Of a DNA stretch of 64,000 nucleotides, positions 1 through 64,000 are shown one piece after another. The position numbers and the translations under genes were made by a program. The notes under the pieces are model-generated. The model saw nothing but the letters and a program-made list of their open reading frames with translations, was not told the DNA's origin and searched no databases. This DNA comes from a virus. The number at the start of each line of letters is the position of its first letter. Within the stretch, counting starts at the first letter, position 1. The DNA lies in IMG/VR virus record IMGVR_UViG_3300010885_049703, positions 50,260 to 114,259 of that record; one strand, given 5' to 3'.

Positions 1-891
1 GTAACTTTCGTCCCAGAAATCACCAAAGGTTTGGAATCCATAACTTCGCAAATATGCCAAGCTACCACACGTTCCTACTAATACAAACGGCATTTGTAGA
101 CAAATAGGTTTGAATACTTTTTCAGTTAGGTGTTGTCTAGCTCCTGTGGCAATAGTTTCGGTTACAAGATATAACAAACATTGACTTGACTCATTAAACA
201 AATCTAGTTTTGAACTTTGACTTGCGGAAACTTCGCCTTCGTTTTCAAACTGTAGTGGTAATGTCTGTTGTGAAAATACAGATTGTATATCAGGGTACCA
301 CTGTAGCAGTGGTTCAACCGCATCAACAACAGATATGTTTTCGGCTGGGCAGATATCTGGACAACTAATCAGATTGTTAGTTAATTGATTTTTAAAAATA
401 TGATACAACATCAACAACCGATGATGTCGTTGCCCGGCTACAATACGATTTGGAGCAATAAATGTGTGAGTAATTTTTCTTTGACTGGGATCAGTTACTA
501 GATAGGTATAATTGTAACCCCGAAACCAATCCAATGCAGCCCATCCGTTATAAAAATAATAGAATTGGAGCCAATCATAGGTTTGACAAATTCTATCTAC
601 TGTGCTACTATTGTATTCGCTAGTGATAATAACACCATGTCCGGGGCATTTCAACACATTGTCTTGACTGGCAAAAATATGCTGTAACACCGGGCGCAAC
701 CGAGAGAAGTCTAACGGCTCTTGGTCAAATACGAATATATAATTGAACTCGTTGCCCGGCGGTGCATAGTTTTTGAGATCAGCCAGCCGCGTGTGACCAG
801 GTGGATCACAGAACCACATACGTGTTCTGGGAATGTTTCTTTTTATGAATGGCCAAAATGTATGATTGTAAATCTCGTCAATTCTAATCAT
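1..891 (-). CDS. Partial ORF (runs off window start); phage 'TEK' family, glycosyltransferase-like (weak GT10 C-terminal resemblance)
   Basis: Not in ORF track. Translated by hand from ATG at 891: MIRIDEIYNHTFWPF...LYLVTETIATGARQHLTEKVFKPICLQMPFVLVGTCGSLAYLRSYGFQTFGDFWDESY. Same motif as the C-terminal half of 57932..59737. Confidence 0.7.
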   Translation of the reverse strand, partial: MIRIDEIYNHTFWPFIKRNIPRTRMWFCDPPGHTRLADLKNYAPPGNEFNYIFVFDQEPLDFSRLRPVLQHIFASQDNVLKCPGHGVIITSEYNSSTVDRICQTYDWLQFYYFYNGWAALDWFRGYNYTYLVTDPSQRKITHTFIAPNRIVAGQRHHRLLMLYHIFKNQLTNNLISCPDICPAENISVVDAVEPLLQWYPDIQSVFSQQTLPLQFENEGEVSASQSSKLDLFNESSQCLLYLVTETIATGARQHLTEKVFKPICLQMPFVLVGTCGSLAYLRSYGFQTFGDFWDESY

Positions 892-2560
892 GTTTGATGT
901 ATTTTATTTTGATCGCAAGCCCAACTTATTCCCACATGAACGTTGGGCAAAGAATTTAGAAGATGCAAAAACTCAAAGTCGTACTAGATTTTTCTGGGTA
1001 GTCAACTACTTATCGGACTATACAGACTTTGATTTTCTTTGGGAACCAACTCCCTGGGAAGCGCACCAACGACATGTTTGGCCCAGTCAATGGCAACGAG
1101 ATGGTGGCACACAGTTAGTGCCCAAACAAGGATTTACGGATACCAATTACGATCACACTACAGTGCCAAGAAAAGCCGGCGTTGATATTGTGTATGTTGA
1201 CCATGGCAACCCAGAATCTCCCACAGTTAAACTCACACAACGTGTGAGATACGTCGACAATTACCTTGACACATTAAAACGCATTGCCGCAGCAGAAACC
1301 AATGAATGGATATGGATCACCAGCAGCATCTGCGACTACACTGACTTTGATTTTTCATGGCATCCTGAACCTTGGCAAGCGGACATGCTGCATGTATTTG
1401 CCAGCGGTCAACAACGCTTTGGTGATACGTTTTACATGCATGTACCCAGTGCCCGGCAACGTCTTGGTGATGTGGAATTATTAGATTGGTATGCATTGAA
1501 CTTTGTTACAGATATTGTAGTACCGCGGCATCATATTCCAGTTAACTGGCATCGCAAGGACACACACATTGATGCAATAAAGCAGCACGAGTTTCGGGCA
1601 CCTTTGGAAATATTCACTTGCACTAATGTTGATGTTCCGTTGCCTGAAGTTAACCTATGGCGTAGCAAGACTAAAACTATCGTATCATTAAGTGCAGGTG
1701 CATCGGCTGTGATAGTTCCGCAAGTGGCAGCACCCACAATTAAAACACAACTCTATGATTATCCTTACATAGATAAGACCTATAACAATTGTGTGGAAGA
1801 TCGTTTACAAGATGTAATCTTTATCAGCAACGGCGAGCCCATGGCCGAAGCGAATTGGAACAATCTACAAGAACTGTGTCCCAGAGCACGTCGTAGCGAT
1901 GGAGTTACCGGCCGTGAAGCAGCATACAAAGCAGCAGCCGCTATGAGTGACACACCTTGGTTCTTTGCTGTGTTTGCCAAAACAGAAGTGTTACCTGAAT
2001 TCAAATTTGATTTCCAACCTGATCGTATGCAACAGCCCAAGCACTATATTTTTCACAGTCGCAATCCAGTTAATGGATTAGAGTATGGTGCCATGAATAT
2101 TAACTTGTACAATCGCCAACTCACCTTAGATACACGACCCGGCTTAGACTTCACATTGAGTTCGGCACATGAAGTAGTACCCATCGTAGCCAGTATCTCA
2201 AGATTCAACACTGATCCTTGGATCAGTTGGCGCAGTGCATTTAGAGAAGTGTTGAAACTAAAGCGTGAAGTTGACTTTGGTGCTGACGTAGAAATACAAT
2301 ATCGTCTAGACACATGGTGTACTCGTGCTGAAGGAGAAAATGCTGAATGGGTGTTGCAAGGTGCACAGGATGCCTTGGCATATTATGCGGAAGTCAACGG
2401 GCGACTATCACAGTTACAGTTGAGCTTTGACTGGGCTTGGTTAAAACAATGGTTTGAAAGCCGGCATGGATACCAGCTATGGGCTAAAACTGATCAACAA
2501 ACTCCTGAGTCACAAACCAATTTAGATATTGCTCAACTCCTAATTCAAGGGATATTGTAG
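890..2560 (+). CDS. Multi-domain glycosyltransferase-like protein with internally repeated modules
   Basis: 556 aa; repeated DYTDFDF.W.P.PW motif and repeated DV/DI-[FV] starts; GT-A-like C-terminal module. Confidence 0.55.
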   Translation: MFDVFYFDRKPNLFPHERWAKNLEDAKTQSRTRFFWVVNYLSDYTDFDFLWEPTPWEAHQRHVWPSQWQRDGGTQLVPKQGFTDTNYDHTTVPRKAGVDIVYVDHGNPESPTVKLTQRVRYVDNYLDTLKRIAAAETNEWIWITSSICDYTDFDFSWHPEPWQADMLHVFASGQQRFGDTFYMHVPSARQRLGDVELLDWYALNFVTDIVVPRHHIPVNWHRKDTHIDAIKQHEFRAPLEIFTCTNVDVPLPEVNLWRSKTKTIVSLSAGASAVIVPQVAAPTIKTQLYDYPYIDKTYNNCVEDRLQDVIFISNGEPMAEANWNNLQELCPRARRSDGVTGREAAYKAAAAMSDTPWFFAVFAKTEVLPEFKFDFQPDRMQQPKHYIFHSRNPVNGLEYGAMNINLYNRQLTLDTRPGLDFTLSSAHEVVPIVASISRFNTDPWISWRSAFREVLKLKREVDFGADVEIQYRLDTWCTRAEGENAEWVLQGAQDALAYYAEVNGRLSQLQLSFDWAWLKQWFESRHGYQLWAKTDQQTPESQTNLDIAQLLIQGIL

Positions 2561-3446
2561 GATTCCAGTCAGTTACAGTTTTTAGTTTGTCACTGTCAAG
2601 AGTATCTCTATTGGGATAAAATGCATCGTGTGGTTGAGTGATAATCTCAGCCGGAAGCCTTGCTGCAATTAGTTCTGCCGCTTCGATAATCTTTCTTCCC
2701 TGTCCTCTTGTGCAATTAAAAATTTCATTGGCTGCAGCAGGGTGTACAGCCGCAGTGACAAAAGCAGCAGCAACATCAGTGACATAACTAAAGTCTAATC
2801 GATTGTCAGGACCGTTCACATGTATCCGGCCAGTCTTGATGGCACCCACAGTCATCTTACTGATCACACGTACTACCATATCACGCACACCATACAATGC
2901 ACTGGGGCGTAGAATACTGTATTCTAAGCCATGCTCGTGCTGCCAAATCTTACACATACGTTCGCATTGTAGTTTATAACTTCCGTACAATGTCAATGGA
3001 TTACATTCAGCAGTTTCATTGGGAATATTACCACCAAAGTCTCCATATACCATTGACGAACTGGCCAATACAAAACGTTGAACTTTAAACTCCACACATA
3101 GATCCAATGCAATGGCAGTGGCTGCAATCATGTTAGTTGTGGCATCAACTACATTCTTCTTCACCATCTTGGCATTGGGGTATGTGGCAAGATCAATCAC
3201 AACATCAGGGCCAACCTCAGAAAATACTTGTCGCAATTTTTCAGAGTTGCAGACATCAACATTCCATGCTGAATGGAATCCTATAAAGGCAGTGCGTTGG
3301 TCAAGCACAGGATTATATTCCCAATCCTTATACTCGCCGTATTGATGATGTATGTCAACAACGTTGACTTGATGACCAAGATCAATGAGCTGGCGTGCAA
3401 CATTGTGTCCGATAAATCCATGTCCACCTAGTATTAATATTTTCAT
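2484..3446 (-). CDS. NAD-dependent nucleotide-sugar epimerase/dehydratase (extended SDR)
   Basis: GGHGFIG Rossmann motif, SSSMVYG, YGSYK catalytic YxxxK. Confidence 0.93.
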   Translation of the reverse strand: MKILILGGHGFIGHNVARQLIDLGHQVNVVDIHHQYGEYKDWEYNPVLDQRTAFIGFHSAWNVDVCNSEKLRQVFSEVGPDVVIDLATYPNAKMVKKNVVDATTNMIAATAIALDLCVEFKVQRFVLASSSMVYGDFGGNIPNETAECNPLTLYGSYKLQCERMCKIWQHEHGLEYSILRPSALYGVRDMVVRVISKMTVGAIKTGRIHVNGPDNRLDFSYVTDVAAAFVTAAVHPAAANEIFNCTRGQGRKIIEAAELIAARLPAEIITQPHDAFYPNRDTLDSDKLKTVTDWNPTISLELGVEQYLNWFVTQEFVDQF

Positions 3447-4480
3447 TGCAATACCTTGGCTATTTGTTCTACTTCACTGTCAGTTAGTGTGTGTTGGTTA
3501 GGCACAGTGAAACTTTGTCGTGCCAATTCATCGGCTCGTGGACAATTGGCAGTATACAGCGTTTCCCGATGAACTGGCCTTGAATAGTGTACGGCTATGT
3601 CAATCGCTTGTTGTTGAAACTGTTTGATAACGATGTCTCGTTGCAACGATTTAAAAACTAGTTTACTGTAATCGTGTGCCCTTAGATTGGTATCTAACAC
3701 ACACTGGTGTTGACTTTGTGCAATAAGAAATTGCGCTATCTCATGCCTTCTGCGCTGCCATTGTGTAGCCAGTTCCAACCCAACGCTAATACACGCTGCT
3801 TCAAAACTACTGATCATACTGTTCATTCCTGGTGCAATACTTGCATCGGTATTTTTCTTCTTGCCGTGTAATCGCAGCAGTTGAGCCATGGCAGCAATGT
3901 CATCATCATCAGTGAGTACGGCTCCGCCACTGCCCCAGCTACTGATAGGTTTACTGGGTGAAAAACTAACACAGGCAACCGTGCCTTGGTTGGCACTCCA
4001 AGTTGTACCGTTGTGACTCATTAAACTTTGAGCAGCATCACAAATCACAGGTATGCCTAGTTGATCTAATGCGGCCCAGTTGCTCATGTTGCCAAATATA
4101 TCCACTGCCACCACAGCAGCGCAGTCTTTGATTTGACTTACATCAATACAATAATTGTCAACAACATCAACCGCAATTGGTATATGACCGGCTCTGACAA
4201 TAGCATGTGCCGTGGCAGTGAATGTGTAGGTGCTTACGGCAATTCTACTTTGTGGGGGAAGATTCAAACACCATATGGCAATGATCAGTGCATCAGTGCA
4301 ACTGGCAGTTGTGACACAATGTTTTCTATGAAACGTTGTGGCTAGCCTTGTTTCTAATCGTTGTACCAGTGCTGAGTTTTGAGCTAGGCCCTGTTGATGA
4401 TCTTCGTTGAGCATTGTCCAGACTTGATCACGTATCTGAGTCCAGTTGCGAGCATTTTGGAATAGTGCGATGTTACTCAT
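3443..4480 (-). CDS. DegT/DnrJ/EryC1/StrS PLP-dependent sugar aminotransferase
   Basis: SCTDAL, TFTATA, DAAQS, SFSPSK (PLP lysine), GGAV motifs. Confidence 0.92.
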   Translation of the reverse strand: MSNIALFQNARNWTQIRDQVWTMLNEDHQQGLAQNSALVQRLETRLATTFHRKHCVTTASCTDALIIAIWCLNLPPQSRIAVSTYTFTATAHAIVRAGHIPIAVDVVDNYCIDVSQIKDCAAVVAVDIFGNMSNWAALDQLGIPVICDAAQSLMSHNGTTWSANQGTVACVSFSPSKPISSWGSGGAVLTDDDDIAAMAQLLRLHGKKKNTDASIAPGMNSMISSFEAACISVGLELATQWQRRRHEIAQFLIAQSQHQCVLDTNLRAHDYSKLVFKSLQRDIVIKQFQQQAIDIAVHYSRPVHRETLYTANCPRADELARQSFTVPNQHTLTDSEVEQIAKVLQ

Positions 4481-5093
4481 AAGAATTCACTATTGTAAAA
4501 CATTCAGCAAGCGTTTGCCTATTCTTCTGCGCCCAATATTGATTGGCAGTGTAGATATACGCAATATCTGACTGGGATAGATAACTGCCGTAACATTCCA
4601 GCAATTGACGTTTGAATGTCCAATGATCAGCAATACCAACGTAATAGTTGGCAGTGCGTTGATAGTCATGGCAATAAGGCCAACTATGCATTAACCAAGT
4701 CTGACGGGCATGCTTCTTTACATAAGGCCAAGCCAGTTCATAGGTGGCTCTGTGGTCTTGATGACTGTCTTCAGGATTGGGGATAATTGCAATGTCACAT
4801 GACTCCAACAGATCGTGTAGTTGAGTCATGATTACATTATTGACTACAAGATTTGGCCTGCCGCCGGTGTGCAAGGGAGTGGGCAATACTCTAAGATCCC
4901 AGCCACTCAATTTATAACTGGCCGCAAGTTCATTGGTTACAATGGCTGTGGTTCGGGTGGGATTGACTTCAGTGCTGGGTTGTACAGCAACCACACTGAT
5001 GATTTCTGCACCCTGCTCTTGATAACGTCTGAGAGTACCGGCACAGGCAATCTCTACATCATCGGGGTGAGCACTGACAACGAGTATTTTCAT
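4473..5093 (-). CDS. PIG-L/LmbE family N-acetyl-sugar deacetylase
   Basis: AHPDD and HQDH motifs; start at ATG 5093 overlapping the upstream stop (ATGA). Confidence 0.88.
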   Translation of the reverse strand: MKILVVSAHPDDVEIACAGTLRRYQEQGAEIISVVAVQPSTEVNPTRTTAIVTNELAASYKLSGWDLRVLPTPLHTGGRPNLVVNNVIMTQLHDLLESCDIAIIPNPEDSHQDHRATYELAWPYVKKHARQTWLMHSWPYCHDYQRTANYYVGIADHWTFKRQLLECYGSYLSQSDIAYIYTANQYWAQKNRQTLAECFTIVNSYE

Positions 5094-5245
5094 GACCACC
5101 TCAACAAATATAACATGTAGTCCGCCTCATTGCGAAAGTATAGATAGCCTCGATCACGACACCAACGAATATCTTGATCACCAAATGTTTGTTCACACCA
5201 TTGCATTCTTGCCCATGCTTCTGGTATCTTTGCTCGATAGGTCAT
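5090..5245 (-). CDS. Small hypothetical protein, 'F.L.W' paralog family (51 aa)
   Basis: Not in ORF track: MTYRAKIPEAWARMQWCEQTFGDQDIRWCRDRGYLYFRNEADYMLYLLRWS; ATGA-coupled on both sides. Confidence 0.75.
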   Translation of the reverse strand: MTYRAKIPEAWARMQWCEQTFGDQDIRWCRDRGYLYFRNEADYMLYLLRWS

Positions 5246-5475
5246 GACCATTTTAATTTAAACCACACTGCTGGTTTTTCGTCTTTAAAGTAGTAACACC
5301 AGGAACTCATTATATAATCTACCTTGGATCTATAACCTCGTTCACGTAGCCATGAATTTAAATCATCTAACGTATAAGGCTCAATGCTAGGACGCAACTC
5401 TACCTTGTATATGAATCCTTGTTCAGCTAATCTGACACTGTAAGGTCTGCTCAACGGGTTACTGTGATCTTTCAT
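5242..5475 (-). CDS. Small hypothetical protein, 'F.L.W' paralog family
   Basis: Ends YFKDEKPAVWFKLKWS; translationally coupled. Confidence 0.7.
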   Translation of the reverse strand: MKDHSNPLSRPYSVRLAEQGFIYKVELRPSIEPYTLDDLNSWLRERGYRSKVDYIMSSWCYYFKDEKPAVWFKLKWS

Positions 5476-6431
5476 TGCCAGTGTGTGCTAGTAGTCAGCC
5501 AATTGTAATAAGATAAGAATCCTTCAGCAACATCAACTTTGGGATCATACCCAAAGTCTTGACGAGCAGCATCAATGTTCAGTGATCCACGACTGGGGAA
5601 GTCTAGATCACGATCCCCGACTTGAATAGATCCTTGCCCCACTATGCTGACAATCATTTCAGCTGCCTGCAACAATGTCACGGAATGACTTTTTGTTATA
5701 TTATACGTGCGATTCTTTGTTTGGTCAATCAAACTGGCATTAGCGATACCTTCGGCGGCATCATCAACATAGGTAAAGTCCAAAGTTTCCGCGGCACCAT
5801 TTACGTTTAACCAGCCGCCACGCAATGCCTGCATCATGAATCGTGATATAACACGGTCTTCAACATCCAACGGTCCATATACCGCACTGGGACGAATGAT
5901 GGTGTAATCAAAACAGCCGCGTCGCTGGTAATCTTTTACTAGAGCCTCGCCGGCAAGTTTCATTATACCATATTGTCCTTGTGGGCGACATATAGCATCT
6001 TCACGCACATCATCTCGGAAATCACCGTAGACCATTGAGCTTGATATGTACACAAAACGTTTGACACTGTGTGCATTCGCGCTTTCCAGCATGTTGATCA
6101 GTCCTTCAATCATCACCTTTGCTCCCAATCCAGGATTGGCATTTACTACTTTTTGTCGGGGAAAGCTGGCCATGTGTATTACAACATCAGGCTGTTCGCC
6201 CGCAATGATGCTGTTGACTGCAGCCGCATCTGCAATGTCGTTGGTATAGCAACGTACTGATAGTGGAAATTTTACTCGACGCTGTTGTATCAAGTAGTCA
6301 AGTTCTTGTTGTGGGATGACACCATAGTTGGTGAGATTGTCAATAACTGCTACATCGTGCCCAAGGCGTGTTAGATGAAGCACGGTATTGTGCCCAATTA
6401 ATCCAAGCCCACCTGTGATCAATACTTTCAT
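5472..6431 (-). CDS. NAD-dependent epimerase/dehydratase (paralog of 2484..3446)
   Basis: GGLGLIG, SSSMVYGDF, YGIMK; start MKVLITGG at 6431. Confidence 0.93.
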   Translation of the reverse strand: MKVLITGGLGLIGHNTVLHLTRLGHDVAVIDNLTNYGVIPQQELDYLIQQRRVKFPLSVRCYTNDIADAAAVNSIIAGEQPDVVIHMASFPRQKVVNANPGLGAKVMIEGLINMLESANAHSVKRFVYISSSMVYGDFRDDVREDAICRPQGQYGIMKLAGEALVKDYQRRGCFDYTIIRPSAVYGPLDVEDRVISRFMMQALRGGWLNVNGAAETLDFTYVDDAAEGIANASLIDQTKNRTYNITKSHSVTLLQAAEMIVSIVGQGSIQVGDRDLDFPSRGSLNIDAARQDFGYDPKVDVAEGFLSYYNWLTTSTHWQ

Positions 6432-6754
6432 TGCGACCACTTTAATTTAAAGAATGTATAGTTTTGTTCACTCATCTCGCCTTCCAAGGCAATTTTGTAT
6501 CCAAGTGATATTGGATCAGCCAAAGTATGAAAGTAGATGTCGCCTTCGCAGTGTTCCGTACACCACTGACCTTTTTCCGTCTGTTGCCATTCTTGAATTG
6601 TGAATGATGCATAAAGCATGGGATCTTCAACATCACCGACTGTAAAATTATGCAACATAACTTTTTGTGTCTGCATGTATGACCTGGGATTGTTATGAAA
6701 TTTAAATCGTTCCGGAAGCTGGCCAGGCCAAGTTTTACTAAAAGTGATTGCCAT
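6428..6754 (-). CDS. Hypothetical protein, 'F.L.W' family C-terminus
   Basis: GDVEDP motif; ends EQNYTFFKLKWSQ. Confidence 0.7.
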   Translation of the reverse strand: MAITFSKTWPGQLPERFKFHNNPRSYMQTQKVMLHNFTVGDVEDPMLYASFTIQEWQQTEKGQWCTEHCEGDIYFHTLADPISLGYKIALEGEMSEQNYTFFKLKWSQ

Positions 6755-7415
6755 TAACTAACTCCGCAGCCATTGGAAATATTTTTGCAATTACATTGGC
6801 GCAGGCCACAGCAACTTCTTGATGTTCTTTTTGTGTGCCGTTGCCACTGCGCAGTTCAATAAAATGTATCCAACTACGCAAAGTGCCATTCATGTACAGT
6901 CGACTTTCCATGATACCTTCGGGCAACACTGCACGAGCTTGTTCTTTGGCAATGCCATTGTCAACTGCCCACTTATACGCTTCGCGACTGGCAGCTATCA
7001 CATTCATTTGACGAATCTTCCATTCGTGTTCAAGTTCTTGGTCATCAGTTTCAATGCTGTTTTGACGATTCTTGGTATCTTGCAGTCGTGCATCACGCAA
7101 CACAAAGTTTAGATCCTTTGTGGGATCGGCGTAACGTTGCGAGAACTCTTGGAAACTAAAACTACGATGACGTAAGATCTGTCGAGCAATGTCTCTTGTA
7201 GTGGTAATTTCTATACAAGCACTGACCATCTCAAGTGGACTCCAGTGTTGGTGCTTGATCAAATAGCGTATGAGTTTTTCGCTTGACTCAGTGTTGAGTT
7301 GATTACTGGGGTTACTGACACGAGCGCAATAGGCAATAAGTTCTTGAGCATCACCTATACCTAGCCCAGTTAGTTCAGCCGTGGGCTCGCTAGAAGAAAT
7401 CAGTCTGACGTTCAT
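6738..7415 (-). CDS. thyX: FAD-dependent thymidylate synthase
   Basis: HWSPLE and RQILRHRSFSFQEFSQRY ThyX signature; EQARAVLP. Confidence 0.97.
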   Translation of the reverse strand: MNVRLISSSEPTAELTGLGIGDAQELIAYCARVSNPSNQLNTESSEKLIRYLIKHQHWSPLEMVSACIEITTTRDIARQILRHRSFSFQEFSQRYADPTKDLNFVLRDARLQDTKNRQNSIETDDQELEHEWKIRQMNVIAASREAYKWAVDNGIAKEQARAVLPEGIMESRLYMNGTLRSWIHFIELRSGNGTQKEHQEVAVACANVIAKIFPMAAELVNGNHF

Positions 7416-7721
7416 TTATAGGCCGCTTAAAATTTTGTTGGTTTCGGGTTGCACCAGCTCGGCCACAGCATTGACGTCAAGCACAAATTCAATATCTTGT
7501 ACTTCGTCGCCAAGCTCGGCTAGTTGGCGGGTTATGAGAATTTCAATTTCTTCTAACTCAAGGCCTTGTTTCTTCAGCGTGTGAAAGTTAATAGTTTTCT
7601 GACGCCGGCCTTCTATTTTGATTATAACTTTTTTGATACATTCAAGGGGAACAGCAGTTTTTTCATCAATACCTGAAATTATGTGTTCCCACTTCTCGAG
7701 AAAATCATCACTGAGCTTCAT
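7416..7721 (-). CDS. Hypothetical phage protein
   Basis: Likely start MKLSDDFLEKW at 7721; in operon. Confidence 0.65.
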   Translation of the reverse strand: MKLSDDFLEKWEHIISGIDEKTAVPLECIKKVIIKIEGRRQKTINFHTLKKQGLELEEIEILITRQLAELGDEVQDIEFVLDVNAVAELVQPETNKILSGL

Positions 7722-8439
7722 GTGCGGCGGTTGCTTTCTTTGGACGACCACGTGTCTTGGCTGCCGCAGTTGACACGGGTGCGGTTGATTCACGAACAAC
7801 AGCCTTGGGATTTGCTTTTGGGTTCATACGTGCAGCTTCTTTTTTCATGCGAGCTGCTTCAGCAATCAATCCTTTGGCTTCAATTTCCATGCGCTTGGCC
7901 TGTACCAACATATTGTCGGCAATGTCATTGTCATTAAGATATGAACTGGTACTGGCTTGAGAACTAGGCGGAGGTGGTGCTCCTAACTCTCGACCAGCTT
8001 TGTATTCTGCTTCGGCTGCACGTTTAGTCGGAGCATCTACCATTCCGCGATTGGCATCTACCTCGGCTAGTTTTCTACTAGCACCTTCGCCAAGCTTCAT
8101 TTCGGCTAAAATCTTGTTGAGTTCGTCAAGTCTGATTGTATTGCCAGTGCTGGGAGTCATAATCACTTGCCCAGTATTGACTTTTTTCATCATGCTTTCA
8201 CGATGCAACGTCTCAAGAATGTTTCTACCATCGGGCAAAAGATTACGATGTAATGCATCAGCAAATTCTTCGGCTTGTTGACCTACATCACTTTCCAATA
8301 CTTTCATGATAGAATCATGCCAGTGTGCTGGCAATGTGTCGGGATAAATGACCAAACACATATGATCCATTCCCGGAATGGTTCTAAATATCACAGCGAC
8401 CTTGCGATCGTTGTGTTTTCCAATATGCTTTAAAAACAT
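7708..8439 (-). CDS. Hypothetical phage protein with C-terminal AT-hook-like RGRPKK
   Basis: 243-aa ORF with SD AGGAG; coiled-coil and basic tail. Confidence 0.7.
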   Translation of the reverse strand: MFLKHIGKHNDRKVAVIFRTIPGMDHMCLVIYPDTLPAHWHDSIMKVLESDVGQQAEEFADALHRNLLPDGRNILETLHRESMMKKVNTGQVIMTPSTGNTIRLDELNKILAEMKLGEGASRKLAEVDANRGMVDAPTKRAAEAEYKAGRELGAPPPPSSQASTSSYLNDNDIADNMLVQAKRMEIEAKGLIAEAARMKKEAARMNPKANPKAVVRESTAPVSTAAAKTRGRPKKATAAHEAQ

Positions 8440-8440
8440 A

Positions 8441-8683
8441 TTATTCTCCTTGAAGGGCCGTTTCGGGCTCTGGCGGTAGTTCTGTTTGAGTGCTTTCTTG
8501 AACTTGTTGCGCTTGTTCTTCGATTGCTTTCAAAAATACAGAGAGACGATCAAAAACTTCGCCCACTGATTTCATTTCTTCTGCTCGATAAGCGCCACGG
8601 CTGCAAGCAACTTCAATGCAGGTCTTCAAACCTACAAGGTCCGTTACGGTTAAATTGTTGTTGGGGGTAGTAGTAGTATCCAT
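8441..8683 (-). CDS. Small hypothetical phage protein
   Basis: IEVACSRGAYRAEEM motif; TAAATA-N5-ATG upstream. Confidence 0.7.
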   Translation of the reverse strand: MDTTTTPNNNLTVTDLVGLKTCIEVACSRGAYRAEEMKSVGEVFDRLSVFLKAIEEQAQQVQESTQTELPPEPETALQGE

Positions 8684-8700
8684 GCAAATATTTAATCAAT

Positions 8701-8734
8701 AAAACACCGCAGATTTTATTTTCTGCGGTGTTTT
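8701..8734. terminator. Intrinsic terminator (inverted repeat)
   Basis: AAAACACCGCAGA-N8-TCTGCGGTGTTTT downstream of the vWA gene. Confidence 0.75.
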
Positions 8735-8745
8735 GGCAAAATTGA

Positions 8746-10026
8746 TCAATGTACTTCGTTTTCTTCGTAATAAGCAAATTGACCCCAGGGTGGGACAATA
8801 GTCTTGGTACCGTGTAAAATCCACAGTGTGTCGGCGTAGTTCTCATCACCCCACGAACCGAATGGATAGCCATCTGTAAACACAATCAAACGTTTGGGTT
8901 CAATGTTATTCTCTTTGAGATAACTGAAGATACAGTCAAAGTCTGTACCACCACCGCCGGATACTTCATAATCTAGCATGGTTTCCATGTTTTCGCTATC
9001 ATATGTTCTTGAATTGTATACTTCTGTGTCAAACGTAGCAATATGAATACGAAACTGTCCAAACTGATTCATGATACCCTGTACCTCGCTGAGAAAATCT
9101 TTGAGCATGGATTCGTCAATTGAACCTGAAGCATCTAACATCACACAGATATCAATCATCTCATCATTCTTTAATCCGGGCATTACAGCGTCCATGTGCC
9201 AGCCCTTGCGACTTGCCCGCATCCAAGTGTAGTCAGATTTAATAGTTGATTCCATCTGCATACGCAACAACTCACGCCAGTCCATTTTAGGTTCAGTGAG
9301 ATTTTGGATAATGCGTTTGACCCCTGCTGGAATGTTGCCGGCGTCTGATGCCTGTGCTGCGCTCAATACAGCTTCCTTGATTTCGTCGCGAATCTGTTGA
9401 CGCTCTTCGTCAGTGAGTTTGGGGCGACCCTTGCCATCTTTGTCGCCTTCGCCTTCGCCTTCGCCTTCGCCTTCACCGTCTAAGTGATCATCAAGCAGTC
9501 GATCAATCAGTTGATTGATGTTGATTTTTTCGGCGTTTTCGTAGAGATGATTGTAGATCTCTTCTGAGCTCATACCATCGTATTTGGTGTCAAACAAACA
9601 TGGCACTGAAGTAATCTTTTCACCAACACGATGTCGCACAAGATCGCCATTGACAGCATAGTCATTGGCTACATTCCACAATTGTGCATCTCGGCTCATG
9701 CGACGACCAAAGTGATCATACACCACATGCAATACTTCATGTCCAAACAAGAATTCAAGTTCTTTGGGCTGCAGCATTTTAACAAAACGACTATTGTAAT
9801 AAAAGTTTCTGCCGTCTGTGGCTGCAGTTGAACACCACTCGTCGGCATTGACAAGTTTCAATCGTGTTGCAAGATTGCCAAAGAAACTAGACTTCAACAA
9901 TAGTCCAACACGAGCAGTGATCAATTGCTCTCTCACCTCTCGATCAATCTTAGGATCCGTGGGACCAATTAAGTCAGCGAATTTCTTTGCTAACTCTTTT
10001 GTGTTTTCTGTTGTGCCTTTACTCAT
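8746..10026 (-). CDS. DUF2201-type metallopeptidase plus vWA domain protein (MoxR partner)
   Basis: TAATDG, HEVLH zincin motif, DASGS MIDAS, GGGTDF, FTDG. Confidence 0.88.
   Translation of the reverse strand: MSKGTTENTKELAKKFADLIGPTDPKIDREVREQLITARVGLLLKSSFFGNLATRLKLVNADEWCSTAATDGRNFYYNSRFVKMLQPKELEFLFGHEVLHVVYDHFGRRMSRDAQLWNVANDYAVNGDLVRHRVGEKITSVPCLFDTKYDGMSSEEIYNHLYENAEKININQLIDRLLDDHLDGEGEGEGEGEGDKDGKGRPKLTDEERQQIRDEIKEAVLSAAQASDAGNIPAGVKRIIQNLTEPKMDWRELLRMQMESTIKSDYTWMRASRKGWHMDAVMPGLKNDEMIDICVMLDASGSIDESMLKDFLSEVQGIMNQFGQFRIHIATFDTEVYNSRTYDSENMETMLDYEVSGGGGTDFDCIFSYLKENNIEPKRLIVFTDGYPFGSWGDENYADTLWILHGTKTIVPPWGQFAYYEENEVH
9443..9472 (-). repeat. Hexamer tandem repeat encoding a Gly-Glu linker
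   Basis: (TCGCCT)x5 on the + strand, giving GEGEGEGEG. Confidence 0.85.
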
Positions 10027-10049
10027 AGTTTCTCCTTCATTGTTTTATT

Positions 10050-10078
10050 ATTATAACGCAAGTGAGATTATTGGTCAA
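10050..10078 (-). promoter_or_regulatory. sigma70-type promoter
   Basis: TTGACC-N17-TATAAT, followed by SD AAGGAG. Confidence 0.8.
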
Positions 10079-10314
10079 ACGGATTCCAAGTGTTTGAGAG
10101 CAAAAATCAACGCATCATTGGGGTCTTTGAACCAATATTCTAGTGTCCAAGCATCAACGTCGGCATTGTCAGGATTGGCATGCGCAAACCCCCAACGAAC
10201 ACCATATCTACCAAATTCCTGATTACACAGAGCATTGATCCGCATTACTTCAGTTGAAGTATATGGATTGAATTTCCGTTTGACTTTGGTAGTTTTCACA
10301 GTAAATAACTCCAT
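10075..10314 (-). CDS. Small hypothetical protein, 'F.L.W' paralog family
   Basis: Ends YWFKDPNDALIFALKH. Confidence 0.65.
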   Translation of the reverse strand: MELFTVKTTKVKRKFNPYTSTEVMRINALCNQEFGRYGVRWGFAHANPDNADVDAWTLEYWFKDPNDALIFALKHLESV

Positions 10315-11200
10315 GTATTCAATAACAGATCCCTGGGCAAGATTGCAACAAGTAATGGTTGGAACTTGTCATACACATCTTAATTTACCTTGGATCATAG
10401 ATTCTTCCGCTCGTACTGCATTGGAAAAAATTTTACTTGAAACTCAAGAAGATCTTGACAGTCTTGCCAATTGGTTAACTCAACAAGGTTGTACGGTTTC
10501 AAGACCAAAGGTAGATTCTACTAAGTTAACCAAGCGACCCACAATCTCTCCCAGGGATGACATTTTAGTTGTCGACAATCGATTGTTTGTTGATGTTGAC
10601 ACTATCAATGGCAGCAATATTCATTATTTTGGTGACCGTTTGTGCGTAAGTCGCGATGTTGATCCGGCTGTGGCTGCACGATTGTTTCCTGATTATAAAA
10701 TTATTAGATTTTATCAAACCGGGCATGTTGATGGTTGGTTCACTATTCCAACACCTGGATTGATTGTCAGCGGGATTGATCATCAACGTCCGGACCTTAT
10801 GAAAATGTTTTATAAAACATACTTTGCCGATCACGAAGTTGTCTATGTAAGTGAAACATTGGCCAAAGCAGATTGGGGATTGAATCGCACACATCAAACC
10901 TGGACCAGTCACGCAGACTCAGCACTGTCAAATTTCTTAGATCAATATCTTTCAAGTTGGACCGGAACTCCCGAAGAAACTATATTTGAAATCAATATGT
11001 TGATACTAGATCGCCACAATGTGGCGGTGAACTGTATTGATGACACAGTGCTCACAGCCTTGCAACGATACAGCGTCACGGCTCACATAGTTCCTTTTAG
11101 ACATGCTGCGTTTTGGGACTGCGGGATTCACTGTGCCACAGCAGATCTACAAAGAAAAAGCGAGAGTCCGGAGACCCTCGCATCAACGCACCGCAATTAA
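10313..11200 (+). CDS. Amidinotransferase (glycine/inosamine-phosphate amidinotransferase family)
   Basis: DPWARLQQVMVG start, PRDD, GHVDG, FEINML, GIHCAT catalytic Cys; start reassigned to ATG 10313. Confidence 0.82.
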   Translation: MYSITDPWARLQQVMVGTCHTHLNLPWIIDSSARTALEKILLETQEDLDSLANWLTQQGCTVSRPKVDSTKLTKRPTISPRDDILVVDNRLFVDVDTINGSNIHYFGDRLCVSRDVDPAVAARLFPDYKIIRFYQTGHVDGWFTIPTPGLIVSGIDHQRPDLMKMFYKTYFADHEVVYVSETLAKADWGLNRTHQTWTSHADSALSNFLDQYLSSWTGTPEETIFEINMLILDRHNVAVNCIDDTVLTALQRYSVTAHIVPFRHAAFWDCGIHCATADLQRKSESPETLASTHRN

Positions 11201-12285
11201 CTGGCACTGGCTTGTAGAATGTACTTGCCGTAACGATTGTGGAACTCGTCAAAGTGAGTAAGTTTAGTGGGTTGGAACGGTAGATTGTACGTAGTCAATG
11301 CAATACGTGCGCCCATGACAACCAACTCAGTTTCAAAATTATCCATCATGTAGCGGAAGAAGCAATCAGCCATGGCATGGAATTTCTTATCTTCGGCTTT
11401 GTTTTCAACTGCATCCTTGAGCTCGTAACACATTGAAATCACCAAGGAATACATTGCCGACACTTCTTTGACATCAAGTGTAGTGACCTTGCCACTAAGG
11501 ATATCTTCGGGCTTGGGCATGCGACCTGCAATTTTGCGGTGTGCTGCAAATTTAACAGCAAGGCCTTCGCCAATGGTGCCAGAAATCAAATTGGTCAAAG
11601 TTTCAACGTCAGTGTCGTCGTCGTGTAACAGTTCGCTAACAAAGGTCCAAGTACGTGGTGTAGCAAAGGCACGTGAGCTAGACTTGGCATCAAAGTCATA
11701 CAAGTCTTGTTTGGCAAAACTCAAATAACCCACAACATCTTTGTGAATCTTGTTGTTGGTGGCCCACTCTTGCCAATTAGAAAAGTCAACTTTGATCTCT
11801 TGGTGAATAAAACGATTGGCAAGCGGAGTAGGCATACGGAATGTAACACCTTTGTCCGACTCACGGTTACCTGCAGCAACCATAACAACATTGTCTGGCA
11901 ATACATACTTGCCCACACGACGATTGAGAATCAACTGATAGGCTGCGGCTTGTACTGCTGGCGCTGCGGAGTTGAGTTCGTCCAGGAACAAAACCACCAC
12001 AGGATATTGATCTGCTAGTTCTTGACTGGGTAAGTCAATGGGCGGTGCCCAATCCATCACACCTTTTTCTTTGTTGTAAAACGGAATGCCTCGTATGTCT
12101 GTGGGCTCCATCTGCCCCAAACGAAGATCAATCATGAAACCGTTGAGGTCTTGAGAGATTTCTGCAACTACATCACTCTTGCCAACACCCGGAGGCCCCC
12201 AGAGAAAGATGGGACGTTTAACATTGAAGGCTTTGGTGATACACTTGCGAACTTGCTTGATTGTTACTGTGCGGGATTCTGACAC
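11197..12285 (-). CDS. MoxR-like AAA+ ATPase
   Basis: GPPGVGKS Walker A, LFLDE Walker B, AAGN, LANRF, TPRTW. Confidence 0.92.
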   Translation of the reverse strand: MSESRTVTIKQVRKCITKAFNVKRPIFLWGPPGVGKSDVVAEISQDLNGFMIDLRLGQMEPTDIRGIPFYNKEKGVMDWAPPIDLPSQELADQYPVVVLFLDELNSAAPAVQAAAYQLILNRRVGKYVLPDNVVMVAAGNRESDKGVTFRMPTPLANRFIHQEIKVDFSNWQEWATNNKIHKDVVGYLSFAKQDLYDFDAKSSSRAFATPRTWTFVSELLHDDDTDVETLTNLISGTIGEGLAVKFAAHRKIAGRMPKPEDILSGKVTTLDVKEVSAMYSLVISMCYELKDAVENKAEDKKFHAMADCFFRYMMDNFETELVVMGARIALTTYNLPFQPTKLTHFDEFHNRYGKYILQASAS

Positions 12286-12316
12286 GAATGTTCTCCTTTT
12301 TAACTATTGAACACAT

Positions 12317-12345
12317 ATTATACTAGTTGACGAATTTTGTGTCAA
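12317..12345 (-). promoter_or_regulatory. Consensus sigma70 promoter
   Basis: TTGACA-N17-TATAAT. Confidence 0.85.
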
Positions 12346-12351
12346 ACAAAA

Positions 12352-12693
12352 TCACATGCCTTCGGGATAATGCAACTCCCATGCCGCGTCGCCTACAACT
12401 GAAATCCAATGTTTCTTAGGCAACTTATCAATTATGTCAAACGCAACATTCTCTGCGTAAAAATCGTATTCATGAATCACTTTTTTAGCCAGCAATCTAG
12501 CGATGGCTGCATCAAACTTTTCGCGAACTACAGAATCCGCAACAGTACGAGCAATTGCATCTTTTTTAACAATACCCACTGCTCTCCATTCTGCAGTAGT
12601 AAAGTCGCCTTCGCGTCCACTCCACATTTCGCGGCATACTGATTCAAATTTTGGGATACGCACATTTACGGTTACAGTTTTAGCAATACGCAT
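12352..12693 (-). CDS. Hypothetical protein (probably early)
   Basis: SD TAAGGAG and its own promoter. Confidence 0.7.
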   Translation of the reverse strand: MRIAKTVTVNVRIPKFESVCREMWSGREGDFTTAEWRAVGIVKKDAIARTVADSVVREKFDAAIARLLAKKVIHEYDFYAENVAFDIIDKLPKKHWISVVGDAAWELHYPEGM

Positions 12694-12725
12694 TTGATTC
12701 GCTCCTTATTAACTACTATACATCT

Positions 12726-12754
12726 ATTATAGCAAATGGAGTATTATTGGTCAA
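12726..12754 (-). promoter_or_regulatory. sigma70-type promoter
   Basis: TTGACC-N17-TATAAT. Confidence 0.8.
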
Positions 12755-12758
12755 ATAG

Positions 12759-12788
12759 AAAAAAGCCCTTGATTTACAAGGGCTTTTT
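12759..12788. terminator. Bidirectional intrinsic terminator
   Basis: AAAAAGCCCTTG-ATTTA-CAAGGGCTTTTT. Confidence 0.85.
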
Positions 12789-12813
12789 GGTTGCTGCTTT
12801 GCTAACAATGTTG

Positions 12814-13053
12814 CTAATCTGTTAGTGCCAGGGATTTACTGCGCTTTCGTAAGAACTCTTGCCCCACATAATAATCCACTAGTTTACGCTGAATCATTGT
12901 GACTAAGTCGCCTGAATCATCGTCAACAAAGAATCGCACAGGACACCTGCCCCAAGTACTATAACGCACGAAGTCTGCGTAATACTTGCGATGATTCTTG
13001 TCCGTGGGATCAAACACTACCCAGGGTCTATGCAAAAGTTGGAGTCTGCTCAT
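12814..13053 (-). CDS. Hypothetical phage protein
   Basis: Likely start MSRLQLLHRPW at 13053; WGRCPVRF motif. Confidence 0.7.
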   Translation of the reverse strand: MSRLQLLHRPWVVFDPTDKNHRKYYADFVRYSTWGRCPVRFFVDDDSGDLVTMIQRKLVDYYVGQEFLRKRSKSLALTD

Positions 13054-13054
13054 A

Positions 13055-14347
13055 TTAATAACGATATGTCTCTGGTTTGAAAGGTCCATTAAGGTCTACA
13101 CCAATGTAGTCGGCTTGTCGTTGTGTTAGTGTAGTTAGTGTAGCACCAACGTGAGCTAAATGCAACCTAGCAACCTCCTCATCTATGTGTTTTGGCAACA
13201 GATAAATGTCTACTTTGCTGTATTTTGATGAATTGGTCCACAGCTCAAGTTGAGCCAACACCTGATTGGTGAAACTAGTTGACATCACGTAACTTGGGTG
13301 CCCCGTGGCGCAGCCCAGGTTTACCAGTCGACCTCGGGCCAACACAATAATTTTACGACCATCGGGCCATACCACATGGTCTACCAGAGGCTTGATTTCT
13401 TCCCAGACCAAGTCTTGTAAGCCGGCAATGTCAATTTCACTATCAAAGTGACCAATGTTACACACAATGGCATTACGTTTCATGCGATCCATGTGATGAC
13501 GAGTGATCACATCAACATTGCCTGTGGCAGTGACAAAGATGTCGGCTATCTCAGCCGCGTAGTCCATGGTCACAACTTCATACCCGTCCATGGCTGCCTG
13601 CAATGCACAGATAGGATCAATCTCAGTAATCCATACCCTGGCGTTTAATGCACGTAAGGCTTGAGCTGACCCTTTGCCTACATCGCCATAACCAGCAACC
13701 ACAGCAGTTTTACCTGCGATCATAACATCTGTAGCACGTTTGATCGCATCCACTAGACTTTCACGACAACCATACAAGTTATCAAATTTTGTTTTGGTGA
13801 CTGAATCATTGACATTGATCGCGGGAATCTTTAATGTACCTGCAGCAATACGTTCTACAAGTTTATGAATACCTGTGGTAGTCTCTTCACTGACACCAAT
13901 GATGCCGGGCAACAGATCAGGATGGCGATCATGCACCCATGCAGTGAGATCATGCCCATCATCTAACAATAGATTAGGTACCCATCCATTGGGACCGCGT
14001 ACGGTTTGTTCAATACACCACCAATATTCTTCTTCAGATTCACCTTTCCAAGCAAACACTGGAATACCCTGTGCAGCCAATGCGGCTGCTGCATGATCCT
14101 GCGTTGAAAAAATATTACAACTTGACCAACGTACTTCGGCACCAAGATCAACAAGTGTTTGAACCAATACTGCAGTCTGGATAGTCATATGTAGACTACC
14201 TGTGATACGTGCGCCCTGGAGAGGTTTTGTACTACGATACTTTTCACGCACAGACATCAAGCCCGGCATCTCTTGTTCAGCAATGGCGATTTCTCGTTGC
14301 CCCCAGGCCGCTAGGTCAATGTCAGCTACTTTAAAGTCATAGTGCAT
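13055..14347 (-). CDS. ahcY: S-adenosylhomocysteine hydrolase
   Basis: [58 protein letters not shown]; start MHYDFKV at 14347. Confidence 0.98.
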
Positions 14348-14510
14348 TGTCTGTGGCCCCCTGTGGACGTTTTTCGCGGCGAGGTTGAATTGCTGCTGCA
14401 AGTTCGGCTTGTATCATTGCTGATTTGTATGCATGCATGCGATCACCAAGTAATGTTGCCATTACTCGTTTGGTGGTTTTTGATAGGTTAAAGTGTTTAC
14501 CTGGTTTCAT
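14337..14510 (-). CDS. Small basic hypothetical protein (57 aa)
   Basis: Not in track: [57 protein letters not shown]; ATGA-coupled to rpoZ. Confidence 0.7.
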
Positions 14511-14767
14511 CTAGTTCCTTTATATGATTTCTGTGTGACAGCAGGATCCTGGTTGAGATATAGATAATCTTTGGTGACATACCCTTCTTCTATTTCTCTA
14601 ATAGCAGTGACACTGTGTCCATGACGTCCGGGTGATATATGTGCTGTATACCCAGATTTTAATTCTCTAACTCTGCGACTAGCAACGAGCACTAAATTGA
14701 ATAGCCCTCCCACACGCTGGGCTGCTACTTGACTGGTCAATCCATGTTGATCAATTTGATTTGACAT
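14507..14767 (-). CDS. rpoZ: RNA polymerase omega subunit homolog
   Basis: FNLVLVASRRVREL ... TAIREIEEG matches omega conserved regions (FDLVLVAARRARQ / IALREIEEG). Confidence 0.85.
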   Translation of the reverse strand: MSNQIDQHGLTSQVAAQRVGGLFNLVLVASRRVRELKSGYTAHISPGRHGHSVTAIREIEEGYVTKDYLYLNQDPAVTQKSYKGTR

Positions 14768-14823
14768 TGTTGTTCCTTATAGAGAAGTATTTAACTATAA
14801 CATAATATCAATATAAAATCAAG

Positions 14824-14849
14824 ACAATGCCCACCAAAGTGGGCATTGT
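14824..14849. terminator. Hairpin / probable terminator after rubrerythrin
   Basis: ACAATGCCCAC-CAAA-GTGGGCATTGT. Confidence 0.6.
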
Positions 14850-14864
14850 GGCCAAATTCTTCAA

Positions 14865-15302
14865 TTAGGTGTTGTCAGCGGTGTACTTTTCCAATGCCTT
14901 GGCATAACGATTGGCATGACTACGTTCTGCTTTGGCCAATGTTTCAAACCAATCAGCAACTTCATCAAACCCTTCATCACGAGCAATTTTAGCCATACCA
15001 GGGTACATGTCTGTGTACTCGTGTGTTTCACCATGAATTGCTGCTTCCAACATTTCACGTGGTGTTTTACCTGGAAGTCCTGTACCAGGTTCACCTGCAC
15101 CACCTTCAATCAAGTATTCCATGTGACCATGTGCATGTCCTGTTTCACCTTCAGCGGTGCTACGGAACAATGCTGACAGATCATTTTCTCCGGCAATGTC
15201 GCAACCGTTTGCAAAATACAAATAACGACGATTTGCCATTGACTCTCCGGCAAATGCTTCTTTCAAACACTCTGCTGTTTTGGTACCTTTAAGATTACTC
15301 AT
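14865..15302 (-). CDS. Short-chain rubrerythrin (di-iron ferritin-like, no rubredoxin domain)
   Basis: AFAGES.A.RRY, ETGHA, GETHE..MYP, AERSH. Confidence 0.93.
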
Positions 15303-15382
15303 TTACTTCTCCTTAAAAATAAAATATTATACTACTTAGATAAATGAAAAGCAACTGATTTGAACAATAAATATCTTCGCCT

Positions 15383-16390
15383 ATGATATCATTTGAAGAA
15401 ATCAGAGATGTGCATTTGGAAATCTCTAGCCTATGCAATGCTGCCTGCCCGTTATGCCCTAGAAATTTTCGAGGGTATCCGCACAATGATGGATATCCAG
15501 AAGCCAACATGACATTGGCACAGGCACAACAAATCTTTGATCCCAATTTTGTTTCACAGTTGTCACGCATCTACCTCAATGGCAATTTTGGAGACATTGT
15601 GATGAATCCAGAAACCCCAGACATTGTTGAGTACTTTCGAGCAAATAATCCCAATTTAATCATTGCGATCAGCACAAATGGATCAGGTAGAGATCGAAAA
15701 TTTTGGCAAAGATTGGCCAATGCAGGAGCCAAAGTTTTTTTCTGTCTCGATGGACTAGAGGACACACATCACTTGTATAGGCAAAACACAGTGTGGCGCC
15801 AAATACTTCGCAATGCTGAAACTTTTATTGCCGCTGGTGGTTATGCTACTTGGAAGTTTATATTGTTTGACCATAACCAACATCAGATACAACAATGTCG
15901 TGAGCTGTCAGAACAATTAAAATTCGCACATTTTGAAATCATCAACGATGGCAGAAACATAGGGCCAGCGTTTGACAAACACGGAGAACTCACACATGTC
16001 ATCGGCGACTATCAAGGCTCAACAGATTTTAAAACAATGTTCTTTAAGAAAAAAACAGACACAGTTGTATTAGAAGATATCATTGTTGATAAAAAAGTAA
16101 AATCAACAGTCATCTGTGAAGCCAAAATTACCAAGTCAATCTATGTTACATCCATTGGTGAAGTGTATCCCTGCTGCTTCATGGGCTACTATCCAAGAAC
16201 CTACGGGCGAGGGGAATACCATCAAGCAGTTAATTCACAGATAGCACTGTTGATGCAAAATAACAATGCGTTGGACTCATCTATTAAACAATGCATTGAG
16301 TGGTTTGCTGATGTAGAAACATCCTGGAAGAAGGCTACGTATGAATCTGGCAGATTAGTAGTGTGTGATGATAACTGCGGGTCTTGTTGA
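15383..16390 (+). CDS. Radical SAM protein with SPASM/twitch domain
   Basis: CNAACPLC; GEVYPCC; C-terminal CDDNC; TAAATA upstream. Confidence 0.9.
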   Translation: MISFEEIRDVHLEISSLCNAACPLCPRNFRGYPHNDGYPEANMTLAQAQQIFDPNFVSQLSRIYLNGNFGDIVMNPETPDIVEYFRANNPNLIIAISTNGSGRDRKFWQRLANAGAKVFFCLDGLEDTHHLYRQNTVWRQILRNAETFIAAGGYATWKFILFDHNQHQIQQCRELSEQLKFAHFEIINDGRNIGPAFDKHGELTHVIGDYQGSTDFKTMFFKKKTDTVVLEDIIVDKKVKSTVICEAKITKSIYVTSIGEVYPCCFMGYYPRTYGRGEYHQAVNSQIALLMQNNNALDSSIKQCIEWFADVETSWKKATYESGRLVVCDDNCGSC

Positions 16391-16391
16391 T

Positions 16392-17027
16392 TTATTTTTG
16401 CATGAGTTGATTGACAAAATCAAGTAAGAGATGATGTTGACCGCCGTTCCAGCGACTGCGCATCCAGCTGTAGCAATTGTACCAATGCTGATCGGCTTCG
16501 GGATGACATCCTATCAGTCCCACACGATCTTGCATGATGGCCATGGCGTCACCATTGGCATATCGAGCAACGGTCTCGAAGTTGTTGCCTACAAATGCAC
16601 AGCCGTCATAAAAGTACATGTTTGTGGGCATGTCTTGCCAAGTCACTGAGATGTGTTTGGCGTGCGGACGTCGTGTGTCTGTGTTGGGCTGACGAATATA
16701 CTGCACTGCTCTGACACCATTTAGCAGCCCAAAATAATCTGTATCAGCCCAGTATGCACCCATGCAAATGCCCAGATATCTACCACCCCCGGCCACAAAG
16801 TTGCGTATGCGTTGAGCATGTTGACGCATCAGGAAATCGTAACTGTCGCTATCCCCTATACCGCCCGGGAAACAAACCATGTCAACATCGTCAAAAAAGT
16901 CATCTTCTAGTTCGTGACGAGTAAACAGTTTGAAGTTATAGTGTGGCTCAAGAGCTCGTATGACCCCGTTGCCGCTTTGCACTGAACATCGGGGCTGGTG
17001 TACAAACAAGGCTATGCGCCTGTGCAT
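16392..17027 (-). CDS. BPL_N / class I glutamine amidotransferase-like protein
   Basis: FPGG, GGRYLGICMGAY, GCHPE. Confidence 0.82.
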   Translation of the reverse strand: MHRRIALFVHQPRCSVQSGNGVIRALEPHYNFKLFTRHELEDDFFDDVDMVCFPGGIGDSDSYDFLMRQHAQRIRNFVAGGGRYLGICMGAYWADTDYFGLLNGVRAVQYIRQPNTDTRRPHAKHISVTWQDMPTNMYFYDGCAFVGNNFETVARYANGDAMAIMQDRVGLIGCHPEADQHWYNCYSWMRSRWNGGQHHLLLDFVNQLMQK

Positions 17028-17030
17028 ACG

Positions 17031-17141
17031 CTAGTATCCGTAGAATACTATTTTGATGATGAAAACTAGCCAAGCCAGTCTCAGCACGTTGTCAAAAATG
17101 CGTTCAGCAATGTCTAGTTTTGTGGGTGTTTTGTTGTCCAT
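17031..17141 (-). CDS. Small membrane protein (36 aa)
   Basis: Not in track: MDNKTPTKLDIAERIFDNVLRLAWLVFIIKIVFYGY; TAAATA upstream. Confidence 0.55.
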   Translation of the reverse strand: MDNKTPTKLDIAERIFDNVLRLAWLVFIIKIVFYGY

Positions 17142-17172
17142 GATTATCTGCTAGGTTAATGGTATTTAGTTC

Positions 17173-17198
17173 AAACAAAAAGGGCTCCGAAGAGCCCT
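17173..17198 (-). terminator. Intrinsic terminator with UUCG loop
   Basis: AGGGCTC-TTCG-GAGCCCT followed by a T-tract, after the porin. Confidence 0.9.
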
Positions 17199-17257
17199 GT
17201 GTTGCTACTGGTTACGGGTTCCAGTGATCGCCCAATCTTTGCGCCCGATTTCATGAA

Positions 17258-18673
17258 TTAGAAGCTAATTTGGCCTCTGAGCATAACTGCCTGTTCGCCA
17301 TCTACACGAGCACCAGATGTACCAACTGGTTTGTTAAACTTAGTGTCAACGTAGTTTGCCATCAAACGTACATTGTCGTTTAAGAACCAAGTAACACCGT
17401 AAGTAATGGAGGTTGCTAGGTTTGCTTTACCTGTTGCAACAGTGATATCTTCAGCATTGAACTCACTGGCACGTACACCAACTTGCCATGCACCCTTGCC
17501 ACCACTTGTGTAAGCAGAGTTAGGTTTGATCCAACCAAATATACCATCTTTGTAGTTGTGGCTCTCACCCGTGATATTATAGATTGCCTGAACATAGTGA
17601 CCAGTAATCTCTTTATCTGTACCAGTAGCGGGGTCATAGTTGAAGTTGAAATGCTCACCTTGCAATTTCAAACCCTTCCAAGCAAATGCTGCTTCAATGC
17701 CTTGGCGTGTTCGTGCGGTATCACCACTCAATGCTGATGATCCTGTGAACCATGCACTTTGCTGGCGGCCTTCAGTACGACCACTGGCAGGAGCAACTCC
17801 AGTTTTGACATTGCCTGTGCTGTATGCTGCACCCAAGTGTGCCACAAAGTCTTTGTTCTGAATTACTTCTGCAATGTTTGTAGTCACACGTCCAACAACA
17901 TCTACACCATCAACTGCGGTGCTCTTGTTAGCACGACCACGGCTTAGTGCCACAGCGTAGGTAAATCCTGTTCTAGGAATACCATGTAACATCACACCAG
18001 TTTCTTTGGCAGGAATAAATTCACCTTCAGTCTGACCAATCAAACTACGTTCCATGAAGTCAATGTTGTTGGAACTGGTCAACTGTTCTAAACTGAAAGG
18101 CATCTTAAATGTACCAACTTGTAGTTGTGCCTCTGTGATAGCAGCATAGTTAAACCAGAATTCATCAATGGTTGATGTGGTTGAACTTGCGCCAGCGTCG
18201 TTACCAAAGTTTGCCAAGAGAAGATATTTGAAGTCTTTGGCAATCTGTCCACGTACACCAAAACGTCCACGACGAACTTCCAATGTGTCTTGATATGGAT
18301 CGGTTGATTGACCAGAACTAAATGTTTGAGTATAACTTCTGTAGTCCATGTGAATACGACCAGTAAACTGTGCTGTGGTATTGCCATCTTTGGATTTGAT
18401 ACCAAGACCATTTTCCATCACAGCGCCATCATTCGCTCTGCTCAAACGATAGTTGTTGCTGTCCTTGACATCTTTGTCAATTCTAGATGATTGGAATTCT
18501 TTGTTTTCCAAACGATCCCGGTGTGCTTCAATTTTAGAAGAGTGTTCTTGCTTAGATAGAATTCCTTTTTGTAAAAGAATATCTAATGTATCAGTGTATT
18601 CATCTGCTTGCACAGATCCAGCAAACGACAAGGCAATTGCCAGCGCCGCTGTTAGCATTTTAAAGTGTTTCAT
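17258..18673 (-). CDS. Phosphate-selective porin, OprO/OprP family
   Basis: Signal peptide, RRGRFGVRG, FKMPFSLE..TSSN..DFMERS, C-terminal Phe; adjacent to pstS. Confidence 0.9.
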   Translation of the reverse strand: MKHFKMLTAALAIALSFAGSVQADEYTDTLDILLQKGILSKQEHSSKIEAHRDRLENKEFQSSRIDKDVKDSNNYRLSRANDGAVMENGLGIKSKDGNTTAQFTGRIHMDYRSYTQTFSSGQSTDPYQDTLEVRRGRFGVRGQIAKDFKYLLLANFGNDAGASSTTSTIDEFWFNYAAITEAQLQVGTFKMPFSLEQLTSSNNIDFMERSLIGQTEGEFIPAKETGVMLHGIPRTGFTYAVALSRGRANKSTAVDGVDVVGRVTTNIAEVIQNKDFVAHLGAAYSTGNVKTGVAPASGRTEGRQQSAWFTGSSALSGDTARTRQGIEAAFAWKGLKLQGEHFNFNYDPATGTDKEITGHYVQAIYNITGESHNYKDGIFGWIKPNSAYTSGGKGAWQVGVRASEFNAEDITVATGKANLATSITYGVTWFLNDNVRLMANYVDTKFNKPVGTSGARVDGEQAVMLRGQISF

Positions 18674-18702
18674 TGAGGTTTCCTTTCGAATAATCCACCA
18701 AC

Positions 18703-18732
18703 ACTATACTACATTATGTTGGTGGATGTCAA
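18703..18732 (-). promoter_or_regulatory. sigma70-type promoter overlapped by an 11-bp inverted repeat
   Basis: TTGACA-N18-TATAGT; arms ATCCACCAACA (18693-18703) and TGTTGGTGGAT (18717-18727). Confidence 0.55.
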
Positions 18733-18737
18733 GTGTA

Positions 18738-19763
18738 TTACTTCCAAATTGATTGACCACTGGGGTCTTTCAGATCTTTTTTCCAGTTATCTTGTACTAA
18801 TTTGATAACAGACTGAGGCATGTGTACATATTCCAATTCTTCACTCATCTTAGCGCCGTTTTTATAGGACCAGTCAAAGAATTTAAGAATAGCACGACCA
18901 GTCAAGCCATCTGCTTGTTGACGGTGCATTATGATAAAACTAGCACCAGTTGCTGGCCAAGAATCTTTGCCAGTTTGGTTTGTCAGTAACAAATACATTC
19001 CTGGAGCGTTGTTCCAATCTGCACCTGCTGCGGCTGCTTTAAATGTGCTGTCATCTGGTTGTACAAAGTTGCCATCACGATTTTTCAATTGTGCATGAGC
19101 AATTTTATTTTTCTTGGCAAATGCATATTCCACATACCCAAAAGAACCTTTGACACGTTGAATGTTGGCTGCAACACCTTCATTGCCTTTGCCGCCTACA
19201 CCAACTGGCCACTTTACGGCTGTACCTTCACCAATTGTTTTAGCAAAATCAGCATTTACTTTGCTTAGATAGTTTGTCCAAATAAATGTTGTACCTGAAC
19301 CATCTGCACGGTGTACTTCGGTAATATTCATTGCTGGTAGTGTAACGCCAGGATTCAAATCAGTGATTGCTTTGTCATTCCACTTGGTAATTTTGCCTAG
19401 ATGAATATTGGCAATTACATCACTGGTCAGTTTTAATTGTCCCGGTTCTACACCATCAAGATTAACCACTGGAACAACACCACCAATGATTGCAGGGAAT
19501 TGCATCAAACCTTCTTTTTCCAGTTCTTCTGGTTTCAATGGCATATCACTGGCGCCAAAGTCTACTGTCTTGGCTTTGATTTGACGTATGCCGCCGCCTG
19601 AGCCAATGCTTTGATAATTGAGTCCAATGCCTGTTGCTGCTTTGTAAGCTTCTGCCCATTTAGAATAAATTGGGTAGGGAAATGTAGCACCGGCACCGGT
19701 TAAATCTGCTGCAAACGCCACTCCGGTTAGCGTTAATAATACGGCTGCAATGAGTCGTTTCAT
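18738..19763 (-). CDS. pstS: Phosphate ABC transporter periplasmic binding protein
   Basis: GAGATFPYP, YQSIGSGGG, DFGASD, HRADGSGTT, GKGNEGV. Confidence 0.98.
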   Translation of the reverse strand: MKRLIAAVLLTLTGVAFAADLTGAGATFPYPIYSKWAEAYKAATGIGLNYQSIGSGGGIRQIKAKTVDFGASDMPLKPEELEKEGLMQFPAIIGGVVPVVNLDGVEPGQLKLTSDVIANIHLGKITKWNDKAITDLNPGVTLPAMNITEVHRADGSGTTFIWTNYLSKVNADFAKTIGEGTAVKWPVGVGGKGNEGVAANIQRVKGSFGYVEYAFAKKNKIAHAQLKNRDGNFVQPDDSTFKAAAAGADWNNAPGMYLLLTNQTGKDSWPATGASFIIMHRQQADGLTGRAILKFFDWSYKNGAKMSEELEYVHMPQSVIKLVQDNWKKDLKDPSGQSIWK

Positions 19764-19808
19764 ATGTTGTCCTTAAAAGTTAAGCAGATGATGTTGCTCT
19801 GCAGTCAG

Positions 19809-19843
19809 TATTTAAACACATTAATATTACAACAGCATTACAA
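19809..19843 (-). promoter_or_regulatory. Pho box plus TAAATA element upstream of pstS
   Basis: TTGTAAT-GCTG-TTGTAAT (11-nt period; consensus CTGTCAT-N4-CTGTCAY), then 11 nt, then TAAATA. Confidence 0.75.
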
Positions 19844-19846
19844 AAT

Positions 19847-20851
19847 CTAAATCAATTCCACCAAATTATTACGGAAGATTTCCCAGGCCGATTGCCATGA
19901 CCAACGATGACTTCCGGCTTCAACTGTGCTGCGATCCAATTTCAAACACTCGTCTACAGCATGTTTTAAGTCTAGACTGAGATATCCAGTGACTCCAGGA
20001 TCAACTACGTCCATGGGACCTGCACAGGGATAGGCAGCAACAGGAGTACCACAGGCCATGGCTTCAATCATTACAATACCAAATGTTTCCCACTGACTGG
20101 GAAACACAAACACATCGGCGTTGGCGTAATAAGTTGCCAGCCGTTCTCCGGTTTTGAATCCCACAAAATGCACATCAGGGTAACGACGTTCTAGTTCTTC
20201 TCGGTATGGACCATCTCCCACCATAATTTTTGTTGCACCCGGATAATCTAGGCCGCAGAAGTCATCTAAGTTTTTCTCTTGACTGATACGACTCACACAC
20301 AACAACACCGGACTGGTGCGCGAGCGTGTTCGCGATGATGGATTGAATAGTGCTCGATCAACTCCACGGGTCCAAGGAACCAGTTCTCCATCAAACCCAC
20401 GGCTGCGCAAATCTTTTACCATGGTATCAGTTGTTGTTAGAACCTTGCCTGAGTGTTTGTGGAACCAACGCACTAAGGGCCAAGTAAGGGCTTCAGGAAT
20501 TCCAAATAGTTTTTTGAGTCCTTCAGGGAATTTAGTATGATAAGCAGTATTGTAGCGATAACCACGTTTTGAAAGATATTTTCTAGCAGACAGACCAATA
20601 GGACCCTCGGTGGCGATATGGATATGATCCGGATTGATCTCCTCAATCTTCTTGCCCATCGCCCGGGGATAGGCAATCTTGAGTTCGTTGTAGCGAGGAC
20701 AACTAATGTAGCTGAAGTCCCCGGGAGTAATGTAAACAACGCGATAACCATCCATAACCGCACACGCTTCAATATTTTTGTATGTTGTAACAACGCCATT
20801 GATTTGATCCGGTAAATTATCTGTGATGATCAAGATTGTTTTTGCTGACAT
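19847..20851 (-). CDS. agt: GT4 glycosyltransferase, Agt-type glycolipid synthase
   Basis: QINGVVTT, HIATEGPIG, YHTKFPE, RGVD, EKN, ETFG.V..EAMACG; paired with plcP. Confidence 0.8.
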   Translation of the reverse strand: MSAKTILIITDNLPDQINGVVTTYKNIEACAVMDGYRVVYITPGDFSYISCPRYNELKIAYPRAMGKKIEEINPDHIHIATEGPIGLSARKYLSKRGYRYNTAYHTKFPEGLKKLFGIPEALTWPLVRWFHKHSGKVLTTTDTMVKDLRSRGFDGELVPWTRGVDRALFNPSSRTRSRTSPVLLCVSRISQEKNLDDFCGLDYPGATKIMVGDGPYREELERRYPDVHFVGFKTGERLATYYANADVFVFPSQWETFGIVMIEAMACGTPVAAYPCAGPMDVVDPGVTGYLSLDLKHAVDECLKLDRSTVEAGSHRWSWQSAWEIFRNNLVELI

Positions 20852-21006
20852 GAACCCTCCACTCTAAAACTTTTGAATTTAAAATCGTAACGCATGGTTC
20901 GTAGAACTCGTTCGCAGGCAGTGCGATCAGTGAACTCCAACTCTATCCTTCCGGGTTGATCCGTTGGATCGTTTACGTGTACTGCTATCAATATCATCAA
21001 CCACAT
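20830..21006 (-). CDS. Small secreted or membrane-anchored protein (58 aa)
   Basis: Not in track: MWLMILIAVHVNDPTDQPGRIELEFTDRTACERVLRTMRYDFKFKSFRVEGSCQQKQS; fills the plcP-agt gap. Confidence 0.6.
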   Translation of the reverse strand: MWLMILIAVHVNDPTDQPGRIELEFTDRTACERVLRTMRYDFKFKSFRVEGSCQQKQS

Positions 21007-21760
21007 CATCTCGCTCCTGTGTCCAAGTTATTATCTCCCAGCGACCGTTGTGATGTTCAACCAATGCTGTGCATGATTCAACCCAGTCACCGTCGTTCAT
21101 GTAGACAACACCATCTATTTCTTTGATTTCTGCTTTGTGTATGTGTCCACAGATTACACCATCGTAGCCACGCTTCTTGCAGTATGTTGCTAGGTTCTTT
21201 TCAAATTGAAAGACAAAATCAATCGCTTTCTTGACTCGACCTTTAAGATATAAGCTGAGACTCCAATAACCAAAGCCGAGCCGGTGACGAATCCAATTAA
21301 AGCGGGAATTAAGTGTGAGTATAAAATCATATGCTTTGTCTCCTAGTATAGATAGCCATGGTGCCAGTCTAGTGATACCATCAAACAAGTCACCGTGTGT
21401 GACTAGATAATGACGACCGTCGGCACCAATGTGTTCGCATTGATTGACTATTTCAAAGTTGCCAAACCCTATACCATACTGCATGAATGGTCTTAGGAAC
21501 TCATCATGATTGCCAGCCACGTAAACGACTCGTGTTCCACGTTTGCTATAACCCAGCACACGGCGCACTACATTGGTATGACTTTGTTTCCACCGCCATT
21601 TGTTTTGTTTTATTTTCCAAGCATCAATAATGTCGCCTACAAGATACAATGTATCGCAGGTGGTGTGTTTGAGAAAATTGTTGAGCTGATCGGCCTTGCA
21701 ATCTTTGGTGCCAAGGTGAACATCAGAAATGAATACACTGCGATATGTTTTTGTTGTCAT
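20927..21760 (-). CDS. plcP: PlcP-type phospholipase C (LpxH-like metallophosphoesterase)
   Basis: SDVHLG, LVGDIID, GNHDE, HGDLFD, CGHIH, NDGDWVES; upstream of agt, behind a Pho box. Confidence 0.82.
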   Translation of the reverse strand: MTTKTYRSVFISDVHLGTKDCKADQLNNFLKHTTCDTLYLVGDIIDAWKIKQNKWRWKQSHTNVVRRVLGYSKRGTRVVYVAGNHDEFLRPFMQYGIGFGNFEIVNQCEHIGADGRHYLVTHGDLFDGITRLAPWLSILGDKAYDFILTLNSRFNWIRHRLGFGYWSLSLYLKGRVKKAIDFVFQFEKNLATYCKKRGYDGVICGHIHKAEIKEIDGVVYMNDGDWVESCTALVEHHNGRWEIITWTQERDDVVDDIDSSTRKRSNGSTRKDRVGVH

Positions 21761-21781
21761 GGGCTGTTGTGCTTGAACAGA

Positions 21782-21816
21782 TATTTAAGGTCATGTACAT
21801 TACAGATACGTTACAT
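21782..21816 (-). promoter_or_regulatory. Pho box plus TAAATA element upstream of plcP
   Basis: ATGTAAC-GTAT-CTGTAAT, then 11 nt, then TAAATA; same geometry as at pstS. Confidence 0.72.
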
Positions 21817-21820
21817 CATG

Positions 21821-21843
21821 AAAAAGCCCGCCGAAGCGGGCTT
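21821..21843 (-). terminator. Intrinsic terminator after tmRNA
   Basis: AAGCCCGC-TTCG-GCGGGCTTTTT. Confidence 0.9.
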
Positions 21844-21844
21844 A

Positions 21845-22140
21845 CTATTTTGGGTTACAAGGCATAGTTGCCCCGGGGATTACGCTGCGAGAGCGAAAAC
21901 CTCGTCGTTAGCTGCGTTTGCAGTTACTAGTTTGCTTGGATTACGTCCATCGCCTGGCGTGTTGCCTTCTTTGCTATCTCACCCTGTCGAAGCCAGGTCT
22001 GGCCCATCAGAAACATACTTCGTCCTGCAGTACGGTCCTTTTCACAAAGAGTCGCACGGTCTGCAAATATGTTTCTGGTGGACCAGGTGGGAGTCGAACC
22101 CACGTCCAGAATGCCTTTACTCCAAAGGAATTACAACAAT
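21845..22140 (-). ncRNA. ssrA: Circularly permuted two-piece tmRNA; tag ANAANDEVFALAA*
   Basis: Acceptor piece (T-arm GTGGG-TTCGACT-CCCAC, then CTGGTCC-ACCA ending at 22076) precedes the coding piece starting GGGCCAG at 22005 (G3-U70 Ala identity pair). Tag ORF 21921..21880. Outer ends approximate. Confidence 0.92.
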
Positions 22141-22153
22141 TCTTAATAGTCGC

Positions 22154-22576
22154 TTATTTATTTTGTGGTTGATAATCCACGTTGGGCATACTATACAATA
22201 GAAAATTGTGACTGACTGCATCAAATCTAATCTTGAACATGCAGACTCCCGGCTCGTCAAGGTAACCATAGCTGCGCTTTATGCCTCCACGTTTTAATCT
22301 ATAAACGCAAAAATGATCAAGGTCTATCAACGGTTCACCGCCTAACTCAATCAGTTCCACAATCACTGCGCTGTCTGTGTCTGTTCTTTCTATTACTTCT
22401 ACACCTACACTTGCAATAGTTGTGACATCATGAACAAAGTCAAATCGTACCAGGGCAGGCTCAACTTGTTGACTAGATACCGGGTCTCCCAATATCTGCC
22501 AACGTATGGCATTGCCTTTAGATCTGATGTATAACGAAAGATTTCTTTGATTTCTTGGCTTCAATGTATTGTTCAT
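22154..22576 (-). CDS. Hypothetical protein
   Basis: Protein-like ORF downstream of the radical SAM gene; start uncertain. Confidence 0.55.
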   Translation of the reverse strand: MNNTLKPRNQRNLSLYIRSKGNAIRWQILGDPVSSQQVEPALVRFDFVHDVTTIASVGVEVIERTDTDSAVIVELIELGGEPLIDLDHFCVYRLKRGGIKRSYGYLDEPGVCMFKIRFDAVSHNFLLYSMPNVDYQPQNK

Positions 22577-24065
22577 AAACTTCTTGTTGTTCGCGCAGCA
22601 TTCTATCAGCTTCTTGACCATCGCGGTCACCAAATCCTAGTTCGTGTTGTAATTCTAAAAAGCGCCGATATCGATCAAATCGTCTTTCATAGGTATTGTC
22701 TGGATTAGTTGGTGTACTCCAAAAAATATGACTCCATCCCTTGACCACATTCTCTCTTTCAAAATGATAATGATCACGCAATCTACTATCATTGGTTAGT
22801 GGTACTTGATCACCAAGAGTAAATGGCGACGAGATGGCTACACTCAATAATCCATCGTTTGCCCAGTGCCGATAACGACGCAACAAATTCAATGTTTCTT
22901 CAAAGTCTTCTTCAGTTTCCATTGGATAGCCGGCCATGAACAACCATACTTGTTTTATACCATTGTCATGCAATTGATGCGCAGTATAATCAATGTCAGT
23001 ATTGCTGAATTTTTTACGCATGTCATACCGTATACGTTCACTGCCGCTTTCTACTCCAATTATCCATTCAGAACATCCTGCTCGCCCTGCCAGTTCAAAG
23101 TCTCGAGGAGGTTGATTTTCTTTACCTCTAAAAATTGCATAACCGCTGTAACGCAATGTACGTGGCAAGTGATCTGCAAGATATTGATTCATTTTACGGT
23201 AGTTTGGTATGCTGCCGTTGATCAAGTTACCACTGAATCTAAAAAAGTCTATGCCTGTCCGATGATAACTTTTGATCATTTCTTCGGCCAACAGTTCACC
23301 ATCTTTGAAAATATATTTGGGCCAAAGATGTTCTACATCACAAAAGGTGCATTTTCTAACACAACCTTTGCTGTCTGTGATCAGCAGATATCGATCACTA
23401 GGATTAAATCTTTGATAGATATCAAAGTCGTAGTTGTCCCAATCAGGAATAGGCACTGCATTTAAGTCTTGACTGGTTTGTGGTGGCGAGTCAACTATAC
23501 CATACAGATCTTGTTGTATGACATCAATGATAAATGATTCAGCGTCACCTGTCACTACACAGTCTATCATGCCATGGTCTACTAGAAACCTAGCTCTTGA
23601 TCCTGTGGCATGAGTATCTCCAGTGTATTCACCTTGAGTTAAAATTTCTAGCCCGCGACCTCCGGCTAATATTTTTACTCCAGGAAGCCAGCGTCGAATG
23701 CTGTAACACATCAAGGTCAGATATGTTTCACTCATGACACTAAACACGCTCAATCCAACAATATCAGGATTGTATTTTTGTTTTATACCAATAAGTTTTT
23801 GTTTGTTCCATTTGAGAACATCAATCAGCACTCTTCTTGGTAGTTTACGATCAGGATTTGGGCCTTGACTGATATAAAAAAGCAATTCAGGCCAATAAGG
23901 TTTGTCCACAAATTCAGTTACAAATTCTGCAGCAAGATCCATGGGTACAGCACTTATGCCGGCTTTGTTTAAACAGGCACTGAGCAAAGCAGGAGCTGTG
24001 GCAGGCCAGCCTGGGGTCTGATAGGGTAGACTAACAATGACTATGGTGCGTTTATCAGTTGGCAT
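22518..24065 (-). CDS. B12-binding domain radical SAM protein
   Basis: DIVGLS, GDAE, GCVRKCTFC, GVESGS, GYPMETEEDF; start MPTDK at 24065. Confidence 0.9.
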   Translation of the reverse strand: MPTDKRTIVIVSLPYQTPGWPATAPALLSACLNKAGISAVPMDLAAEFVTEFVDKPYWPELLFYISQGPNPDRKLPRRVLIDVLKWNKQKLIGIKQKYNPDIVGLSVFSVMSETYLTLMCYSIRRWLPGVKILAGGRGLEILTQGEYTGDTHATGSRARFLVDHGMIDCVVTGDAESFIIDVIQQDLYGIVDSPPQTSQDLNAVPIPDWDNYDFDIYQRFNPSDRYLLITDSKGCVRKCTFCDVEHLWPKYIFKDGELLAEEMIKSYHRTGIDFFRFSGNLINGSIPNYRKMNQYLADHLPRTLRYSGYAIFRGKENQPPRDFELAGRAGCSEWIIGVESGSERIRYDMRKKFSNTDIDYTAHQLHDNGIKQVWLFMAGYPMETEEDFEETLNLLRRYRHWANDGLLSVAISSPFTLGDQVPLTNDSRLRDHYHFERENVVKGWSHIFWSTPTNPDNTYERRFDRYRRFLELQHELGFGDRDGQEADRMLREQQEVYEQYIEAKKSKKSFVIHQI

Positions 24066-24192
24066 TGTGATCTTCTTGTTGGGGTTTAAACAAGTATTCA
24101 TGCCATAATGCATAAGCAAATACCACCAGGCATCCAGTCAACATTGTGCCAAGTAAAAACCCAATAACAAAGTATAACTGTTCGGTGCCCAT
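24055..24192 (-). CDS. Small single-pass membrane protein
   Basis: MGTEQLYFVIGFLLGTMLTGCLVVFAYALW...; TAAGTA-N5-ATG. Confidence 0.6.
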   Translation of the reverse strand: MGTEQLYFVIGFLLGTMLTGCLVVFAYALWHEYLFKPQQEDHNAN

Positions 24193-24236
24193 TAAACTAC
24201 TTATGGAGCAGGGTACCGTGACCGTTAAACAATTCA

Positions 24237-24310
24237 TGGAGCGGGGTACGAGAATCGAACTCGTTTAACCAGCTTGGAAGGCTGGGACACAACCAATATG
24301 CCAACCCCGC
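24237..24310 (-). tRNA. tRNA-Gly(TCC)
   Basis: Cloverleaf; CCAGC-CTTCCAA-GCTGG; encoded CCA. Confidence 0.95.
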
Positions 24311-24318
24311 ATCATCCT

Positions 24319-25161
24319 TTATACGTTTGATGCTGCGACAATATGATTATGCATGATTTCTTTTACTTTGTCAAATCTTTGATAACGATTTTGAGCACCC
24401 ATAACGACCACAGCATACGTGCGACCGTTTTGTTCAACAACTACTCCCACACAATATCCAGCTGGATTGGTAAACCCAGTTTTGCTTACCACCACTTCGG
24501 GAAAAGCCAACAGCACCATGGTATTGGTATTCGGTACATGGCTAACGTTGGTGTACGTTTTGTGTTTACGATGCACCACAGTGGTAGTTGCCAAATCTTG
24601 ATAGGTTGAAATTCTACGTATGATTTGATATCCATATGCTGCCTCCAACATTCTCCCAACATCTTCGGCAGTACTGACATTGGTTTGAATGCGACCTGAC
24701 GGATCATCAAAGTGGGTGTTCAACATAGCCAACCGTGATGCCTTGTGGTTCATGGCATCAAGAAATGCAGTACGACCACCAGGATAATCGTGACTTAAAA
24801 ATTCTGCCACATTATTGTCACTGCGTATCAACAACCGTTGAAATAATTGTTCTCTAGTCACTAACCGACCTTGATACTGCACGGTCTGTTGAAGATTGGT
24901 GTTGCCGTCAAGGCTTACCATTGCAGTCATTAACTTAGTCAAACTGGCCATTGGCCTTACCAGTTGAGTTCCATGTCCTACGATAGGTGATTGTGTTTTG
25001 ATGTCATAGGCCCATACACTGATGGGATTCACTGTGCGAGCAGAATGATATTTTGCTTTTTTAACTGTTGCGTGATGCGAATGATGATGGTGACGTTTTT
25101 TAGCTTCAGCAGTGTTGACTAAACATGATAATGCAATGGCTATTAATAATATTTTTTTCAA
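24319..25161 (-). CDS. Peptidase S11 D-Ala-D-Ala endo/carboxypeptidase (PBP7/PbpG-like)
   Basis: Signal peptide; SLTK, SDN, KTG motifs. Confidence 0.9.
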   Translation of the reverse strand: MKKILLIAIALSCLVNTAEAKKRHHHHSHHATVKKAKYHSARTVNPISVWAYDIKTQSPIVGHGTQLVRPMASLTKLMTAMVSLDGNTNLQQTVQYQGRLVTREQLFQRLLIRSDNNVAEFLSHDYPGGRTAFLDAMNHKASRLAMLNTHFDDPSGRIQTNVSTAEDVGRMLEAAYGYQIIRRISTYQDLATTTVVHRKHKTYTNVSHVPNTNTMVLLAFPEVVVSKTGFTNPAGYCVGVVVEQNGRTYAVVVMGAQNRYQRFDKVKEIMHNHIVAASNV

Positions 25162-25222
25162 TGGGCACCTCGTCTAAATAGTTCAGGCAAAAAGCCTGTT
25201 TAATATTTAGCTGGTTTTTTTT

Positions 25223-25297
25223 TGGTCCGGCGTGCAGGAATCGAACCCACATTCTAGAGGTAGAAGCTCTATGTCCTATCCGTTGAACGAACGCCAG
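25223..25297 (-). tRNA. tRNA-Arg(TCT)
   Basis: TAGAG-CTTCTAC-CTCTA anticodon arm; T-loop TTCGATT; CCA. Confidence 0.93.
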
Positions 25298-25307
25298 TTG
25301 TTTTAAG

Positions 25308-25332
25308 AAAAAGCCCAGTGACACTGGGCTTT
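25308..25332. terminator. Terminator after dnaK
   Basis: AAAGCCCAGT-GAC-ACTGGGCTTT. Confidence 0.8.
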
Positions 25333-25336
25333 AATT

Positions 25337-27214
25337 TTATTTGCTTTCTTTGAAGTCGGCATCAACTACTGTTTCATCTGCTGATTGTGCGGACTCAGAT
25401 GCTTTGGCTTTGGCCTCAAAGATTGGAGCAGCAGCCTTGAACAATTCATCCAGACCGGATTTAATTGCTTCCAGGTCATTGCCTTGAACAGCAGTTTCAA
25501 CCGCAGTGATTGCAGTGTTGACAGAAGTTTTTTGTTCCTCAGTTAACTGTGATTCAACTTCTTTCATTTCAGCGCGAATCATATGTAACTGTGATTCGGC
25601 CTGGTTGCGTGTTTCAATAGATTCACGTTGTTTCTTATCGGCCTCGGCATTGAGTTCAGCATCCTTGATCATCTGTTCAACTTCGGCATCACTGAGGCCA
25701 GAGTTGGATTTGATAGTGATTTTGTTTTCTTTGCCGGTATTTTTGTCTTTAGCTGATACATGCATGATACCATTGGCATCAATGTCCAATGTTACTTCAA
25801 TTTGTGGCTGACCACGACGTGCTGGTGCAATGCCTTCAAGGTTGAATTCGCCCAATGATTTGTTGTACTGAAACAGTTCACGCTCGCCCTGTGCAACTTT
25901 GATAGTCACGGCAGGTTGATTGTCGTCGGCAGTGGAGAACACTTGGCTATGCTTGGTGGGAATAGTGGTGTTCTTGTTGATCAACTTAGTGAACACTCCA
26001 CCTTGTGTTTCAATACCAAGGCTCAAGGGAGTTACGTCAAGCAACAATACGTCTTTGCGCTCGCCGCCCAACACAGCACCTTGCAAGGCAGCACCTGCAG
26101 CCACTGCTTCGTCAGGATTGACATCATGTCGTGGCGCTTTGCCAAACAGTTTCTCAACTGCTTCTTGTACCTTGGGCATACGTGTTTGACCGCCAACAAG
26201 TATAACTTCATCTATGTCTGCAGCAGTGACTTTGGCATCGGTCAGGGCCTGACGGCATGGCGCCAAACTGCGTTGAATCAATTCTTCCACAAGGCTTTCT
26301 AACTTGGCACGAGTCATCTTGACATTTAAATGCTTGGGACCTGTGGCATCAGCAGTGATATAAGGCAAGTTTACATCAGTTTGTGCGCTGTTTGACAATT
26401 CAATCTTTGTGCGTTCAGCAGCTTCTTTGAGACGCTGCAGGGCCATCACATCGGCCTTGAGATCAACCCCGGACTCTTTCTTGAACTCGTCAACAAGATG
26501 ATCCATGATACGTTGGTCAAAGTCCTCACCACCTAGGAATGTGTCACCATTGGTTGACAACACTTCAATTTGTTTGTCGCCGTCAACGTGGGCAATCTCA
26601 ATAATTGAGACGTCAAATGTACCACCACCTAGGTCATACACAGCAATCTTGCGATCGCGTTTGTCTTGTTTGTCCACGCCATATGCCAAGGCCGCAGCAG
26701 TTGGCTCGTTGATAATGCGCAACACTTCCAGGCCTGCAATCTTACCTGCATCCTTGGTGGCTTGACGTTGACTATCGTTGAAGTAAGCCGGCACAGTGAT
26801 AACTGCCTGTGTGACTTCATGGCCAAGATAATCTTCTGCAGTCTTTTTCATCTTACGCAATACTTCGGCTGAAATTTGCGGAGGTGCTAGTTCTCGATCG
26901 TTAGCGCGAACCCAAGCATCGCCATTGCTGGCTTCCATGATTTGATATGGCATGAGGTCAATGTCTTTTTGCACAGCTTGTTCTTTGAACTTACGTCCAA
27001 TCAAACGCTTGGCTGCATAGATTGTATTCTTGGGGTTTGTCACTGCCTGACGTTTTGCCGGTGCGCCAACTAACACTTCGGCGTCGGTGTAGGCAACAAT
27101 TGATGGCGTAGTACGTGCGCCTTCTGAATTTTCAATTACTTTTGGGGTTCCATTTTCTACAACAGCCACGCATGAGTTGGTGGTTCCGAGGTCAATACCT
27201 ATAATTGTGCTCAT
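25337..27214 (-). CDS. dnaK: Hsp70 chaperone DnaK
   Basis: [25 protein letters not shown]; start MSTIIG at 27214 behind SD AAAGGAG. Confidence 0.98.
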
Positions 27215-27219
27215 TGTTT

Positions 27220-27271
27220 TCTCCTTTGAAGTAAGCAAGATTTTGCAAATGCCCTGTCGGCACATTTACAA
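27220..27271 (-). promoter_or_regulatory. Candidate ROSE-like RNA thermometer in the dnaK 5' UTR
   Basis: 5' hairpin, then UCUUGCUU pairing with AAGGAGA (SD) with a bulged G. Confidence 0.55.
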
Positions 27272-27304
27272 GTAATTATTTATTTCACATTATAACACAC
27301 TTAG

Positions 27305-27379
27305 TGCCCCTGCTCCGAGTCGAACGGAGATAATTTTCCCTTTTGAGGAGAACGACTTTACCAATTTGTCCACAGGGGC
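27305..27379 (-). tRNA. tRNA-Leu(CAA), short variable region, CCA not encoded
   Basis: GCCCCTG/CAGGGGC acceptor stem; TTCTC-CTCAAAA-GGGAA; 6-nt variable loop. Confidence 0.85.
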
Positions 27380-27383
27380 ATGT

Positions 27384-27620
27384 TTAGTTTGACCAGGTCA
27401 GCATGAATAGAGTACGATGTTCATTCCAGCGGAATGCCACACCTATGTTATACAATATTTCACAGTCATCATACGCCCAAACACTGTATCTTGGGCCTAT
27501 GCATTGTTTGAGCCACTCTTCAATAGAATACACTCCCTGGATCCAATCTACTTGGGCATTGCCAAGTACGGGCCAAGGAACAGTTGCATGAAATTGGAAT
27601 CTATGCCAGTCCACTAACAT
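27384..27620 (-). CDS. Small hypothetical protein, 'F.L.W' family
   Basis: Ends FRWNEHRTLFMLTWSN; TAAATA-N5-ATG. Confidence 0.7.
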   Translation of the reverse strand: MLVDWHRFQFHATVPWPVLGNAQVDWIQGVYSIEEWLKQCIGPRYSVWAYDDCEILYNIGVAFRWNEHRTLFMLTWSN

Positions 27621-27643
27621 GCAAATATTTATTTTATATCCCC

Positions 27644-27892
27644 TTATTTTTTGTTCATTCTTTCACGTTCAAGTTGTTCTTGATAGAGTTTTTCCTCTGC
27701 GTCATCCTCGGCTAAAATTCCAGCACGGCGCTCTTCGTCGGTTTCTATCTGATCTACATTGGCATTTAATTTTTTGATATCTTCTTCAATTGCATGCTGG
27801 TCACTGTGATCCCCGCGTAGTTTGGACATTTCTCGTTCATACCGTGTTACAAGGCTAGGTTTAACATGTTGCCTTATCCAATCAGTTGGCAT
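27644..27892 (-). CDS. Hypothetical coiled-coil protein
   Basis: Start MPTDW at 27892 behind CAGGA. Confidence 0.6.
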   Translation of the reverse strand: MPTDWIRQHVKPSLVTRYEREMSKLRGDHSDQHAIEEDIKKLNANVDQIETDEERRAGILAEDDAEEKLYQEQLERERMNKK

Positions 27893-27910
27893 GACAATTT
27901 CCTGGTTATT

Positions 27911-27984
27911 TGGCTCCGATGGACAGAATCGAACTGCCACTCACGGTTTTGGAGACCGTTGCACTGCCATTATACTACACCGGA
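27911..27984 (-). tRNA. tRNA-Trp(CCA)
   Basis: ACGGT-CTCCAAA-ACCGT; CCA end. Confidence 0.95.
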
Positions 27985-28673
27985 ATTACTATAGTTCTTA
28001 CAACGTAATCAGCAAACTCTTGATGCGCGGACTCGTCAAAATGCATACGGCCGGTGGGAGTAAATTTTTGTTCAATGCACCAATCTAAAAATACCGGGGC
28101 AATCCAATCATACCTTTTTAAAACTGCTGCGTCATCAATGGGCCAGAAACTGTCTATGTTGATAACTTTGATGCCGGCATAAATTGCAAGTTGATTTAAT
28201 GTGACAATATTTTTTATTTTGTTTAATCTTCCCACTACAGGATCAGTGGCAAACACTATCCAGTGATTTAGATATTTCTGATATAACTTGCGTTGATCAA
28301 TCCATTGGTAGCGTTTTTTAACGACTTTCTTGCGTCCTTCTCTCACAACATCATCTGGTTCAGTGCGCAACCATCCTTCTAGTCCTGCTGCCAACGGCAA
28401 CCATTGTTGGTTTTCTTGCGAATAGATTTCTGAACGATCACATCCAGTCAAGCAGGCAATTACAATGTCATTGCTGGATAGGGATGACAGTTCTCTTTCA
28501 AAAATCCTAAACATAGCATCATTGCTACCTCCGGCAATGGCGTGATTTAGGGGCCGATATCCTAGACTCTGTGCAATTTTCACAGCATAGCTGTGAGAGT
28601 AGTTGTATTGATCGTCGCTGCTGATTTCCGAACCAGCAGCATGACTACAACCCAATATCAATGCCTGTTTCAT
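27975..28673 (-). CDS. SGNH-hydrolase-like phage protein
   Basis: GCSH..G, N.A..GGSN, C-terminal HF...H. Confidence 0.65.
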   Translation of the reverse strand: MKQALILGCSHAAGSEISSDDQYNYSHSYAVKIAQSLGYRPLNHAIAGGSNDAMFRIFERELSSLSSNDIVIACLTGCDRSEIYSQENQQWLPLAAGLEGWLRTEPDDVVREGRKKVVKKRYQWIDQRKLYQKYLNHWIVFATDPVVGRLNKIKNIVTLNQLAIYAGIKVINIDSFWPIDDAAVLKRYDWIAPVFLDWCIEQKFTPTGRMHFDESAHQEFADYVVRTIVIPV

Positions 28674-28699
28674 ATGCCTACTTAGCTGTGAACCAGATA

Positions 28700-28867
28700 T
28701 TAATGCACTGCTTCTTTTGTATTCACTTCACACTCAACTACCCAATTATTGAATTGTGTGAATGTACTTACTTCTACCCCGAGTCCCACAGCTTCGTTGA
28801 CAAAATGTTGCAACAACGAATTATACAACTCATCGGGCATTGTATCTTTGGCAAATTTAATTTTCAT
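28700..28867 (-). CDS. Small hypothetical protein (55 aa)
   Basis: Not in track: MKIKFAKDTMPDELYNSLLQHFVNEAVGLGVEVSTFTQFNNWVVECEVNTKEAVH. Confidence 0.6.
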   Translation of the reverse strand: MKIKFAKDTMPDELYNSLLQHFVNEAVGLGVEVSTFTQFNNWVVECEVNTKEAVH

Positions 28868-28892
28868 TGTCAATCCCTAGATCTAAAGTAAA

Positions 28893-29097
28893 ATGCTCTG
28901 CGTCCCGCGGCGGTAATTATACTGTGTCAGTAAACATGTCCTCTTTCAAGGGGAATACCTCTACAGCCTCCACCCGCTCCACGACCGGGACCGTTCTCGC
29001 ATTGCCAGCGCCGTTTCGGTTGGAACGGTACCACCCGTGCTTGTCATAGCACTTCTCATCCTCCGGGTCAGAGTATCCAGTGACGCTGGAACGGCGC
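28893..29097 (-). ncRNA. Unassigned GC-rich structured RNA fused to the 3' end of tRNA-Ser
   Basis: High GC relative to flanks; many complementary segments; no credible ORF. Confidence 0.6.
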
Positions 29098-29185
29098 TGG
29101 CGGAGAGTATAGGATTCGAACCTATGCGCCACTTTCGCAACGACAGTTTAGCAAACTGCTGCCTTGACCACTCGGCCAACTCTCC
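29098..29185 (-). tRNA. tRNA-Ser(GCT)
   Basis: GCAGT-TTGCTAA-ACTGT; long variable arm; GCCA end. Confidence 0.95.
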
Positions 29186-29202
29186 ATAAATCTAGTTGCT
29201 CT

Positions 29203-29306
29203 ACCATATTGAAACACACTATACAACAGGTTTAGGTCTGCTTCTATATCCTGTCACGGCGTAGTATGAAGTTATCTCTAGACCTTGGCCGTAATGTGCT
29301 TTAATA
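29203..29306 (-). ncRNA. Fold-back trailer of tRNA-Glu with an internal pseudoknot-capable core
   Basis: 19-position imperfect closing stem (one mismatch) and four internal helices. Confidence 0.5.
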
Positions 29307-29381
29307 TGGTACACGGTAGGGGAATCGAACCCCTCTTCCATCCGTGAAAGGGATGTGTCCTAACCGATAGACGAACCGTGC
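29307..29381 (-). tRNA. tRNA-Glu(TTC)
   Basis: CATCC-CTTTCAC-GGATG; CCA. Confidence 0.95.
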
Positions 29382-29389
29382 ATAAAAAA

Positions 29390-29568
29390 GTGAAGGTTCC
29401 TATAAAGCCCATCGTCACCTACAACCATTGGGTAGTCGCCTACCATCTGATTTAATGCTAACAAGGAACTGACTATTACATGATGCCGAAGTCACGTTAC
29501 TGCATCAAACCCTTGCTGAACCCTTGCGGGACGATTCGCACTCAATCGTTTTAATCTAGAACTGATAC
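29390..29568 (-). ncRNA. Unassigned structured RNA leading the tRNA-Glu/Ser transcript
   Basis: GNRA hairpins CCC-GCAA-GGG and GGTAG-GCGA-CTACC plus other stems; directly after a promoter. Confidence 0.5.
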
Positions 29569-29576
29569 AAAAATAC

Positions 29577-29605
29577 AGTTTAACTGATAATGCATTAATG
29601 GTCAA
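29577..29605 (-). promoter_or_regulatory. sigma70-type promoter of the ncRNA/tRNA cluster
   Basis: TTGACC-N17-TAAACT. Confidence 0.65.
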
Positions 29606-29741
29606 CCAATTGCTGTACTTGTCTAAAACTTTGTTGCATCAATCTGGCACGTTCAAGTTTGGCTTCAAGCAACTCTGCCAATTGCTTGGCAGTGAGTTCG
29701 TGCTCAGATTTCCGCGGTTGTTTCTGATCTTGTTCCTTCAT
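29595..29741 (-). CDS. Small hypothetical protein (48 aa)
   Basis: Not in track: MKEQDQKQPRKSEHELTAKQLAELLEAKLERARLMQQSFRQVQQLVDH. Confidence 0.5.
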   Translation of the reverse strand: MKEQDQKQPRKSEHELTAKQLAELLEAKLERARLMQQSFRQVQQLVDH

Positions 29742-29755
29742 AGTATCTTATAAAA

Positions 29756-29965
29756 TTATTTGTCATTGTGCTTTGAGTTCATTTTCTCAATGCTCTCATC
29801 AAATCTTAATCCAGCCAGTGCTGTGACATATACAAAATAACAAACAACTGCCACTGCAATTGCCAACACTGCCCAGTTAGGCAAATAACTCATCAAGAAT
29901 CCCGCTAACAATCCACTGCTGATCACGCCCAGGGCGATTGCTGCTGCTCTAAGTTTCAAATACAT
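29756..29965 (-). CDS. Small two-TM membrane protein
   Basis: Two hydrophobic segments; SD AAAGGA. Confidence 0.65.
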   Translation of the reverse strand: MYLKLRAAAIALGVISSGLLAGFLMSYLPNWAVLAIAVAVVCYFVYVTALAGLRFDESIEKMNSKHNDK

Positions 29966-30001
29966 TTTGTTTCCTTTCAATAAATTAACTACTGAACCTA
30001 T

Positions 30002-30038
30002 ATTTTACTTGAGGTTGATTATTAAGTCAACCTCAAGT
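30002..30038 (-). promoter_or_regulatory. sigma70 promoter embedded in a 12-bp inverted repeat
   Basis: TTGACT-N17-TAAAAT; ACTTGAGGTTGA-N8-TCAACCTCAAGT. Confidence 0.6.
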
Positions 30039-30619
30039 TATGTGGCACCCACAGGTCCGTTACCGTTTTGAAAGCCAATTTTGCCACCTTCTGCTTCAAT
30101 ACGTTTGATCACGTCTTCAAACAGTATAGGCGCAAAGTCGGTTTGTTCTACGCAGACGCAATGGTAGCGAACATCAATTTTGTATTCGCCCCATACTTCG
30201 GTCATCACACGGTTTGAATGTAGATGTCCGTGTATGTTGGTACCAAAGCGACCCAGACTCTCTGAGTGTATGGGAATATGGCTTAGTATCATTCCGTTCA
30301 TCACATGGTATGCACGTAGTTCACGGAAGTATTTACGATATTCGTCATCACGGAAGATGTCATGGTTACCACGTATCAACACCTTGTCACCGTTTAGACG
30401 AGCCATTGTAGCCAGTGCTCGGCGATTGATAACAACATCTCCAAGGTGGTAGACTTTGTCGTTGGGCCGGACACGTTCGTTCCAGGCCTTGACCATCGCC
30501 TCATCCATGTCCTCAGGTGTGTCCCAAGGACGTAGCTTGGTCACCCCGTCGTTGCGCATAAAACGGCAAACGCCTGCGTGTCCAAAATGCGTATCACTGA
30601 CTAAAAATACTGCTGGCAT
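30038..30619 (-). CDS. Calcineurin-like metallophosphoesterase
   Basis: SDTHFGH, HLGD, GNHD, SHIP, HGHLH. Confidence 0.92.
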   Translation of the reverse strand: MPAVFLVSDTHFGHAGVCRFMRNDGVTKLRPWDTPEDMDEAMVKAWNERVRPNDKVYHLGDVVINRRALATMARLNGDKVLIRGNHDIFRDDEYRKYFRELRAYHVMNGMILSHIPIHSESLGRFGTNIHGHLHSNRVMTEVWGEYKIDVRYHCVCVEQTDFAPILFEDVIKRIEAEGGKIGFQNGNGPVGAT

Positions 30620-30665
30620 AATGTGCTCCTGTTGCAATTTTAACAACTAATTTAACTATACTGCT

Positions 30666-30694
30666 ATTATAGCAGACCACTGATTATTGGTCAA
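30666..30694 (-). promoter_or_regulatory. sigma70-type promoter
   Basis: TTGACC-N17-TATAAT. Confidence 0.8.
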
Positions 30695-31050
30695 GTGCCG
30701 AGATTTTGTATATATTTTGCTAAGTCCCCGTACAATGCTGCCATCATTGCTTCGCGACTACCAAAAAACACAATGGTACGTTTTGGCCCAATGTAGTAAG
30801 GCATGGTGATACTGCGATCCAACTTCAACAGCATCAACTTGGTGAGAGGTTGTTTGGTTGGCAACTCATGAGTATAACATTCTAACTCAGCATGATCACG
30901 AAATGCAATCACTCCAGCGTCAGTAAGACGTAGACCACCTTCGGCACGTAGATTTTGCCACCAATGCAGCATGGCATGGTCAACCGATATCTGATGTTCA
31001 GCAGGAATTACTTCTAAAACTCGTTGAGTGATTTCAGCCCGTCGTGCCAT
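30691..31050 (-). CDS. Hypothetical phage protein
   Basis: Start MARRAE; WW.N.R..GGLRLT..G motif. Confidence 0.7.
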   Translation of the reverse strand: MARRAEITQRVLEVIPAEHQISVDHAMLHWWQNLRAEGGLRLTDAGVIAFRDHAELECYTHELPTKQPLTKLMLLKLDRSITMPYYIGPKRTIVFFGSREAMMAALYGDLAKYIQNLGT

Positions 31051-31336
31051 TGGGAAAAATCCTTTCCCCAGCCGTGAGTAACACCACTGAGAATTTGTCA
31101 GTTTTGAATTGCGTGTTGAGCTTTCGAGCCAAGTTAATGGCATGTCCTGGATTTGAGAAACTTACTTTTTTATACTTGGGGCCAGGAAATTGCTGCAACA
31201 TGTTTGAAGTTTTGAGATTAATTGGAGCACTATCAAAGAACACAGCCCAAATACCATCAGACGCCAACACCTGCTCAGTTTTGTAAGTGGTCTTGTTGGT
31301 GAGTTCAACTAATACTTGAGGTTTAGGTCTAGACAA
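31034..31336 (-). CDS. Hypothetical phage protein
   Basis: TTG start behind GGAG; PGPKYKKVSFSNPGHA. Confidence 0.7.
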   Translation of the reverse strand: MSRPKPQVLVELTNKTTYKTEQVLASDGIWAVFFDSAPINLKTSNMLQQFPGPKYKKVSFSNPGHAINLARKLNTQFKTDKFSVVLLTAGERIFPNGTTG

Positions 31337-31387
31337 CGGAATCTCCAATAATATAACGCTATTATTTAGTCCGTAATCTAAGCAGTT

Positions 31388-31591
31388 TTAGAACGAGCCG
31401 CCTGTGAACTCTACCTGTATGGCTTCTTGCTTTTTGTCTGCTTGTTCACGTAGTTCCTGAACTTGCAACAGTAACTTGGTTATGTCAGCATGTAGATCTT
31501 TGGCATCCTGCATGGGCATTGAGAATTCCCGAGCAGTCCGTGATTCGTGTGCTTTGATGCGATCTACAAAACGATTGATGTGTAAACTCAT
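31388..31591 (-). CDS. Hypothetical protein
   Basis: Coupled ORF ending GGSF. Confidence 0.65.
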   Translation of the reverse strand: MSLHINRFVDRIKAHESRTAREFSMPMQDAKDLHADITKLLLQVQELREQADKKQEAIQVEFTGGSF

Positions 31592-32022
31592 TGTGCTTGT
31601 TCCTTGGTTTTAAATGGACCTCGATAAGTGTATCGTTGCAGTGTGATAAGTTTGGGATTTTGTACTACTTCCCAGCTGCGATTTTGCTGTATTAGATACC
31701 AACCGGCCGCATACCATGATTTTGATTTGCGTGTTTTGGTAAACAGTGGTAATTGCTTTCGAACTTCAAAAATACCATTGTAGGCTCGGCAGTCAGTACG
31801 AAACCCATAGATTTCATCTTGTGCAGGTCTAGCTGTTTTAACTGCAGGTTCGAAGTCAATGCCCACACGCTGACGAATCATTCGCATGGATTTAAAACTA
31901 TGTGTTTGATTATTGATCTTTACCTGAAAGCCATTGTCAGTGGCTTGAATGTTACCTATTTTTTCATCATTGTGTCGCAGTATCCAGTACTGATTGGGTA
32001 TCACGGGTTTGGCTATTATCAT
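31588..32022 (-). CDS. Hypothetical phage protein
   Basis: LPLFTK..KSKSWYAAGWY...PKLITL.RY...GPFKT. Confidence 0.7.
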   Translation of the reverse strand: MIIAKPVIPNQYWILRHNDEKIGNIQATDNGFQVKINNQTHSFKSMRMIRQRVGIDFEPAVKTARPAQDEIYGFRTDCRAYNGIFEVRKQLPLFTKTRKSKSWYAAGWYLIQQNRSWEVVQNPKLITLQRYTYRGPFKTKEQAQ

Positions 32023-33016
32023 CAAGAACTCCTTTGTATGTAGCATTGAGCCATTGAGCGTACTGCTCAGCTGACTCAGATATCTTTAGTAAGTCGTAGC
32101 GTCCACAAAATTTCATAAAACGCACACCTACTTGCCCGATGTCTCGGTGTGAAATCTGCTGGGCAATGGCCTGATCCACTTTGGTTTTAATCTCTATGGG
32201 TTGGGCAGTTAAATCAACCAATGCAACGTTGCGATTATAGTCATCCAACACACGATGCTCTGCACCGTGATGATCTGCCCACTTCTGCAACATTAAATTG
32301 TTCCACGCATAGCCTTTGGTATTACGATCCGCATAGGCCTCTTGGAGCCCAACTTTGTTCTTAGTGCCTTTGGTCCTAACCCCTGGATACGCTGAAAATA
32401 CATTATCCGACGCATCGCCTCGCATACATTTTTCAAAGAGAAGCCACGAAGGATCTGGAACTATTTTTGGTGCTTTGGTTTTTTTGTCAATAATCTGTTT
32501 GCCCTTGGCATCAAAAATTCCTTCTAATGTGATGAGCTCGTCAGTAATGCCGTTAAACTGCTGAACGTTGGGTGCTAGAAGTTGTACAAAGTCTGTATCT
32601 GAGCTTACAATAAAATGTTGGTCTTGGGGATGTAAAGCGATCCAGCGAGCAATAACGTCGTCAGCTTCGGCTTCGGGATGCCGTATTACCGAGCAGTTGG
32701 TCTGCTCAGCCAAGTATTTAGTGAACATATCAAATGTTTCCCAGAACAGTTGATCTTCTTCTTGTTCTTTTTCTGTCTGAGCAGCACGGGCCACAGCACG
32801 GTTCTTTTTGTAGGGCTCGTAGAAATCCTTGCGCCAACTGCGCCCCTCCAGTGCGAATATCACGTGATCAGCAGAGAATTTTCTATGGACTTTGTTGATT
32901 GCTGCCAGTGTGATGTGCAAAGCATAGCCTACTTTTTCTTCGGCACTGGTGGCACGAAAAGCCACGTGTCGGGCACGAAAGAACATGTTGGCAGTATCAA
33001 TGAGTAAGTATCGCAT
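31967..33016 (-). CDS. rnh: T4-type RNase H / 5'-3' exonuclease (FEN-like)
   Basis: LIDTAN, SWRKDFY..YK.NR, EADD, SSDTDF, GDASDN. Confidence 0.92.
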   Translation of the reverse strand: MRYLLIDTANMFFRARHVAFRATSAEEKVGYALHITLAAINKVHRKFSADHVIFALEGRSWRKDFYEPYKKNRAVARAAQTEKEQEEDQLFWETFDMFTKYLAEQTNCSVIRHPEAEADDVIARWIALHPQDQHFIVSSDTDFVQLLAPNVQQFNGITDELITLEGIFDAKGKQIIDKKTKAPKIVPDPSWLLFEKCMRGDASDNVFSAYPGVRTKGTKNKVGLQEAYADRNTKGYAWNNLMLQKWADHHGAEHRVLDDYNRNVALVDLTAQPIEIKTKVDQAIAQQISHRDIGQVGVRFMKFCGRYDLLKISESAEQYAQWLNATYKGVLDDNSQTRDTQSVLDTATQ

Positions 33017-33018
33017 GA

Positions 33019-33726
33019 TTAGATTATGTTGTGAGTACGTACATATTGTAGCACATGATTGGCCCAAAAGCAATGAGCATCAGCACCAAAATGCCAACTA
33101 TCAGGATTTACTGTGGCAAATCCGTTGTTTTTCAGCACATTATTGTAGGTCTGCATAGGATCATAAGGTGCAAGGTAATGATTGCCCCAATCCTGTTGAG
33201 TTGTTATTTTGCTAAAATCCGAATTGCCATTGAACATCACATGACGTATATTGAGCTGTTGTAGCTCTTGATGAAATTCCCAAATTTCACTATGAGCTTG
33301 TTTGGCGCATTGTTGCCAATCCACATCAGCAATGAATTGTTGGTAACGTGATTGTAGATGTTCAGGAACATGATCTATGCCTGACGCATTGACTTGGTAG
33401 TACACACCCTCGTCCAACCATTCCTCGCGTTCCCATGTTGACCACTGTATGATCATAAAGGTGTCTTTGAGTGCTTGCGGAGTTTGCTCGGCAATCCAAC
33501 TGCGTGTGGTACGCATGATGCGTTGATTTGAGCTGGCTGCTTCGGCATCGCACCAAAGTACTGCGTACAGGGCATTGGCTATTTCGCACCCATAACTCAC
33601 ACGTTCGTTTTCAGGATGTGGGCGTCGTCCCAAGCCCCAGAAGAATGGATCATCTTCGGCAAAGCAATGTGGATTCACTGCTTCGGCAGCAGCACTGTGA
33701 CTGTCGCCATTTACGTAAATTATCAT
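33019..33726 (-). CDS. SGNH-hydrolase-like phage protein
   Basis: NGDSH, SSNQRI.R, QWSTWER, WHF...H. Confidence 0.65.
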   Translation of the reverse strand: MIIYVNGDSHSAAAEAVNPHCFAEDDPFFWGLGRRPHPENERVSYGCEIANALYAVLWCDAEAASSNQRIMRTTRSWIAEQTPQALKDTFMIIQWSTWEREEWLDEGVYYQVNASGIDHVPEHLQSRYQQFIADVDWQQCAKQAHSEIWEFHQELQQLNIRHVMFNGNSDFSKITTQQDWGNHYLAPYDPMQTYNNVLKNNGFATVNPDSWHFGADAHCFWANHVLQYVRTHNII

Positions 33727-34014
33727 TTATTTGTCATTGATTAAATGTGTGTACTTTAACAAAAACATTGTACGCATGGGTTCACTGTAAAAGTCAAGCA
33801 TGATGTTTCGCTCAACAGAATAAGGTCTTTCACCTCGTGCCTCATTGAGAAATTCTGGGTGGTCAGTATACTCTGTGTGTTCTCTTGGAGTGAATCCCAA
33901 GACTTCGCGCATCTTATCGCGAAGCATTAGCACACTGGGGGTGTTTTTATATTCTTCAGTCATGTGCTGGCGTATGATACGCCACTGCCGGGGAGTAAGT
34001 TTAATTGGCTTCAT
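33727..34014 (-). CDS. Small hypothetical protein, 'F.L.W'-like C-terminus
   Basis: LDFYSEPMRTMFLLKY. Confidence 0.65.
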   Translation of the reverse strand: MKPIKLTPRQWRIIRQHMTEEYKNTPSVLMLRDKMREVLGFTPREHTEYTDHPEFLNEARGERPYSVERNIMLDFYSEPMRTMFLLKYTHLINDK

Positions 34015-34213
34015 TGATCACTCGCTCACTGAATCTCAACGCAAATAATAGAGCATCGTCTTTATCTTCGAACTCAAACTCCATGGCGCGACTTGTGGGA
34101 TGAAACATAAATCTATTTCCAGGAAGACCAAACATTTCCACAGTCCAACTATAAATGTCGGCATGAGTGATATGAGTATCACCTTCTCGCCAACTCAAAT
34201 GTACAGCGGTCAT
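34001..34213 (-). CDS. Small hypothetical protein, 'F.L.W' family
   Basis: W..EMFGLPG ... FEFEDKDDALLFALRFS. Confidence 0.7.
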   Translation of the reverse strand: MTAVHLSWREGDTHITHADIYSWTVEMFGLPGNRFMFHPTSRAMEFEFEDKDDALLFALRFSERVINEAN

Positions 34214-34611
34214 CAGCTTACTTCACTGCGTCCGTCACCAAGGTCCTTGCTGCGAACATAGCGTTGTGGATTCATTGCTTGTTCTTGTTCATAGGTCTCT
34301 AACACTACATTGCGACATACATTTTGAAACCAACGATCAACGATGGCAGCATCTGAGTCGTCCTTTTTCATCATGTATCCTGCACGTACCAAATTAGATA
34401 TAAACTTTTCGTTCCAATCTAATTCAAAACTTCCTTGATGTAGATTTTCTGGATCAATGTCCAGGCTAAGGATAGCAATGTATGGTTCGTCTCGTTCGTT
34501 GGCAAGTTCTTTGGCTGTTTTTGGTGGCGGTGATGGTGGTGCTTTCGTGCGAGGCTCGGAAACTGGCTTTGGTGGTTTTTTTGGTTTAAAAAATTTATCT
34601 AATAATCCCAT
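34213..34611 (-). CDS. Hypothetical phage protein
   Basis: FELDWN..F...L...GY ... IVDRWF..VCRN. Confidence 0.7.
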   Translation of the reverse strand: MGLLDKFFKPKKPPKPVSEPRTKAPPSPPPKTAKELANERDEPYIAILSLDIDPENLHQGSFELDWNEKFISNLVRAGYMMKKDDSDAAIVDRWFQNVCRNVVLETYEQEQAMNPQRYVRSKDLGDGRSEVS

Positions 34612-34629
34612 GGCAATGCCCTTTTAAAT

Positions 34630-34845
34630 TTAGTTATTAGACTCGTCGATTCGACCCCAACGTATCTTGAGCCATATTCTTTCATGAATATAATAGTCGA
34701 TGCTTAATAAAATGTGCAGTGCTGTGGCAAATCCGGTGGCACTGCTGATATCACCGGTAAACAGATATGTCCAGAAGATTGTAAATGCCCATGCTGTGAT
34801 TCTATATGATACCATACGTGCTATTGTTCGTTGTTTTGTTTCCAT
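34630..34845 (-). CDS. DUF2061-like small membrane protein
   Basis: ET..RT.A+.VSYR ... YY.HERIW..I.WG. Confidence 0.8.
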   Translation of the reverse strand: METKQRTIARMVSYRITAWAFTIFWTYLFTGDISSATGFATALHILLSIDYYIHERIWLKIRWGRIDESNN

Positions 34846-35015
34846 TCTTTACCCCAATTGATTTTCAACCATACACGCTCGTGTATATAATGTGCCAGGG
34901 TCATAAAAATATTGATTATAATTGCACCACTTAATCCGGTCCATGCTGCAGTAATCAATGTTGCCACCACACGCCAAGTGATTGCTCTTACTATTGTTCT
35001 TTTGTGTAATTCCAT
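34821..35015 (-). CDS. DUF2061-like small membrane protein (tandem paralog)
   Basis: RTIVRAITWR ... HYIHERVWLKINWG. Confidence 0.8.
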   Translation of the reverse strand: MELHKRTIVRAITWRVVATLITAAWTGLSGAIIINIFMTLAHYIHERVWLKINWGKEWKQNNEQ

Positions 35016-35884
35016 CAAGTTCCCCAGGCGTTGCGCCAGATATCTACTTGTAATCTAGGACTGTATCTATAGCCACGCTTCATTGCCAACTCAGCTACCT
35101 GCGGCACATTGAAGTTGTATAAGTCAGCAACGCCGCCCGTGGGCATCAAATACACAGGACCACCAAAGCCAGCTTTGCGGAATTGATACACCGCTTCGTC
35201 AACATCTTTCAAATCATCATCAGTGGACACAACAAACTTGAGATAGGTCATGCCCACCATCTCATAACTTTTTACAACTTCGGGACGTATAGCATCTTCC
35301 CAACGCTCTCCCGAGCATGGTAGTTTTGCACTGACACTGAAAGTCAAACGATCGTAATCTCTGCCGTGTCTAGTGAATTCTTCAAACAGGTATTCTCTAA
35401 CATCTTCATGCAAAAACTGAGTACCATTGGTTTCAAATGTTATGTTACGCAAGCCTTGTTGGCGACATTTTTCGATCAGCTTGGGATATTCAACTTGATA
35501 GCCCAGCAATGGTTCACCGCCTGTGATCACCAGGTGAACATCGTCACTGATGTTGTCTGGACTCCATTTGTTCTTGGGAATCATGCCATGCATACGATCA
35601 GCGATTTCATCCAAGGTCATAAACGGTGACAGATGTTTGAATGCCGGATGCCATGACGCATAACTGTCACAGCCTGTTCGTGCCAGCGGCAAGTCGTTGT
35701 AGGTTTTGTAAAGATGTACGTCGGCAGCAATTTCGTCGGGTTCAGTGGTCTTCTCACCACGCGGTAAGCCAAATCCACGACACTGAAAGTTACACCCAAA
35801 TGTACGCATGAAAACGCTGGGCACACCAGCCCAACGTCCTTCACCTTGTAGACTATAAAATATTTCAGCTATTTTAAGTTGCAT
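35015..35884 (-). CDS. queE: 7-carboxy-7-deazaguanine synthase (radical SAM)
   Basis: EIFYSLQGEG, F.RTFGCN, ITGGEPLL, ETNGT, YSPRLQ. Confidence 0.93.
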   Translation of the reverse strand: MQLKIAEIFYSLQGEGRWAGVPSVFMRTFGCNFQCRGFGLPRGEKTTEPDEIAADVHLYKTYNDLPLARTGCDSYASWHPAFKHLSPFMTLDEIADRMHGMIPKNKWSPDNISDDVHLVITGGEPLLGYQVEYPKLIEKCRQQGLRNITFETNGTQFLHEDVREYLFEEFTRHGRDYDRLTFSVSAKLPCSGERWEDAIRPEVVKSYEMVGMTYLKFVVSTDDDLKDVDEAVYQFRKAGFGGPVYLMPTGGVADLYNFNVPQVAELAMKRGYRYSPRLQVDIWRNAWGT

Positions 35885-35908
35885 GATATTCCTTGAAAGT
35901 TTTGTGCG

Positions 35909-35937
35909 AGTATAGCACAAGAAATAAAATTAGTCAA
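35909..35937 (-). promoter_or_regulatory. sigma70-type promoter of queE
   Basis: TTGACT-N17-TATACT. Confidence 0.7.
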
Positions 35938-36304
35938 TGTCTTTTAAGAAAGGTTTTAATTTGGGAGGTTTCCAACCTTCAGGTTTGAGAACTTTGCCAT
36001 CCTTGCGCTTGTTGACCTTACCAGTTTCTGAATCAATTTTGGCAAAGTTTGTTTGCATGACTTCGTTCCAGGCAGCTTCGGCATCTACTCCCATGCTGTG
36101 CAATGCTCCGGTGGTCACTACCAACAGATCAATCAATGCATCCAATTGTTCCACTCGGTCTGCTGCCTGAACAGCTTCTTTGAGTTCATGCCATTCTTCT
36201 TTGATGAGATTCACATACATACGATACTGCTTGGGTTTGAATTCATCTACTGTTTGATCACATGCCAGCATGAATCGTTTTTGATCTTCAAAAATATTTG
36301 TCAT
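35930..36304 (-). CDS. MazG-like all-alpha NTP pyrophosphohydrolase
   Basis: LIKEEWHEL, DALIDLL, EV..TN.AK, DGKVLKPEGW.PP. Confidence 0.88.
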   Translation of the reverse strand: MTNIFEDQKRFMLACDQTVDEFKPKQYRMYVNLIKEEWHELKEAVQAADRVEQLDALIDLLVVTTGALHSMGVDAEAAWNEVMQTNFAKIDSETGKVNKRKDGKVLKPEGWKPPKLKPFLKDID

Positions 36305-36849
36305 TTAGTCCACCATTGTTCCCAGGGAAATACAATCCATTGCGGATCTGCCGCTTTATTAATGTTACATGCGGTATAATTAACATCAAGTTTGCTTTCA
36401 CTTGATTCGTTGTCAACTAGTGTGGCCACACGTACATTTGTGCCCCATATGTGATTCCACCTATCATGATTGGGCAAGCAACCGCTGGGCCAATCTTGTT
36501 GAATCCAGTTCAGTGTGGCACCGGTGTCGTTGATATCATCAACTATGAGTATGTTTTTGGCGTTGATACTATAATCAAATTCTGCCAACAACTGTTCATC
36601 CTTGGGAACGTATCCAAACGCATCTTCGGCCATCCATAAATTGCTTTCCGATTCATTGCCATCGCGCAGACTCACTTTGAGTGTCTCCATGCGCACTCCC
36701 AGGTATTGACTGATGAGATTGGCCGGAACAAGTCCACCACGAGTAATACCCACTACATAGTCAGGTCGCCAGCTGTCGTTGTGAATCTGTCTGATAATCT
36801 CCTGTGTGAAGTTTTCTACATCACGCCAGGTGTAGTATACCCGTTTCAT
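36301..36849 (-). CDS. Type I phosphoribosyltransferase (purine PRT-like)
   Basis: GITRGGL.PA, LIVDDINDTGAT, WIVFPWE. Confidence 0.9.
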   Translation of the reverse strand: MKRVYYTWRDVENFTQEIIRQIHNDSWRPDYVVGITRGGLVPANLISQYLGVRMETLKVSLRDGNESESNLWMAEDAFGYVPKDEQLLAEFDYSINAKNILIVDDINDTGATLNWIQQDWPSGCLPNHDRWNHIWGTNVRVATLVDNESSESKLDVNYTACNINKAADPQWIVFPWEQWWTK

Positions 36850-37634
36850 AGTTTCCTTGCTTTGATTAATAAATGCCAACCCAGATATTCTTTCACTGCA
36901 TCACGCATGGTATCACTCATGGCAGCAAACCAAGGTTCCAATTCATAGCGACCTTCGCGGTATGCTGGTATGTTATACATAAAACAGTGATCCTGCCTAA
37001 TACGTTCTATTTCAAACTGACCATTGAGCATCTGATAAATTTCACCTCTAGTAAATGCTTCGGCGTATGGACATTCAGCCTGTGCTTCAAACTGATCCAG
37101 CCCCTTTTGAATCATTGCATACTTCCAGGAGTTTTTAGCATACACCATAAAACGGAACTCGCCCCCAGGTGCCACTAAACTGTGAATCTCTTGAATGTGT
37201 TGTGCAATATTGGGTGAATGATGTATGACACCATAACTGTACACAAGATCAAACTTGCCAAGATTTTCTATTGCTGTTGCATCATCTGGATCAAGTAAAT
37301 TGATATTGCGGAAATCGCCATGTAAATCTAGAGTTTGGAATCGGTCACGACAGATGTTTAAACTAGCATCACTGATATCAATGCCTGTGTATTCAGCACC
37401 GTGACGCACAAACTGTTCAGCGTCAGTTCCAATACCACACCCAATCTCCAACACCCGCTTGCCTTGCCAGCGATGAAACTGTGCAAAGTCAAGTATGTGT
37501 GGCTCTACACGATAACGACGTGCAGTGACTTCTTCAAAGTACTCTACCGAACCCAAGGGTCGTTGACTGTGACGAATGTTGCAGGGTTGGCGATCCCAAT
37601 AGGATTTTATTTTTTCTTCAAGTTGTTGAGACAT
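36846..37634 (-). CDS. Class I SAM-dependent methyltransferase
   Basis: VLEIGCGIGTD, GIDIS, FDLVYSYGVIHH, PGG. Confidence 0.92.
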   Translation of the reverse strand: MSQQLEEKIKSYWDRQPCNIRHSQRPLGSVEYFEEVTARRYRVEPHILDFAQFHRWQGKRVLEIGCGIGTDAEQFVRHGAEYTGIDISDASLNICRDRFQTLDLHGDFRNINLLDPDDATAIENLGKFDLVYSYGVIHHSPNIAQHIQEIHSLVAPGGEFRFMVYAKNSWKYAMIQKGLDQFEAQAECPYAEAFTRGEIYQMLNGQFEIERIRQDHCFMYNIPAYREGRYELEPWFAAMSDTMRDAVKEYLGWHLLIKARKL

Positions 37635-38484
37635 TAACTGATCCTGATGACATATTGACTTCTCTTTTAGTTGTAGTCATTTGCTTGTTGATGTCGTTAG
37701 CTTCAAGTTTTTCCCAGGGATTCTGTTGGTTGATCTTGACATTCTCCCAAAAAGTAGTATCTATGCCCTTTGATTTCAAATAGCCGGCAATTTTTTCAGT
37801 GTCTGACATTCTATGATTAAACCATTTGACACTATGAAAATCTTCGGGACTGTCAGGCTTACCCTCCAGCATTGGACGATTCTTAAATGTTTCATCATGG
37901 TTGTTGCCGGTGAGATCGTACCGATCATGCTCAACCCACACTGGAATACGCTCCAGGATGTCCACCATGTATGCGATTTGACTCATCCAAGCGTCACTGA
38001 TCTGATGTGGACTCATATATCCAAACATATCAAGCCAGTCTCTGGGAATAATTGGAAAAATACTGTAAGGATGTTCTCTATGAGTATGCACAGCCAATAA
38101 CTTGAATTGACCTTGATACTTCATAATTTCTACATTCCAGCCTTGACTTTGCATCACAGCATCATCATTCCAGAACATTAACCATGCGGCATCGCTGTTT
38201 TTAGCTAGTTCTGTAACGTACTCATTAAGTCTAATATACCCCATGGGTTCAAAGCTCATTGCAGTATAATGTACACCTCGATCATCTAACAATGGTTGTA
38301 AAGATTCTTCCCAGTGTTTGATACCAACTTCGTCATCGTCATCAAAGCCCAGGATAATTTGTATTGTTGATAGGTCTTGAACACGATTAATTAAACTCAT
38401 TATACTGCGTGTCAGCGTCATTGTGCGCCCGCGAGTGGGCAACAAAACTGCTATGTCATACTCATATGAATGTTGTTTTTCCAT
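37618..38484 (-). CDS. GT2-like (GT-A) glycosyltransferase
   Basis: VLLPTRGR, FDDDD, FWNDD, SDAW. Confidence 0.75.
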   Translation of the reverse strand: MEKQHSYEYDIAVLLPTRGRTMTLTRSIMSLINRVQDLSTIQIILGFDDDDEVGIKHWEESLQPLLDDRGVHYTAMSFEPMGYIRLNEYVTELAKNSDAAWLMFWNDDAVMQSQGWNVEIMKYQGQFKLLAVHTHREHPYSIFPIIPRDWLDMFGYMSPHQISDAWMSQIAYMVDILERIPVWVEHDRYDLTGNNHDETFKNRPMLEGKPDSPEDFHSVKWFNHRMSDTEKIAGYLKSKGIDTTFWENVKINQQNPWEKLEANDINKQMTTTKREVNMSSGSVNVSTT

Positions 38485-38498
38485 TTATTCCTCAAATA

Positions 38499-38996
38499 TT
38501 ATGCAAATAAGTCTTCGTTCCAATGTCTATGTCCCTCGCGGAAAGCCATGTTACTTTGTGTTTCACGTACTTCTACTCGATAACACCACAAACGTTCTGC
38601 TTCACCAGGTCCCCACATATCTGGAATATACACTCCATTGACATACTTGTAAAGCATATCGGCTAGCCCCTCGCAGCCTAATCGTGGAAGAATGGTGAGT
38701 TTGGCCATGTTACGCTGTTGTAACAGTTTAAATGTCTCCAATTCTGGATCATCTTGTGCAACTAACAAGGTGTGATCAAACTGATCTTCTAAAATCTTCT
38801 TTAGTTCTTTGAGTCCACCGTAGTCAGCAGCCCAATTGCGCACATCTAAGTTATCGGTACCAAAGTAAAACTTCATGCTGAATGCATAGCCATGTATTAG
38901 ATTGCAGTGGCTATCAGCACGCCATTGCCGGTAGGCACAGGGAAAGGCATTGTGGTATTCTTTGGTACTAGTATAATTGTATGTAACAGATTGCAT
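38499..38996 (-). CDS. queD: 6-carboxy-5,6,7,8-tetrahydropterin synthase
   Basis: SHCNLIHGY (CxxxHGx), DYGGLKELK, FDHTL, VEVRET. Confidence 0.9.
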   Translation of the reverse strand: MQSVTYNYTSTKEYHNAFPCAYRQWRADSHCNLIHGYAFSMKFYFGTDNLDVRNWAADYGGLKELKKILEDQFDHTLLVAQDDPELETFKLLQQRNMAKLTILPRLGCEGLADMLYKYVNGVYIPDMWGPGEAERLWCYRVEVRETQSNMAFREGHRHWNEDLFA

Positions 38997-39002
38997 TGTT
39001 TT

Positions 39003-39065
39003 CTCCTATAAGTTAATATAGGCTTGCAGAGTTTGTATAGCGGGATGAATGCTCTAAAGGCCGCT
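39003..39065 (-). promoter_or_regulatory. Candidate variant preQ1-I-like riboswitch with SD-sequestering hairpin
   Basis: P1 AGCGG/CCGCU; pseudoknot UAGAG/CUCUG; A-rich L3 AUACAAA; CCUAUA/UAUAGG hairpin over the SD; TATAAT at 39076-39081. Confidence 0.65.
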
Positions 39066-39076
39066 GTTGAAAACTA

Positions 39077-39766
39077 TTATATATGGTTTTCTCGGACTTT
39101 GTCTACATTATAGGTAAACACAGTTAGATATTTTTTATAATGATGTTCGCTGCTACTGCAATGGAGTTGAGTACGATCCCAAGAAATCACATCGCCAAGA
39201 TTCCAATCAACGATTTGTTCTATAGTCAGTCCGTGTAAATCTTCTATGGGCATATAGCTCAGATAGTCATGATATGTTTTTTCATCAAATTGATGATCGT
39301 TTATATTAACCACTTGACTATAATCAGCAACAGTACCCTGAGCTAATCCCAAAACATTTGATGCACGATCAATGGATTGTTTGAGATCAAGTCTTGAAAA
39401 CTTAGTACTGGCACCAAACCAATAGTTATCAAAAAACACGGTTGATGCTTTTGGGGAGAAATCCAACGGTATTAAAAAAGATGGTCCCAAACATTCAGCA
39501 GACCACTCACGATGTGAATCCACATGTACTTTTTGATTATACGAACGTTGATAGAAGAAAATTAATTCATCGACTGCCCAATTAAAATTTGCCAACTTGT
39601 TGATAATATCAGTAACTATTTGTTGTGGCCATTCGTCAACATCCCAGTGAGGATGCTTGCTTGACATAGTGGGACGATGATCCCAAGGACCATCTTCCTG
39701 ATCAAAATAATTTTTAAGACTAGCAATATCTTCCGGGGATACTATATCCTTGTACACTTTAGCCAT
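39077..39766 (-). CDS. Fe(II)/2OG oxygenase-like protein
   Basis: HVD ... WDRTQLHCSS ... K. Confidence 0.6.
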   Translation of the reverse strand: MAKVYKDIVSPEDIASLKNYFDQEDGPWDHRPTMSSKHPHWDVDEWPQQIVTDIINKLANFNWAVDELIFFYQRSYNQKVHVDSHREWSAECLGPSFLIPLDFSPKASTVFFDNYWFGASTKFSRLDLKQSIDRASNVLGLAQGTVADYSQVVNINDHQFDEKTYHDYLSYMPIEDLHGLTIEQIVDWNLGDVISWDRTQLHCSSSEHHYKKYLTVFTYNVDKVRENHI

Positions 39767-40160
39767 TGGGATTTTTATAACCTTCTCGTTTATAATTGGC
39801 CTGTCCAGCGATTACACCACGTACCCCGCCAACAGGATCTTCGCAGTCTCCATGACGTCGGGGTATCAGATGTACATGTGGATACATCACAGTTTGCCCG
39901 GCAGCCTCGCCAAAGTTAATACCAATGTTAAATCCATCACATTCACCTTGCTCAACCAATTTGTTGCCATGGGTTGTAGCCGAATACACTGCCTCATTGA
40001 TAGTACTCACGGTATTATATCTCGGAACAAATAGTAAATGTCCTGGAGTAACTGGATAGCGATCACGATATACTACTACATGAAAATCTTCCCATACAAC
40101 ATCATCCCATGGTGCAATACTTTGTTTTTGAGCTTGTTCTAAATTATTCACACCAGTCAT
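39759..40160 (-). CDS. HIT family nucleotide hydrolase
   Basis: DRYPVTPGHLL, GFNIGIN.GEAAGQTV, HVHLIPR. Confidence 0.93.
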   Translation of the reverse strand: MTGVNNLEQAQKQSIAPWDDVVWEDFHVVVYRDRYPVTPGHLLFVPRYNTVSTINEAVYSATTHGNKLVEQGECDGFNIGINFGEAAGQTVMYPHVHLIPRRHGDCEDPVGGVRGVIAGQANYKREGYKNPNG

Positions 40161-40371
40161 CGCTTTCCATGTAAACAGATGCTTGTTCACGAGCAGATTC
40201 TATGCTTTCTGCAACAACAGTGAGAGTAGCAACACCGTGTTTGATATGAATGTCAAACGGCACACGGCCCATGGGCAACCAACCATCGTCAACTCGCAAA
40301 CGAACTTTGTAGCTACGCATTTGTTGTGCTCGGCTTATGATTTCTTGAGTATAGTCGGCTGCTGTTTTCAT
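40144..40371 (-). CDS. Hypothetical protein
   Basis: Coupled ORF. Confidence 0.6.
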   Translation of the reverse strand: MKTAADYTQEIISRAQQMRSYKVRLRVDDGWLPMGRVPFDIHIKHGVATLTVVAESIESAREQASVYMESDDWCE

Positions 40372-40372
40372 A

Positions 40373-40567
40373 TCAGTCCCGCGGCATTGTTGCTGCTTCT
40401 TTGATCAGCTCTACAAGTTCTTCAACTGTTGATACTATGATTTTAGTATTCTTCCATTCGTCGTTGTCATCACGTCCGCCAACTTCAATCATAAATCCGT
40501 TGTCGTACATGTTGATAGTAAATGCTTCATTTACTTTAGTGAGTTTGTCACTGATTGTTGTTGCCAT
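40373..40567 (-). CDS. Hypothetical protein
   Basis: SD AAGGAG; YDNGFMIEVGGRD. Confidence 0.7.
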   Translation of the reverse strand: MATTISDKLTKVNEAFTINMYDNGFMIEVGGRDDNDEWKNTKIIVSTVEELVELIKEAATMPRD

Positions 40568-40590
40568 GTTCTCTCCTTGATTAGTTGAAT

Positions 40591-40923
40591 TTACTTTTTT
40601 TTACCAAATAGTGATTTTGACTTCTTTGCTAATTCTTGCTGCCGCTTTTTTTCTGCTGCTTCTTTAGCATCGGCTGCTTTTTTGGCTGATTCTCGTTCTC
40701 GTTCAATACGAATTGCATCTTCTTGACCTTGTGCAATCATTTTTTTAAACAGCAGAATTACTCGATCCTTTTCTCGCTCTGAAATTATCTTGACAGCTTC
40801 TACTTTTCCTTCGTAACTTTTGGCACTGTCTAAGAAACCTTCGGGTACTGCTAGTTTCTTTTTCTTGGGTTTTAATGCATCTAACTTCTTTTTAAACTCT
40901 TCTGGGGTGTCTTCTGTGGACAT
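40591..40923 (-). CDS. Hypothetical charged helical protein
   Basis: SD AGGA; K/E-rich. Confidence 0.65.
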   Translation of the reverse strand: MSTEDTPEEFKKKLDALKPKKKKLAVPEGFLDSAKSYEGKVEAVKIISEREKDRVILLFKKMIAQGQEDAIRIERERESAKKAADAKEAAEKKRQQELAKKSKSLFGKKK

Positions 40924-40996
40924 GGTTTTTATTTCCTATAATATAGTGAGTTCCCCCACTATACTATGTATCAATTAACCATGCTGGATTATCCCA

Positions 40997-41764
40997 TCAT
41001 CTAGGCGCAAACTCTTGTTGTAGTTTGATATTGTCCATGAACTCTTTCTTGACACTGGGGTCATCTTTGAATGCACCTGTTAGCACAGTGGTTTGTGTCA
41101 ATGAACTATGTGCCATGATGCCGCGATTCTCACAGCAACCATGTGTGGCTTGTATGTACACACCTACGTTTTTACTGCCAGTGGCCTTCATGATCTCTCT
41201 AGCGATATCATTGCACAACTCTTCTTGTAGTGTGCCACGGCGAGCACACCACTGAGCAATGCGAGTATACTTGCTCAAACCAATGAGCTTTTGAGCAGCA
41301 ATGATTCCAATGTATGCAACTCCGCTGACTGGTTGATGATGGTGACTGCACATACTACGAAGCTCGCTGCGAACAACCAGCATGCCTTCATAACGGTCTG
41401 TTGTGTCGTTTGGAAATGCTGTTGCATCTGGAGCAGGTTCGTATCTTCCTGCCATGATTTCGTTAAAGTACATCTTGGCTAATCTACGTGCTGTGCCTTG
41501 ACTGTTAGGATCTGTTTCGCGATCAATCAGCAATCGATCTAGCACAGTTTCAAATGCTTCTTCGGCTTCGTCAATTAGTCTAGATTTCTGATCGTCATTA
41601 ACATAACCACTGATGTTATCACCGGCCCAGAAACGTTTCTTATCATGTTTCATTTGGGTACGTATTGCATCAGCTAGATATGATTCTTGATAATCTTTAT
41701 CACCTGCTGTTGTATTTGACGTCGGTTCGTCATCGCCGTCTACATACATTTTTTCATATACCAT
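40997..41764 (-). CDS. folE: GTP cyclohydrolase I
   Basis: TARRLAKMY, SMCSHH, GLSKYTRI, RGTLQE, HGCCENRG. Confidence 0.97.
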   Translation of the reverse strand: MVYEKMYVDGDDEPTSNTTAGDKDYQESYLADAIRTQMKHDKKRFWAGDNISGYVNDDQKSRLIDEAEEAFETVLDRLLIDRETDPNSQGTARRLAKMYFNEIMAGRYEPAPDATAFPNDTTDRYEGMLVVRSELRSMCSHHHQPVSGVAYIGIIAAQKLIGLSKYTRIAQWCARRGTLQEELCNDIAREIMKATGSKNVGVYIQATHGCCENRGIMAHSSLTQTTVLTGAFKDDPSVKKEFMDNIKLQQEFAPR

Positions 41765-41769
41765 ATTAT

Positions 41770-41831
41770 CTCCGAGTTTTAGACGTGGATGTCTATAGGT
41801 TAATTATAAACATATTTAGATCACTTGTCAA
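41770..41831 (-). promoter_or_regulatory. Consensus promoter plus candidate SD-pairing pseudoknot leader of folE
   Basis: TTGACA-N17-TATAAT; UAGAC-AUCCAC-GUCUA-AAACUC-GGAG. Confidence 0.6.
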
Positions 41832-42972
41832 GCCCAAGTTCTTCTTCTAGTTGGCGAACTGGAGAACTCCAGTCATTGGTGAAGTTTCTTATGTACTGAA
41901 TGTTATCTAAATCTTTCTGGGTTTGTAAAACAATTTCTTCATTGGCAAAGTGTATGACCAATCCTCGACGTAAGGCAGTTTCCAAAAGTTCCTGGCGATA
42001 GTCATTGTCATCGGGTAAACTGAAAATACTAAACATGATGAGATGATTGACATTGCTGGTGTGAATCATGCTTTTCAAATGTGCATGATTTAGTCCTTCG
42101 TTCTCACCGTGTTGATAGGGAAACTTGTATCCTTTCTTGGTACAATAATGTCGAACTGCCAAGGTTTGGAAATGCAGATCAATGTTGCGTGTTTTGACAC
42201 CATCGTACTCCATGTAGCACACTACAATATCTTTGGATTCATCAATAGATACCACTGCTTCTGAACTTTGATCGTGCAGTGGTCTAAAATATGCACCAGG
42301 CCATTTGCGGTGTGGCTGACCATCTCTAACCAGCAATCTGATATCAATACTGACACGAGTCTTATCAGTGCGGTTGGGAATATTGCCATGAATGTGTTCT
42401 TGGAAGAACAAATGCGCCTGACCAGGTTGCAATGTAATTGGCCAACTGTTGTCAGCACAAGTAGAGTCTAGGTATTCATAGCTCCAGTTTTCGCGTTTGG
42501 CCTGGCGTGTTATTTCCCTACTCTTATCCAGATCCATGATCTGCATTGAGTTAGATTCAAAACATGGAGTGAACGGCATCCACACAGTTCTAAGTCCAAG
42601 TCCGTTGCCTACCCACCGGCCTTGATGGAAGATCAACACAGCACCAAACTTGTCTTGATTGGGTATCAAGATTCGTAAGTTACCAAATTTTTGAATTAAC
42701 ACATCGGTGCCCAGTTGTGGAACAACATGCTCAGATACAATTTCATCAAAGTGTTGATAAAAATCAGTTTTCAGCAAGGCATGACTCACAGTGTTTTGAA
42801 CACGTTGTATGTCATGCGGTGGAATAACTTCATGTAGTGTATCCAGTGATGTGGCATTGGGATACAATTTTTGAATCTCACCTAAAATGATAGCCGGCAT
42901 GGGATGCTGGCCTAGATCATAATCTAAGGTTTGATTATCAAATGCTGCTTGGTCTTGAGTCAATTGTGTCAT
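41821..42972 (-). CDS. Fe(II)/2OG enzyme with HxG site (candidate halogenase), fused to a LIC12192-like carbohydrate-cluster domain
   Basis: FHQG in place of HxD; TVWMPF; HGN..N.T..TRVS.D.R; C-terminal YC...FSIFSLP...HFANE domain. Confidence 0.65.
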   Translation of the reverse strand: MTQLTQDQAAFDNQTLDYDLGQHPMPAIILGEIQKLYPNATSLDTLHEVIPPHDIQRVQNTVSHALLKTDFYQHFDEIVSEHVVPQLGTDVLIQKFGNLRILIPNQDKFGAVLIFHQGRWVGNGLGLRTVWMPFTPCFESNSMQIMDLDKSREITRQAKRENWSYEYLDSTCADNSWPITLQPGQAHLFFQEHIHGNIPNRTDKTRVSIDIRLLVRDGQPHRKWPGAYFRPLHDQSSEAVVSIDESKDIVVCYMEYDGVKTRNIDLHFQTLAVRHYCTKKGYKFPYQHGENEGLNHAHLKSMIHTSNVNHLIMFSIFSLPDDNDYRQELLETALRRGLVIHFANEEIVLQTQKDLDNIQYIRNFTNDWSSPVRQLEEELGLDK

Positions 42973-44744
42973 AGTGTTTCCATCCTATTTTTAATAAGTC
43001 CTTTTCTTCTTGCAGTGTAAAAATCCCCAGTTGGACTTGAACTTCTGGCAGTGAATTTATACATAGTAGATTCATGAGCTCCTGTTATTATATTATAACT
43101 GGTTGTCAAAGTCAACGGATACTGTTGATCAAAGTCAACAATAAACCCGCGTTGTAATTCAATCAAATCTTGGTCAACTTCTGTCAACATTGACAGAGCC
43201 GACAACGCCAACTCGGCAGCGTCTTGTTGATGCTGGTACATGAATTCATAACTGATGCTATGAATTGCATGCCCTCCCACTCCATCAATCACTCCTTGTG
43301 TGAGATACCGATGTGTTTTGCTACGCACAGTATGATAATGTTCTTGAAATACTGTACTAGTGGATATCAATTTAAATAACTGATCATACAACGTTTGATA
43401 GGCAATATTTTTAACTTGTCGAGCATATCTTGCAATAATTTGTGTATATCCCATGGCATGCCAATGTATGATCATCCAGGCATAGACATATCCTTCAATG
43501 ATATCGTCTGTGGTCATAGTGCTGGTGCCTGCAACGATCTCAGTTTGCTCGGCCACCGCATCTTGATCACGACTATCAAGATTCATATAATCTTTGACCC
43601 ATATGGTTTTTAATCCATACTGTTGTCGACTCTGTGCAGTGGCCAATTCACTATTCTCTAACATCTGAGCGAACCATATGTCTATGGAATTATGTTGCCC
43701 CAACTCCAATAACTCACAAAGTCCTTGAATCCACGTATGCTTGGTTTCTAATGGTAATCCGATGATTACTTCGGTGTATGTCGGCACTTGATATTGTTCA
43801 CTGAGCTGCATGACTTCTCTGATATTGTTGACATCAAGATTTTTTCTTTTGATAGCCTCTAACGTAGATTCATTCATACTCTGTACGCTGACAGTAACAC
43901 CACGCCCATATGGTCCTAGGGTCTTGGCAATTTCAAATATTGCATTGGTACTATTTTTGGCATACTGTATGTTGATGACTTCTATTGCGGAGTTTTCAGC
44001 TCGTTGTCGCATAAGCCTGCTGATCTCTAAATCTCTGTCAACGAAAATTCCAAAATTAGCATCTGCACAAAAAATATATGCCACTTGATGTGAAGCAGCC
44101 CACTCCAACTCACTGTCAACTCTTTCAAGCCCAAAGCGTTTTATTTTACTGTATGTCACTCCGCCCCAGTCACAAAAGGTACAAGCATATGGACAACCAC
44201 GGTTAGTTTCCAAGGTCATTGCCCAAACTGCATCAGGGTTTGCTGATATTATATTGTCAAACACTCCTGTGAGATACGGACTTGGTATATCTAAGTCTTG
44301 TAATCGATCAGCAGGATATAACGCATCCACGGTGTTGTTGTGTAATATACTTCTCAGTATCTTTACAAAACTTTCTTCACCTTCGGCCAGTGCAATAGCA
44401 TCAATAAACTGATGTGCATACATTTGCGAGGAACTCTGAGGCCCACCAAATATTATCACACAATCAGGAAATTTAATTTTTACTTGTCGGGCCAACTCCA
44501 AACAATACTGTTCGTTCCACATGTAGCAGCTGAAGCCACACAGCACAGGATCATCAAGCTCACAAATGACTTGATCAATCGGGTCTCGGCGAAAGTACAA
44601 TCCAGCAAGTTGAAAATTATCAACTATGTCTGTGAACTGACCGGCATAACTCCAAAGACATCCGGCACTGTAAGGTAACCAATAATTAGGCTTGTTCTGA
44701 AACTCTACAACATATTGCGGTTGAAACAAGTATACATTCTTCAC
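42969..44744 (-). CDS. B12-binding domain radical SAM protein
   Basis: LPYSAG.LW.YA, GFSCYMWN, GGP, EGE, ETNRGCPYACTFCDWG, DANFG; GTG start coupled to the upstream stop. Confidence 0.9.
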   Translation of the reverse strand: MKNVYLFQPQYVVEFQNKPNYWLPYSAGCLWSYAGQFTDIVDNFQLAGLYFRRDPIDQVICELDDPVLCGFSCYMWNEQYCLELARQVKIKFPDCVIIFGGPQSSSQMYAHQFIDAIALAEGEESFVKILRSILHNNTVDALYPADRLQDLDIPSPYLTGVFDNIISANPDAVWAMTLETNRGCPYACTFCDWGGVTYSKIKRFGLERVDSELEWAASHQVAYIFCADANFGIFVDRDLEISRLMRQRAENSAIEVINIQYAKNSTNAIFEIAKTLGPYGRGVTVSVQSMNESTLEAIKRKNLDVNNIREVMQLSEQYQVPTYTEVIIGLPLETKHTWIQGLCELLELGQHNSIDIWFAQMLENSELATAQSRQQYGLKTIWVKDYMNLDSRDQDAVAEQTEIVAGTSTMTTDDIIEGYVYAWMIIHWHAMGYTQIIARYARQVKNIAYQTLYDQLFKLISTSTVFQEHYHTVRSKTHRYLTQGVIDGVGGHAIHSISYEFMYQHQQDAAELALSALSMLTEVDQDLIELQRGFIVDFDQQYPLTLTTSYNIITGAHESTMYKFTARSSSPTGDFYTARRKGLIKNRMETL

Positions 44745-45259
44745 TGCTGCAGCCCAGTGATTTGCATAGTATACCTGGAATGATTGCCAAAGTTTCCGGC
44801 TATGTGCGTGGCAGTTCCAGTCCAGGACACCCAATCACCGGCTCTCCAGTCATCAAAGCATTGACCATCACAGTGAAAGATTTGTCCCATTTGCCAGTTG
44901 GTCAAAAATATCAACACTCTTGTGATAGTTTCAATATCTGTAACATTGTGATTCTTGCTGTATCTTCTATACAAATCACCATGCAATGGTTGTATAAGTC
45001 CGGGCTGCATGTGATGAACAACTATAAATTTTTCTTTGAGTTCAGGCCACGGATCTTGGTGCCAAAAGTTATTGGTGTTGATGTCATCGGCAACTTCCAG
45101 TGAAATCATATCCCAATAGCGATCACGATCAGCTACATCACTCCAGACATAGATATCTTCGCCACGACTGGGACTGTCAGACATATCCTTGCGTTGATAA
45201 ACCAACTGATCTAATGTCTGTTGATTCCAAATTGGATCAATATGTCCGTGTCTGATCAT
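44741..45259 (-). CDS. Fe(II)/2OG oxygenase / cupin
   Basis: PG..QPLHGD ... H.AGN.G..SRYTMQITG. Confidence 0.75.
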   Translation of the reverse strand: MIRHGHIDPIWNQQTLDQLVYQRKDMSDSPSRGEDIYVWSDVADRDRYWDMISLEVADDINTNNFWHQDPWPELKEKFIVVHHMQPGLIQPLHGDLYRRYSKNHNVTDIETITRVLIFLTNWQMGQIFHCDGQCFDDWRAGDWVSWTGTATHIAGNFGNHSRYTMQITGLQQ

Positions 45260-46179
45260 TTTATCTCTAAGTTATTGCGCCAAATTTCTATGGTACGATC
45301 TAGACCCTGTGAAAGATCAACTGTTGGCTGCCAGCCCAGCAACTGGTGTATGAGATTGTTATTGCTATTCAACCAATAGATCTCACCAGGACGACGAGGT
45401 TTTGAATCCCAATGCATGGTTCCTGACCAGCCAATTTTATCGGCAATCATTGCAGCGTAGTTATCAATGCGTATGGGATCGTTTGGTCCCACAGTCATCA
45501 CAATACCAGTGCCAACAACATCAGGATTTTCAATCACACGCACCCAGGCTTCTAATAAGTCAGTAATAAAAATAAAATTACGATAAGGAGTTCGATAACC
45601 AAGGTAGACATGATCAGGATTTTTCAACATTTGTGTTATAATTTGTTCAGTGACAAAGAAATCATTGTCACGACGGCCATAGCTATTAGTTTGACGTATA
45701 GCAGTCCAAGGAAACTCATGAGATCGATGCATGTACTCAAGATACTTTTCCACTGCTAATTTAGCTACAGCATATGGGGCATTGGGGTGCGGAACAGTGT
45801 TTTCATCAAATGCAATTGGAGTTCCTGGTTTACCAGTCAATTGCACTTCATCACTGATAGGCTGCCACCCATACACTTCCATGGTTGATGCAAACACAAA
45901 GTTTTTTAGATTGGGCAACTTGGCTGCTGCTTCAATGAGATTCACTGATGCCACATAGTTGACCTCACTGAAACTGGTTTGTTCGTAAAAACTTTTTTCG
46001 ACTTCGGTTCGAGCAGCCAGATGCACTACTACATCTGGACTTTGCTCTAGCAGTTCTTGTTCAACAGCCGCAAAATCCAATAAGTCACTTTGCATTGCAT
46101 AGACTTCGTGCCGTGATTGTAGTATTGGCACAAGATGACTGCCAATGAATCCAGATGCTCCAGTTACAAATATTTTCAT
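45256..46179 (-). CDS. NDP-sugar 4,6-dehydratase/epimerase (extended SDR)
   Basis: TGASGFIG, HLAA, STMEVYG, YAVAK. Confidence 0.92.
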   Translation of the reverse strand: MKIFVTGASGFIGSHLVPILQSRHEVYAMQSDLLDFAAVEQELLEQSPDVVVHLAARTEVEKSFYEQTSFSEVNYVASVNLIEAAAKLPNLKNFVFASTMEVYGWQPISDEVQLTGKPGTPIAFDENTVPHPNAPYAVAKLAVEKYLEYMHRSHEFPWTAIRQTNSYGRRDNDFFVTEQIITQMLKNPDHVYLGYRTPYRNFIFITDLLEAWVRVIENPDVVGTGIVMTVGPNDPIRIDNYAAMIADKIGWSGTMHWDSKPRRPGEIYWLNSNNNLIHQLLGWQPTVDLSQGLDRTIEIWRNNLEIK

Positions 46180-47381
46180 ATTATTTTATTGACATGATAC
46201 TTGGCTTCGGCAACGTTCTCACGATATCGATTGCTTCCTCTGTACCATTCTCGATTTTTAGTAGGATGCGAAATAATATCAACAATGCGATCGACTGTGC
46301 CATTGTTCCAGTCGCTGATTAGTCCCATGTTATGATGCGGAGCCTGTAGCAAATTACCTAGCTTGTGGAAAGCATCATCAATTGACCAAGGAACATATAG
46401 GCGATTTGGATCGTTTGCAAAAGTTTCAGGAAAACTTCTATAAGCAGGATACAGTACGTTGGCACCAAGTGTGTCGGCTTCACTTACTGTATTAGATACC
46501 CAATCTTGCAATGCACAGTTAAACAATACTCTGGTATCGTTAAGAAGATTGTAGTAATCATTTTTATTTAGTCCTTCACATATAGTTAGCAGCCCAGACT
46601 CTTGCATCTGGCGTGCTCGTTGCAGATGCAAGGGATTGTTTGATCGCAATGGACCACCTGAGTACACACAGAACTCCACAGGGTAGCCACCTTGCTGATG
46701 CCACATCTCAATGAGATCCATGTAAAACTCTGGTTGTTTCTCTTGATCAAATCTCGCTGCAAAGCCCACACGCATTGGACGCTGATCAAATGGCTTGATA
46801 TTGGCAGCGCCGCCAATACGCTCCAGCACTTCCTCTTTGCCAAATGCTAGACCACTGATATTATACAAAGGAGCAGTCCACCCCGCAATGCGCATGTGCG
46901 CTACCATTTCTTCGTTTGTGGCCAGAACACCAGTGACAAACTCATTGACCATCTTTTCATATGCCGCCATCCACTTCTCCAGCCCCCAGACATGCACAAA
47001 GTCATCGGGATCAATGCTCTGAGCCAGGCAACGAACAAAAACACGGGGTCGCTGGGTGGGATCAACTTGATCAAAGATGTACGGGAGACTTTCAATGCCG
47101 GGCTGGAACATGTCTTCAAAGTAGATGACGTCTTCGTTAGTGATCTCGCCATTTTTGTGCATTTGTACGAGATTCATGATCTGACTCATACCAAAGAAGC
47201 TGCGGCCATGTGCGTCTAGCACTTGTCCCACTGAGATGGCCTGAGTGTTGTCAATGGTTGTGCCAGGAACATAAACAACATCAAGGCCACGACGTTCGAA
47301 CACACGTCGGTTCCATTCTGAAAGCTGTAGAGTATACCTTGCTTCGTACGACTCCAGCCCCATGTAAAATAGTTTACGCAT
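46176..47381 (-). CDS. GT-B fold glycosyltransferase (candidate DNA base glycosyltransferase)
   Basis: RFDQEKQP, ALQDWVSNTVSEA (E/D-x7-E-like) motifs; lies in the deazaguanine cluster. Confidence 0.7.
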   Translation of the reverse strand: MRKLFYMGLESYEARYTLQLSEWNRRVFERRGLDVVYVPGTTIDNTQAISVGQVLDAHGRSFFGMSQIMNLVQMHKNGEITNEDVIYFEDMFQPGIESLPYIFDQVDPTQRPRVFVRCLAQSIDPDDFVHVWGLEKWMAAYEKMVNEFVTGVLATNEEMVAHMRIAGWTAPLYNISGLAFGKEEVLERIGGAANIKPFDQRPMRVGFAARFDQEKQPEFYMDLIEMWHQQGGYPVEFCVYSGGPLRSNNPLHLQRARQMQESGLLTICEGLNKNDYYNLLNDTRVLFNCALQDWVSNTVSEADTLGANVLYPAYRSFPETFANDPNRLYVPWSIDDAFHKLGNLLQAPHHNMGLISDWNNGTVDRIVDIISHPTKNREWYRGSNRYRENVAEAKYHVNKII

Positions 47382-48093
47382 ATTTTTCCTTTATAAAATT
47401 ATCTAACTTTTCTGCCCACAGTTGATTGGCATCAATGCCCGGGTGAAATCCATTACGATCAAACCAGTTGTTTGTTGTGGCAATATCGTAGATGTTGCCG
47501 TCGACGAAACAATTGTTCCAATCCACTAGTTTACACAAATGTTGATCTAAATGCAACTCGGAGATGTAATTTTGATAAAACATAAAAACATAGGGAACAT
47601 CAATGTTCTTTAGTGTATTTTGTAAAGCAATAATTTTTTGCAATAGGCCATATCTAAACTGTGTTTTGGCTTGATATCTATAGATACCGTCAAATGCTCT
47701 ACTGTCATGCATTACTGCATCGCCATTGTAATAACCCACCCCAAAGATCCAATCAGATTCCACCAACTGTTGATCATCAAAAGGAGTGGTAATTTTTTCG
47801 GGCCAGTCATTTTGTCGACGCTGATAGTGACTGGTACAAGTACTTAGACCAAACACTTCTGGGCGAGAAATTTTTAAGTCTACCCGTTCAATACCTGACC
47901 ACATTACCAGTACAATATCATAGTTGCGTTGAGCCACTGCGTTAACAGTAGTTTCGTGTATGTAAGTGTTGCCGGCACCAGCACAGGCAAGATTTACAAT
48001 ATTGTTTTGATCAACAGTATCAAGAAAATAGGGCCAAGCAATTGGCCCCCGTGAAAAACTACAACCATTAATCAATGCACGTAACTTGGACAT
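47374..48093 (-). CDS. SGNH-hydrolase-like phage protein
   Basis: NGCSFS, NLA..GAGN, MWSG..R, FHP. Confidence 0.65.
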   Translation of the reverse strand: MSKLRALINGCSFSRGPIAWPYFLDTVDQNNIVNLACAGAGNTYIHETTVNAVAQRNYDIVLVMWSGIERVDLKISRPEVFGLSTCTSHYQRRQNDWPEKITTPFDDQQLVESDWIFGVGYYNGDAVMHDSRAFDGIYRYQAKTQFRYGLLQKIIALQNTLKNIDVPYVFMFYQNYISELHLDQHLCKLVDWNNCFVDGNIYDIATTNNWFDRNGFHPGIDANQLWAEKLDNFIKEKYA

Positions 48094-48095
48094 TT

Positions 48096-48302
48096 TTAAC
48101 GACGACTATCTTGCATCCACATGTTCTTCACTGACTTGCCTTGTTGCAGTTTGTTAAACTGTTGGTAGGCATAGCTCTTCCAGTTATAAAGATCAGCTTC
48201 GTTAAATTTGTATCCATAATTACGACAGAATTCTAAAAACTGTTCCAGGTCATCAAGTATTTGTGTGACTTTTGGGTTTGGTTTAATTGTTATCTTTGCC
48301 AT
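48096..48302 (-). CDS. Hypothetical protein
   Basis: SD AGGAG; FCRNYGYKFNEADLY. Confidence 0.7.
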   Translation of the reverse strand: MAKITIKPNPKVTQILDDLEQFLEFCRNYGYKFNEADLYNWKSYAYQQFNKLQQGKSVKNMWMQDSRR

Positions 48303-48324
48303 GTGTATCTCCTAGTTTACAATT

Positions 48325-49251
48325 TTATACAGCATCAGGGTTGTGGGCAATGCCACGCCACTGTTTAATTTTTGCTTCTTCTGTTTCGGGGGTATCATCT
48401 GCCCAGATACTGATCCATCGTGTGCCTGTCCAACGGGCTGTAGTTGGACTATAGTTTGGCCATTCGTTCTTTTTACCTGTGTCAATTTCATATACGCCCT
48501 CGCGCACTGGATCAACTTTCTTTGAGAACCAATCAGTCATTTCATAAGTGCAATCATCACTGTCACGATAGCGTTCCCACTTACCGTCTTTCAGCGATCC
48601 TGCAATATAAAATCCAAATTCTGAACTCTTGCCAGTGGTATCGCCGCCACAGTTATCAATGGACTCACCGTCGTATTCTACACCACAAACAACTGCACTG
48701 CCGTCTACATCTTCAATATTGAAAGTTAGTTTATTGATATCAAACGGAGCAGTGAGTTCAATGTCGCCTTCAAAGAACGTGCCTTTTTCGTTACTATTAC
48801 CAATGAATACTACAGTACCAGCAGGCTTATCATCAATAAAGATTTCGTCTGTGTAGTTGAACTCAGGGCAATCTTCGTCTTGAAAAGCGTCAAGCCCACA
48901 TTGCAGTACTTCGTCGCCGTTTTCATCATCAATGTGTACAGTGCCGCTATCTAATACAACACCATTGGTATGTGCCATGTCATCGCACTCATACCAAGAT
49001 CCTGGGGGGAACGGCCACATTGCCTCTGGTATATTATGCTCTTCGGCGTAATCACTGTCCCAGGCAAAGTCGCTAACAGATAGTCTACGACTTCTGAAGT
49101 AATCGTAGACTTCACGACCCACTGTGCCCATGACAGACTCGCCACCGTAGCCCCATAATGAGATTTTATAGGTACACGGTGTAAATTTCAACATCGCGAT
49201 GAGTCGTTCTTGCTCGGCTATGAGTTCAGCAGACTTTTTTGTTCGGGGCAT
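48325..49251 (-). CDS. Hypothetical acidic protein
   Basis: GYGGE, EKGTFF, P.REG.YE..WRG C-terminal module. Confidence 0.7.
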   Translation of the reverse strand: MPRTKKSAELIAEQERLIAMLKFTPCTYKISLWGYGGESVMGTVGREVYDYFRSRRLSVSDFAWDSDYAEEHNIPEAMWPFPPGSWYECDDMAHTNGVVLDSGTVHIDDENGDEVLQCGLDAFQDEDCPEFNYTDEIFIDDKPAGTVVFIGNSNEKGTFFEGDIELTAPFDINKLTFNIEDVDGSAVVCGVEYDGESIDNCGGDTTGKSSEFGFYIAGSLKDGKWERYRDSDDCTYEMTDWFSKKVDPVREGVYEIDTGKKNEWPNYSPTTARWTGTRWISIWADDTPETEEAKIKQWRGIAHNPDAV

Positions 49252-49260
49252 GATAGCTCC

Positions 49261-49710
49261 TTAGATTTTAATTGATAGGGAAGGTTTATGGGTAGGGTAT
49301 TCAATGACACAGCCGTTTTCTCCATCTTCACTGACTTCAATTGTCACTGATCGATCAGAATAACGACTGGCTATTCGAATATATAGCTCATCTGCCATCA
49401 TCTCGCAACTTTTGTAATCTAGCGACAATACACCTTCGTTGCTAGAATACAACGACTCCAGCCAGCGTTTGAACTGGATGAACTCAATGTCGCGGTCGTT
49501 ATGATAAACATCAATGCTGACACGAAAATGGAAAATATGCCTATGAGGATTAGCAAGGAACGAAACATCATATTGGTCTCCTGTAGCCAATGATAGATCT
49601 GTTGCTGCAGCCGGGTAGCGATGGATTCCTTCCCGACGGAACGTGACCCAAATTTGGCGTGTAGCCGTTGCCATAATACGATTGGCTTGATCACGTAGTT
49701 CTTGATTCAT
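49261..49710 (-). CDS. dpdL: QueD-like T-fold protein, DpdL-type (putative CDG decarboxylase)
   Basis: LANPHRHIF = LxxxHRHxF; SCE; EVSEDGENG; in the folE/queD/queE/dpdA neighbourhood. Confidence 0.72.
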   Translation of the reverse strand: MNQELRDQANRIMATATRQIWVTFRREGIHRYPAAATDLSLATGDQYDVSFLANPHRHIFHFRVSIDVYHNDRDIEFIQFKRWLESLYSSNEGVLSLDYKSCEMMADELYIRIASRYSDRSVTIEVSEDGENGCVIEYPTHKPSLSIKI

Positions 49711-50183
49711 GACTTCTCCTGTTTTGATGATTTCTTAGGTTCTCTAACATGACTACGAATAACATGATTATACATGGGTTTTGGAATAAGAGCAACCTGA
49801 AACGGAGCATTTATATAGAAAGCCGACTCTTTTATGTGCCAATCTGGGTCATTTGATTGCATCTTTTCCGCACCACCACGAGCATAGTCCTTTTGCACTC
49901 GGTGACGATCCTTGTCGGTCCAAGTGTCACCATCAAAGTTGTAACTCACAGCAATGCAATCATCCAATTCGCCACCCAAATCAAGATCGCATTTTATATA
50001 ACTATCATTGACATTGAGTTTCTCTGTGGCCGGCAAACGGCCGCGCCCCCAACGATACCATTCATCAATCCTGGCTGTGTGTTCTGTGCCATCTTTTATC
50101 TTGACCATGACATAGGCAACCTTGATACTGTTAGCGTTCCGTGGCGTTATCTGATAAACTTTATCTTCAACCTCTGCGGTCAT
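49707..50183 (-). CDS. Hypothetical protein
   Basis: Coupled ORF. Confidence 0.6.
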   Translation of the reverse strand: MTAEVEDKVYQITPRNANSIKVAYVMVKIKDGTEHTARIDEWYRWGRGRLPATEKLNVNDSYIKCDLDLGGELDDCIAVSYNFDGDTWTDKDRHRVQKDYARGGAEKMQSNDPDWHIKESAFYINAPFQVALIPKPMYNHVIRSHVREPKKSSKQEKS

Positions 50184-50497
50184 TGCCTCAGGCTTTCCAT
50201 TGTGATGATCTTGGCAAGTTCTACATTGAAATCTTGTTCAGATGTGATTATATAGGTCTTGTTTTCATTGCGATCTAATTTTCTATCATAGGTTCTAAAT
50301 GTCACAAGTGATCCACCAATGACTTTTTTTAGATTGATACGCAAGCCATCATTGAGCTCGTGTGGGTCTTCTTCTATGTCCCGTACCCGGTTGGATGATG
50401 CTAGTTCCTGTGGATAATCACCACCGGGGTCAATGAAATGCTTGTTTTGCCATGCCCATCTGCTTTTGCGTATGAACCACTGATCAAACCATTTCAT
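50180..50497 (-). CDS. Hypothetical protein
   Basis: Start MKWFDQW, ATGA-coupled. Confidence 0.65.
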   Translation of the reverse strand: MKWFDQWFIRKSRWAWQNKHFIDPGGDYPQELASSNRVRDIEEDPHELNDGLRINLKKVIGGSLVTFRTYDRKLDRNENKTYIITSEQDFNVELAKIITMESLRQ

Positions 50498-51003
50498 TGC
50501 CATACCTCGTCGTCTTTGTAGGCGTCCCAACCGGTGAAAGTTGACGCTGATTGTAAATCGTGTAGTCTGTGGCACCACACTCCTGGATTACTCTTATCAA
50601 AATCAATGTCATCTATTTTCAACACAGCATTGTACCCTAGTTGATTGATATAAGGTAACTTGGCTGAAATCATGGGAATAAATCTGCGATATTCAGGCAG
50701 TGCGGATTCCAATAGGCCTTCCGCTTCGGCAATGTCAATATCCAGGGTGACCCAATAATCCTTCTTGAGAAAGTATTTGGCCATGCCTTCAAAGTAACTC
50801 CAGTTTTCGGCACTGGCACTGCGTGGAAAACTATGATTGGCACCAAGGTAGATGTGACGAGCGCCAAAACTTTCGGCACGTCGTTCAATCTCATTGACGT
50901 TTTGTACTCCTACTACAAACACAGTTGGTTGTTGATATTGCGCGGTGTGTTCAACTTCTACACCAGTGAAAATATTAGCTGTTTTGTGACCCTGACGTTC
51001 CAT
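50494..51003 (-). CDS. Hypothetical protein (FTGVEVEHT / HIYLGANHSF / KIDD.DF...NPGVW motifs)
   Basis: Enzyme-like motifs; lies between dpdA-like and dpdL-like genes. Confidence 0.7.
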   Translation of the reverse strand: MERQGHKTANIFTGVEVEHTAQYQQPTVFVVGVQNVNEIERRAESFGARHIYLGANHSFPRSASAENWSYFEGMAKYFLKKDYWVTLDIDIAEAEGLLESALPEYRRFIPMISAKLPYINQLGYNAVLKIDDIDFDKSNPGVWCHRLHDLQSASTFTGWDAYKDDEVWQ

Positions 51004-51205
51004 CTTCGGCCTTCAATTTAGTGAGTTGATCTTTGAGTTGTAATTTAAGTTTTTTGATATCGCGTATTCGATCGTGATCAGCAATGGGATGTTTTTCTAA
51101 CTTACCTAATTGCTTTTCCAATCTATGATGCTCTCGTTCAAGTTCTTTAGTGCTAAGTTCTTCTATATTACTGCTGTTGCTCAAGTTGGTCAAGTCTTGA
51201 TTCAT
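50975..51205 (-). CDS. DUF465/YdcH-like coiled-coil protein
   Basis: LEREHHRLEKQL...KKLKLQLKDQL. Confidence 0.6.
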   Translation of the reverse strand: MNQDLTNLSNSSNIEELSTKELEREHHRLEKQLGKLEKHPIADHDRIRDIKKLKLQLKDQLTKLKAEDGTSGSQNS

Positions 51206-52700
51206 CCAAATCTCCTTCTGAATCCTTTTCTTCCACTGAGAAAAGTGTATTAAACATAGTGTGGGCATTGTTTGCCCGTTTTCCGGTGTGTCCTCGAGTA
51301 CCAATTATCTGTTCCCAGAGTTTCTTGTGATGGTCAACCAATGCCAAACTTTGTTGGCGGTCTTTTTTGGCAAAAACTTCATCAACAATGTTTCTAACTG
51401 TAATACGATCAAATGATTCTTGTAGTAGCATACTGGGCACAATACCTGAGTCATATGCACGATTGGCACGTTGTACTGATTCAAGATGCATCCAAACATT
51501 ATGCCCCATCAACAACGCATAGGAGAAACTATCCCAACTTGTCTTGCCTTCCTTGCCAATTTTATTTAAGTCGCCGGGTTTGTACACACAGATATCTGAT
51601 ATCTTCAGGCGTGCGCTGATGGGCGAGTCTTCAAACTGTTTGTGAATGCCATCCTGCATCACTGCATCACGAAAACTGCGCGAGTCTGCAGCATACTTTT
51701 TGTTGTCTGCTGTGGGTTCCATGAAGTAGTTGAAACGTCCACGATCTTCGATTCCAATACTGTGATACAACTGTCCATTGGCAGTGGCCAGGAATGGTGA
51801 CGCACAATCAAAAGAGATGGTAAAATTAGGATTGTGATAGCGACGTACTGCTCGCATGATGTCAGTGAGCAACAACGCCCACTCCAGTCTTGATGTGCCC
51901 AAGAAGTGCATCCAGTCATGAGTACCTTGCTCAAGTAACCCATCGTGTATCAGTGTAACAATTCTGCGCATCACTAAGTGAGCATCGCACATGTTCTGAC
52001 CGCCCATGCCCCAGCCATTGAAATGACGTCCAGGGTATTGTTTGGGGTCACAGTATTGTTTCATCAGGTCATACCAGCGATCGGCTTCACTGTGATTGGC
52101 ACCTTGCAACACATTCAAGAACTTTGTGCCACCTTCAGCAACTCCACGACGATGTTTGATAAAGTATTCATTGTTGTAGTGTGTGGCTCGCACAGCATCA
52201 TCATAGTCTCTGATGCCAGTTTTTTCAGTAGCACCTGGCACGTTGGAAGTCCATGTGGGAATGTCCAGTGTCATACCATAGTCGGCCATGCCATCTAACC
52301 ACTTCAGCGCAGCATCGCGTTTCTTCTGTGCCCGGGGACACTTGGGATCTTTCCAATCGCCTTCCCATACACCTTTGGCAATTTGGAATCCACCTGAATC
52401 GCACAGCAAGGTAGTATGTTGACCCCGATTGCGCATCATATCTTCACGAGGATCGTGTTTGGTCAAATCTAAATTGGCATGCCCTGCTGAGTACAATGCC
52501 CAACGGTAAGGAAACAATCCTGCTTGATCATTGAAAATGTTCAACATCTCCATGTCAGGAAGACCAGCCGGCATGCGTGTAGCATCAACATAGGGTTCAA
52601 ACCGTTGACGTCCAACATACGTACTGTAGAAACTTGATACCGCAGGAAGGAACACGGCATAGTCATGCTGTGCTGCTGTTAAGTCATGCTGGTCACTCAT
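51168..52700 (-). CDS. dpdA: TGT-fold transglycosylase, DpdA-like (DNA 7-deazaguanine insertion)
   Basis: DSGGFQ, MTLDIP, NVLQG, GWGMGG, HFLG, SFDCASP, HN; no CxCxxC Zn motif of tRNA TGT seen. Confidence 0.75.
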   Translation of the reverse strand: MSDQHDLTAAQHDYAVFLPAVSSFYSTYVGRQRFEPYVDATRMPAGLPDMEMLNIFNDQAGLFPYRWALYSAGHANLDLTKHDPREDMMRNRGQHTTLLCDSGGFQIAKGVWEGDWKDPKCPRAQKKRDAALKWLDGMADYGMTLDIPTWTSNVPGATEKTGIRDYDDAVRATHYNNEYFIKHRRGVAEGGTKFLNVLQGANHSEADRWYDLMKQYCDPKQYPGRHFNGWGMGGQNMCDAHLVMRRIVTLIHDGLLEQGTHDWMHFLGTSRLEWALLLTDIMRAVRRYHNPNFTISFDCASPFLATANGQLYHSIGIEDRGRFNYFMEPTADNKKYAADSRSFRDAVMQDGIHKQFEDSPISARLKISDICVYKPGDLNKIGKEGKTSWDSFSYALLMGHNVWMHLESVQRANRAYDSGIVPSMLLQESFDRITVRNIVDEVFAKKDRQQSLALVDHHKKLWEQIIGTRGHTGKRANNAHTMFNTLFSVEEKDSEGDLDESRLDQLEQQQ

Positions 52701-53503
52701 TGAATACCTAATTGTTTTCTTATGTTTGTTGCACTGATAGAAGATATTTGATCATCAAACGTTTCTTGTTCAATTTTATATCCAACATCTCTACCATAGG
52801 TGATGTTTACAATGTTTGGTACAACTTGAATTTCATACTGGCCCTGATATATAGGATCTAAGTCTCTCTGTATAAAACTTTTAACTTTGGCAATTTCAAA
52901 AGGATTTGATCCTTGCCATCCCTGGCAATCTCTAATCATTATACACACTTGACCTGTCTTGGCAATAGCTCTTTCGAACAAAGCTCTATGACCATCGTGC
53001 CAAGGCTGCCAGCGACCCAACATTTGCACAGTTTCTCGTTGCCAGTCAAATTGAGGGCGACGCCGATTGTCTAAAATGTGCTCGGCAATAAATTCTGCCC
53101 ACTTTTCAGCGTTCTGTTCAGTGATGCGAAAATCGTAGACATCTGGTTCGGCAAATATAGCATTGGTATCAGCGTAACGACCTTCACGAATAGTGTCTAT
53201 CCAAATGGTCCAATCAGCTTTGAAATTGTGCCGTTGCTCTGGTAAAGGCGCTACAAAGTCCACAATTACGTAGTCAGCATCACTGGCATCGGCTAATTCG
53301 CGCATCCTGTGACTCTGGCGGATACGCCCAGCTTCACTGAAATCCCAGTCATTGAATTTTTTTCTCACGTCGTCGGCATTGAACCATTCCACACGGATGC
53401 CATGCCCTTCGTGCTGAAAACTACTGAGAAGTTGTTGCAAAGCTCGTGCCATGAAAGTTTTACCTGACCCCGGCAATCCCATGATTAATATGCGTTGTGC
53501 CAT
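52697..53503 (-). CDS. APS-kinase-like P-loop domain fused to a HIGH-type nucleotidyltransferase
   Basis: GLPGSGKT, NADDVR, DFS..GR; GRWQPWHDGH; ISATNIR. Confidence 0.8.
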   Translation of the reverse strand: MAQRILIMGLPGSGKTFMARALQQLLSSFQHEGHGIRVEWFNADDVRKKFNDWDFSEAGRIRQSHRMRELADASDADYVIVDFVAPLPEQRHNFKADWTIWIDTIREGRYADTNAIFAEPDVYDFRITEQNAEKWAEFIAEHILDNRRRPQFDWQRETVQMLGRWQPWHDGHRALFERAIAKTGQVCIMIRDCQGWQGSNPFEIAKVKSFIQRDLDPIYQGQYEIQVVPNIVNITYGRDVGYKIEQETFDDQISSISATNIRKQLGIQ

Positions 53504-54229
53504 TTACTTGGTATGCGCTGGGAGAATGTAACGATACACAGCCAAGCCTGAATCAACTGTGATTTCTGCTGCGCCATCATCACTGATCTTGATTTTCTTG
53601 TCACCACTGAGATTCATAATTGAAATAAAAGTAGACACCGGCCAAGCCCAGGCACGTTTGAGCTGTCCAGTAATGTCCGGTTGAAACACAAAGTTTCCAG
53701 CGTGAGTTGAATGATCACCAAAGAAGAACTTCAAGTCTGTGCCTTCAGTTTTGGCCTGGAACAATGTTTCTTCAGCATTGGCCTGTGCCTGCATCTTCAA
53801 ACGTTGGATGCCGGCAATAGTGGGTTCAAACTCAATGTGCCACTTGGGTTCTTTAAACGTCACTGCTTTTAATTTGTCAGACACAATTTCACGGCTCATG
53901 AAACGATAACTATTTTTAAAATCTCCGGTGGCGTTTTCAAATGCAATACCGTCGGGCTCGCCAGTGCTCTTCTTTGTGATGGACAGTTTGGAATTCTCAC
54001 GATACTCTTGTAAGTTCAAAAGAATTTTTAGTTTATTGAGATTAGGCATGCCAAATGTTCCGATGAATTCTGCGGATGGGGTGGCAAATCGTCCTTCAAC
54101 TATTACTTTACGTTCTTTGTCATCAATGCCAGAAATCAAAGTTTCTTTGTCAGTGCCTGTGACTTTGATCAGGTCAATACAACCAAGATCAAATGTGTGT
54201 TCTACTAAATCCAAAAGATTGTCTTTCAT
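53504..54229 (-). CDS. DNA polymerase sliding clamp (gp45-like)
   Basis: FGM.NL.KL, YRFM, DSGLA.Y.YILPA; size and position near the polymerase. Confidence 0.7.
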   Translation of the reverse strand: MKDNLLDLVEHTFDLGCIDLIKVTGTDKETLISGIDDKERKVIVEGRFATPSAEFIGTFGMPNLNKLKILLNLQEYRENSKLSITKKSTGEPDGIAFENATGDFKNSYRFMSREIVSDKLKAVTFKEPKWHIEFEPTIAGIQRLKMQAQANAEETLFQAKTEGTDLKFFFGDHSTHAGNFVFQPDITGQLKRAWAWPVSTFISIMNLSGDKKIKISDDGAAEITVDSGLAVYRYILPAHTK

Positions 54230-54281
54230 AGGTTCTCCAATATGATACGTTTATTATAACAGGGGTATTTAGATTTTACAA

Positions 54282-55220
54282 CTATTTTGGTATAATTTTT
54301 GCAAGACTTTGTCCGCCGCGTAGTGTGGTGAGTTCGCCGGGCTTGCACAGTTCCACCCAGCACAGCGTATCGTTGCAATAGGTATAGGAATGTTCATATC
54401 CCAACATTTTGGCAAGATTTATCAGCATTTCACCGGGCGTATAACAGCAATAAATTGACTCACTTAACATTACACCATTGGCATAATCACAGTTATTGAA
54501 AGTAAAAATAAATGCACCACCGGGTCTAAGTTTGGTCAACAACTCAGACAAATAATGTTTGATAATCTCAAAAGGTCTAAAGTTAAAAAAGTTATAGGCA
54601 ACAACCAGTCCAAACTGGTTGTTAGGAAGAAAGTTCATCATTGGCTCAGATTCGCTTTCTTTAACAACATAGGACCTTAGATGTCGTTGATATCGCTTGT
54701 TAAATCTTTCTATACTTGGCACAAGTAAGTCGTAATCCTGATCAACAAGATACAAAGGGCTACTAGAAACAAGATCCAATACATGTTCTTCGGTGGCCGG
54801 CCTAAAACACACTGCCGGGTATTGCCAGTCGGACCAAGATTTGACACGTGCTCTAAAGATCTCATATTCTTCATCAGTAATAGCCAATTTCCGATTTAAA
54901 ATATAAGGTATAGTTTCGTGTTGCATTTCGTTGACATACCATTTGTAACTTTTTTCAAAGTACTGTGGCTGTATTTCTTCTACCAAAGCGTTGACGCTTT
55001 GCGAAATGTTTTTTAACTCTTGTTCTAAATCATGCAACGAATTAAGAACACCATCAACTTTTCTTTGAACATCAACTTCATACATGTTACGAACATTTAC
55101 TTCGGTTCGAACCATAGACATAAGTTCATCAAGATGGGAATCAATAGTCCATCGATAATCAACATTATTGAGTATCTGGTCAATTTGATTTTTATATCTA
55201 ATTATGTCGCTGAGCTTCAT
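54282..55220 (-). CDS. Methyltransferase-fold protein
   Basis: LP.NQFGLV.AYNFFN ... LRPGG.F.FTFN. Confidence 0.6.
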   Translation of the reverse strand: MKLSDIIRYKNQIDQILNNVDYRWTIDSHLDELMSMVRTEVNVRNMYEVDVQRKVDGVLNSLHDLEQELKNISQSVNALVEEIQPQYFEKSYKWYVNEMQHETIPYILNRKLAITDEEYEIFRARVKSWSDWQYPAVCFRPATEEHVLDLVSSSPLYLVDQDYDLLVPSIERFNKRYQRHLRSYVVKESESEPMMNFLPNNQFGLVVAYNFFNFRPFEIIKHYLSELLTKLRPGGAFIFTFNNCDYANGVMLSESIYCCYTPGEMLINLAKMLGYEHSYTYCNDTLCWVELCKPGELTTLRGGQSLAKIIPK

Positions 55221-57883
55221 GTAAATTCAAACAGGCTTTGAAATGTATTTTCTGTATTTGTTGCTATTCCCAATTCCCAATCAAGAACACCCAACAGGTT
55301 GTCAACTTTGGCGTCAATCACAGTTGACTCCATCTCACGATCATCAAACGGCAATTCTTTGAACCATGCAGGCAAGTGCAATTCGTCAGTGGGATAGCCA
55401 ATTGACGTCCATCCTAGTGCATTACTTCTGAGTTTACAAACAATTGTTTTCATGCCATCAACAACGGCAATGCTGTAATTATCACTGTGCATTCTGCGCA
55501 TAGTATTCCAGTTCATTGCTGCACGTACATGTCCGGGCATATTGGTCTTACCTTCTCTCTGCTCGGCCTTGACAAATTTAGTGAGATTGTTTACACGTTT
55601 GGGAGTACCTTTTTCCCAACCTGGACGTTCTTTGAACACATACTTAAACTCTTTGATCTTCTCTACAACTGCATCCTTTTCAGCACCAGTCAACACATCA
55701 TTTAGAATTTCCGACAAAAAGTCTTGAATTACTTTGGGAGTATCGCTACGTTTTAGATCCAATCCCATGGCTTTGACTTTACCAGGTTTGCCATTGATAT
55801 CTGTGCGTTTGTTTTCTTTGTCATAGTACAGCACTGCATAGCGTTTCTTTGTGATAAACAGCCCTTTACTACAAACCAGTTCACGACCACCACGTATCAC
55901 TGCACCCATGTCTCGGGGTATGTGAAATGCAGTTTCCATGAACCCCGGAAAGCTGTCATTGACTTGATCGGCAATACCATCGTATAGCTGTACACACACA
56001 TCTTTGTTCCACTCCGTGCGACCTTCTTCTACTTCTTTTTTCAGTACTGGCCAGGCTGAAAAGTAACATGAGTCAGTGTCACCATAGATAATTGTTTCGC
56101 CTGTGTGATCATACTTGCCTGTGAGACACTCGTTGACGTAAGCGTCCATATGCTTGGCCACGGCTCTTCCAGTAAGTGTGGTTGATTGACCAATTCGTTT
56201 ATCAAAAAACCTACAACCAGGGTTGAGAATAGCGCCATACAAACTATTAAGATTAATCTTTTTAACCAACTGCCTCTTGTCCCAGTATTCAAACTGTGCA
56301 TCATCTGTTCCTTCATAATCTCTTGCTTTTGTTTGCATATCCTTGCGTTCGGCATACCAACGTTTGAGCAAGCCTGGAACCACACCTTCTCGTTCGTAAG
56401 TAAAAATAGTGCCATTGGCCGACAATATCCAAGGTTGATTACTATCAAAAATTATTCTCCAAATTTCAGCAGCTGAGTACACAGTCTCTTCGCCATCTTC
56501 CCAATCAACTGTGATTTCAGTGCCACGTTGCTGTTCCATCACAGCAGTATATTCAAGACTACCAAATAACCCTTCCCACGCAGCAGCAAAACTTGCACCG
56601 CCTTGAATTTTATCTGCAATGTACCTGTCGGTCATTGTTGGTCGGAATTGACCAACAATTGTCTCAGTGGCCATGTTAAGAGCACGGATTGCTGAGGGGT
56701 AGAGCGAGTTAATGTCAATTGATCCGATCCAGTCGTGAAGACCTTTTTTTGGATAAGCAACATAGGCACCTGCGGCTTGTGTGTCTTCATCTGTGAGTCT
56801 TTCTCTACGGTTGGGCACTACCAATCCACGTTCGTGGGCTTCGTTGATAATTGCTTGTTCTGTCACTGCCACGGCACCCATTGTGGTCTGCAGCAACACA
56901 GTATTTTCATGTGCCAGAGTATTGGCAAGGTCCAAGAACTTTAGTTTCTTGTCTAGTTTGGCCAACAGCACAACGTCTTGTCTGTTGTAGTCAATGAATA
57001 GTTTAAAGTTTTGATTGTAGAGTTGATCAAGTGTTCCTTCAAATGCTGTCTTGCCCCCAACCTCTTCGTATTCACCAATGGCATCCAGGCTATAGCTGTG
57101 ACGTTCTTCATATGTGTACTTGCGATACAATTGCATATAGTCCATGTGTACGCGGCCTACGAGGTCGTATGTCTGTGCTTCGGCACCAAATCTTTCAAAC
57201 GTCCTTTGCTTAGGAAGTTGCCCCCACAAACAGAATTTGCGTGTATCATCTTTGCTGAGAACTCTAATCACACGATTTACAGTATAAGGAATATCATAGC
57301 CTTCTGAGTTCCATCCACTCAACACATCAGCGTCATCAATAAGATCCAAAAACATCTTCAGCATCTCTGATTCTGATTCAAACAAGAAAGTGTTGTCAAA
57401 GTCTGCAACAAGCTCTTCAGCAGTTTCCATGCTGATGTGACGCGGAGGTATGGCCAAGGTCACAAGTTGATCTAACCAGCTCAGATATACTGATATTGCT
57501 GTGATGGGATTGAATGGATCATCGGGTCTTGAATATCCTTTTTCCGGATCAAAGTCTACTTCGATGTCAAAGAATGCTGCATGTAAACGCGGTGCGTCAT
57601 GGCCTTTGTAGTTTTCTTCTAGACAACGGAACACAGGATTGATATCAGACTCATAGAATCTTTTGCCGTTTTGAATGCGCAGTTCCTTGCGAAACTCTTT
57701 GTTGCTGCGTGTGGAAAATCTAGACACCGGAGTGCCATAGATACTTTGGAACTTTCCACGAGGGTCATCGTAGTAAAAAATATAGTTGGCCGGATACTCC
57801 TGGTATTGTCGAATACCATCACGACGTTCTACTACGTGTATGCGATCGTGCTCACGATCAAATAAGGCATCAATATAACTCAT
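55217..57883 (-). CDS. Family B DNA polymerase (gp43-like)
   Basis: Exonuclease motifs DIE, GWNSEGYD, YNRQD; polymerase motifs DINSLYPS, KINLNSLYG, YGDTDS, KKRY. Confidence 0.97.
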   Translation of the reverse strand: MSYIDALFDREHDRIHVVERRDGIRQYQEYPANYIFYYDDPRGKFQSIYGTPVSRFSTRSNKEFRKELRIQNGKRFYESDINPVFRCLEENYKGHDAPRLHAAFFDIEVDFDPEKGYSRPDDPFNPITAISVYLSWLDQLVTLAIPPRHISMETAEELVADFDNTFLFESESEMLKMFLDLIDDADVLSGWNSEGYDIPYTVNRVIRVLSKDDTRKFCLWGQLPKQRTFERFGAEAQTYDLVGRVHMDYMQLYRKYTYEERHSYSLDAIGEYEEVGGKTAFEGTLDQLYNQNFKLFIDYNRQDVVLLAKLDKKLKFLDLANTLAHENTVLLQTTMGAVAVTEQAIINEAHERGLVVPNRRERLTDEDTQAAGAYVAYPKKGLHDWIGSIDINSLYPSAIRALNMATETIVGQFRPTMTDRYIADKIQGGASFAAAWEGLFGSLEYTAVMEQQRGTEITVDWEDGEETVYSAAEIWRIIFDSNQPWILSANGTIFTYEREGVVPGLLKRWYAERKDMQTKARDYEGTDDAQFEYWDKRQLVKKINLNSLYGAILNPGCRFFDKRIGQSTTLTGRAVAKHMDAYVNECLTGKYDHTGETIIYGDTDSCYFSAWPVLKKEVEEGRTEWNKDVCVQLYDGIADQVNDSFPGFMETAFHIPRDMGAVIRGGRELVCSKGLFITKKRYAVLYYDKENKRTDINGKPGKVKAMGLDLKRSDTPKVIQDFLSEILNDVLTGAEKDAVVEKIKEFKYVFKERPGWEKGTPKRVNNLTKFVKAEQREGKTNMPGHVRAAMNWNTMRRMHSDNYSIAVVDGMKTIVCKLRSNALGWTSIGYPTDELHLPAWFKELPFDDREMESTVIDAKVDNLLGVLDWELGIATNTENTFQSLFEFT

Positions 57884-57889
57884 GTTGTT

Positions 57890-57918
57890 ATTATATAAAA
57901 AAAGAATGTAATTGTCAA
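57890..57918 (-). promoter_or_regulatory. Consensus sigma70 promoter giving a probably leaderless polymerase mRNA
   Basis: TTGACA-N17-TATAAT-N6-ATG; no SD. Confidence 0.75.
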
Positions 57919-57931
57919 CGGTTTAATACTA

Positions 57932-59737
57932 TTATTGTTTCTGATTCAGTACATATTCGGCATTGTTTAACGATGATTCTATTTTGAGATCCCAGGTCAG
58001 ACTCCAATTGCGCATGATCTGTTGATTGTGATAAGCAATGTCTGTCCAACTCTGTGGTACATCATAGACTGTATTATTGGCAAAGTTCTTTAACTGATCC
58101 ACGATGAGAGTCTGACGCACAGCCCAATTTTCTTCACTGTCATAACTGTGATCTACTATGTCGTCAATTATTTTAAATCCAATACTTTTTAAATAGTGAA
58201 TAATGCCTTTGGGTCCATACAGCAAAAAGGGTCTTGGGAGTTGTAGTGCTCTAAAAGTTTTTTCACTTAATGCAATTGCTCGATTGTCATCAAAGTATGT
58301 TTCTATTACCAAAGATATCACAGATTTGGATACTATATTTTCAATATCACTGGTTTGTTCAAAGTTACAAAAAGGAACTATTGATCTAGTTCCCTCATAC
58401 TGGCGTTGAAATATTGTGTTGTAGTTAAAATGCAGTTGATCAAACAAATCTAGTTTGTCTTTGTAAGTTTGGCTTGGAGAGTTTTGATAATCAATATTAA
58501 AACTCACAAATCCTTTGTCTAGTCCAATATCGTATAACTTATAAAACCAGCTCTGGCGATTTGGGCAAATGCGATTAATAAAACAGTTATATGCACGCTC
58601 AGGCGGGGGCAAGGTTGGCAAATCAAAAGGCATGTAATGTATGCCATAGTACTCTGGGGCAATACTCAAAACGGTCTGATTAGATTTGGCAGGAACTGTA
58701 ATTTTATTGTCAGTTACCAAAACCATTTGATTGGTGCTTTCAAAGAATTCATCCAACTGCCAGGAGCAAACTTGATCTCCCACTGCACCTATATAATTAG
58801 GATGTTTGATTTTTCCAGCTATGTACGCTTTGGTCTTTTGCATTGTTCTGCTGTAATTATAACTTAGGCCAGCCCGAATAGTGTTATTTAAACTAGGCTC
58901 ATGCAAACTTTGATAGTGGTGAATAATCTTTAAAAGCAAAGAAGATGGCAACGGTATAATATCTAACTGTGTGCAAAGCCTGTGAAAATCTTCTACAAAT
59001 CTGTTCTTATTAAGATAAGATGAGAGATTAAAAAATAAATTCTCAACTCTGACATTACTTGGATGACTTGTAATTGCAGTCTTGTTGGTAAAAATTTTTC
59101 CAATGGGATCACCAACTAGATATTTTTTTGCAAATCCGTGCCAGGAACCGTGAAATACTGTTTCATTGTTAAACTTTGAAGCCAGCACTGCTCGCTTAGG
59201 GGAACAAAAATCTTTGTGTTCTTGTTTGATTATATAAGAGTTGTTGTTTTTGACAAATTGTTTTTTGTACCTTGCTTGATAGAACCATTTTTTACTTTCT
59301 TTGGTATCTATTAGAATGTTAACAACATTAGACATATCCCAAATCCAGGCTGGGACTTGAGGTTTGTTAAGTATCAAAGCAATCTGTCCACGGTTTTGAA
59401 AATCATGTTGATACTTTGAATCATTTGCCAGCAACTGTTGTGCCTGGTCAAATGTAATATCATCGCCTCGTGAAAATCGATTACTTACAAAATCAGTTTG
59501 ATATGGAACCTCAGGCTCAATCTTTAGCCAGTCGTTAAAGTTTGTTGTAAATTTTGAAATTATATAATTAAAAATTTTATCATAGTCTTTTTGCTGTTTG
59601 GCTGCTACAAGCTCGTCGTCCCAGGCATGAACTGAATCGCTACATTGAAACAATATAGAAAGAAACTTACCACCACTGCCGGGGGCAAATCTAATAACCA
59701 AAAACTTCTTGTTTTGATTTGTGTCTTGATTGATCAT
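57932..59737 (-). CDS. Two-domain protein: N-terminal PGSGGKFL domain plus C-terminal 'TEK' GT-like domain
   Basis: IETY...LSEKTFRAL...PFLLYG...YLKSIGF...DHSYD. Confidence 0.6.
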   Translation of the reverse strand: MINQDTNQNKKFLVIRFAPGSGGKFLSILFQCSDSVHAWDDELVAAKQQKDYDKIFNYIISKFTTNFNDWLKIEPEVPYQTDFVSNRFSRGDDITFDQAQQLLANDSKYQHDFQNRGQIALILNKPQVPAWIWDMSNVVNILIDTKESKKWFYQARYKKQFVKNNNSYIIKQEHKDFCSPKRAVLASKFNNETVFHGSWHGFAKKYLVGDPIGKIFTNKTAITSHPSNVRVENLFFNLSSYLNKNRFVEDFHRLCTQLDIIPLPSSLLLKIIHHYQSLHEPSLNNTIRAGLSYNYSRTMQKTKAYIAGKIKHPNYIGAVGDQVCSWQLDEFFESTNQMVLVTDNKITVPAKSNQTVLSIAPEYYGIHYMPFDLPTLPPPERAYNCFINRICPNRQSWFYKLYDIGLDKGFVSFNIDYQNSPSQTYKDKLDLFDQLHFNYNTIFQRQYEGTRSIVPFCNFEQTSDIENIVSKSVISLVIETYFDDNRAIALSEKTFRALQLPRPFLLYGPKGIIHYLKSIGFKIIDDIVDHSYDSEENWAVRQTLIVDQLKNFANNTVYDVPQSWTDIAYHNQQIMRNWSLTWDLKIESSLNNAEYVLNQKQ

Positions 59738-59750
59738 TATATTCCTCGCG

Positions 59751-60815
59751 TTACAATCCGCCAAACAACAATACATCTAACTGATTTTTGACTTGATTAA
59801 GTTGTGCTTGTGCCTCGGCGTTCTGTGGATGTTGATGATCAAACACATCTAATTTAGCAAAGTCATCATCACTAAATGTACCCCAGTTGTGTAATCTCGC
59901 GTATTCAACGCAGTTAGCGCCGAACTGATGAGCCATGTCATGAAATTCTACAATTTCTTTGTAATTATCAAACTGCGCAATCATTCGCAAATGTAATCTG
60001 ATATCTTGCTTGTCACATTGATCTTGCGTCCAAGCAAGGGTATGTTGCATGTCTCGCCATGTTCCTCCTCTGCGTAACTTTTCATAGGTATTGGCTCTAG
60101 CAGCATCAACGGTGATGGTAATTTTTTCCACATGATTAATCATGTCTCCCAATCGATGCCAGCGTTGTGGCATCAAAAGACCATTGGTTTGAATGCAAAT
60201 TTTCAAGTTTGGAAAATCGTTGCTGTTGATACTGTTGACAAATCTCAGCAACATGGGACTGGCAAACAATTCACCGCTGGTACTGAGATGCAGTCTGATT
60301 GTTTGATCTGTGGGAGAAGTAAATAGATTTTGTTTTAATCTCTCACCTAGTTCTTCTTGACGTTCACGCTCATCTTCTGTGGTAAGATGCACTTCGGTGC
60401 GACAACTTGGGCAACTGAGATTGCAAGTGACATCACCAGCAAAAAATATTTCATGTGGCATTGTCCAACGTTGAATGTCTTCTAATTGCCATTGCACTGA
60501 CGGTGGGAGATTATTGGCATCATTAAATCTATTGTTGCGAATAATACCGCAGGTGTCGGCGTTGCAGTAGATATAACTGCCATCGGCAATACTGCGTCTG
60601 ATATCTTGTGCTAGTGTAGAACTCAAAAGTTCACTGATAGAATTGTCAAACAAATTACCCACAGTGATTGGCATCCAAGCAGCGCACCCGCAGAGTCTGA
60701 CTTGTCCGGTATAACTTACTTCTATTGCTACAAAGGGACTAAGACAGATTTTTCCTGCCAACTGCTTGGGCGGAAATTTTTGTCTTTGCAAATGCAGTAT
60801 TACCGGTCGCGTCAA
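59751..60815 (-). CDS. Radical SAM protein with N-terminal SPASM-like domain
   Basis: C..PF ... G.V..C; CNLSCPSCR; GELFAS; TNG. Confidence 0.87.
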   Translation of the reverse strand: MTRPVILHLQRQKFPPKQLAGKICLSPFVAIEVSYTGQVRLCGCAAWMPITVGNLFDNSISELLSSTLAQDIRRSIADGSYIYCNADTCGIIRNNRFNDANNLPPSVQWQLEDIQRWTMPHEIFFAGDVTCNLSCPSCRTEVHLTTEDERERQEELGERLKQNLFTSPTDQTIRLHLSTSGELFASPMLLRFVNSINSNDFPNLKICIQTNGLLMPQRWHRLGDMINHVEKITITVDAARANTYEKLRRGGTWRDMQHTLAWTQDQCDKQDIRLHLRMIAQFDNYKEIVEFHDMAHQFGANCVEYARLHNWGTFSDDDFAKLDVFDHQHPQNAEAQAQLNQVKNQLDVLLFGGL

Positions 60816-61072
60816 AGAGTTTTACCTACTGTGGTCAAGATATCTTCCAGCAGGGCATGATCCTGCTGAGCTTTACCAAATTCAGCTTTGTGTGCTACTC
60901 TGATGGCTTTTTTGAGCACTGATGGTTTGATTTCCAGTTCTTCGGCAATGGCTTTGATGGTGTCACTGAGTCCACCACTGAGGGTTTCGACTTCGTGCAT
61001 GACCTGCATACCTTCGTTGATAAGTTGAGTTAGTTTGGCTTTTTGTTCTGAGTTGAAGTTTTTGATCGACAT
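60812..61072 (-). CDS. Double-stranded DNA binding protein (T4 DsbA-like)
   Basis: LTQLINEG...IAEELEIKP..LKKAI..AHK; SD AGGAG. Confidence 0.6.
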   Translation of the reverse strand: MSIKNFNSEQKAKLTQLINEGMQVMHEVETLSGGLSDTIKAIAEELEIKPSVLKKAIRVAHKAEFGKAQQDHALLEDILTTVGKTL

Positions 61073-61091
61073 GTTGTTCTCCTGTAATACG

Positions 61092-61868
61092 TTATTGTAA
61101 CACACTTTTTAGCAAAGTCAATATTCTGCTGACCCAGTGGTCAGCACACCATTCTGAATGATGCATGTTGTCTGCAGCAGCACTATCAAAATGCCAAGTT
61201 AATCCAGGTTGCTTATAATCTAAATGTAGATCTATGTCATGTGCTTTAAGAATGTCTAGGCCAAAATCAAGAGATTCTGGAGTTTCAAAACACAAATGAA
61301 GGATTGGAATATTTTTATATCGGCACATACGATCCAGATCCACAATGCTTTTGATCCAAGGTAAGAAAAAATATTCTTCTCCATGTCTGATTTTAAGTCG
61401 ATATAATTCGTCAGCACATTGATTCAAAACAAATAGGGCTTTGTTGTTTTCCCAATGTAGTTGTCTGAATGGGTTTGGCCATTGCACTACTATTGCATTG
61501 GGATGGTGAAAGTCGCTGTTAATCCAATTGATAATATTTTGTCCTACAAATTCAGCATTAGCCCCACCTTTTGCTAAGTTGATTACGGTAGTTTGAGATT
61601 GTTTTTCTAATTTGTTTGCCCAGGTTTGAGTTAAATGTAATCCGTGTCCTTCGGTTAGACTACACCCAGCAACTAATATATATGAACTTGGCATATTATC
61701 AAGTTCGTGTGTCCGATAACCATAGGCATTGTATTTGAATTCTATGGTTTCCGTTGAAAATTTAGTGCTAGTGGTAGTGTTTCTAAGTTGTAAAAACGGC
61801 ACTGCTGGGCGGGTAAAAAAATCATGAATAGTAAACAATTGTTCACCGGTGGATGGTTGACTATCCAT
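61092..61868 (-). CDS. SGNH-hydrolase-like phage protein
   Basis: YKYN.YGYR-like motif, GCSLTEG, NLA.GG, D..H. Confidence 0.65.
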   Translation of the reverse strand: MDSQPSTGEQLFTIHDFFTRPAVPFLQLRNTTTSTKFSTETIEFKYNAYGYRTHELDNMPSSYILVAGCSLTEGHGLHLTQTWANKLEKQSQTTVINLAKGGANAEFVGQNIINWINSDFHHPNAIVVQWPNPFRQLHWENNKALFVLNQCADELYRLKIRHGEEYFFLPWIKSIVDLDRMCRYKNIPILHLCFETPESLDFGLDILKAHDIDLHLDYKQPGLTWHFDSAAADNMHHSEWCADHWVSRILTLLKSVLQ

Positions 61869-61888
61869 TTAATATCTCCAAAAAAACA

Positions 61889-61917
61889 ATTATATATTAA
61901 ACTAACAACAGTGTCAA
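61889..61917 (-). promoter_or_regulatory. Consensus sigma70 promoter
   Basis: TTGACA-N17-TATAAT. Confidence 0.8.
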
Positions 61918-62138
61918 CGGCGATATCGTCGAACGTGATGAAAAATGCGTGGGGATTTGTTGTTACGAGTGCCTGGATCGCCCCCTACGTTAACGCGAAG
62001 ATTGGGACTAATATTCTTAGTAAAAGCGTTGATATAAAGTGCCATTCCACCATTGGTGGTGCGGATTAAACACAGTCCTTCGTTGTTGGTGACCATGTAT
62101 ATGGGCAGTCCATCTTCGTCATTAGTGACATACAGCAT
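61914..62138 (-). CDS. Hypothetical protein
   Basis: Likely start MLYVTNDEDG. Confidence 0.45.
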   Translation of the reverse strand: MLYVTNDEDGLPIYMVTNNEGLCLIRTTNGGMALYINAFTKNISPNLRVNVGGDPGTRNNKSPRIFHHVRRYRR

Positions 62139-62155
62139 TTTTATTATTATTATAA

Positions 62156-62236
62156 TGCTCACTTTGTACTACAGGGTAGCGATCTGTAGCGTCGGGCAGC
62201 AGCCGCCCAACCGTACCTCAGCGGTCCTAAGGTGGT
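62156..62236 (-). ncRNA. Candidate three-hairpin structured RNA starting at a stop codon
   Basis: ACCG/CGGU, GGGCGG/CUGCCC and GCUACAG/CUGUAGU stems; loop UCGCU can pair with AGUGA. Confidence 0.5.
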
Positions 62237-62382
62237 GTCTGGTTCTCTCGTGCGGCTGCTACCAATTCATCTAACTTGTGTCGCGCTTCGTTCCAGTTAC
62301 TGGCCTGAATATTAAACGTCTCAGATACTGGATTACCGTCGGGATCAACGCCAATCATGGCTTCTAATGTGTAGGTAATCAT
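62227..62382 (-). CDS. Small hypothetical protein
   Basis: MITYTLEAMIG...; ATGA-coupled. Confidence 0.55.
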   Translation of the reverse strand: MITYTLEAMIGVDPDGNPVSETFNIQASNWNEARHKLDELVAAARENQTPP

Positions 62383-64000
62383 TTGGGCACACAGTTGTTG
62401 ACTCTGACACCGCCCTTGACTTTGGTCTTGGGGTTGCCAATCTTCTTGCCTGTCCAGCATCGGGGATCCAAGCGAACTTTTTCTTCTTTGACCGCAGAGT
62501 CATCACCATATGCTGCGGGATTCTCTTTTTCAAACTTTTCACGTTCGGCTTTTTGTTTGGCGATCAGGTCAGTGAGACGTTTAGCCGCTGCATCAGGATC
62601 AAAGCCAGCACGTTTCAAGCCTTGGTTGAACTTTTCACGTGAGGTTCTTGTTGGCGTTTCAGCAATGTCTTTGACGGGCTGATACTTGGCCATGATAGAG
62701 TTGATGATAGCCTTTTTATGTTCAGGAGCAGCGTCGCTTTGCGCTACCTTCTTAAGCAATTCAATAACCTCTGGCGGCAATTGTCGTAAATTTTCATTCA
62801 TGTCCAGGCGTTGTTTGGCTTTGGCCAGCCCAGCTGCGCCAGTGGGGCTCTTGCTGCGTTCATGCTCAAGATCTCGGGTGGACACTTTCCAATCACCACC
62901 TTGGGCTTTGCGTTGCACTGCAGGAATTTTGCTCTTGTCAACTGTGTCTTTGTATTCGCCTTCGTCTACTTCTCTACGATAGTTTGCGTCATAGTCGTCA
63001 ATCCCCCTTGGTGCTGCTCTTGGTATGCTATGAGGTCTTCCAAAATCTCTATTACCCGGAGTGGTATGACCTGTGCCACCACCGCCTGGGCGTGCTCCTG
63101 GCATACCTTTTGCGATTTTCCGTCCTGGCATTCCATATGACCCGCGCTTAATACCAGCACCACCACTTGGTTTTGGTGCTTGTTTGGCTTTTATATAAGC
63201 ATCCAATTCGTCAAAGCCTTCTGCTACGCCTTTCTTTCTGATGCTGAGTTTATCAGCAGGATTACCACCACCAAACATACCACCAAAAGCATCACGTGCC
63301 TGTTGTTTGGTATCTGTTTTTTGTTGTTTGGCTACTTGTCTTTTACCGGTGATACCTTTAAGCATCTTGTCAAACTTTGGATCGCCGGTTGTTTCTGTCA
63401 CACCTTGCCCGGCCTCATCTGTTTTCTGTTTAGGATATCCGTGTTTAATATCTAGGGTATATCCTGATATACCTTGCTTGTCTAAAACAGCAGAAATAAA
63501 TTGTTCAGCTTCTTTGGCATTAGAAAATTTATCTCCTAGATTGTATTTCCTGACTTCACCGTCAATCTGTACATAGGCAATTGTTATAGGCTTAACTGGT
63601 TCTTGTGCTGCAGCAGGACTTCCTAAGAGATTAGCAGCAGCAAGAGCCGCACCTGCTATTTTACCTTTCAAGCCTTCATCTACATCTTGCTCGGGTAATT
63701 GACCTTCGGGGCCTGTCTTACGATATGGACTAGATGCTTTCATAGTATCCATGCGACTCTTATTCAAGGTACCTTTCCGGCCTGCACGATCAGTTTTATA
63801 TAGATCATCTGGACCTGCAACAGTTCTTCCACCAAGTTTATCAAAATCTCGTGCTTTGCCGGTGTTTGGTCTAACCTGTACTGTGATATTCTTCAACACA
63901 TTCATGGCACCACCAATGGAATTGAAAGCATCAGTTACATCACCGCCGTGATAACCATCTCGGTCTTCAAACTCTATTTGTATGCGACCAGTTTTCTCAA
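62379..64000 (-). CDS. Partial low-complexity modular protein, probably a head-internal virion protein
   Basis: Frame stays open to the window end; modules bounded by V.E motifs (GVAEG, DVDEG, VTET, VKEE); C-terminal CW.G...K.K.G..VNNCVP. Confidence 0.6.
   Translation of the reverse strand, partial: EKTGRIQIEFEDRDGYHGGDVTDAFNSIGGAMNVLKNITVQVRPNTGKARDFDKLGGRTVAGPDDLYKTDRAGRKGTLNKSRMDTMKASSPYRKTGPEGQLPEQDVDEGLKGKIAGAALAAANLLGSPAAAQEPVKPITIAYVQIDGEVRKYNLGDKFSNAKEAEQFISAVLDKQGISGYTLDIKHGYPKQKTDEAGQGVTETTGDPKFDKMLKGITGKRQVAKQQKTDTKQQARDAFGGMFGGGNPADKLSIRKKGVAEGFDELDAYIKAKQAPKPSGGAGIKRGSYGMPGRKIAKGMPGARPGGGGTGHTTPGNRDFGRPHSIPRAAPRGIDDYDANYRREVDEGEYKDTVDKSKIPAVQRKAQGGDWKVSTRDLEHERSKSPTGAAGLAKAKQRLDMNENLRQLPPEVIELLKKVAQSDAAPEHKKAIINSIMAKYQPVKDIAETPTRTSREKFNQGLKRAGFDPDAAAKRLTDLIAKQKAEREKFEKENPAAYGDDSAVKEEKVRLDPRCWTGKKIGNPKTKVKGGVRVNNCVPK

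Follow-up and report, generated by a model that had tools for sequence, protein, structure and literature searches.

The phage queD leader in the window, by which we mean the whole 64,000-nt stretch of viral DNA analysed here, carries a compact RNA element (39068-38994, minus strand) that is strongly supported as a phage-specific riboswitch candidate related in shape to the class I preQ1 (preQ1-I) riboswitches. Homologs in other viral contigs share a conserved H-type pseudoknot, are almost exclusively attached to queD, and possess a pseudoknot helix whose formation is mutually exclusive with sequestration of the ribosome-binding site (RBS). We consider it probable that the element, at the 5' end of the queD transcript, is a cis-acting, ligand-governed RNA switch in which formation of the knot corresponds to the translational ON state.

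RESULTS

Layout of the queD leader

The genes surrounding the queD leader are all encoded on the minus strand, to which the coordinates below refer unless a plus sign is given. An 80-nt gap (39076-38997) separates an upstream 229-aa open reading frame (ORF), for which no family match was found, from queD (38499-38996), which encodes a 165-aa member of the 6-pyruvoyl-tetrahydropterin synthase family (PTPS, PF01242). The initial annotation had quoted the leader correctly, and the minus-strand RNA reads exactly so from AGCGG to the ATG. Upstream lies a sigma-70-like promoter (39076-39105) composed of TAGACA (39105-39100), an 18-nt spacer and TATAAT (39081-39076), an 11/12 match that ranked first among sigma-70-like promoters in the 2.5 kb scanned; its -10 box contains the stop codon of the 229-aa ORF. 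Because this promoter ends at 39076, transcription would be expected to begin 2-4 nt upstream of the first helix, P1, and the predicted start at about 39069-39067, a few nucleotides before AGCGG, is plausible on promoter position. Homologous leaders display two promoter styles upstream of P1, namely a sigma-70 type (TTGACA-N17-TATAAT) and a T4-late-like ATAAATA box lacking a -35 element; found in different phages, both end about 8-12 nt upstream of P1 and precede the same leader.

The 5' strand of P1, AGCGG (39061-39065), pairs with CCGCU (39039-39043, the 3' strand, assigned from covariation in homologs) across a loop of 17 nt in this reference copy and 13-19 nt in the family. The loop comprises L1 with a variable part, CCUUUAGA (39053-39060), in which the position of C39060 is variable and the following CU is conserved; the 5' strand of the second helix, P2, which reads GCAU (39049-39052) in the family register according to covariance model (CM) alignment, covariation and a duplex permutation test; and L2, UCAUC (39044-39048), whose final nucleotide, C39044, is invariant and lies directly 5' of the P1 3' strand. 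Beyond P1 come the 13-nt L3, AUACAAACUCUGC (39026-39038), and the P2 3' strand AAGCC (39021-39025), whose last two C's form the start of the 5' arm of a hairpin, CCUAUA (39022-39017)/UAUAGG (39010-39005), that sequesters the Shine-Dalgarno (SD) sequence and has a 6-nt loop (39005-39022 overall). The SD, AGGAG (39007-39003), and the queD start codon, ATG (38996-38994), complete the leader (38994-39007). The SD-sequestering hairpin was present in both the minimum free energy and centroid folds of the reference leader. The single-sequence fold as a whole gave z = -1.65, which is not significant alone, and the case therefore rests on the comparison of homologs. At the element, neither a U-tract nor any site resembling a Rho-independent terminator was found.

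Distribution in viral and cellular genomes

Homologs were gathered through a QueD-anchored search of viral contigs, from which the best 80 of more than 588 relatives were used, and through a gene-independent DNA-pattern scan combined with a P1-variant scan, which yielded about 200 further loci; copies of the element in viral contigs number about 270. Almost all of the best 80 of the more than 588 QueD relatives have a conserved block that starts exactly at P1, and a covariance model, R1, built from the MAFFT alignment A2, detected the element in 78 of these 80 queD-anchored loci. The same model found a single copy in the window and a single copy in the whole 114-kb record, and exactly one copy per record was present in 29 of 29 large records, which span 96-365 kb and include four that are 98% complete or better. 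This restriction to one copy per genome led us to reject a generic phage promoter, terminator or repeat.

Across 185,579 bacterial and archaeal species, each represented by one genome, the pattern matched three times and only one match scored with the model, that one (locus L205) lying on the contig of a metagenome-assembled genome (MAG). A bacterial origin was rejected on the grounds of this lone real copy. Searching cultured phages with blastn recovered no copy of the element. The nearest cultured queD genes belong to Acidovorax phage ACP17 (53% identity) and Xanthomonas phages X1 and PhiXhv-15, in all of which queD adjoins the upstream ORF and the element is absent. Elsewhere in the window, the exact 13-nt L3 consensus, UUACAAAUUCUGC, recurs at 23918-23930 (+), where no hairpin flanks it (CM E = 0.52), and is probably a chance match.

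Covariation of two crossing helices

The five base pairs of P1 proposed in the initial annotation, along with its G-C pair at the putative pocket, were borne out by the homologs. P1 was 98.6-100% paired across them, its top two G-C pairs were invariant, and compensatory variants were abundant, including AGAGG/CCUCU, AGUGG/CCACU, ACCGG/CCGGU and UGCGG/CCGCA. When loci were chosen solely for an altered middle base in the 3' half of P1, all 78 carried the matching change in the 5' half.

The second helix proved to be a different one from that originally drawn. The UAGAG/CUCUG pairing can form in the reference copy, where CUCUG (39031-39027) falls within L3, but at least 4 bp of it are possible in just 28 of 132 unique homologs (21%), and it shows no covariation, as YUCUGC stays invariant while the loop varies; it is possible, judging from the reference sequence, that this pairing represents a lineage-specific alternative. 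The P2 of the family joins a central segment of the loop, 4-8 bases long and stopping about 5 nt short of the P1 3' strand, to the nucleotides that directly follow UCUGC. Compensated versions include GGCA/UGCC, GGCG/CGCC, GGUG/CACC, GGCUU/AAGCC, GGCAU/AUGCC, AGACAU/AUGUCU, GACGC/GUGUC, AUGGCAU/AUGUCAU and AUGACUGU/ACAGUCAU. The reference copy has a weak P2, in which GCAU (39052-39049) opposes AAGC (39025-39022) as U-A, an A-A mismatch, C-G and G-C.

Quantitatively, the queD-anchored alignment A3 had 86.3% of cells paired and compensatory changes in 8 of the 12 P1 and P2 pairs, with a covariation score of 0.193 vs 0.083 for shuffled alignments (0/500 as high) and 0.03-0.08 for slid controls, and alignment A6, representing the P1-variant clade, had 90.4% of cells paired, compensatory changes in 7 of 7 P2 pairs and a score of 0.288 vs 0.113 when shuffled (0/500 as high) and 0.02-0.07 when slid; CM-guided alignments are biased towards the P2 that they model, and both the MAFFT-only seed alignment A2, which agrees on P1 and P2, and an alignment-free test, in which cognate loop/tail duplex energies were better than permuted ones (0/10000), concur with them. 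P1 and P2 thus both covary and cross each other, as in an H-type pseudoknot, so that the covariation envisaged for phage queD leaders in the initial annotation is present with a different P2. G-U pairs are frequent (A3 and A6), which indicates that the structure is strand-specific and resides in the sense RNA.

Two other registers were considered. A P2 shifted by -3, which would draw in the GC of CUGC, could form in some clades but not in type B loops (described below), and pairing of CUGC with the P1 5' strand was rejected because CUGC remains constant while P1 is AGAGG, AGUGG or ACCGG.

Conserved unpaired nucleotides

Two loops hold the invariant unpaired bases. L2 has the consensus UCA(N)C, and its final C, although left free in the search pattern, is invariant in 132 sequences, in agreement with the original assignment of a C just before the P1 3' strand; the base preceding it is U in 79%, C in 13% and A in 8%. 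L3, whose A-rich character had likewise been recognised and whose WUAnAAA beginning runs throughout the family, has the 13-nt consensus W-U-A-n-A-A-A-Y-U-C-U-G-C, in which U2, A3, AAA, UC and GC do not vary across the 132 aligned sequences. By comparison, the first base after the P1 5' strand, described in the initial annotation as an altered pocket nucleotide with C in place of U, is U in 37%, C in 33% and A in 30% of 178 unique copies, and this near-equal usage means that the position is unconserved rather than specifically altered. A tRNA-sensor reading, with CAY, UAY and AAY in L2 and L3 as Q-decoded codons, was dropped, since CAA, UAA and UAG variants are common.

Three expression platforms behind one aptamer

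The same aptamer is followed by three types of expression platform, in all of which the P2 3' strand serves as the anti-RBS strand. In type A (88 unique copies including the reference), the P2 3' strand ends in two bases that also open the hairpin CCUAUG..CAUAGG, the SD being its 3' arm, and G-C to A-U and wobble variants occur; these homologs confirm the SD-hiding CCUAUA/UAUAGG hairpin noted originally. In type B (32 copies), the P2 3' strand reads AUGUCRUC and can base-pair with the start region, GAUGGCN, which the loop strand mimics, and in type C (12 copies) it pairs with GGAGAC(A). Cognate anti-RBS/RBS duplexes averaged -6.33 kcal/mol vs -5.59 kcal/mol for permuted ones (0/5000). When P2 was imposed in a partition-function model of the nearest-neighbour kind, the scope of which stops short of pseudoknots and kinetics, the unpaired probability rose from 0.22 to 0.58 for the SD of type A and from 0.06 to 0.56 for the AUG of type B. 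Because P2 and RBS sequestration exclude each other in every type, knot formation is predicted by this modelling to free the RBS and turn translation ON.

Most type A copies (e.g., L008:2963-3003 and L043:2961-3003 in alignment A5) also have an SD-hairpin loop that reads TGcTATAAT, with TTTACA inside L3 17-18 nt upstream, constituting a near-consensus extended -10 promoter within the element. By its sequence, it might serve as an additional promoter that escapes regulation, or make the polymerase pause in a sigma-dependent manner; the reference copy has no good embedded -10.

Association with queD and its pathway

About 97% of the copies lie directly upstream of QueD/PTPS genes. A single homology group accounts for 207 of 214 unique complete downstream ORFs, and each of its seven subfamilies has a representative that matches PF01242 (7/7); the exceptions to queD adjacency include a methyltransferase gene followed by queD. 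In carriers whose folE and queE lie at a distance of more than 50 kb, queD is still accompanied by the element. Five large carriers (the records of L017, L102, L153, L285 and L124; 300-365 kb, four of them complete) encode QueD together with FolE (5/5) and QueE (5/5). Pfam searches of these five detected TGT/DpdA in 0/5 and QueF in 0/5 and gave weak or partial matches to QueC at most, and in the window's own record, which is about 33% complete, QueC and TGT were not detected. With QueF and TGT not recognisable and QueC weak at most, preQ1 is not the obvious product, and the earlier premise of a phage with no obvious way to make preQ1 holds more widely, within the sensitivity of Pfam.

Downstream of queD (35015-38484), the window encodes a glycosyltransferase-like protein, a class I methyltransferase, a phosphoribosyltransferase, a MazG-like pyrophosphatase and QueE. 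The genes from queD to QueE apparently form one unit, and the set suggests tailoring of a deazapurine at the nucleotide level. The folE gene is preceded by a perfect TTGACA-N17-TATAAT promoter (41831-41803, within the region 41831-41762), and its short leader contains a candidate 4-bp hairpin, AGAC (41794-41791)/GUCU (41784-41781), with a loop, AUCCAC, complementary to the SD GGA. The window also contains a permuted tmRNA of betaproteobacterial type and five tRNA genes (21819-22238 and 24240-29381). These hint that the host is a betaproteobacterium, which agrees with Acidovorax phage ACP17 having the nearest cultured queD.

DISCUSSION

Proposed switch and possible ligands

Riboswitches in general combine a covarying aptamer, a position in 5' leaders, association with genes of one pathway and variable expression platforms, and all of these features are found in the present element. 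In a translational ON riboswitch, a ligand-stabilised aptamer withdraws an anti-RBS strand and thereby frees the RBS. We propose a comparable mechanism for the queD leader, which would fold into the 5-bp P1, a loop bearing the P2 5' strand, L2, L3 and the P2 3' strand. As long as the knot is absent, the P2 3' strand would pair with the SD in types A and C and with the region around the start codon in type B; upon formation of the knot, this strand would be withdrawn, the RBS released, and queD translation turned on. A small ligand would govern knot formation, as suggested by the invariant unpaired bases and by a modular aptamer joined to varied platforms. The likeliest ligand would be a guanine-like molecule, a 7-deazapurine or a pterin, stacking against the invariant C at the junction of P1 and P2. 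ON switches are unusual on biosynthetic genes, and one placed there would need a ligand of the precursor or signal type. We tentatively suggest, at somewhat lower confidence than for the switch itself, a phage-only riboswitch class in which a 7-deazapurine or pterin intermediate other than preQ1 (for instance CDG, CPH4 or H2NTP, which FolE makes), or a guanine-pool signal, would activate QueD translation.

The same pseudoknot might instead be an operator for a trans-acting factor, such as a small RNA (sRNA), QueD itself or an RNA-binding phage protein that represses or activates translation, or it might be a leader that works independently of any ligand, by stabilising the 5' end, enhancing translation or timing co-transcriptional folding. 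We regard this as unlikely, though it deserves serious attention: phages such as T4 use translational operators, the computed data fit a small-molecule and a protein partner alike, and a hairpin at the extreme 5' end is typical of mRNA stabilisers. However, the unpaired bases that never vary are concentrated where P1 meets P2, one and the same aptamer precedes seven divergent QueD subfamilies with differing promoters and three platforms, and such modularity, coupled to strict linkage with one gene at one copy per genome, is the usual signature of a riboswitch. As for a stabiliser in particular, invariance in L2 and L3 and a covarying P2 would be unneeded.

Relation to preQ1-I and other riboswitches

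The switch that we favour resembles the preQ1-I riboswitches (types I-III), examples of which are those of B. subtilis queC, T. tengcongensis, C. antarcticum and E. coli. The element was compared with the defining features of this class as summarised in PMC11625349, among them a conserved C before the P1 3' strand that occurs as UC in type I and as AC in types II and III (PMC11625349). Both are small H-type pseudoknots that lead a gene of the 7-deazaguanine pathway, with a short P2 and control through RBS accessibility; in both, P1 has five base pairs and a conserved closing G-C that forms the floor of the pocket, the C before the P1 3' strand is invariant, occurring in the element mostly as the UC of type I, and L3 is A-rich and begins with UA, the version here being WUAnAAA. 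In the AGAGG clade, P1 and AUAAAAA are the same as in the B. subtilis aptamer quoted in the initial annotation. These similarities speak for a divergent but true class I preQ1 riboswitch, binding preQ1 or preQ0 through the invariant C in the manner of B. subtilis and T. tengcongensis, and we nevertheless hold such a reading to be improbable.

The searches and the details of the pocket region both argue against it. Rfam 15 returned no family match at E<=10 for the reference, 20 homolog loci or an AGAGG-clade copy, the closest in appearance to the B. subtilis aptamer. The preQ1 model RF00522 (gathering threshold 39 bits), whose use had been proposed at the outset, gave no match at E<=10 in the 301-nt reference search, in the 20 homolog loci or in the 106-nt AGAGG-clade search, and on the whole 114-kb record it found nothing at the site, its best hit being 9.1 bits elsewhere. 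A weak 17-bit match to the Rfam freshwater-2 family was set aside, since it derived mainly from SD similarity and did not recur in homologs. In preQ1-I, U6 of L1 reads N9 of the ligand and the last adenine of L3 (A29/A30), adjoining the P2 3' strand, contacts it, whereas in the element the base equivalent to U6 is unconserved and the 13-nt L3 ends in an invariant UCUGC; the loop between the P1 strands is also longer. Translational preQ1-I members place SD bases within the P2 3' strand and are repressed by their ligand, whereas the P2 3' strand of the element is anti-RBS and does not contain the SD, so that its wiring is the opposite, with ON logic. Finally, the element is confined almost entirely to uncultured phages and is essentially absent from bacteria, and its carriers, complete ones included, have no recognisable QueF or TGT and QueC-like fragments that are weak at most, leaving preQ1 production without recognisable genes. 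Of the original mapping onto preQ1-I, the H-type knot, P1, the invariant C and the A-rich L3 have thus survived, and the P2 assignment and the altered pocket nucleotide have not. The element resembles a knot of preQ1-I type in its working and may descend from one, but it falls outside RF00522.

Among other riboswitches, SAM-II/SAM-V, the latter known from marine metagenomes, guanidine-III and fluoride fall into a similar size class and have a similar pseudoknot topology, but none was matched in Rfam, and their conserved nucleotides and gene associations are unrelated. The adenine add riboswitch has the same ON logic that we infer here, a likeness of mechanism only, as fold and ligand differ. 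We found no description of the motif in the literature.

Conservation at the DNA level, as an embedded promoter (TTTACA-N17/18-TGcTATAAT) or an operator, is highly improbable even though a near-consensus extended -10 spans L3 and the SD-hairpin loop in most type A copies, because that -10 is missing from types B and C and has no good counterpart in the reference copy, and because such a signal fails to explain the invariant UCUGC "spacer," compensation in two crossing helices, the G-U pairs, or its occurrence once per genome and only at queD.

Implications

Phage-native riboswitches are rare, and we know of none that controls phage DNA modification. At about 55 nt and with hundreds of covarying examples, the candidate switch at queD is unusually tractable for the study of a new ligand class and of how an aptamer fold is re-purposed, as it unites a familiar scaffold with different conserved bases in the pocket region and the opposite output logic. 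The carriers have no recognisable QueF or TGT and weak QueC-like matches at most, which points to unexplored chemistry. If the proposed switch is real, it would be a virus-encoded metabolite sensor with activating logic on a preQ1-I-like scaffold; QueD, as first committed enzyme in a putative DNA-hypermodification route, would come under switch control, and large freshwater phages would thereby meter entry into 7-deazaguanine synthesis.

What the first reader, a model, noticed from the sequence alone, without database searches (positions are those of the whole stretch)
41821..42972. Candidate phage Fe(II)/2OG halogenase (HQG facial motif)
The PhyH-like domain retains the distal His and 2OG-binding Arg (HGN..N.T..TRVS), but the HxD/E carboxylate is Gly (CAT CAA GGC). 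Replacing that residue with Ala or Gly is the established signature of radical halogenases (SyrB2, WelO5, BesD, nucleotide halogenase AdeV). It is fused to a carbohydrate-cluster-type domain and sits between folE and a B12 radical SAM / NDP-sugar block. This raises the possibility of a chlorinated sugar or nucleotide in a phage.
Basis: partly seen in the sequence, partly recalled or inferred. Interest (0 to 1): 0.85.

Follow-up and report, generated by a model that had tools for sequence, protein, structure and literature searches.

The report
Phage sugar oxygenase with rebuilt iron site
A giant uncultured phage encodes a two-domain iron/2-oxoglutarate enzyme in which glycine replaces the usual iron-binding aspartate, always together with one particular glutamine; it is more likely a sugar-pathway oxygenase with a relocated iron ligand than the first virus-encoded radical halogenase, and only an assay or a metal-bound structure can decide.

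Summary
ORF 41821-42972 (-) encodes 383 aa: a PhyH-fold Fe(II)/2OG domain (related to TIGR04324) fused to a TIGR04323 domain. The motif is H116-Q-G118, with distal H195 and R206 intact. G118 sits at the carboxylate position.

It is not a one-off. HxG is invariant in 27 fusion homologs down to 38% identity. More distant relatives have HxD.

No clade-specific carboxylate replaces the Asp. However, G118 always comes with Gln191 (142 of 142 sequences), against 4 of 90 HxD relatives. Gln191 lies four residues before the distal His. That is where the sugar oxygenase HygX (H-X-G...E-X3-H) keeps its relocated iron-binding Glu. AspH is another natural HXG hydroxylase. HxG is therefore not diagnostic of halogenation.

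The gene overlaps a KedN5-type B12 radical SAM methyltransferase gene by ATGA. It lies in a conserved SDR / glycosyltransferase-like module inside a 7-deazaguanine island of a jumbo phage. Bacterial homologs sit in GDP-fucose/fucosyltransferase clusters.

My odds: oxygenase with a 2-His(+Gln) site 0.5, halogenase 0.3, substrate-completed iron site 0.1, non-catalytic 0.07. I could not inspect model coordinates.

Earlier follow-ups in this scan found the same family on other DNA and reached the same reading.

The parts
41821..42972 (-). Whole gene: 383-aa fusion of an Fe(II)/2OG oxygenase domain and a TIGR04323 domain (P0001)
   Evidence: 322 homologs with E<=1e-3, best 97% identical
42253..42972 (-). 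N-terminal PhyH-fold Fe(II)/2OG domain (residues 1-240)
   Evidence: TIGR04324 E 4.6e-28 at 98 bits, below the cut-off of 150; PtlH Z 13.7; Foldseek E ~1e-7 to CurA Hal, PtlH, ThoJ and SyrB2
42619..42627 (-). H116-Q117-G118: proximal His, with Gly at the carboxylate position
42388..42402 (-). Q191-E-H-I-H195: coupled Gln four residues before the distal His (Q-X3-H)
   Evidence: G118 with Q191 in 142/142 rows; D118 with Q191 in 4/90; HygX E-X3-H precedent
42349..42357 (-). R206-V-S208: 2OG C5-carboxylate binding Arg/Ser motif
   Evidence: invariant; aligns with PtlH RMS
42586..42588 (-). T129: second position that tracks G118 (Thr/Ser in HxG rows, mostly Asn in HxD rows)
41866..42237 (-). C-terminal TIGR04323 domain (residues 246-369). 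It has a serine-recombinase catalytic-domain fold without the catalytic Ser/Arg, and a conserved face of Y253, E290, N291, E292, S315, D321, R326, H341, N344, E345
   Evidence: TIGR04323 at 62.9 bits against a cut-off of 55; Z 9-11 to resolvase/integrase catalytic domains; conservation
42969..44834 (-). KedN5-family B12-dependent radical SAM C-methyltransferase; its TGA stop overlaps the fusion's ATG (ATGA)
   Evidence: adjacent in 13 of the related loci
44741..45259 (-). orf172, a conserved module member of unknown family
45256..46179 (-). SDR of the NDP-sugar epimerase/dehydratase type
   Evidence: PF01370 E 2e-42, PF16363 E 5e-40; conserved in the module
46176..47381 (-). orf401, probably a GT-B (GT4-like) glycosyltransferase; this is a lead only
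   Evidence: Atlas feature neighbours carry PF00534/PF13692; Pfam hit only E 0.19
40997..41764 (-). folE (GTP cyclohydrolase I), the downstream neighbour, apparently with its own promoter
   Evidence: PF01227 E 2.9e-40; promoter at 41803-41831
41803..41831 (-). Perfect sigma-70 consensus (TTGACA-17-TATAAT) between the fusion's stop codon and folE
   Evidence: a pattern match only

Best explanation
The gene encodes an active Fe(II)/2-oxoglutarate enzyme of the 'sporadic carbohydrate cluster' pair TIGR04324 + TIGR04323, here fused into one chain. It probably tailors a sugar, either an NDP-6-deoxyhexose or a glycan unit, handled by the co-transcribed SDR, B12 radical SAM C-methyltransferase and GT-B-like protein.

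Its iron site has been rebuilt. His116 and His195 are kept, as is Arg206 for 2OG. Asp118 has become Gly, and a Gln has appeared four residues before the distal His (H-X-G...Q-X3-H). HygX binds iron with a relocated Glu from that same -4 position. The most likely arrangement is therefore that the Gln191 amide, or a water it holds, fills the third facial position. The enzyme would then oxidise its substrate (hydroxylation, desaturation or oxidative cyclisation) rather than halogenate it.

The resolvase-fold C-terminal domain most likely binds and presents the substrate.

Shown here: the motif, the fold, the conservation, the coupling, the fusion and the neighbourhood. Inferred: that Gln191 reaches the iron, the type of reaction, and the sugar substrate.
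For: Enzyme looks active:
- All 2OG-oxygenase catalytic residues except the carboxylate are invariant.
- The fold model is confident and PhyH-like.

Iron-site coupling:
- G118 is accompanied by Q191 in 142/142 sequences, against 4/90 for D118. No G118 sequence lacks Q191, while D118+Q191 intermediates exist.
- Q191 stays invariant while residues 190 and 192 vary.
- T/S129 also tracks G118.

Precedents:
- HygX is a PhyH-fold sugar oxygenase and a fold hit here (Z 10.0). It has H-X-G...E-X3-H with the relocated acid as iron ligand, and it is an oxidative cyclase, not a halogenase (PMC13374393).
- AspH is a natural HXG...H hydroxylase (PMC10947486).

Sugar context:
- ATGA coupling to a KedN5-type B12 radical SAM gene.
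- The module SDR / rSAM / fusion is conserved in at least 13 IMG/VR contigs.
- Roseivirga homologs with the same HQG motif lie between two NodZ/FUT8-like fucosyltransferases, Gmd, a second SDR and a GT2.
- TIGR04323 membership.
Against: - Gln, not Glu, is invariant, although Q-to-E is a single base change. A neutral amide ligand has no characterised precedent as the permanent third ligand of a 2OG oxygenase. From memory, Gln330 of IPNS is only a resting-state ligand.
- A polar NH2 next to an open site could equally hold a halide, or steer rebound as Asn219 does in BesD (bioRxiv 10.1101/2024.12.09.627616).
- I could not read model coordinates, so the Gln191-iron distance is untested.
- The coupling rests on only 2 well-supported independent origins (8 on the best tree), so it is not statistically significant on its own.
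- No substrate or product is known for any family member.
Confidence: 0.5

Rival explanations
1. It is a true Fe(II)/2OG radical halogenase. Gly118 opens a coordination site for chloride or bromide. The Gln191 amide NH2 (with Thr129) hydrogen-bonds the halide or the oxo/hydroxo and steers halogen rebound onto a sugar or nucleotide C-H. The product would be a halogenated sugar in a phage or bacterial glycan, or a modified nucleotide.
For: - HxG is conserved clade-wide while the outgroup has HxD. This is the pattern of known hydroxylase-to-halogenase switches (DAH paper).
- All other catalytic residues are kept.
- No strictly coupled carboxylate exists.
- The invariant residue is Gln rather than Glu, which fits a hydrogen-bond donor better than a ligand.
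- Amide or hydroxyl second-sphere donors favour halogenation in BesD (Asn219) and WelO5 (Ser189).
- Q191 and T129 align with SyrB2 positions that, from memory only, are Ser231 and Thr143 lining the chloride pocket (alignment).
- Nucleotide halogenases are found by the same HXG/A filter (PMC11186838).
Against: - No match to SyrB2/CmaB-type chlorinase models or to any halogenase family by sequence. Fold matches to halogenases are no better than those to hydroxylases.
- The HygX and AspH precedents show that HxG enzymes can be oxygenases.
- D-to-G alone does not make a halogenase, as in prolyl 4-hydroxylase (PMC2767507, listed; I read the abstract only).
- From my own knowledge, no halogenated bacterial or phage glycan is known, despite 279 viral contigs carrying the gene.
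- D and G forms alternate among close relatives of the same architecture.
Confidence: 0.3
2. It has a two-His site completed by the substrate. A carboxylate or phosphate of the substrate (a sugar acid, an NDP-sugar phosphate, or an Asp/Glu of a virion protein) supplies the third anionic ligand, and Gln191 only positions it.
For: - In AspH structures the substrate Asp carboxylate can approach the metal (PMC10947486).
- In 48 T4-like viral loci the gene lies directly upstream of a ~1,940-aa tail-fibre gene in the structural module. A protein or virion-glycan substrate is therefore conceivable.
Against: - The bacterial and jumbo-phage contexts point to neutral 6-deoxyhexose chemistry: Gmd, SDR, fucosyltransferases.
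- There is no direct evidence for any substrate.
- Adjacency to the tail-fibre gene may be lineage synteny only.
Confidence: 0.1
3. It is a non-catalytic or only 2OG-consuming protein. The loss of the carboxylate abolished productive iron chemistry, and the protein survives as a binding or scaffold subunit.
For: - The carboxylate is missing.
- Pfam PhyH and the NCBIfam trusted cut-off for TIGR04324 are not reached.
Against: - Both His, the 2OG Arg/Ser and many pocket residues are invariant across sequences down to about 30% identity, and a specific coupled substitution is maintained.
- AspH variants work even with one His.
Confidence: 0.07

Closest known systems
TIGR04324 'sporadic carbohydrate cluster 2OG-Fe(II) oxygenase' with TIGR04323 'LIC12192 family' partner (NCBIfam; no member characterised as far as I could find)
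   Same: Both domains are homologous: E 4.6e-28 and 2.6e-17. JGI annotates close homologs with both names. The carbohydrate-cluster context is kept in bacteria.
   Different: Here the two proteins are fused. The oxygenase half scores below the trusted cut-off (98 against 150 bits). It carries H-x-G...Q-x3-H, whereas the more distant family members have H-x-D with a small residue at -4. The HxG/Q clade is mainly viral.
HygX, hygromycin B orthoester synthase (PDB 4XCB/4XCA)
   Same: It is a PhyH-fold Fe/2OG enzyme acting on a sugar. It has H-X-G at the triad position and a functional side chain exactly four residues before the distal His (PMC13374393). Fold match Z 10.0 over 200 residues, rmsd 4.8.
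   Different: HygX has Glu at -4 and a Lys filling the gap; this family has an invariant Gln. There is no detectable sequence similarity, HygX has no fused second domain, and the two arose independently.
SyrB2 / CytC3 / CurA Hal carrier-protein-dependent halogenases (PDB 2FCT, 3GJA, 3NNF)
   Same: PhyH fold, H-x-A/G motif and distal His. The top Foldseek hit is CurA Hal (E 7e-8). There is weak local sequence similarity around the distal His.
   Different: No family-level sequence match. There is no carrier-protein partner in the neighbourhood. These enzymes have a small Ser at the -4 position where this family has Gln (alignment). Hydroxylases match the fold equally well or better (PtlH Z 13.7).
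AspH (human aspartate/asparagine beta-hydroxylase)
   Same: It is a natural HXG...H enzyme that hydroxylates with only two protein His ligands (PMC10947486).
   Different: It belongs to a different DSBH subfamily, has a protein substrate and is not homologous at the sequence level. No coupled Gln is described for it.
AdaV-type nucleotide halogenases (AdaV, CtNTH, VaNTH)
   Same: They carry the HXG/A motif and act on nucleotides, which would suit a deazapurine island (PMC11186838).
   Different: No sequence relationship was detected. The family's conserved partners are sugar enzymes, and it also occurs in loci where folE is not among the recurrent neighbours.

Membership tests
Fe(II)/2OG oxygenase superfamily, PhyH-like DSBH fold | Double-stranded beta-helix fold | tested here: met
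   Model pLDDT 92; PtlH Z 13.7, PHYHD1 Z 11.5, PhyH Z 10.9; Foldseek E ~1e-7
Fe(II)/2OG oxygenase superfamily, PhyH-like DSBH fold | HxD/E...H facial triad | tested here: not met
   H116-Q-G118...H195: both His are present and the carboxylate is Gly
Fe(II)/2OG oxygenase superfamily, PhyH-like DSBH fold | Arg (RxS) binding the 2OG C5 carboxylate | tested here: met
   R206-V-S208 is invariant and aligns with PtlH RMS
TIGR04324 sporadic carbohydrate cluster 2OG-Fe(II) oxygenase | Score above NCBIfam trusted cut-off (150 bits) | tested here: not met
   98.4 bits, E 4.6e-28, covering 34-234 of 248 profile positions: a related, divergent subfamily
TIGR04323 LIC12192 family sporadic carbohydrate cluster protein | Score above NCBIfam trusted cut-off (55 bits) | tested here: met
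   62.9 bits, residues 253-361
TIGR04324/TIGR04323 pair | Location in a carbohydrate biosynthesis cluster | tested here: met
   Window: SDR, B12 rSAM, GT-B-like protein. Roseivirga L003: Gmd, SDR, two fucosyltransferase-like proteins, GT2. Not met in the 48 T4-like loci, where no sugar gene was recognised
Fe(II)/2OG radical halogenases (functional class) | HxA/G in place of HxD/E, conserved among relatives | tested here: met
   G118 in 152 aligned sequences; a starred clade of 27 HxG and 6 HxD
Fe(II)/2OG radical halogenases (functional class) | Open, halide-accommodating site at the vacated position | not testable with these tools
   Model coordinates cannot be read. The coupled Gln191 at the HygX ligand position may fill the site
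Fe(II)/2OG radical halogenases (functional class) | Halogenated product formed with Fe, 2OG, O2 and halide | not testable with these tools
   Needs a biochemical assay
SyrB2/CmaB-type chlorinating enzymes (NCBIfam TIGR01762, named from memory and from an earlier scan note) | Sequence match to the family model | tested here: not met
   The NCBIfam scan at E<=0.1 returned only TIGR04324 and TIGR04323. PDB phmmer to CytC3 gave E 0.77 and a profile gave E 0.013 over 36 residues
HygX-type relocated triad (H-X-G...E-X3-H) | Gly at the triad position | tested here: met
HygX-type relocated triad (H-X-G...E-X3-H) | Glu four residues before the distal His | tested here: not met
   The position is Gln in 142/142 HxG sequences, never Glu
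Serine recombinase catalytic domain (for the C-terminal domain) | Fold | tested here: met
   Z 11.1 (4bqq), 10.7 (3guv), 10.3 (3bvp), 9.4 (2rsl) over residues ~246-369
Serine recombinase catalytic domain (for the C-terminal domain) | Catalytic Ser/Arg after strand 1; match to the Pfam Resolvase model | tested here: not met
   No Pfam hit at E<=1. The segment after strand 1 reads Y-x-E-Y-D/E-G, with no conserved Ser or Arg (aligned by eye)

The most novel reading that the evidence does not exclude
The HxG...QxxxH clade could be the first virus-encoded Fe(II)/2OG radical halogenase family. It would chlorinate or brominate a 6-deoxyhexose-type sugar (or a nucleotide), so that many uncultured aquatic phages and a few bacteria would make halogenated glycans or DNA adducts, with Gln191 as a new kind of halide-holding residue.
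Probability: 0.3. Interest if true: 0.85.

Novelty: new variant of a known kind. Interest (0 to 1): 0.55.

Why it matters
Either outcome would add to 2OG-oxygenase chemistry. A permanent 2-His-1-Gln (amide) iron site would be a coordination motif not described for this superfamily. It would also be a second, independent case, after HygX, of the third ligand moving to the -4 position in a sugar-tailoring enzyme. A halogenase would be the first Fe/2OG halogenase from viruses and the first aimed at a sugar.

The family is abundant in uncultured aquatic phages: 279 IMG/VR contigs, in jumbo phages, T4-like myoviruses and one giant-virus MAG. It is absent from 50,697 deposited phage genomes. It therefore marks an unstudied phage glycan or nucleotide modification pathway.

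The result is also a caution for genome mining. HxG alone does not identify a halogenase.

Tried and rejected
Carboxylate candidates rejected:
- D210 is invariant, but it is equally present in HxD relatives and in PtlH (RMSMDTR), which has a normal triad.
- D76 is enriched in HxG rows (26/32) but absent from six HxG sequences that keep Q191.
- E292, in the ENE motif of the C-terminal domain, is acidic in 132/137 HxG rows. It is missing in five of them and present in some HxD near-relatives.
- E192 is replaced by Gly or Asp in several HxG sequences.

Searches that gave little:
- Pfam gave no family for the protein at E<=1, and PHROGs gave nothing meaningful.
- PDB sequence searches reach only the distal-His region of CytC3, SyrB2 and EasH, plus PtlH. 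HygX is not reached by sequence.
- tblastn of P0001 and of a T4-like-clade member against deposited phages found no match.
- The literature search for 'sporadic carbohydrate cluster' found nothing.
- Searches for the SyrB2 Ser231/Thr143 pocket residues found nothing usable, so that mapping rests on memory.
- The McCulloch 2015 HygX paper is not held.
- Scans of IMG/VR for the HxD near-relatives P0131 and P0132 found nothing. I could not test whether D and G forms occupy the same phage module.
- orf172, orf288, orf229 and the 510-aa protein gave no Pfam or NCBIfam assignment.

Statistics: the phylogenetically independent test of the G118-Q191 coupling has only 2 supported pairs and cannot reach significance.

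Habitat, salinity and expression could not be examined. One of my Pfam calls failed because I gave a reference that was too short.

Complex prediction was not used, because no protein-protein binding claim is made. Model coordinates are not exposed by any tool, so the iron site could not be measured.
Full report
**1. The observation**

The ORF at 41821-42972 on the minus strand is intact and encodes 383 residues. QEHIH (Q191-H195) is at 42388-42402 and RVS (R206-S208) at 42349-42357.

NCBIfam splits the protein in two:
- Residues 35-233 match TIGR04324, 'sporadic carbohydrate cluster 2OG-Fe(II) oxygenase'. The E-value is 4.6e-28 at 98 bits, below the trusted cut-off of 150.
- Residues 253-361 match TIGR04323, the LIC12192 family, at 62.9 bits, above the cut-off of 55.

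Pfam finds nothing at E<=1.

An AlphaFold2 model built on 27 homologs is confident, with pLDDT 92.2 and pTM 0.90. Its N-terminal domain is a PhyH-type double-stranded beta-helix. VIA-align gives PtlH Z 13.7, EvdMO1 12.5, AviO1 11.8, PHYHD1 11.5, SyrB2 10.2, HygX 10.0, CurA Hal 9.9 and WelO5 9.2. Foldseek E-values are about 1e-7 for halogenases and hydroxylases alike. The fold therefore confirms the superfamily but cannot tell the two chemistries apart.

**2. Is Gly118 really at the carboxylate position?**

Yes. Within the family, FHQGRWVGNG aligns without gaps to FHTDEWYGHG of more distant relatives. A profile of 38 diverse members aligns its H-x-D to PtlH F-H137-Q-D139. H195 aligns with the distal His of PtlH, CytC3, SyrB2, EasH and AndA. 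R206-x-S208 aligns with the 2OG-binding RMS of PtlH.

**3. Is it a one-off?**

No. The search for homologous proteins returned 322 relatives. In 27 full-length fusion homologs down to 38% identity, H116, Q117, G118, N123, H195, R206 and S208 are invariant.

The exhaustive representative search found 396 proteins at E<=1e-3. Across all fetched sequences the triad position is Gly in 152 and Asp in 92.

I built a maximum-likelihood tree of 113 N-terminal domains.
- The HxG forms fall in one well-supported clade of 33 rows (27 Gly, 6 Asp), plus a small second group with HNG/HTG.
- The best tree needs 8-9 D/G changes. Well-supported branches force at least 2.

**4. Does another carboxylate complete the triad?**

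I compared column by column the HxG and HxD groups. No Asp or Glu is strictly coupled to Gly118.
- D210 is invariant, but it is equally present in HxD relatives and in PtlH, which has an ordinary triad.
- D76 is missing in six HxG sequences.
- E292, in the C-terminal domain, is missing in five HxG sequences and present in some HxD relatives.
- E192 is Gly or Asp in several.

What is strictly coupled is a Gln. Position 191 is Gln in 142 of 142 sequences with Gly118, and in 4 of 90 with Asp118, where it is otherwise Pro, Ser, Ala, Asn, Thr or Gly. Thr/Ser129 also tracks Gly118, while HxD relatives mostly have Asn there. No Gly118 sequence lacks Gln191. Asp118+Gln191 forms do exist, which suggests that the Gln arose first.

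A caveat applies. On the tree only 2 supported independent contrasts exist (8 on the best tree), so the coupling cannot reach significance by a phylogenetic sign test. Its weight comes from its perfect maintenance over deep divergence while positions 190 and 192 vary.

**5. What the Gln means**

I checked that lead in a 2026 review (PMC13374393). [quoted passage not shown] It is nonetheless an oxidative cyclase.

Gln191 lies four residues before His195 (Q-X3-H), which is exactly HygX's ligand position. HygX is a PhyH-fold sugar enzyme and a fold match here. A side chain at -4 can therefore reach the iron in this fold.

AspH is a second natural HXG...H enzyme. It hydroxylates with only two His ligands (PMC10947486). 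Both precedents show that HxG does not suffice to call a halogenase.

Against the ligand reading:
- The invariant residue is Gln, never Glu, although one base change would give Glu.
- Amide or hydroxyl second-sphere donors (BesD Asn219, WelO5 Ser189) are credited with favouring halogenation (bioRxiv 10.1101/2024.12.09.627616).
- In the HMMER alignments, Q191 and T129 fall on SyrB2 residues that, by my memory of the SyrB2 structure paper, are Ser231 and Thr143 beside the chloride. I could not confirm that from held literature.

No tool exposes model coordinates, so the distance from Gln191 to the metal site remains unmeasured. That is the main gap in this report.

**6. The second domain**

Residues 246-369 adopt the fold of serine-recombinase catalytic domains, with Z 9-11 to phiC31-type, TP901-1, Bxb1, gamma-delta and Sin recombinases. 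They have no Pfam Resolvase match. The segment after strand 1 reads Y-x-E-Y-D/E-G, without the catalytic Ser/Arg (aligned by eye).

Conserved residues cluster at the C-terminal edge of the sheet: Y253, E290, N291, E292, S315, D321, R326, H341, N344 and E345. This is the usual ligand-binding face of such folds. I infer a substrate-binding or substrate-presenting role. In more distant relatives the two domains are separate proteins ('solo' rows).

**7. Neighbourhood**

The window is part of a 114-kb IMG/VR contig estimated at 33% complete. Its family B DNA polymerase is 50% identical to that of Sinorhizobium phage Phosso and 45% to Agrobacterium phage Atu_ph07. It is therefore a fragment of a jumbo phage. 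GC content is even across the region.

All the genes below lie on the minus strand. Upstream of the fusion:
- A KedN5-family B12 radical SAM C-methyltransferase at 42969-44834 (174 bits). Its TGA stop overlaps the fusion's ATG as ATGA.
- orf172.
- An NDP-sugar-type SDR at 45256-46179.
- A 401-aa protein whose Atlas neighbours are GT4-type glycosyltransferases. This is a lead only, since Pfam gives E 0.19.

Downstream of the fusion:
- A perfect TTGACA-17-TATAAT promoter match at 41831-41803.
- folE, then a HIT protein, queD (PTPS), a SAM methyltransferase, a purine phosphoribosyltransferase-like protein, a MazG-like protein and queE.

The order SDR / B12 rSAM / fusion / folE recurs in at least 13 related IMG/VR contigs at 60-97% identity.

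The fusion is not tied to deazaguanine genes:
- 48 viral loci of T4-like type carry it directly upstream of a ~1,940-aa tail-fibre gene, downstream of a gp5-like hub and other 2OG oxygenases. No folE, SDR or rSAM gene is among their recurrent neighbours; queD and queE were not specifically sought in those loci.
- In Roseivirga genomes the same HQG protein lies between two NodZ/FUT8-like fucosyltransferases, GDP-mannose 4,6-dehydratase, a second SDR and a GT2.

The common denominator is sugar (6-deoxyhexose) chemistry. I therefore assign the fusion to the sugar module rather than to the deazapurine pathway. This is an inference.

**8. Distribution**

There are 279 relatives in IMG/VR, including one giant-virus MAG contig, against 10 loci in 185,579 species-representative genomes. 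Both scans used HQG-type patterns. Atlas clusters are 70-97% viral. tblastn found no match in 50,697 deposited phage genomes, with either this protein or a T4-like-clade member as query.

**9. Verdict**

The halogenase interpretation is partly supported. Its two sequence-level refutation tests were passed. However, two natural HxG oxygenases exist, one of them a sugar enzyme with its ligand relocated to the very position where this family carries its strictly coupled Gln.

My odds:
- 0.5 for an oxygenase with a 2-His(+Gln or water) site.
- 0.3 for a halogenase.
- 0.1 for a substrate-completed site.
- 0.07 for a non-catalytic protein.

Either of the first two would be a new variant of a known kind.

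The scan has met this family before on other DNA (e1-5370145, e1-5370154, e1-5411591, e1-5659935, e1-5335683, e1-5349411), with the same conclusion. I reached the coupling result independently before reading those notes, but I took the HygX lead from them.

Noticed in passing
window 41803-41831 (-): A perfect sigma-70 consensus (TTGACA, 17 nt, TATAAT; 12 of 12) overlaps the stop codon of the fusion gene and lies 39 nt upstream of the folE start. folE seems to be a transcription unit separate from the sugar module. Promoter-like sites overall are not more frequent than in shuffles.
   Followed up: partly
window 35015-41764 (-): A 7-deazaguanine-type gene set: queE-like radical SAM (35015-35920), MazG-like (35930-36304), purine PRTase-like (36301-36879), SAM methyltransferase (36846-37634), queD/PTPS (38499-38996), HIT (39759-40190), folE (40997-41764). 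No queC was recognised among the ORFs I scanned. The PRTase plus MazG plus HIT set suggests a nucleotide-level route.
   Followed up: partly
L024-L082 (for example L033:5160-6263, L054:10001-17231): In 48 T4-like IMG/VR contigs the same fusion (50-57% identical) lies directly upstream of a ~1,940-aa tail-fibre gene. It lies downstream of a gp5-like baseplate hub, two phrog_17490 paralogs and one or two 2OG-FeII_Oxy_5 genes. This is a conserved structural-module position with no recognisable sugar genes nearby.
   Followed up: partly
L083:10001-11128: A contig labelled as a giant-virus MAG (GVMAG) carries a 39% identical homolog of the fusion.
   Followed up: no
window 41866-42237 (-): The TIGR04323 domain has the fold of a serine-recombinase catalytic domain (Z up to 11) but lacks the catalytic Ser/Arg. 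I have not seen this fold assignment described for the family.
   Followed up: partly
window 42097-42099 (-), residue E292: The second Glu of the C-domain E-N-E motif is acidic in 132 of 137 HxG sequences but in only 6 of 46 HxD sequences. It is a second, looser correlate of the Gly118 state, and it lies in the other domain.
   Followed up: partly
L022:7833-9896, L023: Some related jumbo-phage contigs carry a second, 25-29% identical B12 radical SAM paralog a few genes downstream of the module.
   Followed up: no
window 51168-52700 (-) and 46176-47381 (-): The 510-aa protein that another first-stage note calls DpdA-like gave no Pfam or NCBIfam hit at E<=0.5 in my scans. The 401-aa protein is glycosyltransferase-like only by Atlas features.
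   Followed up: partly
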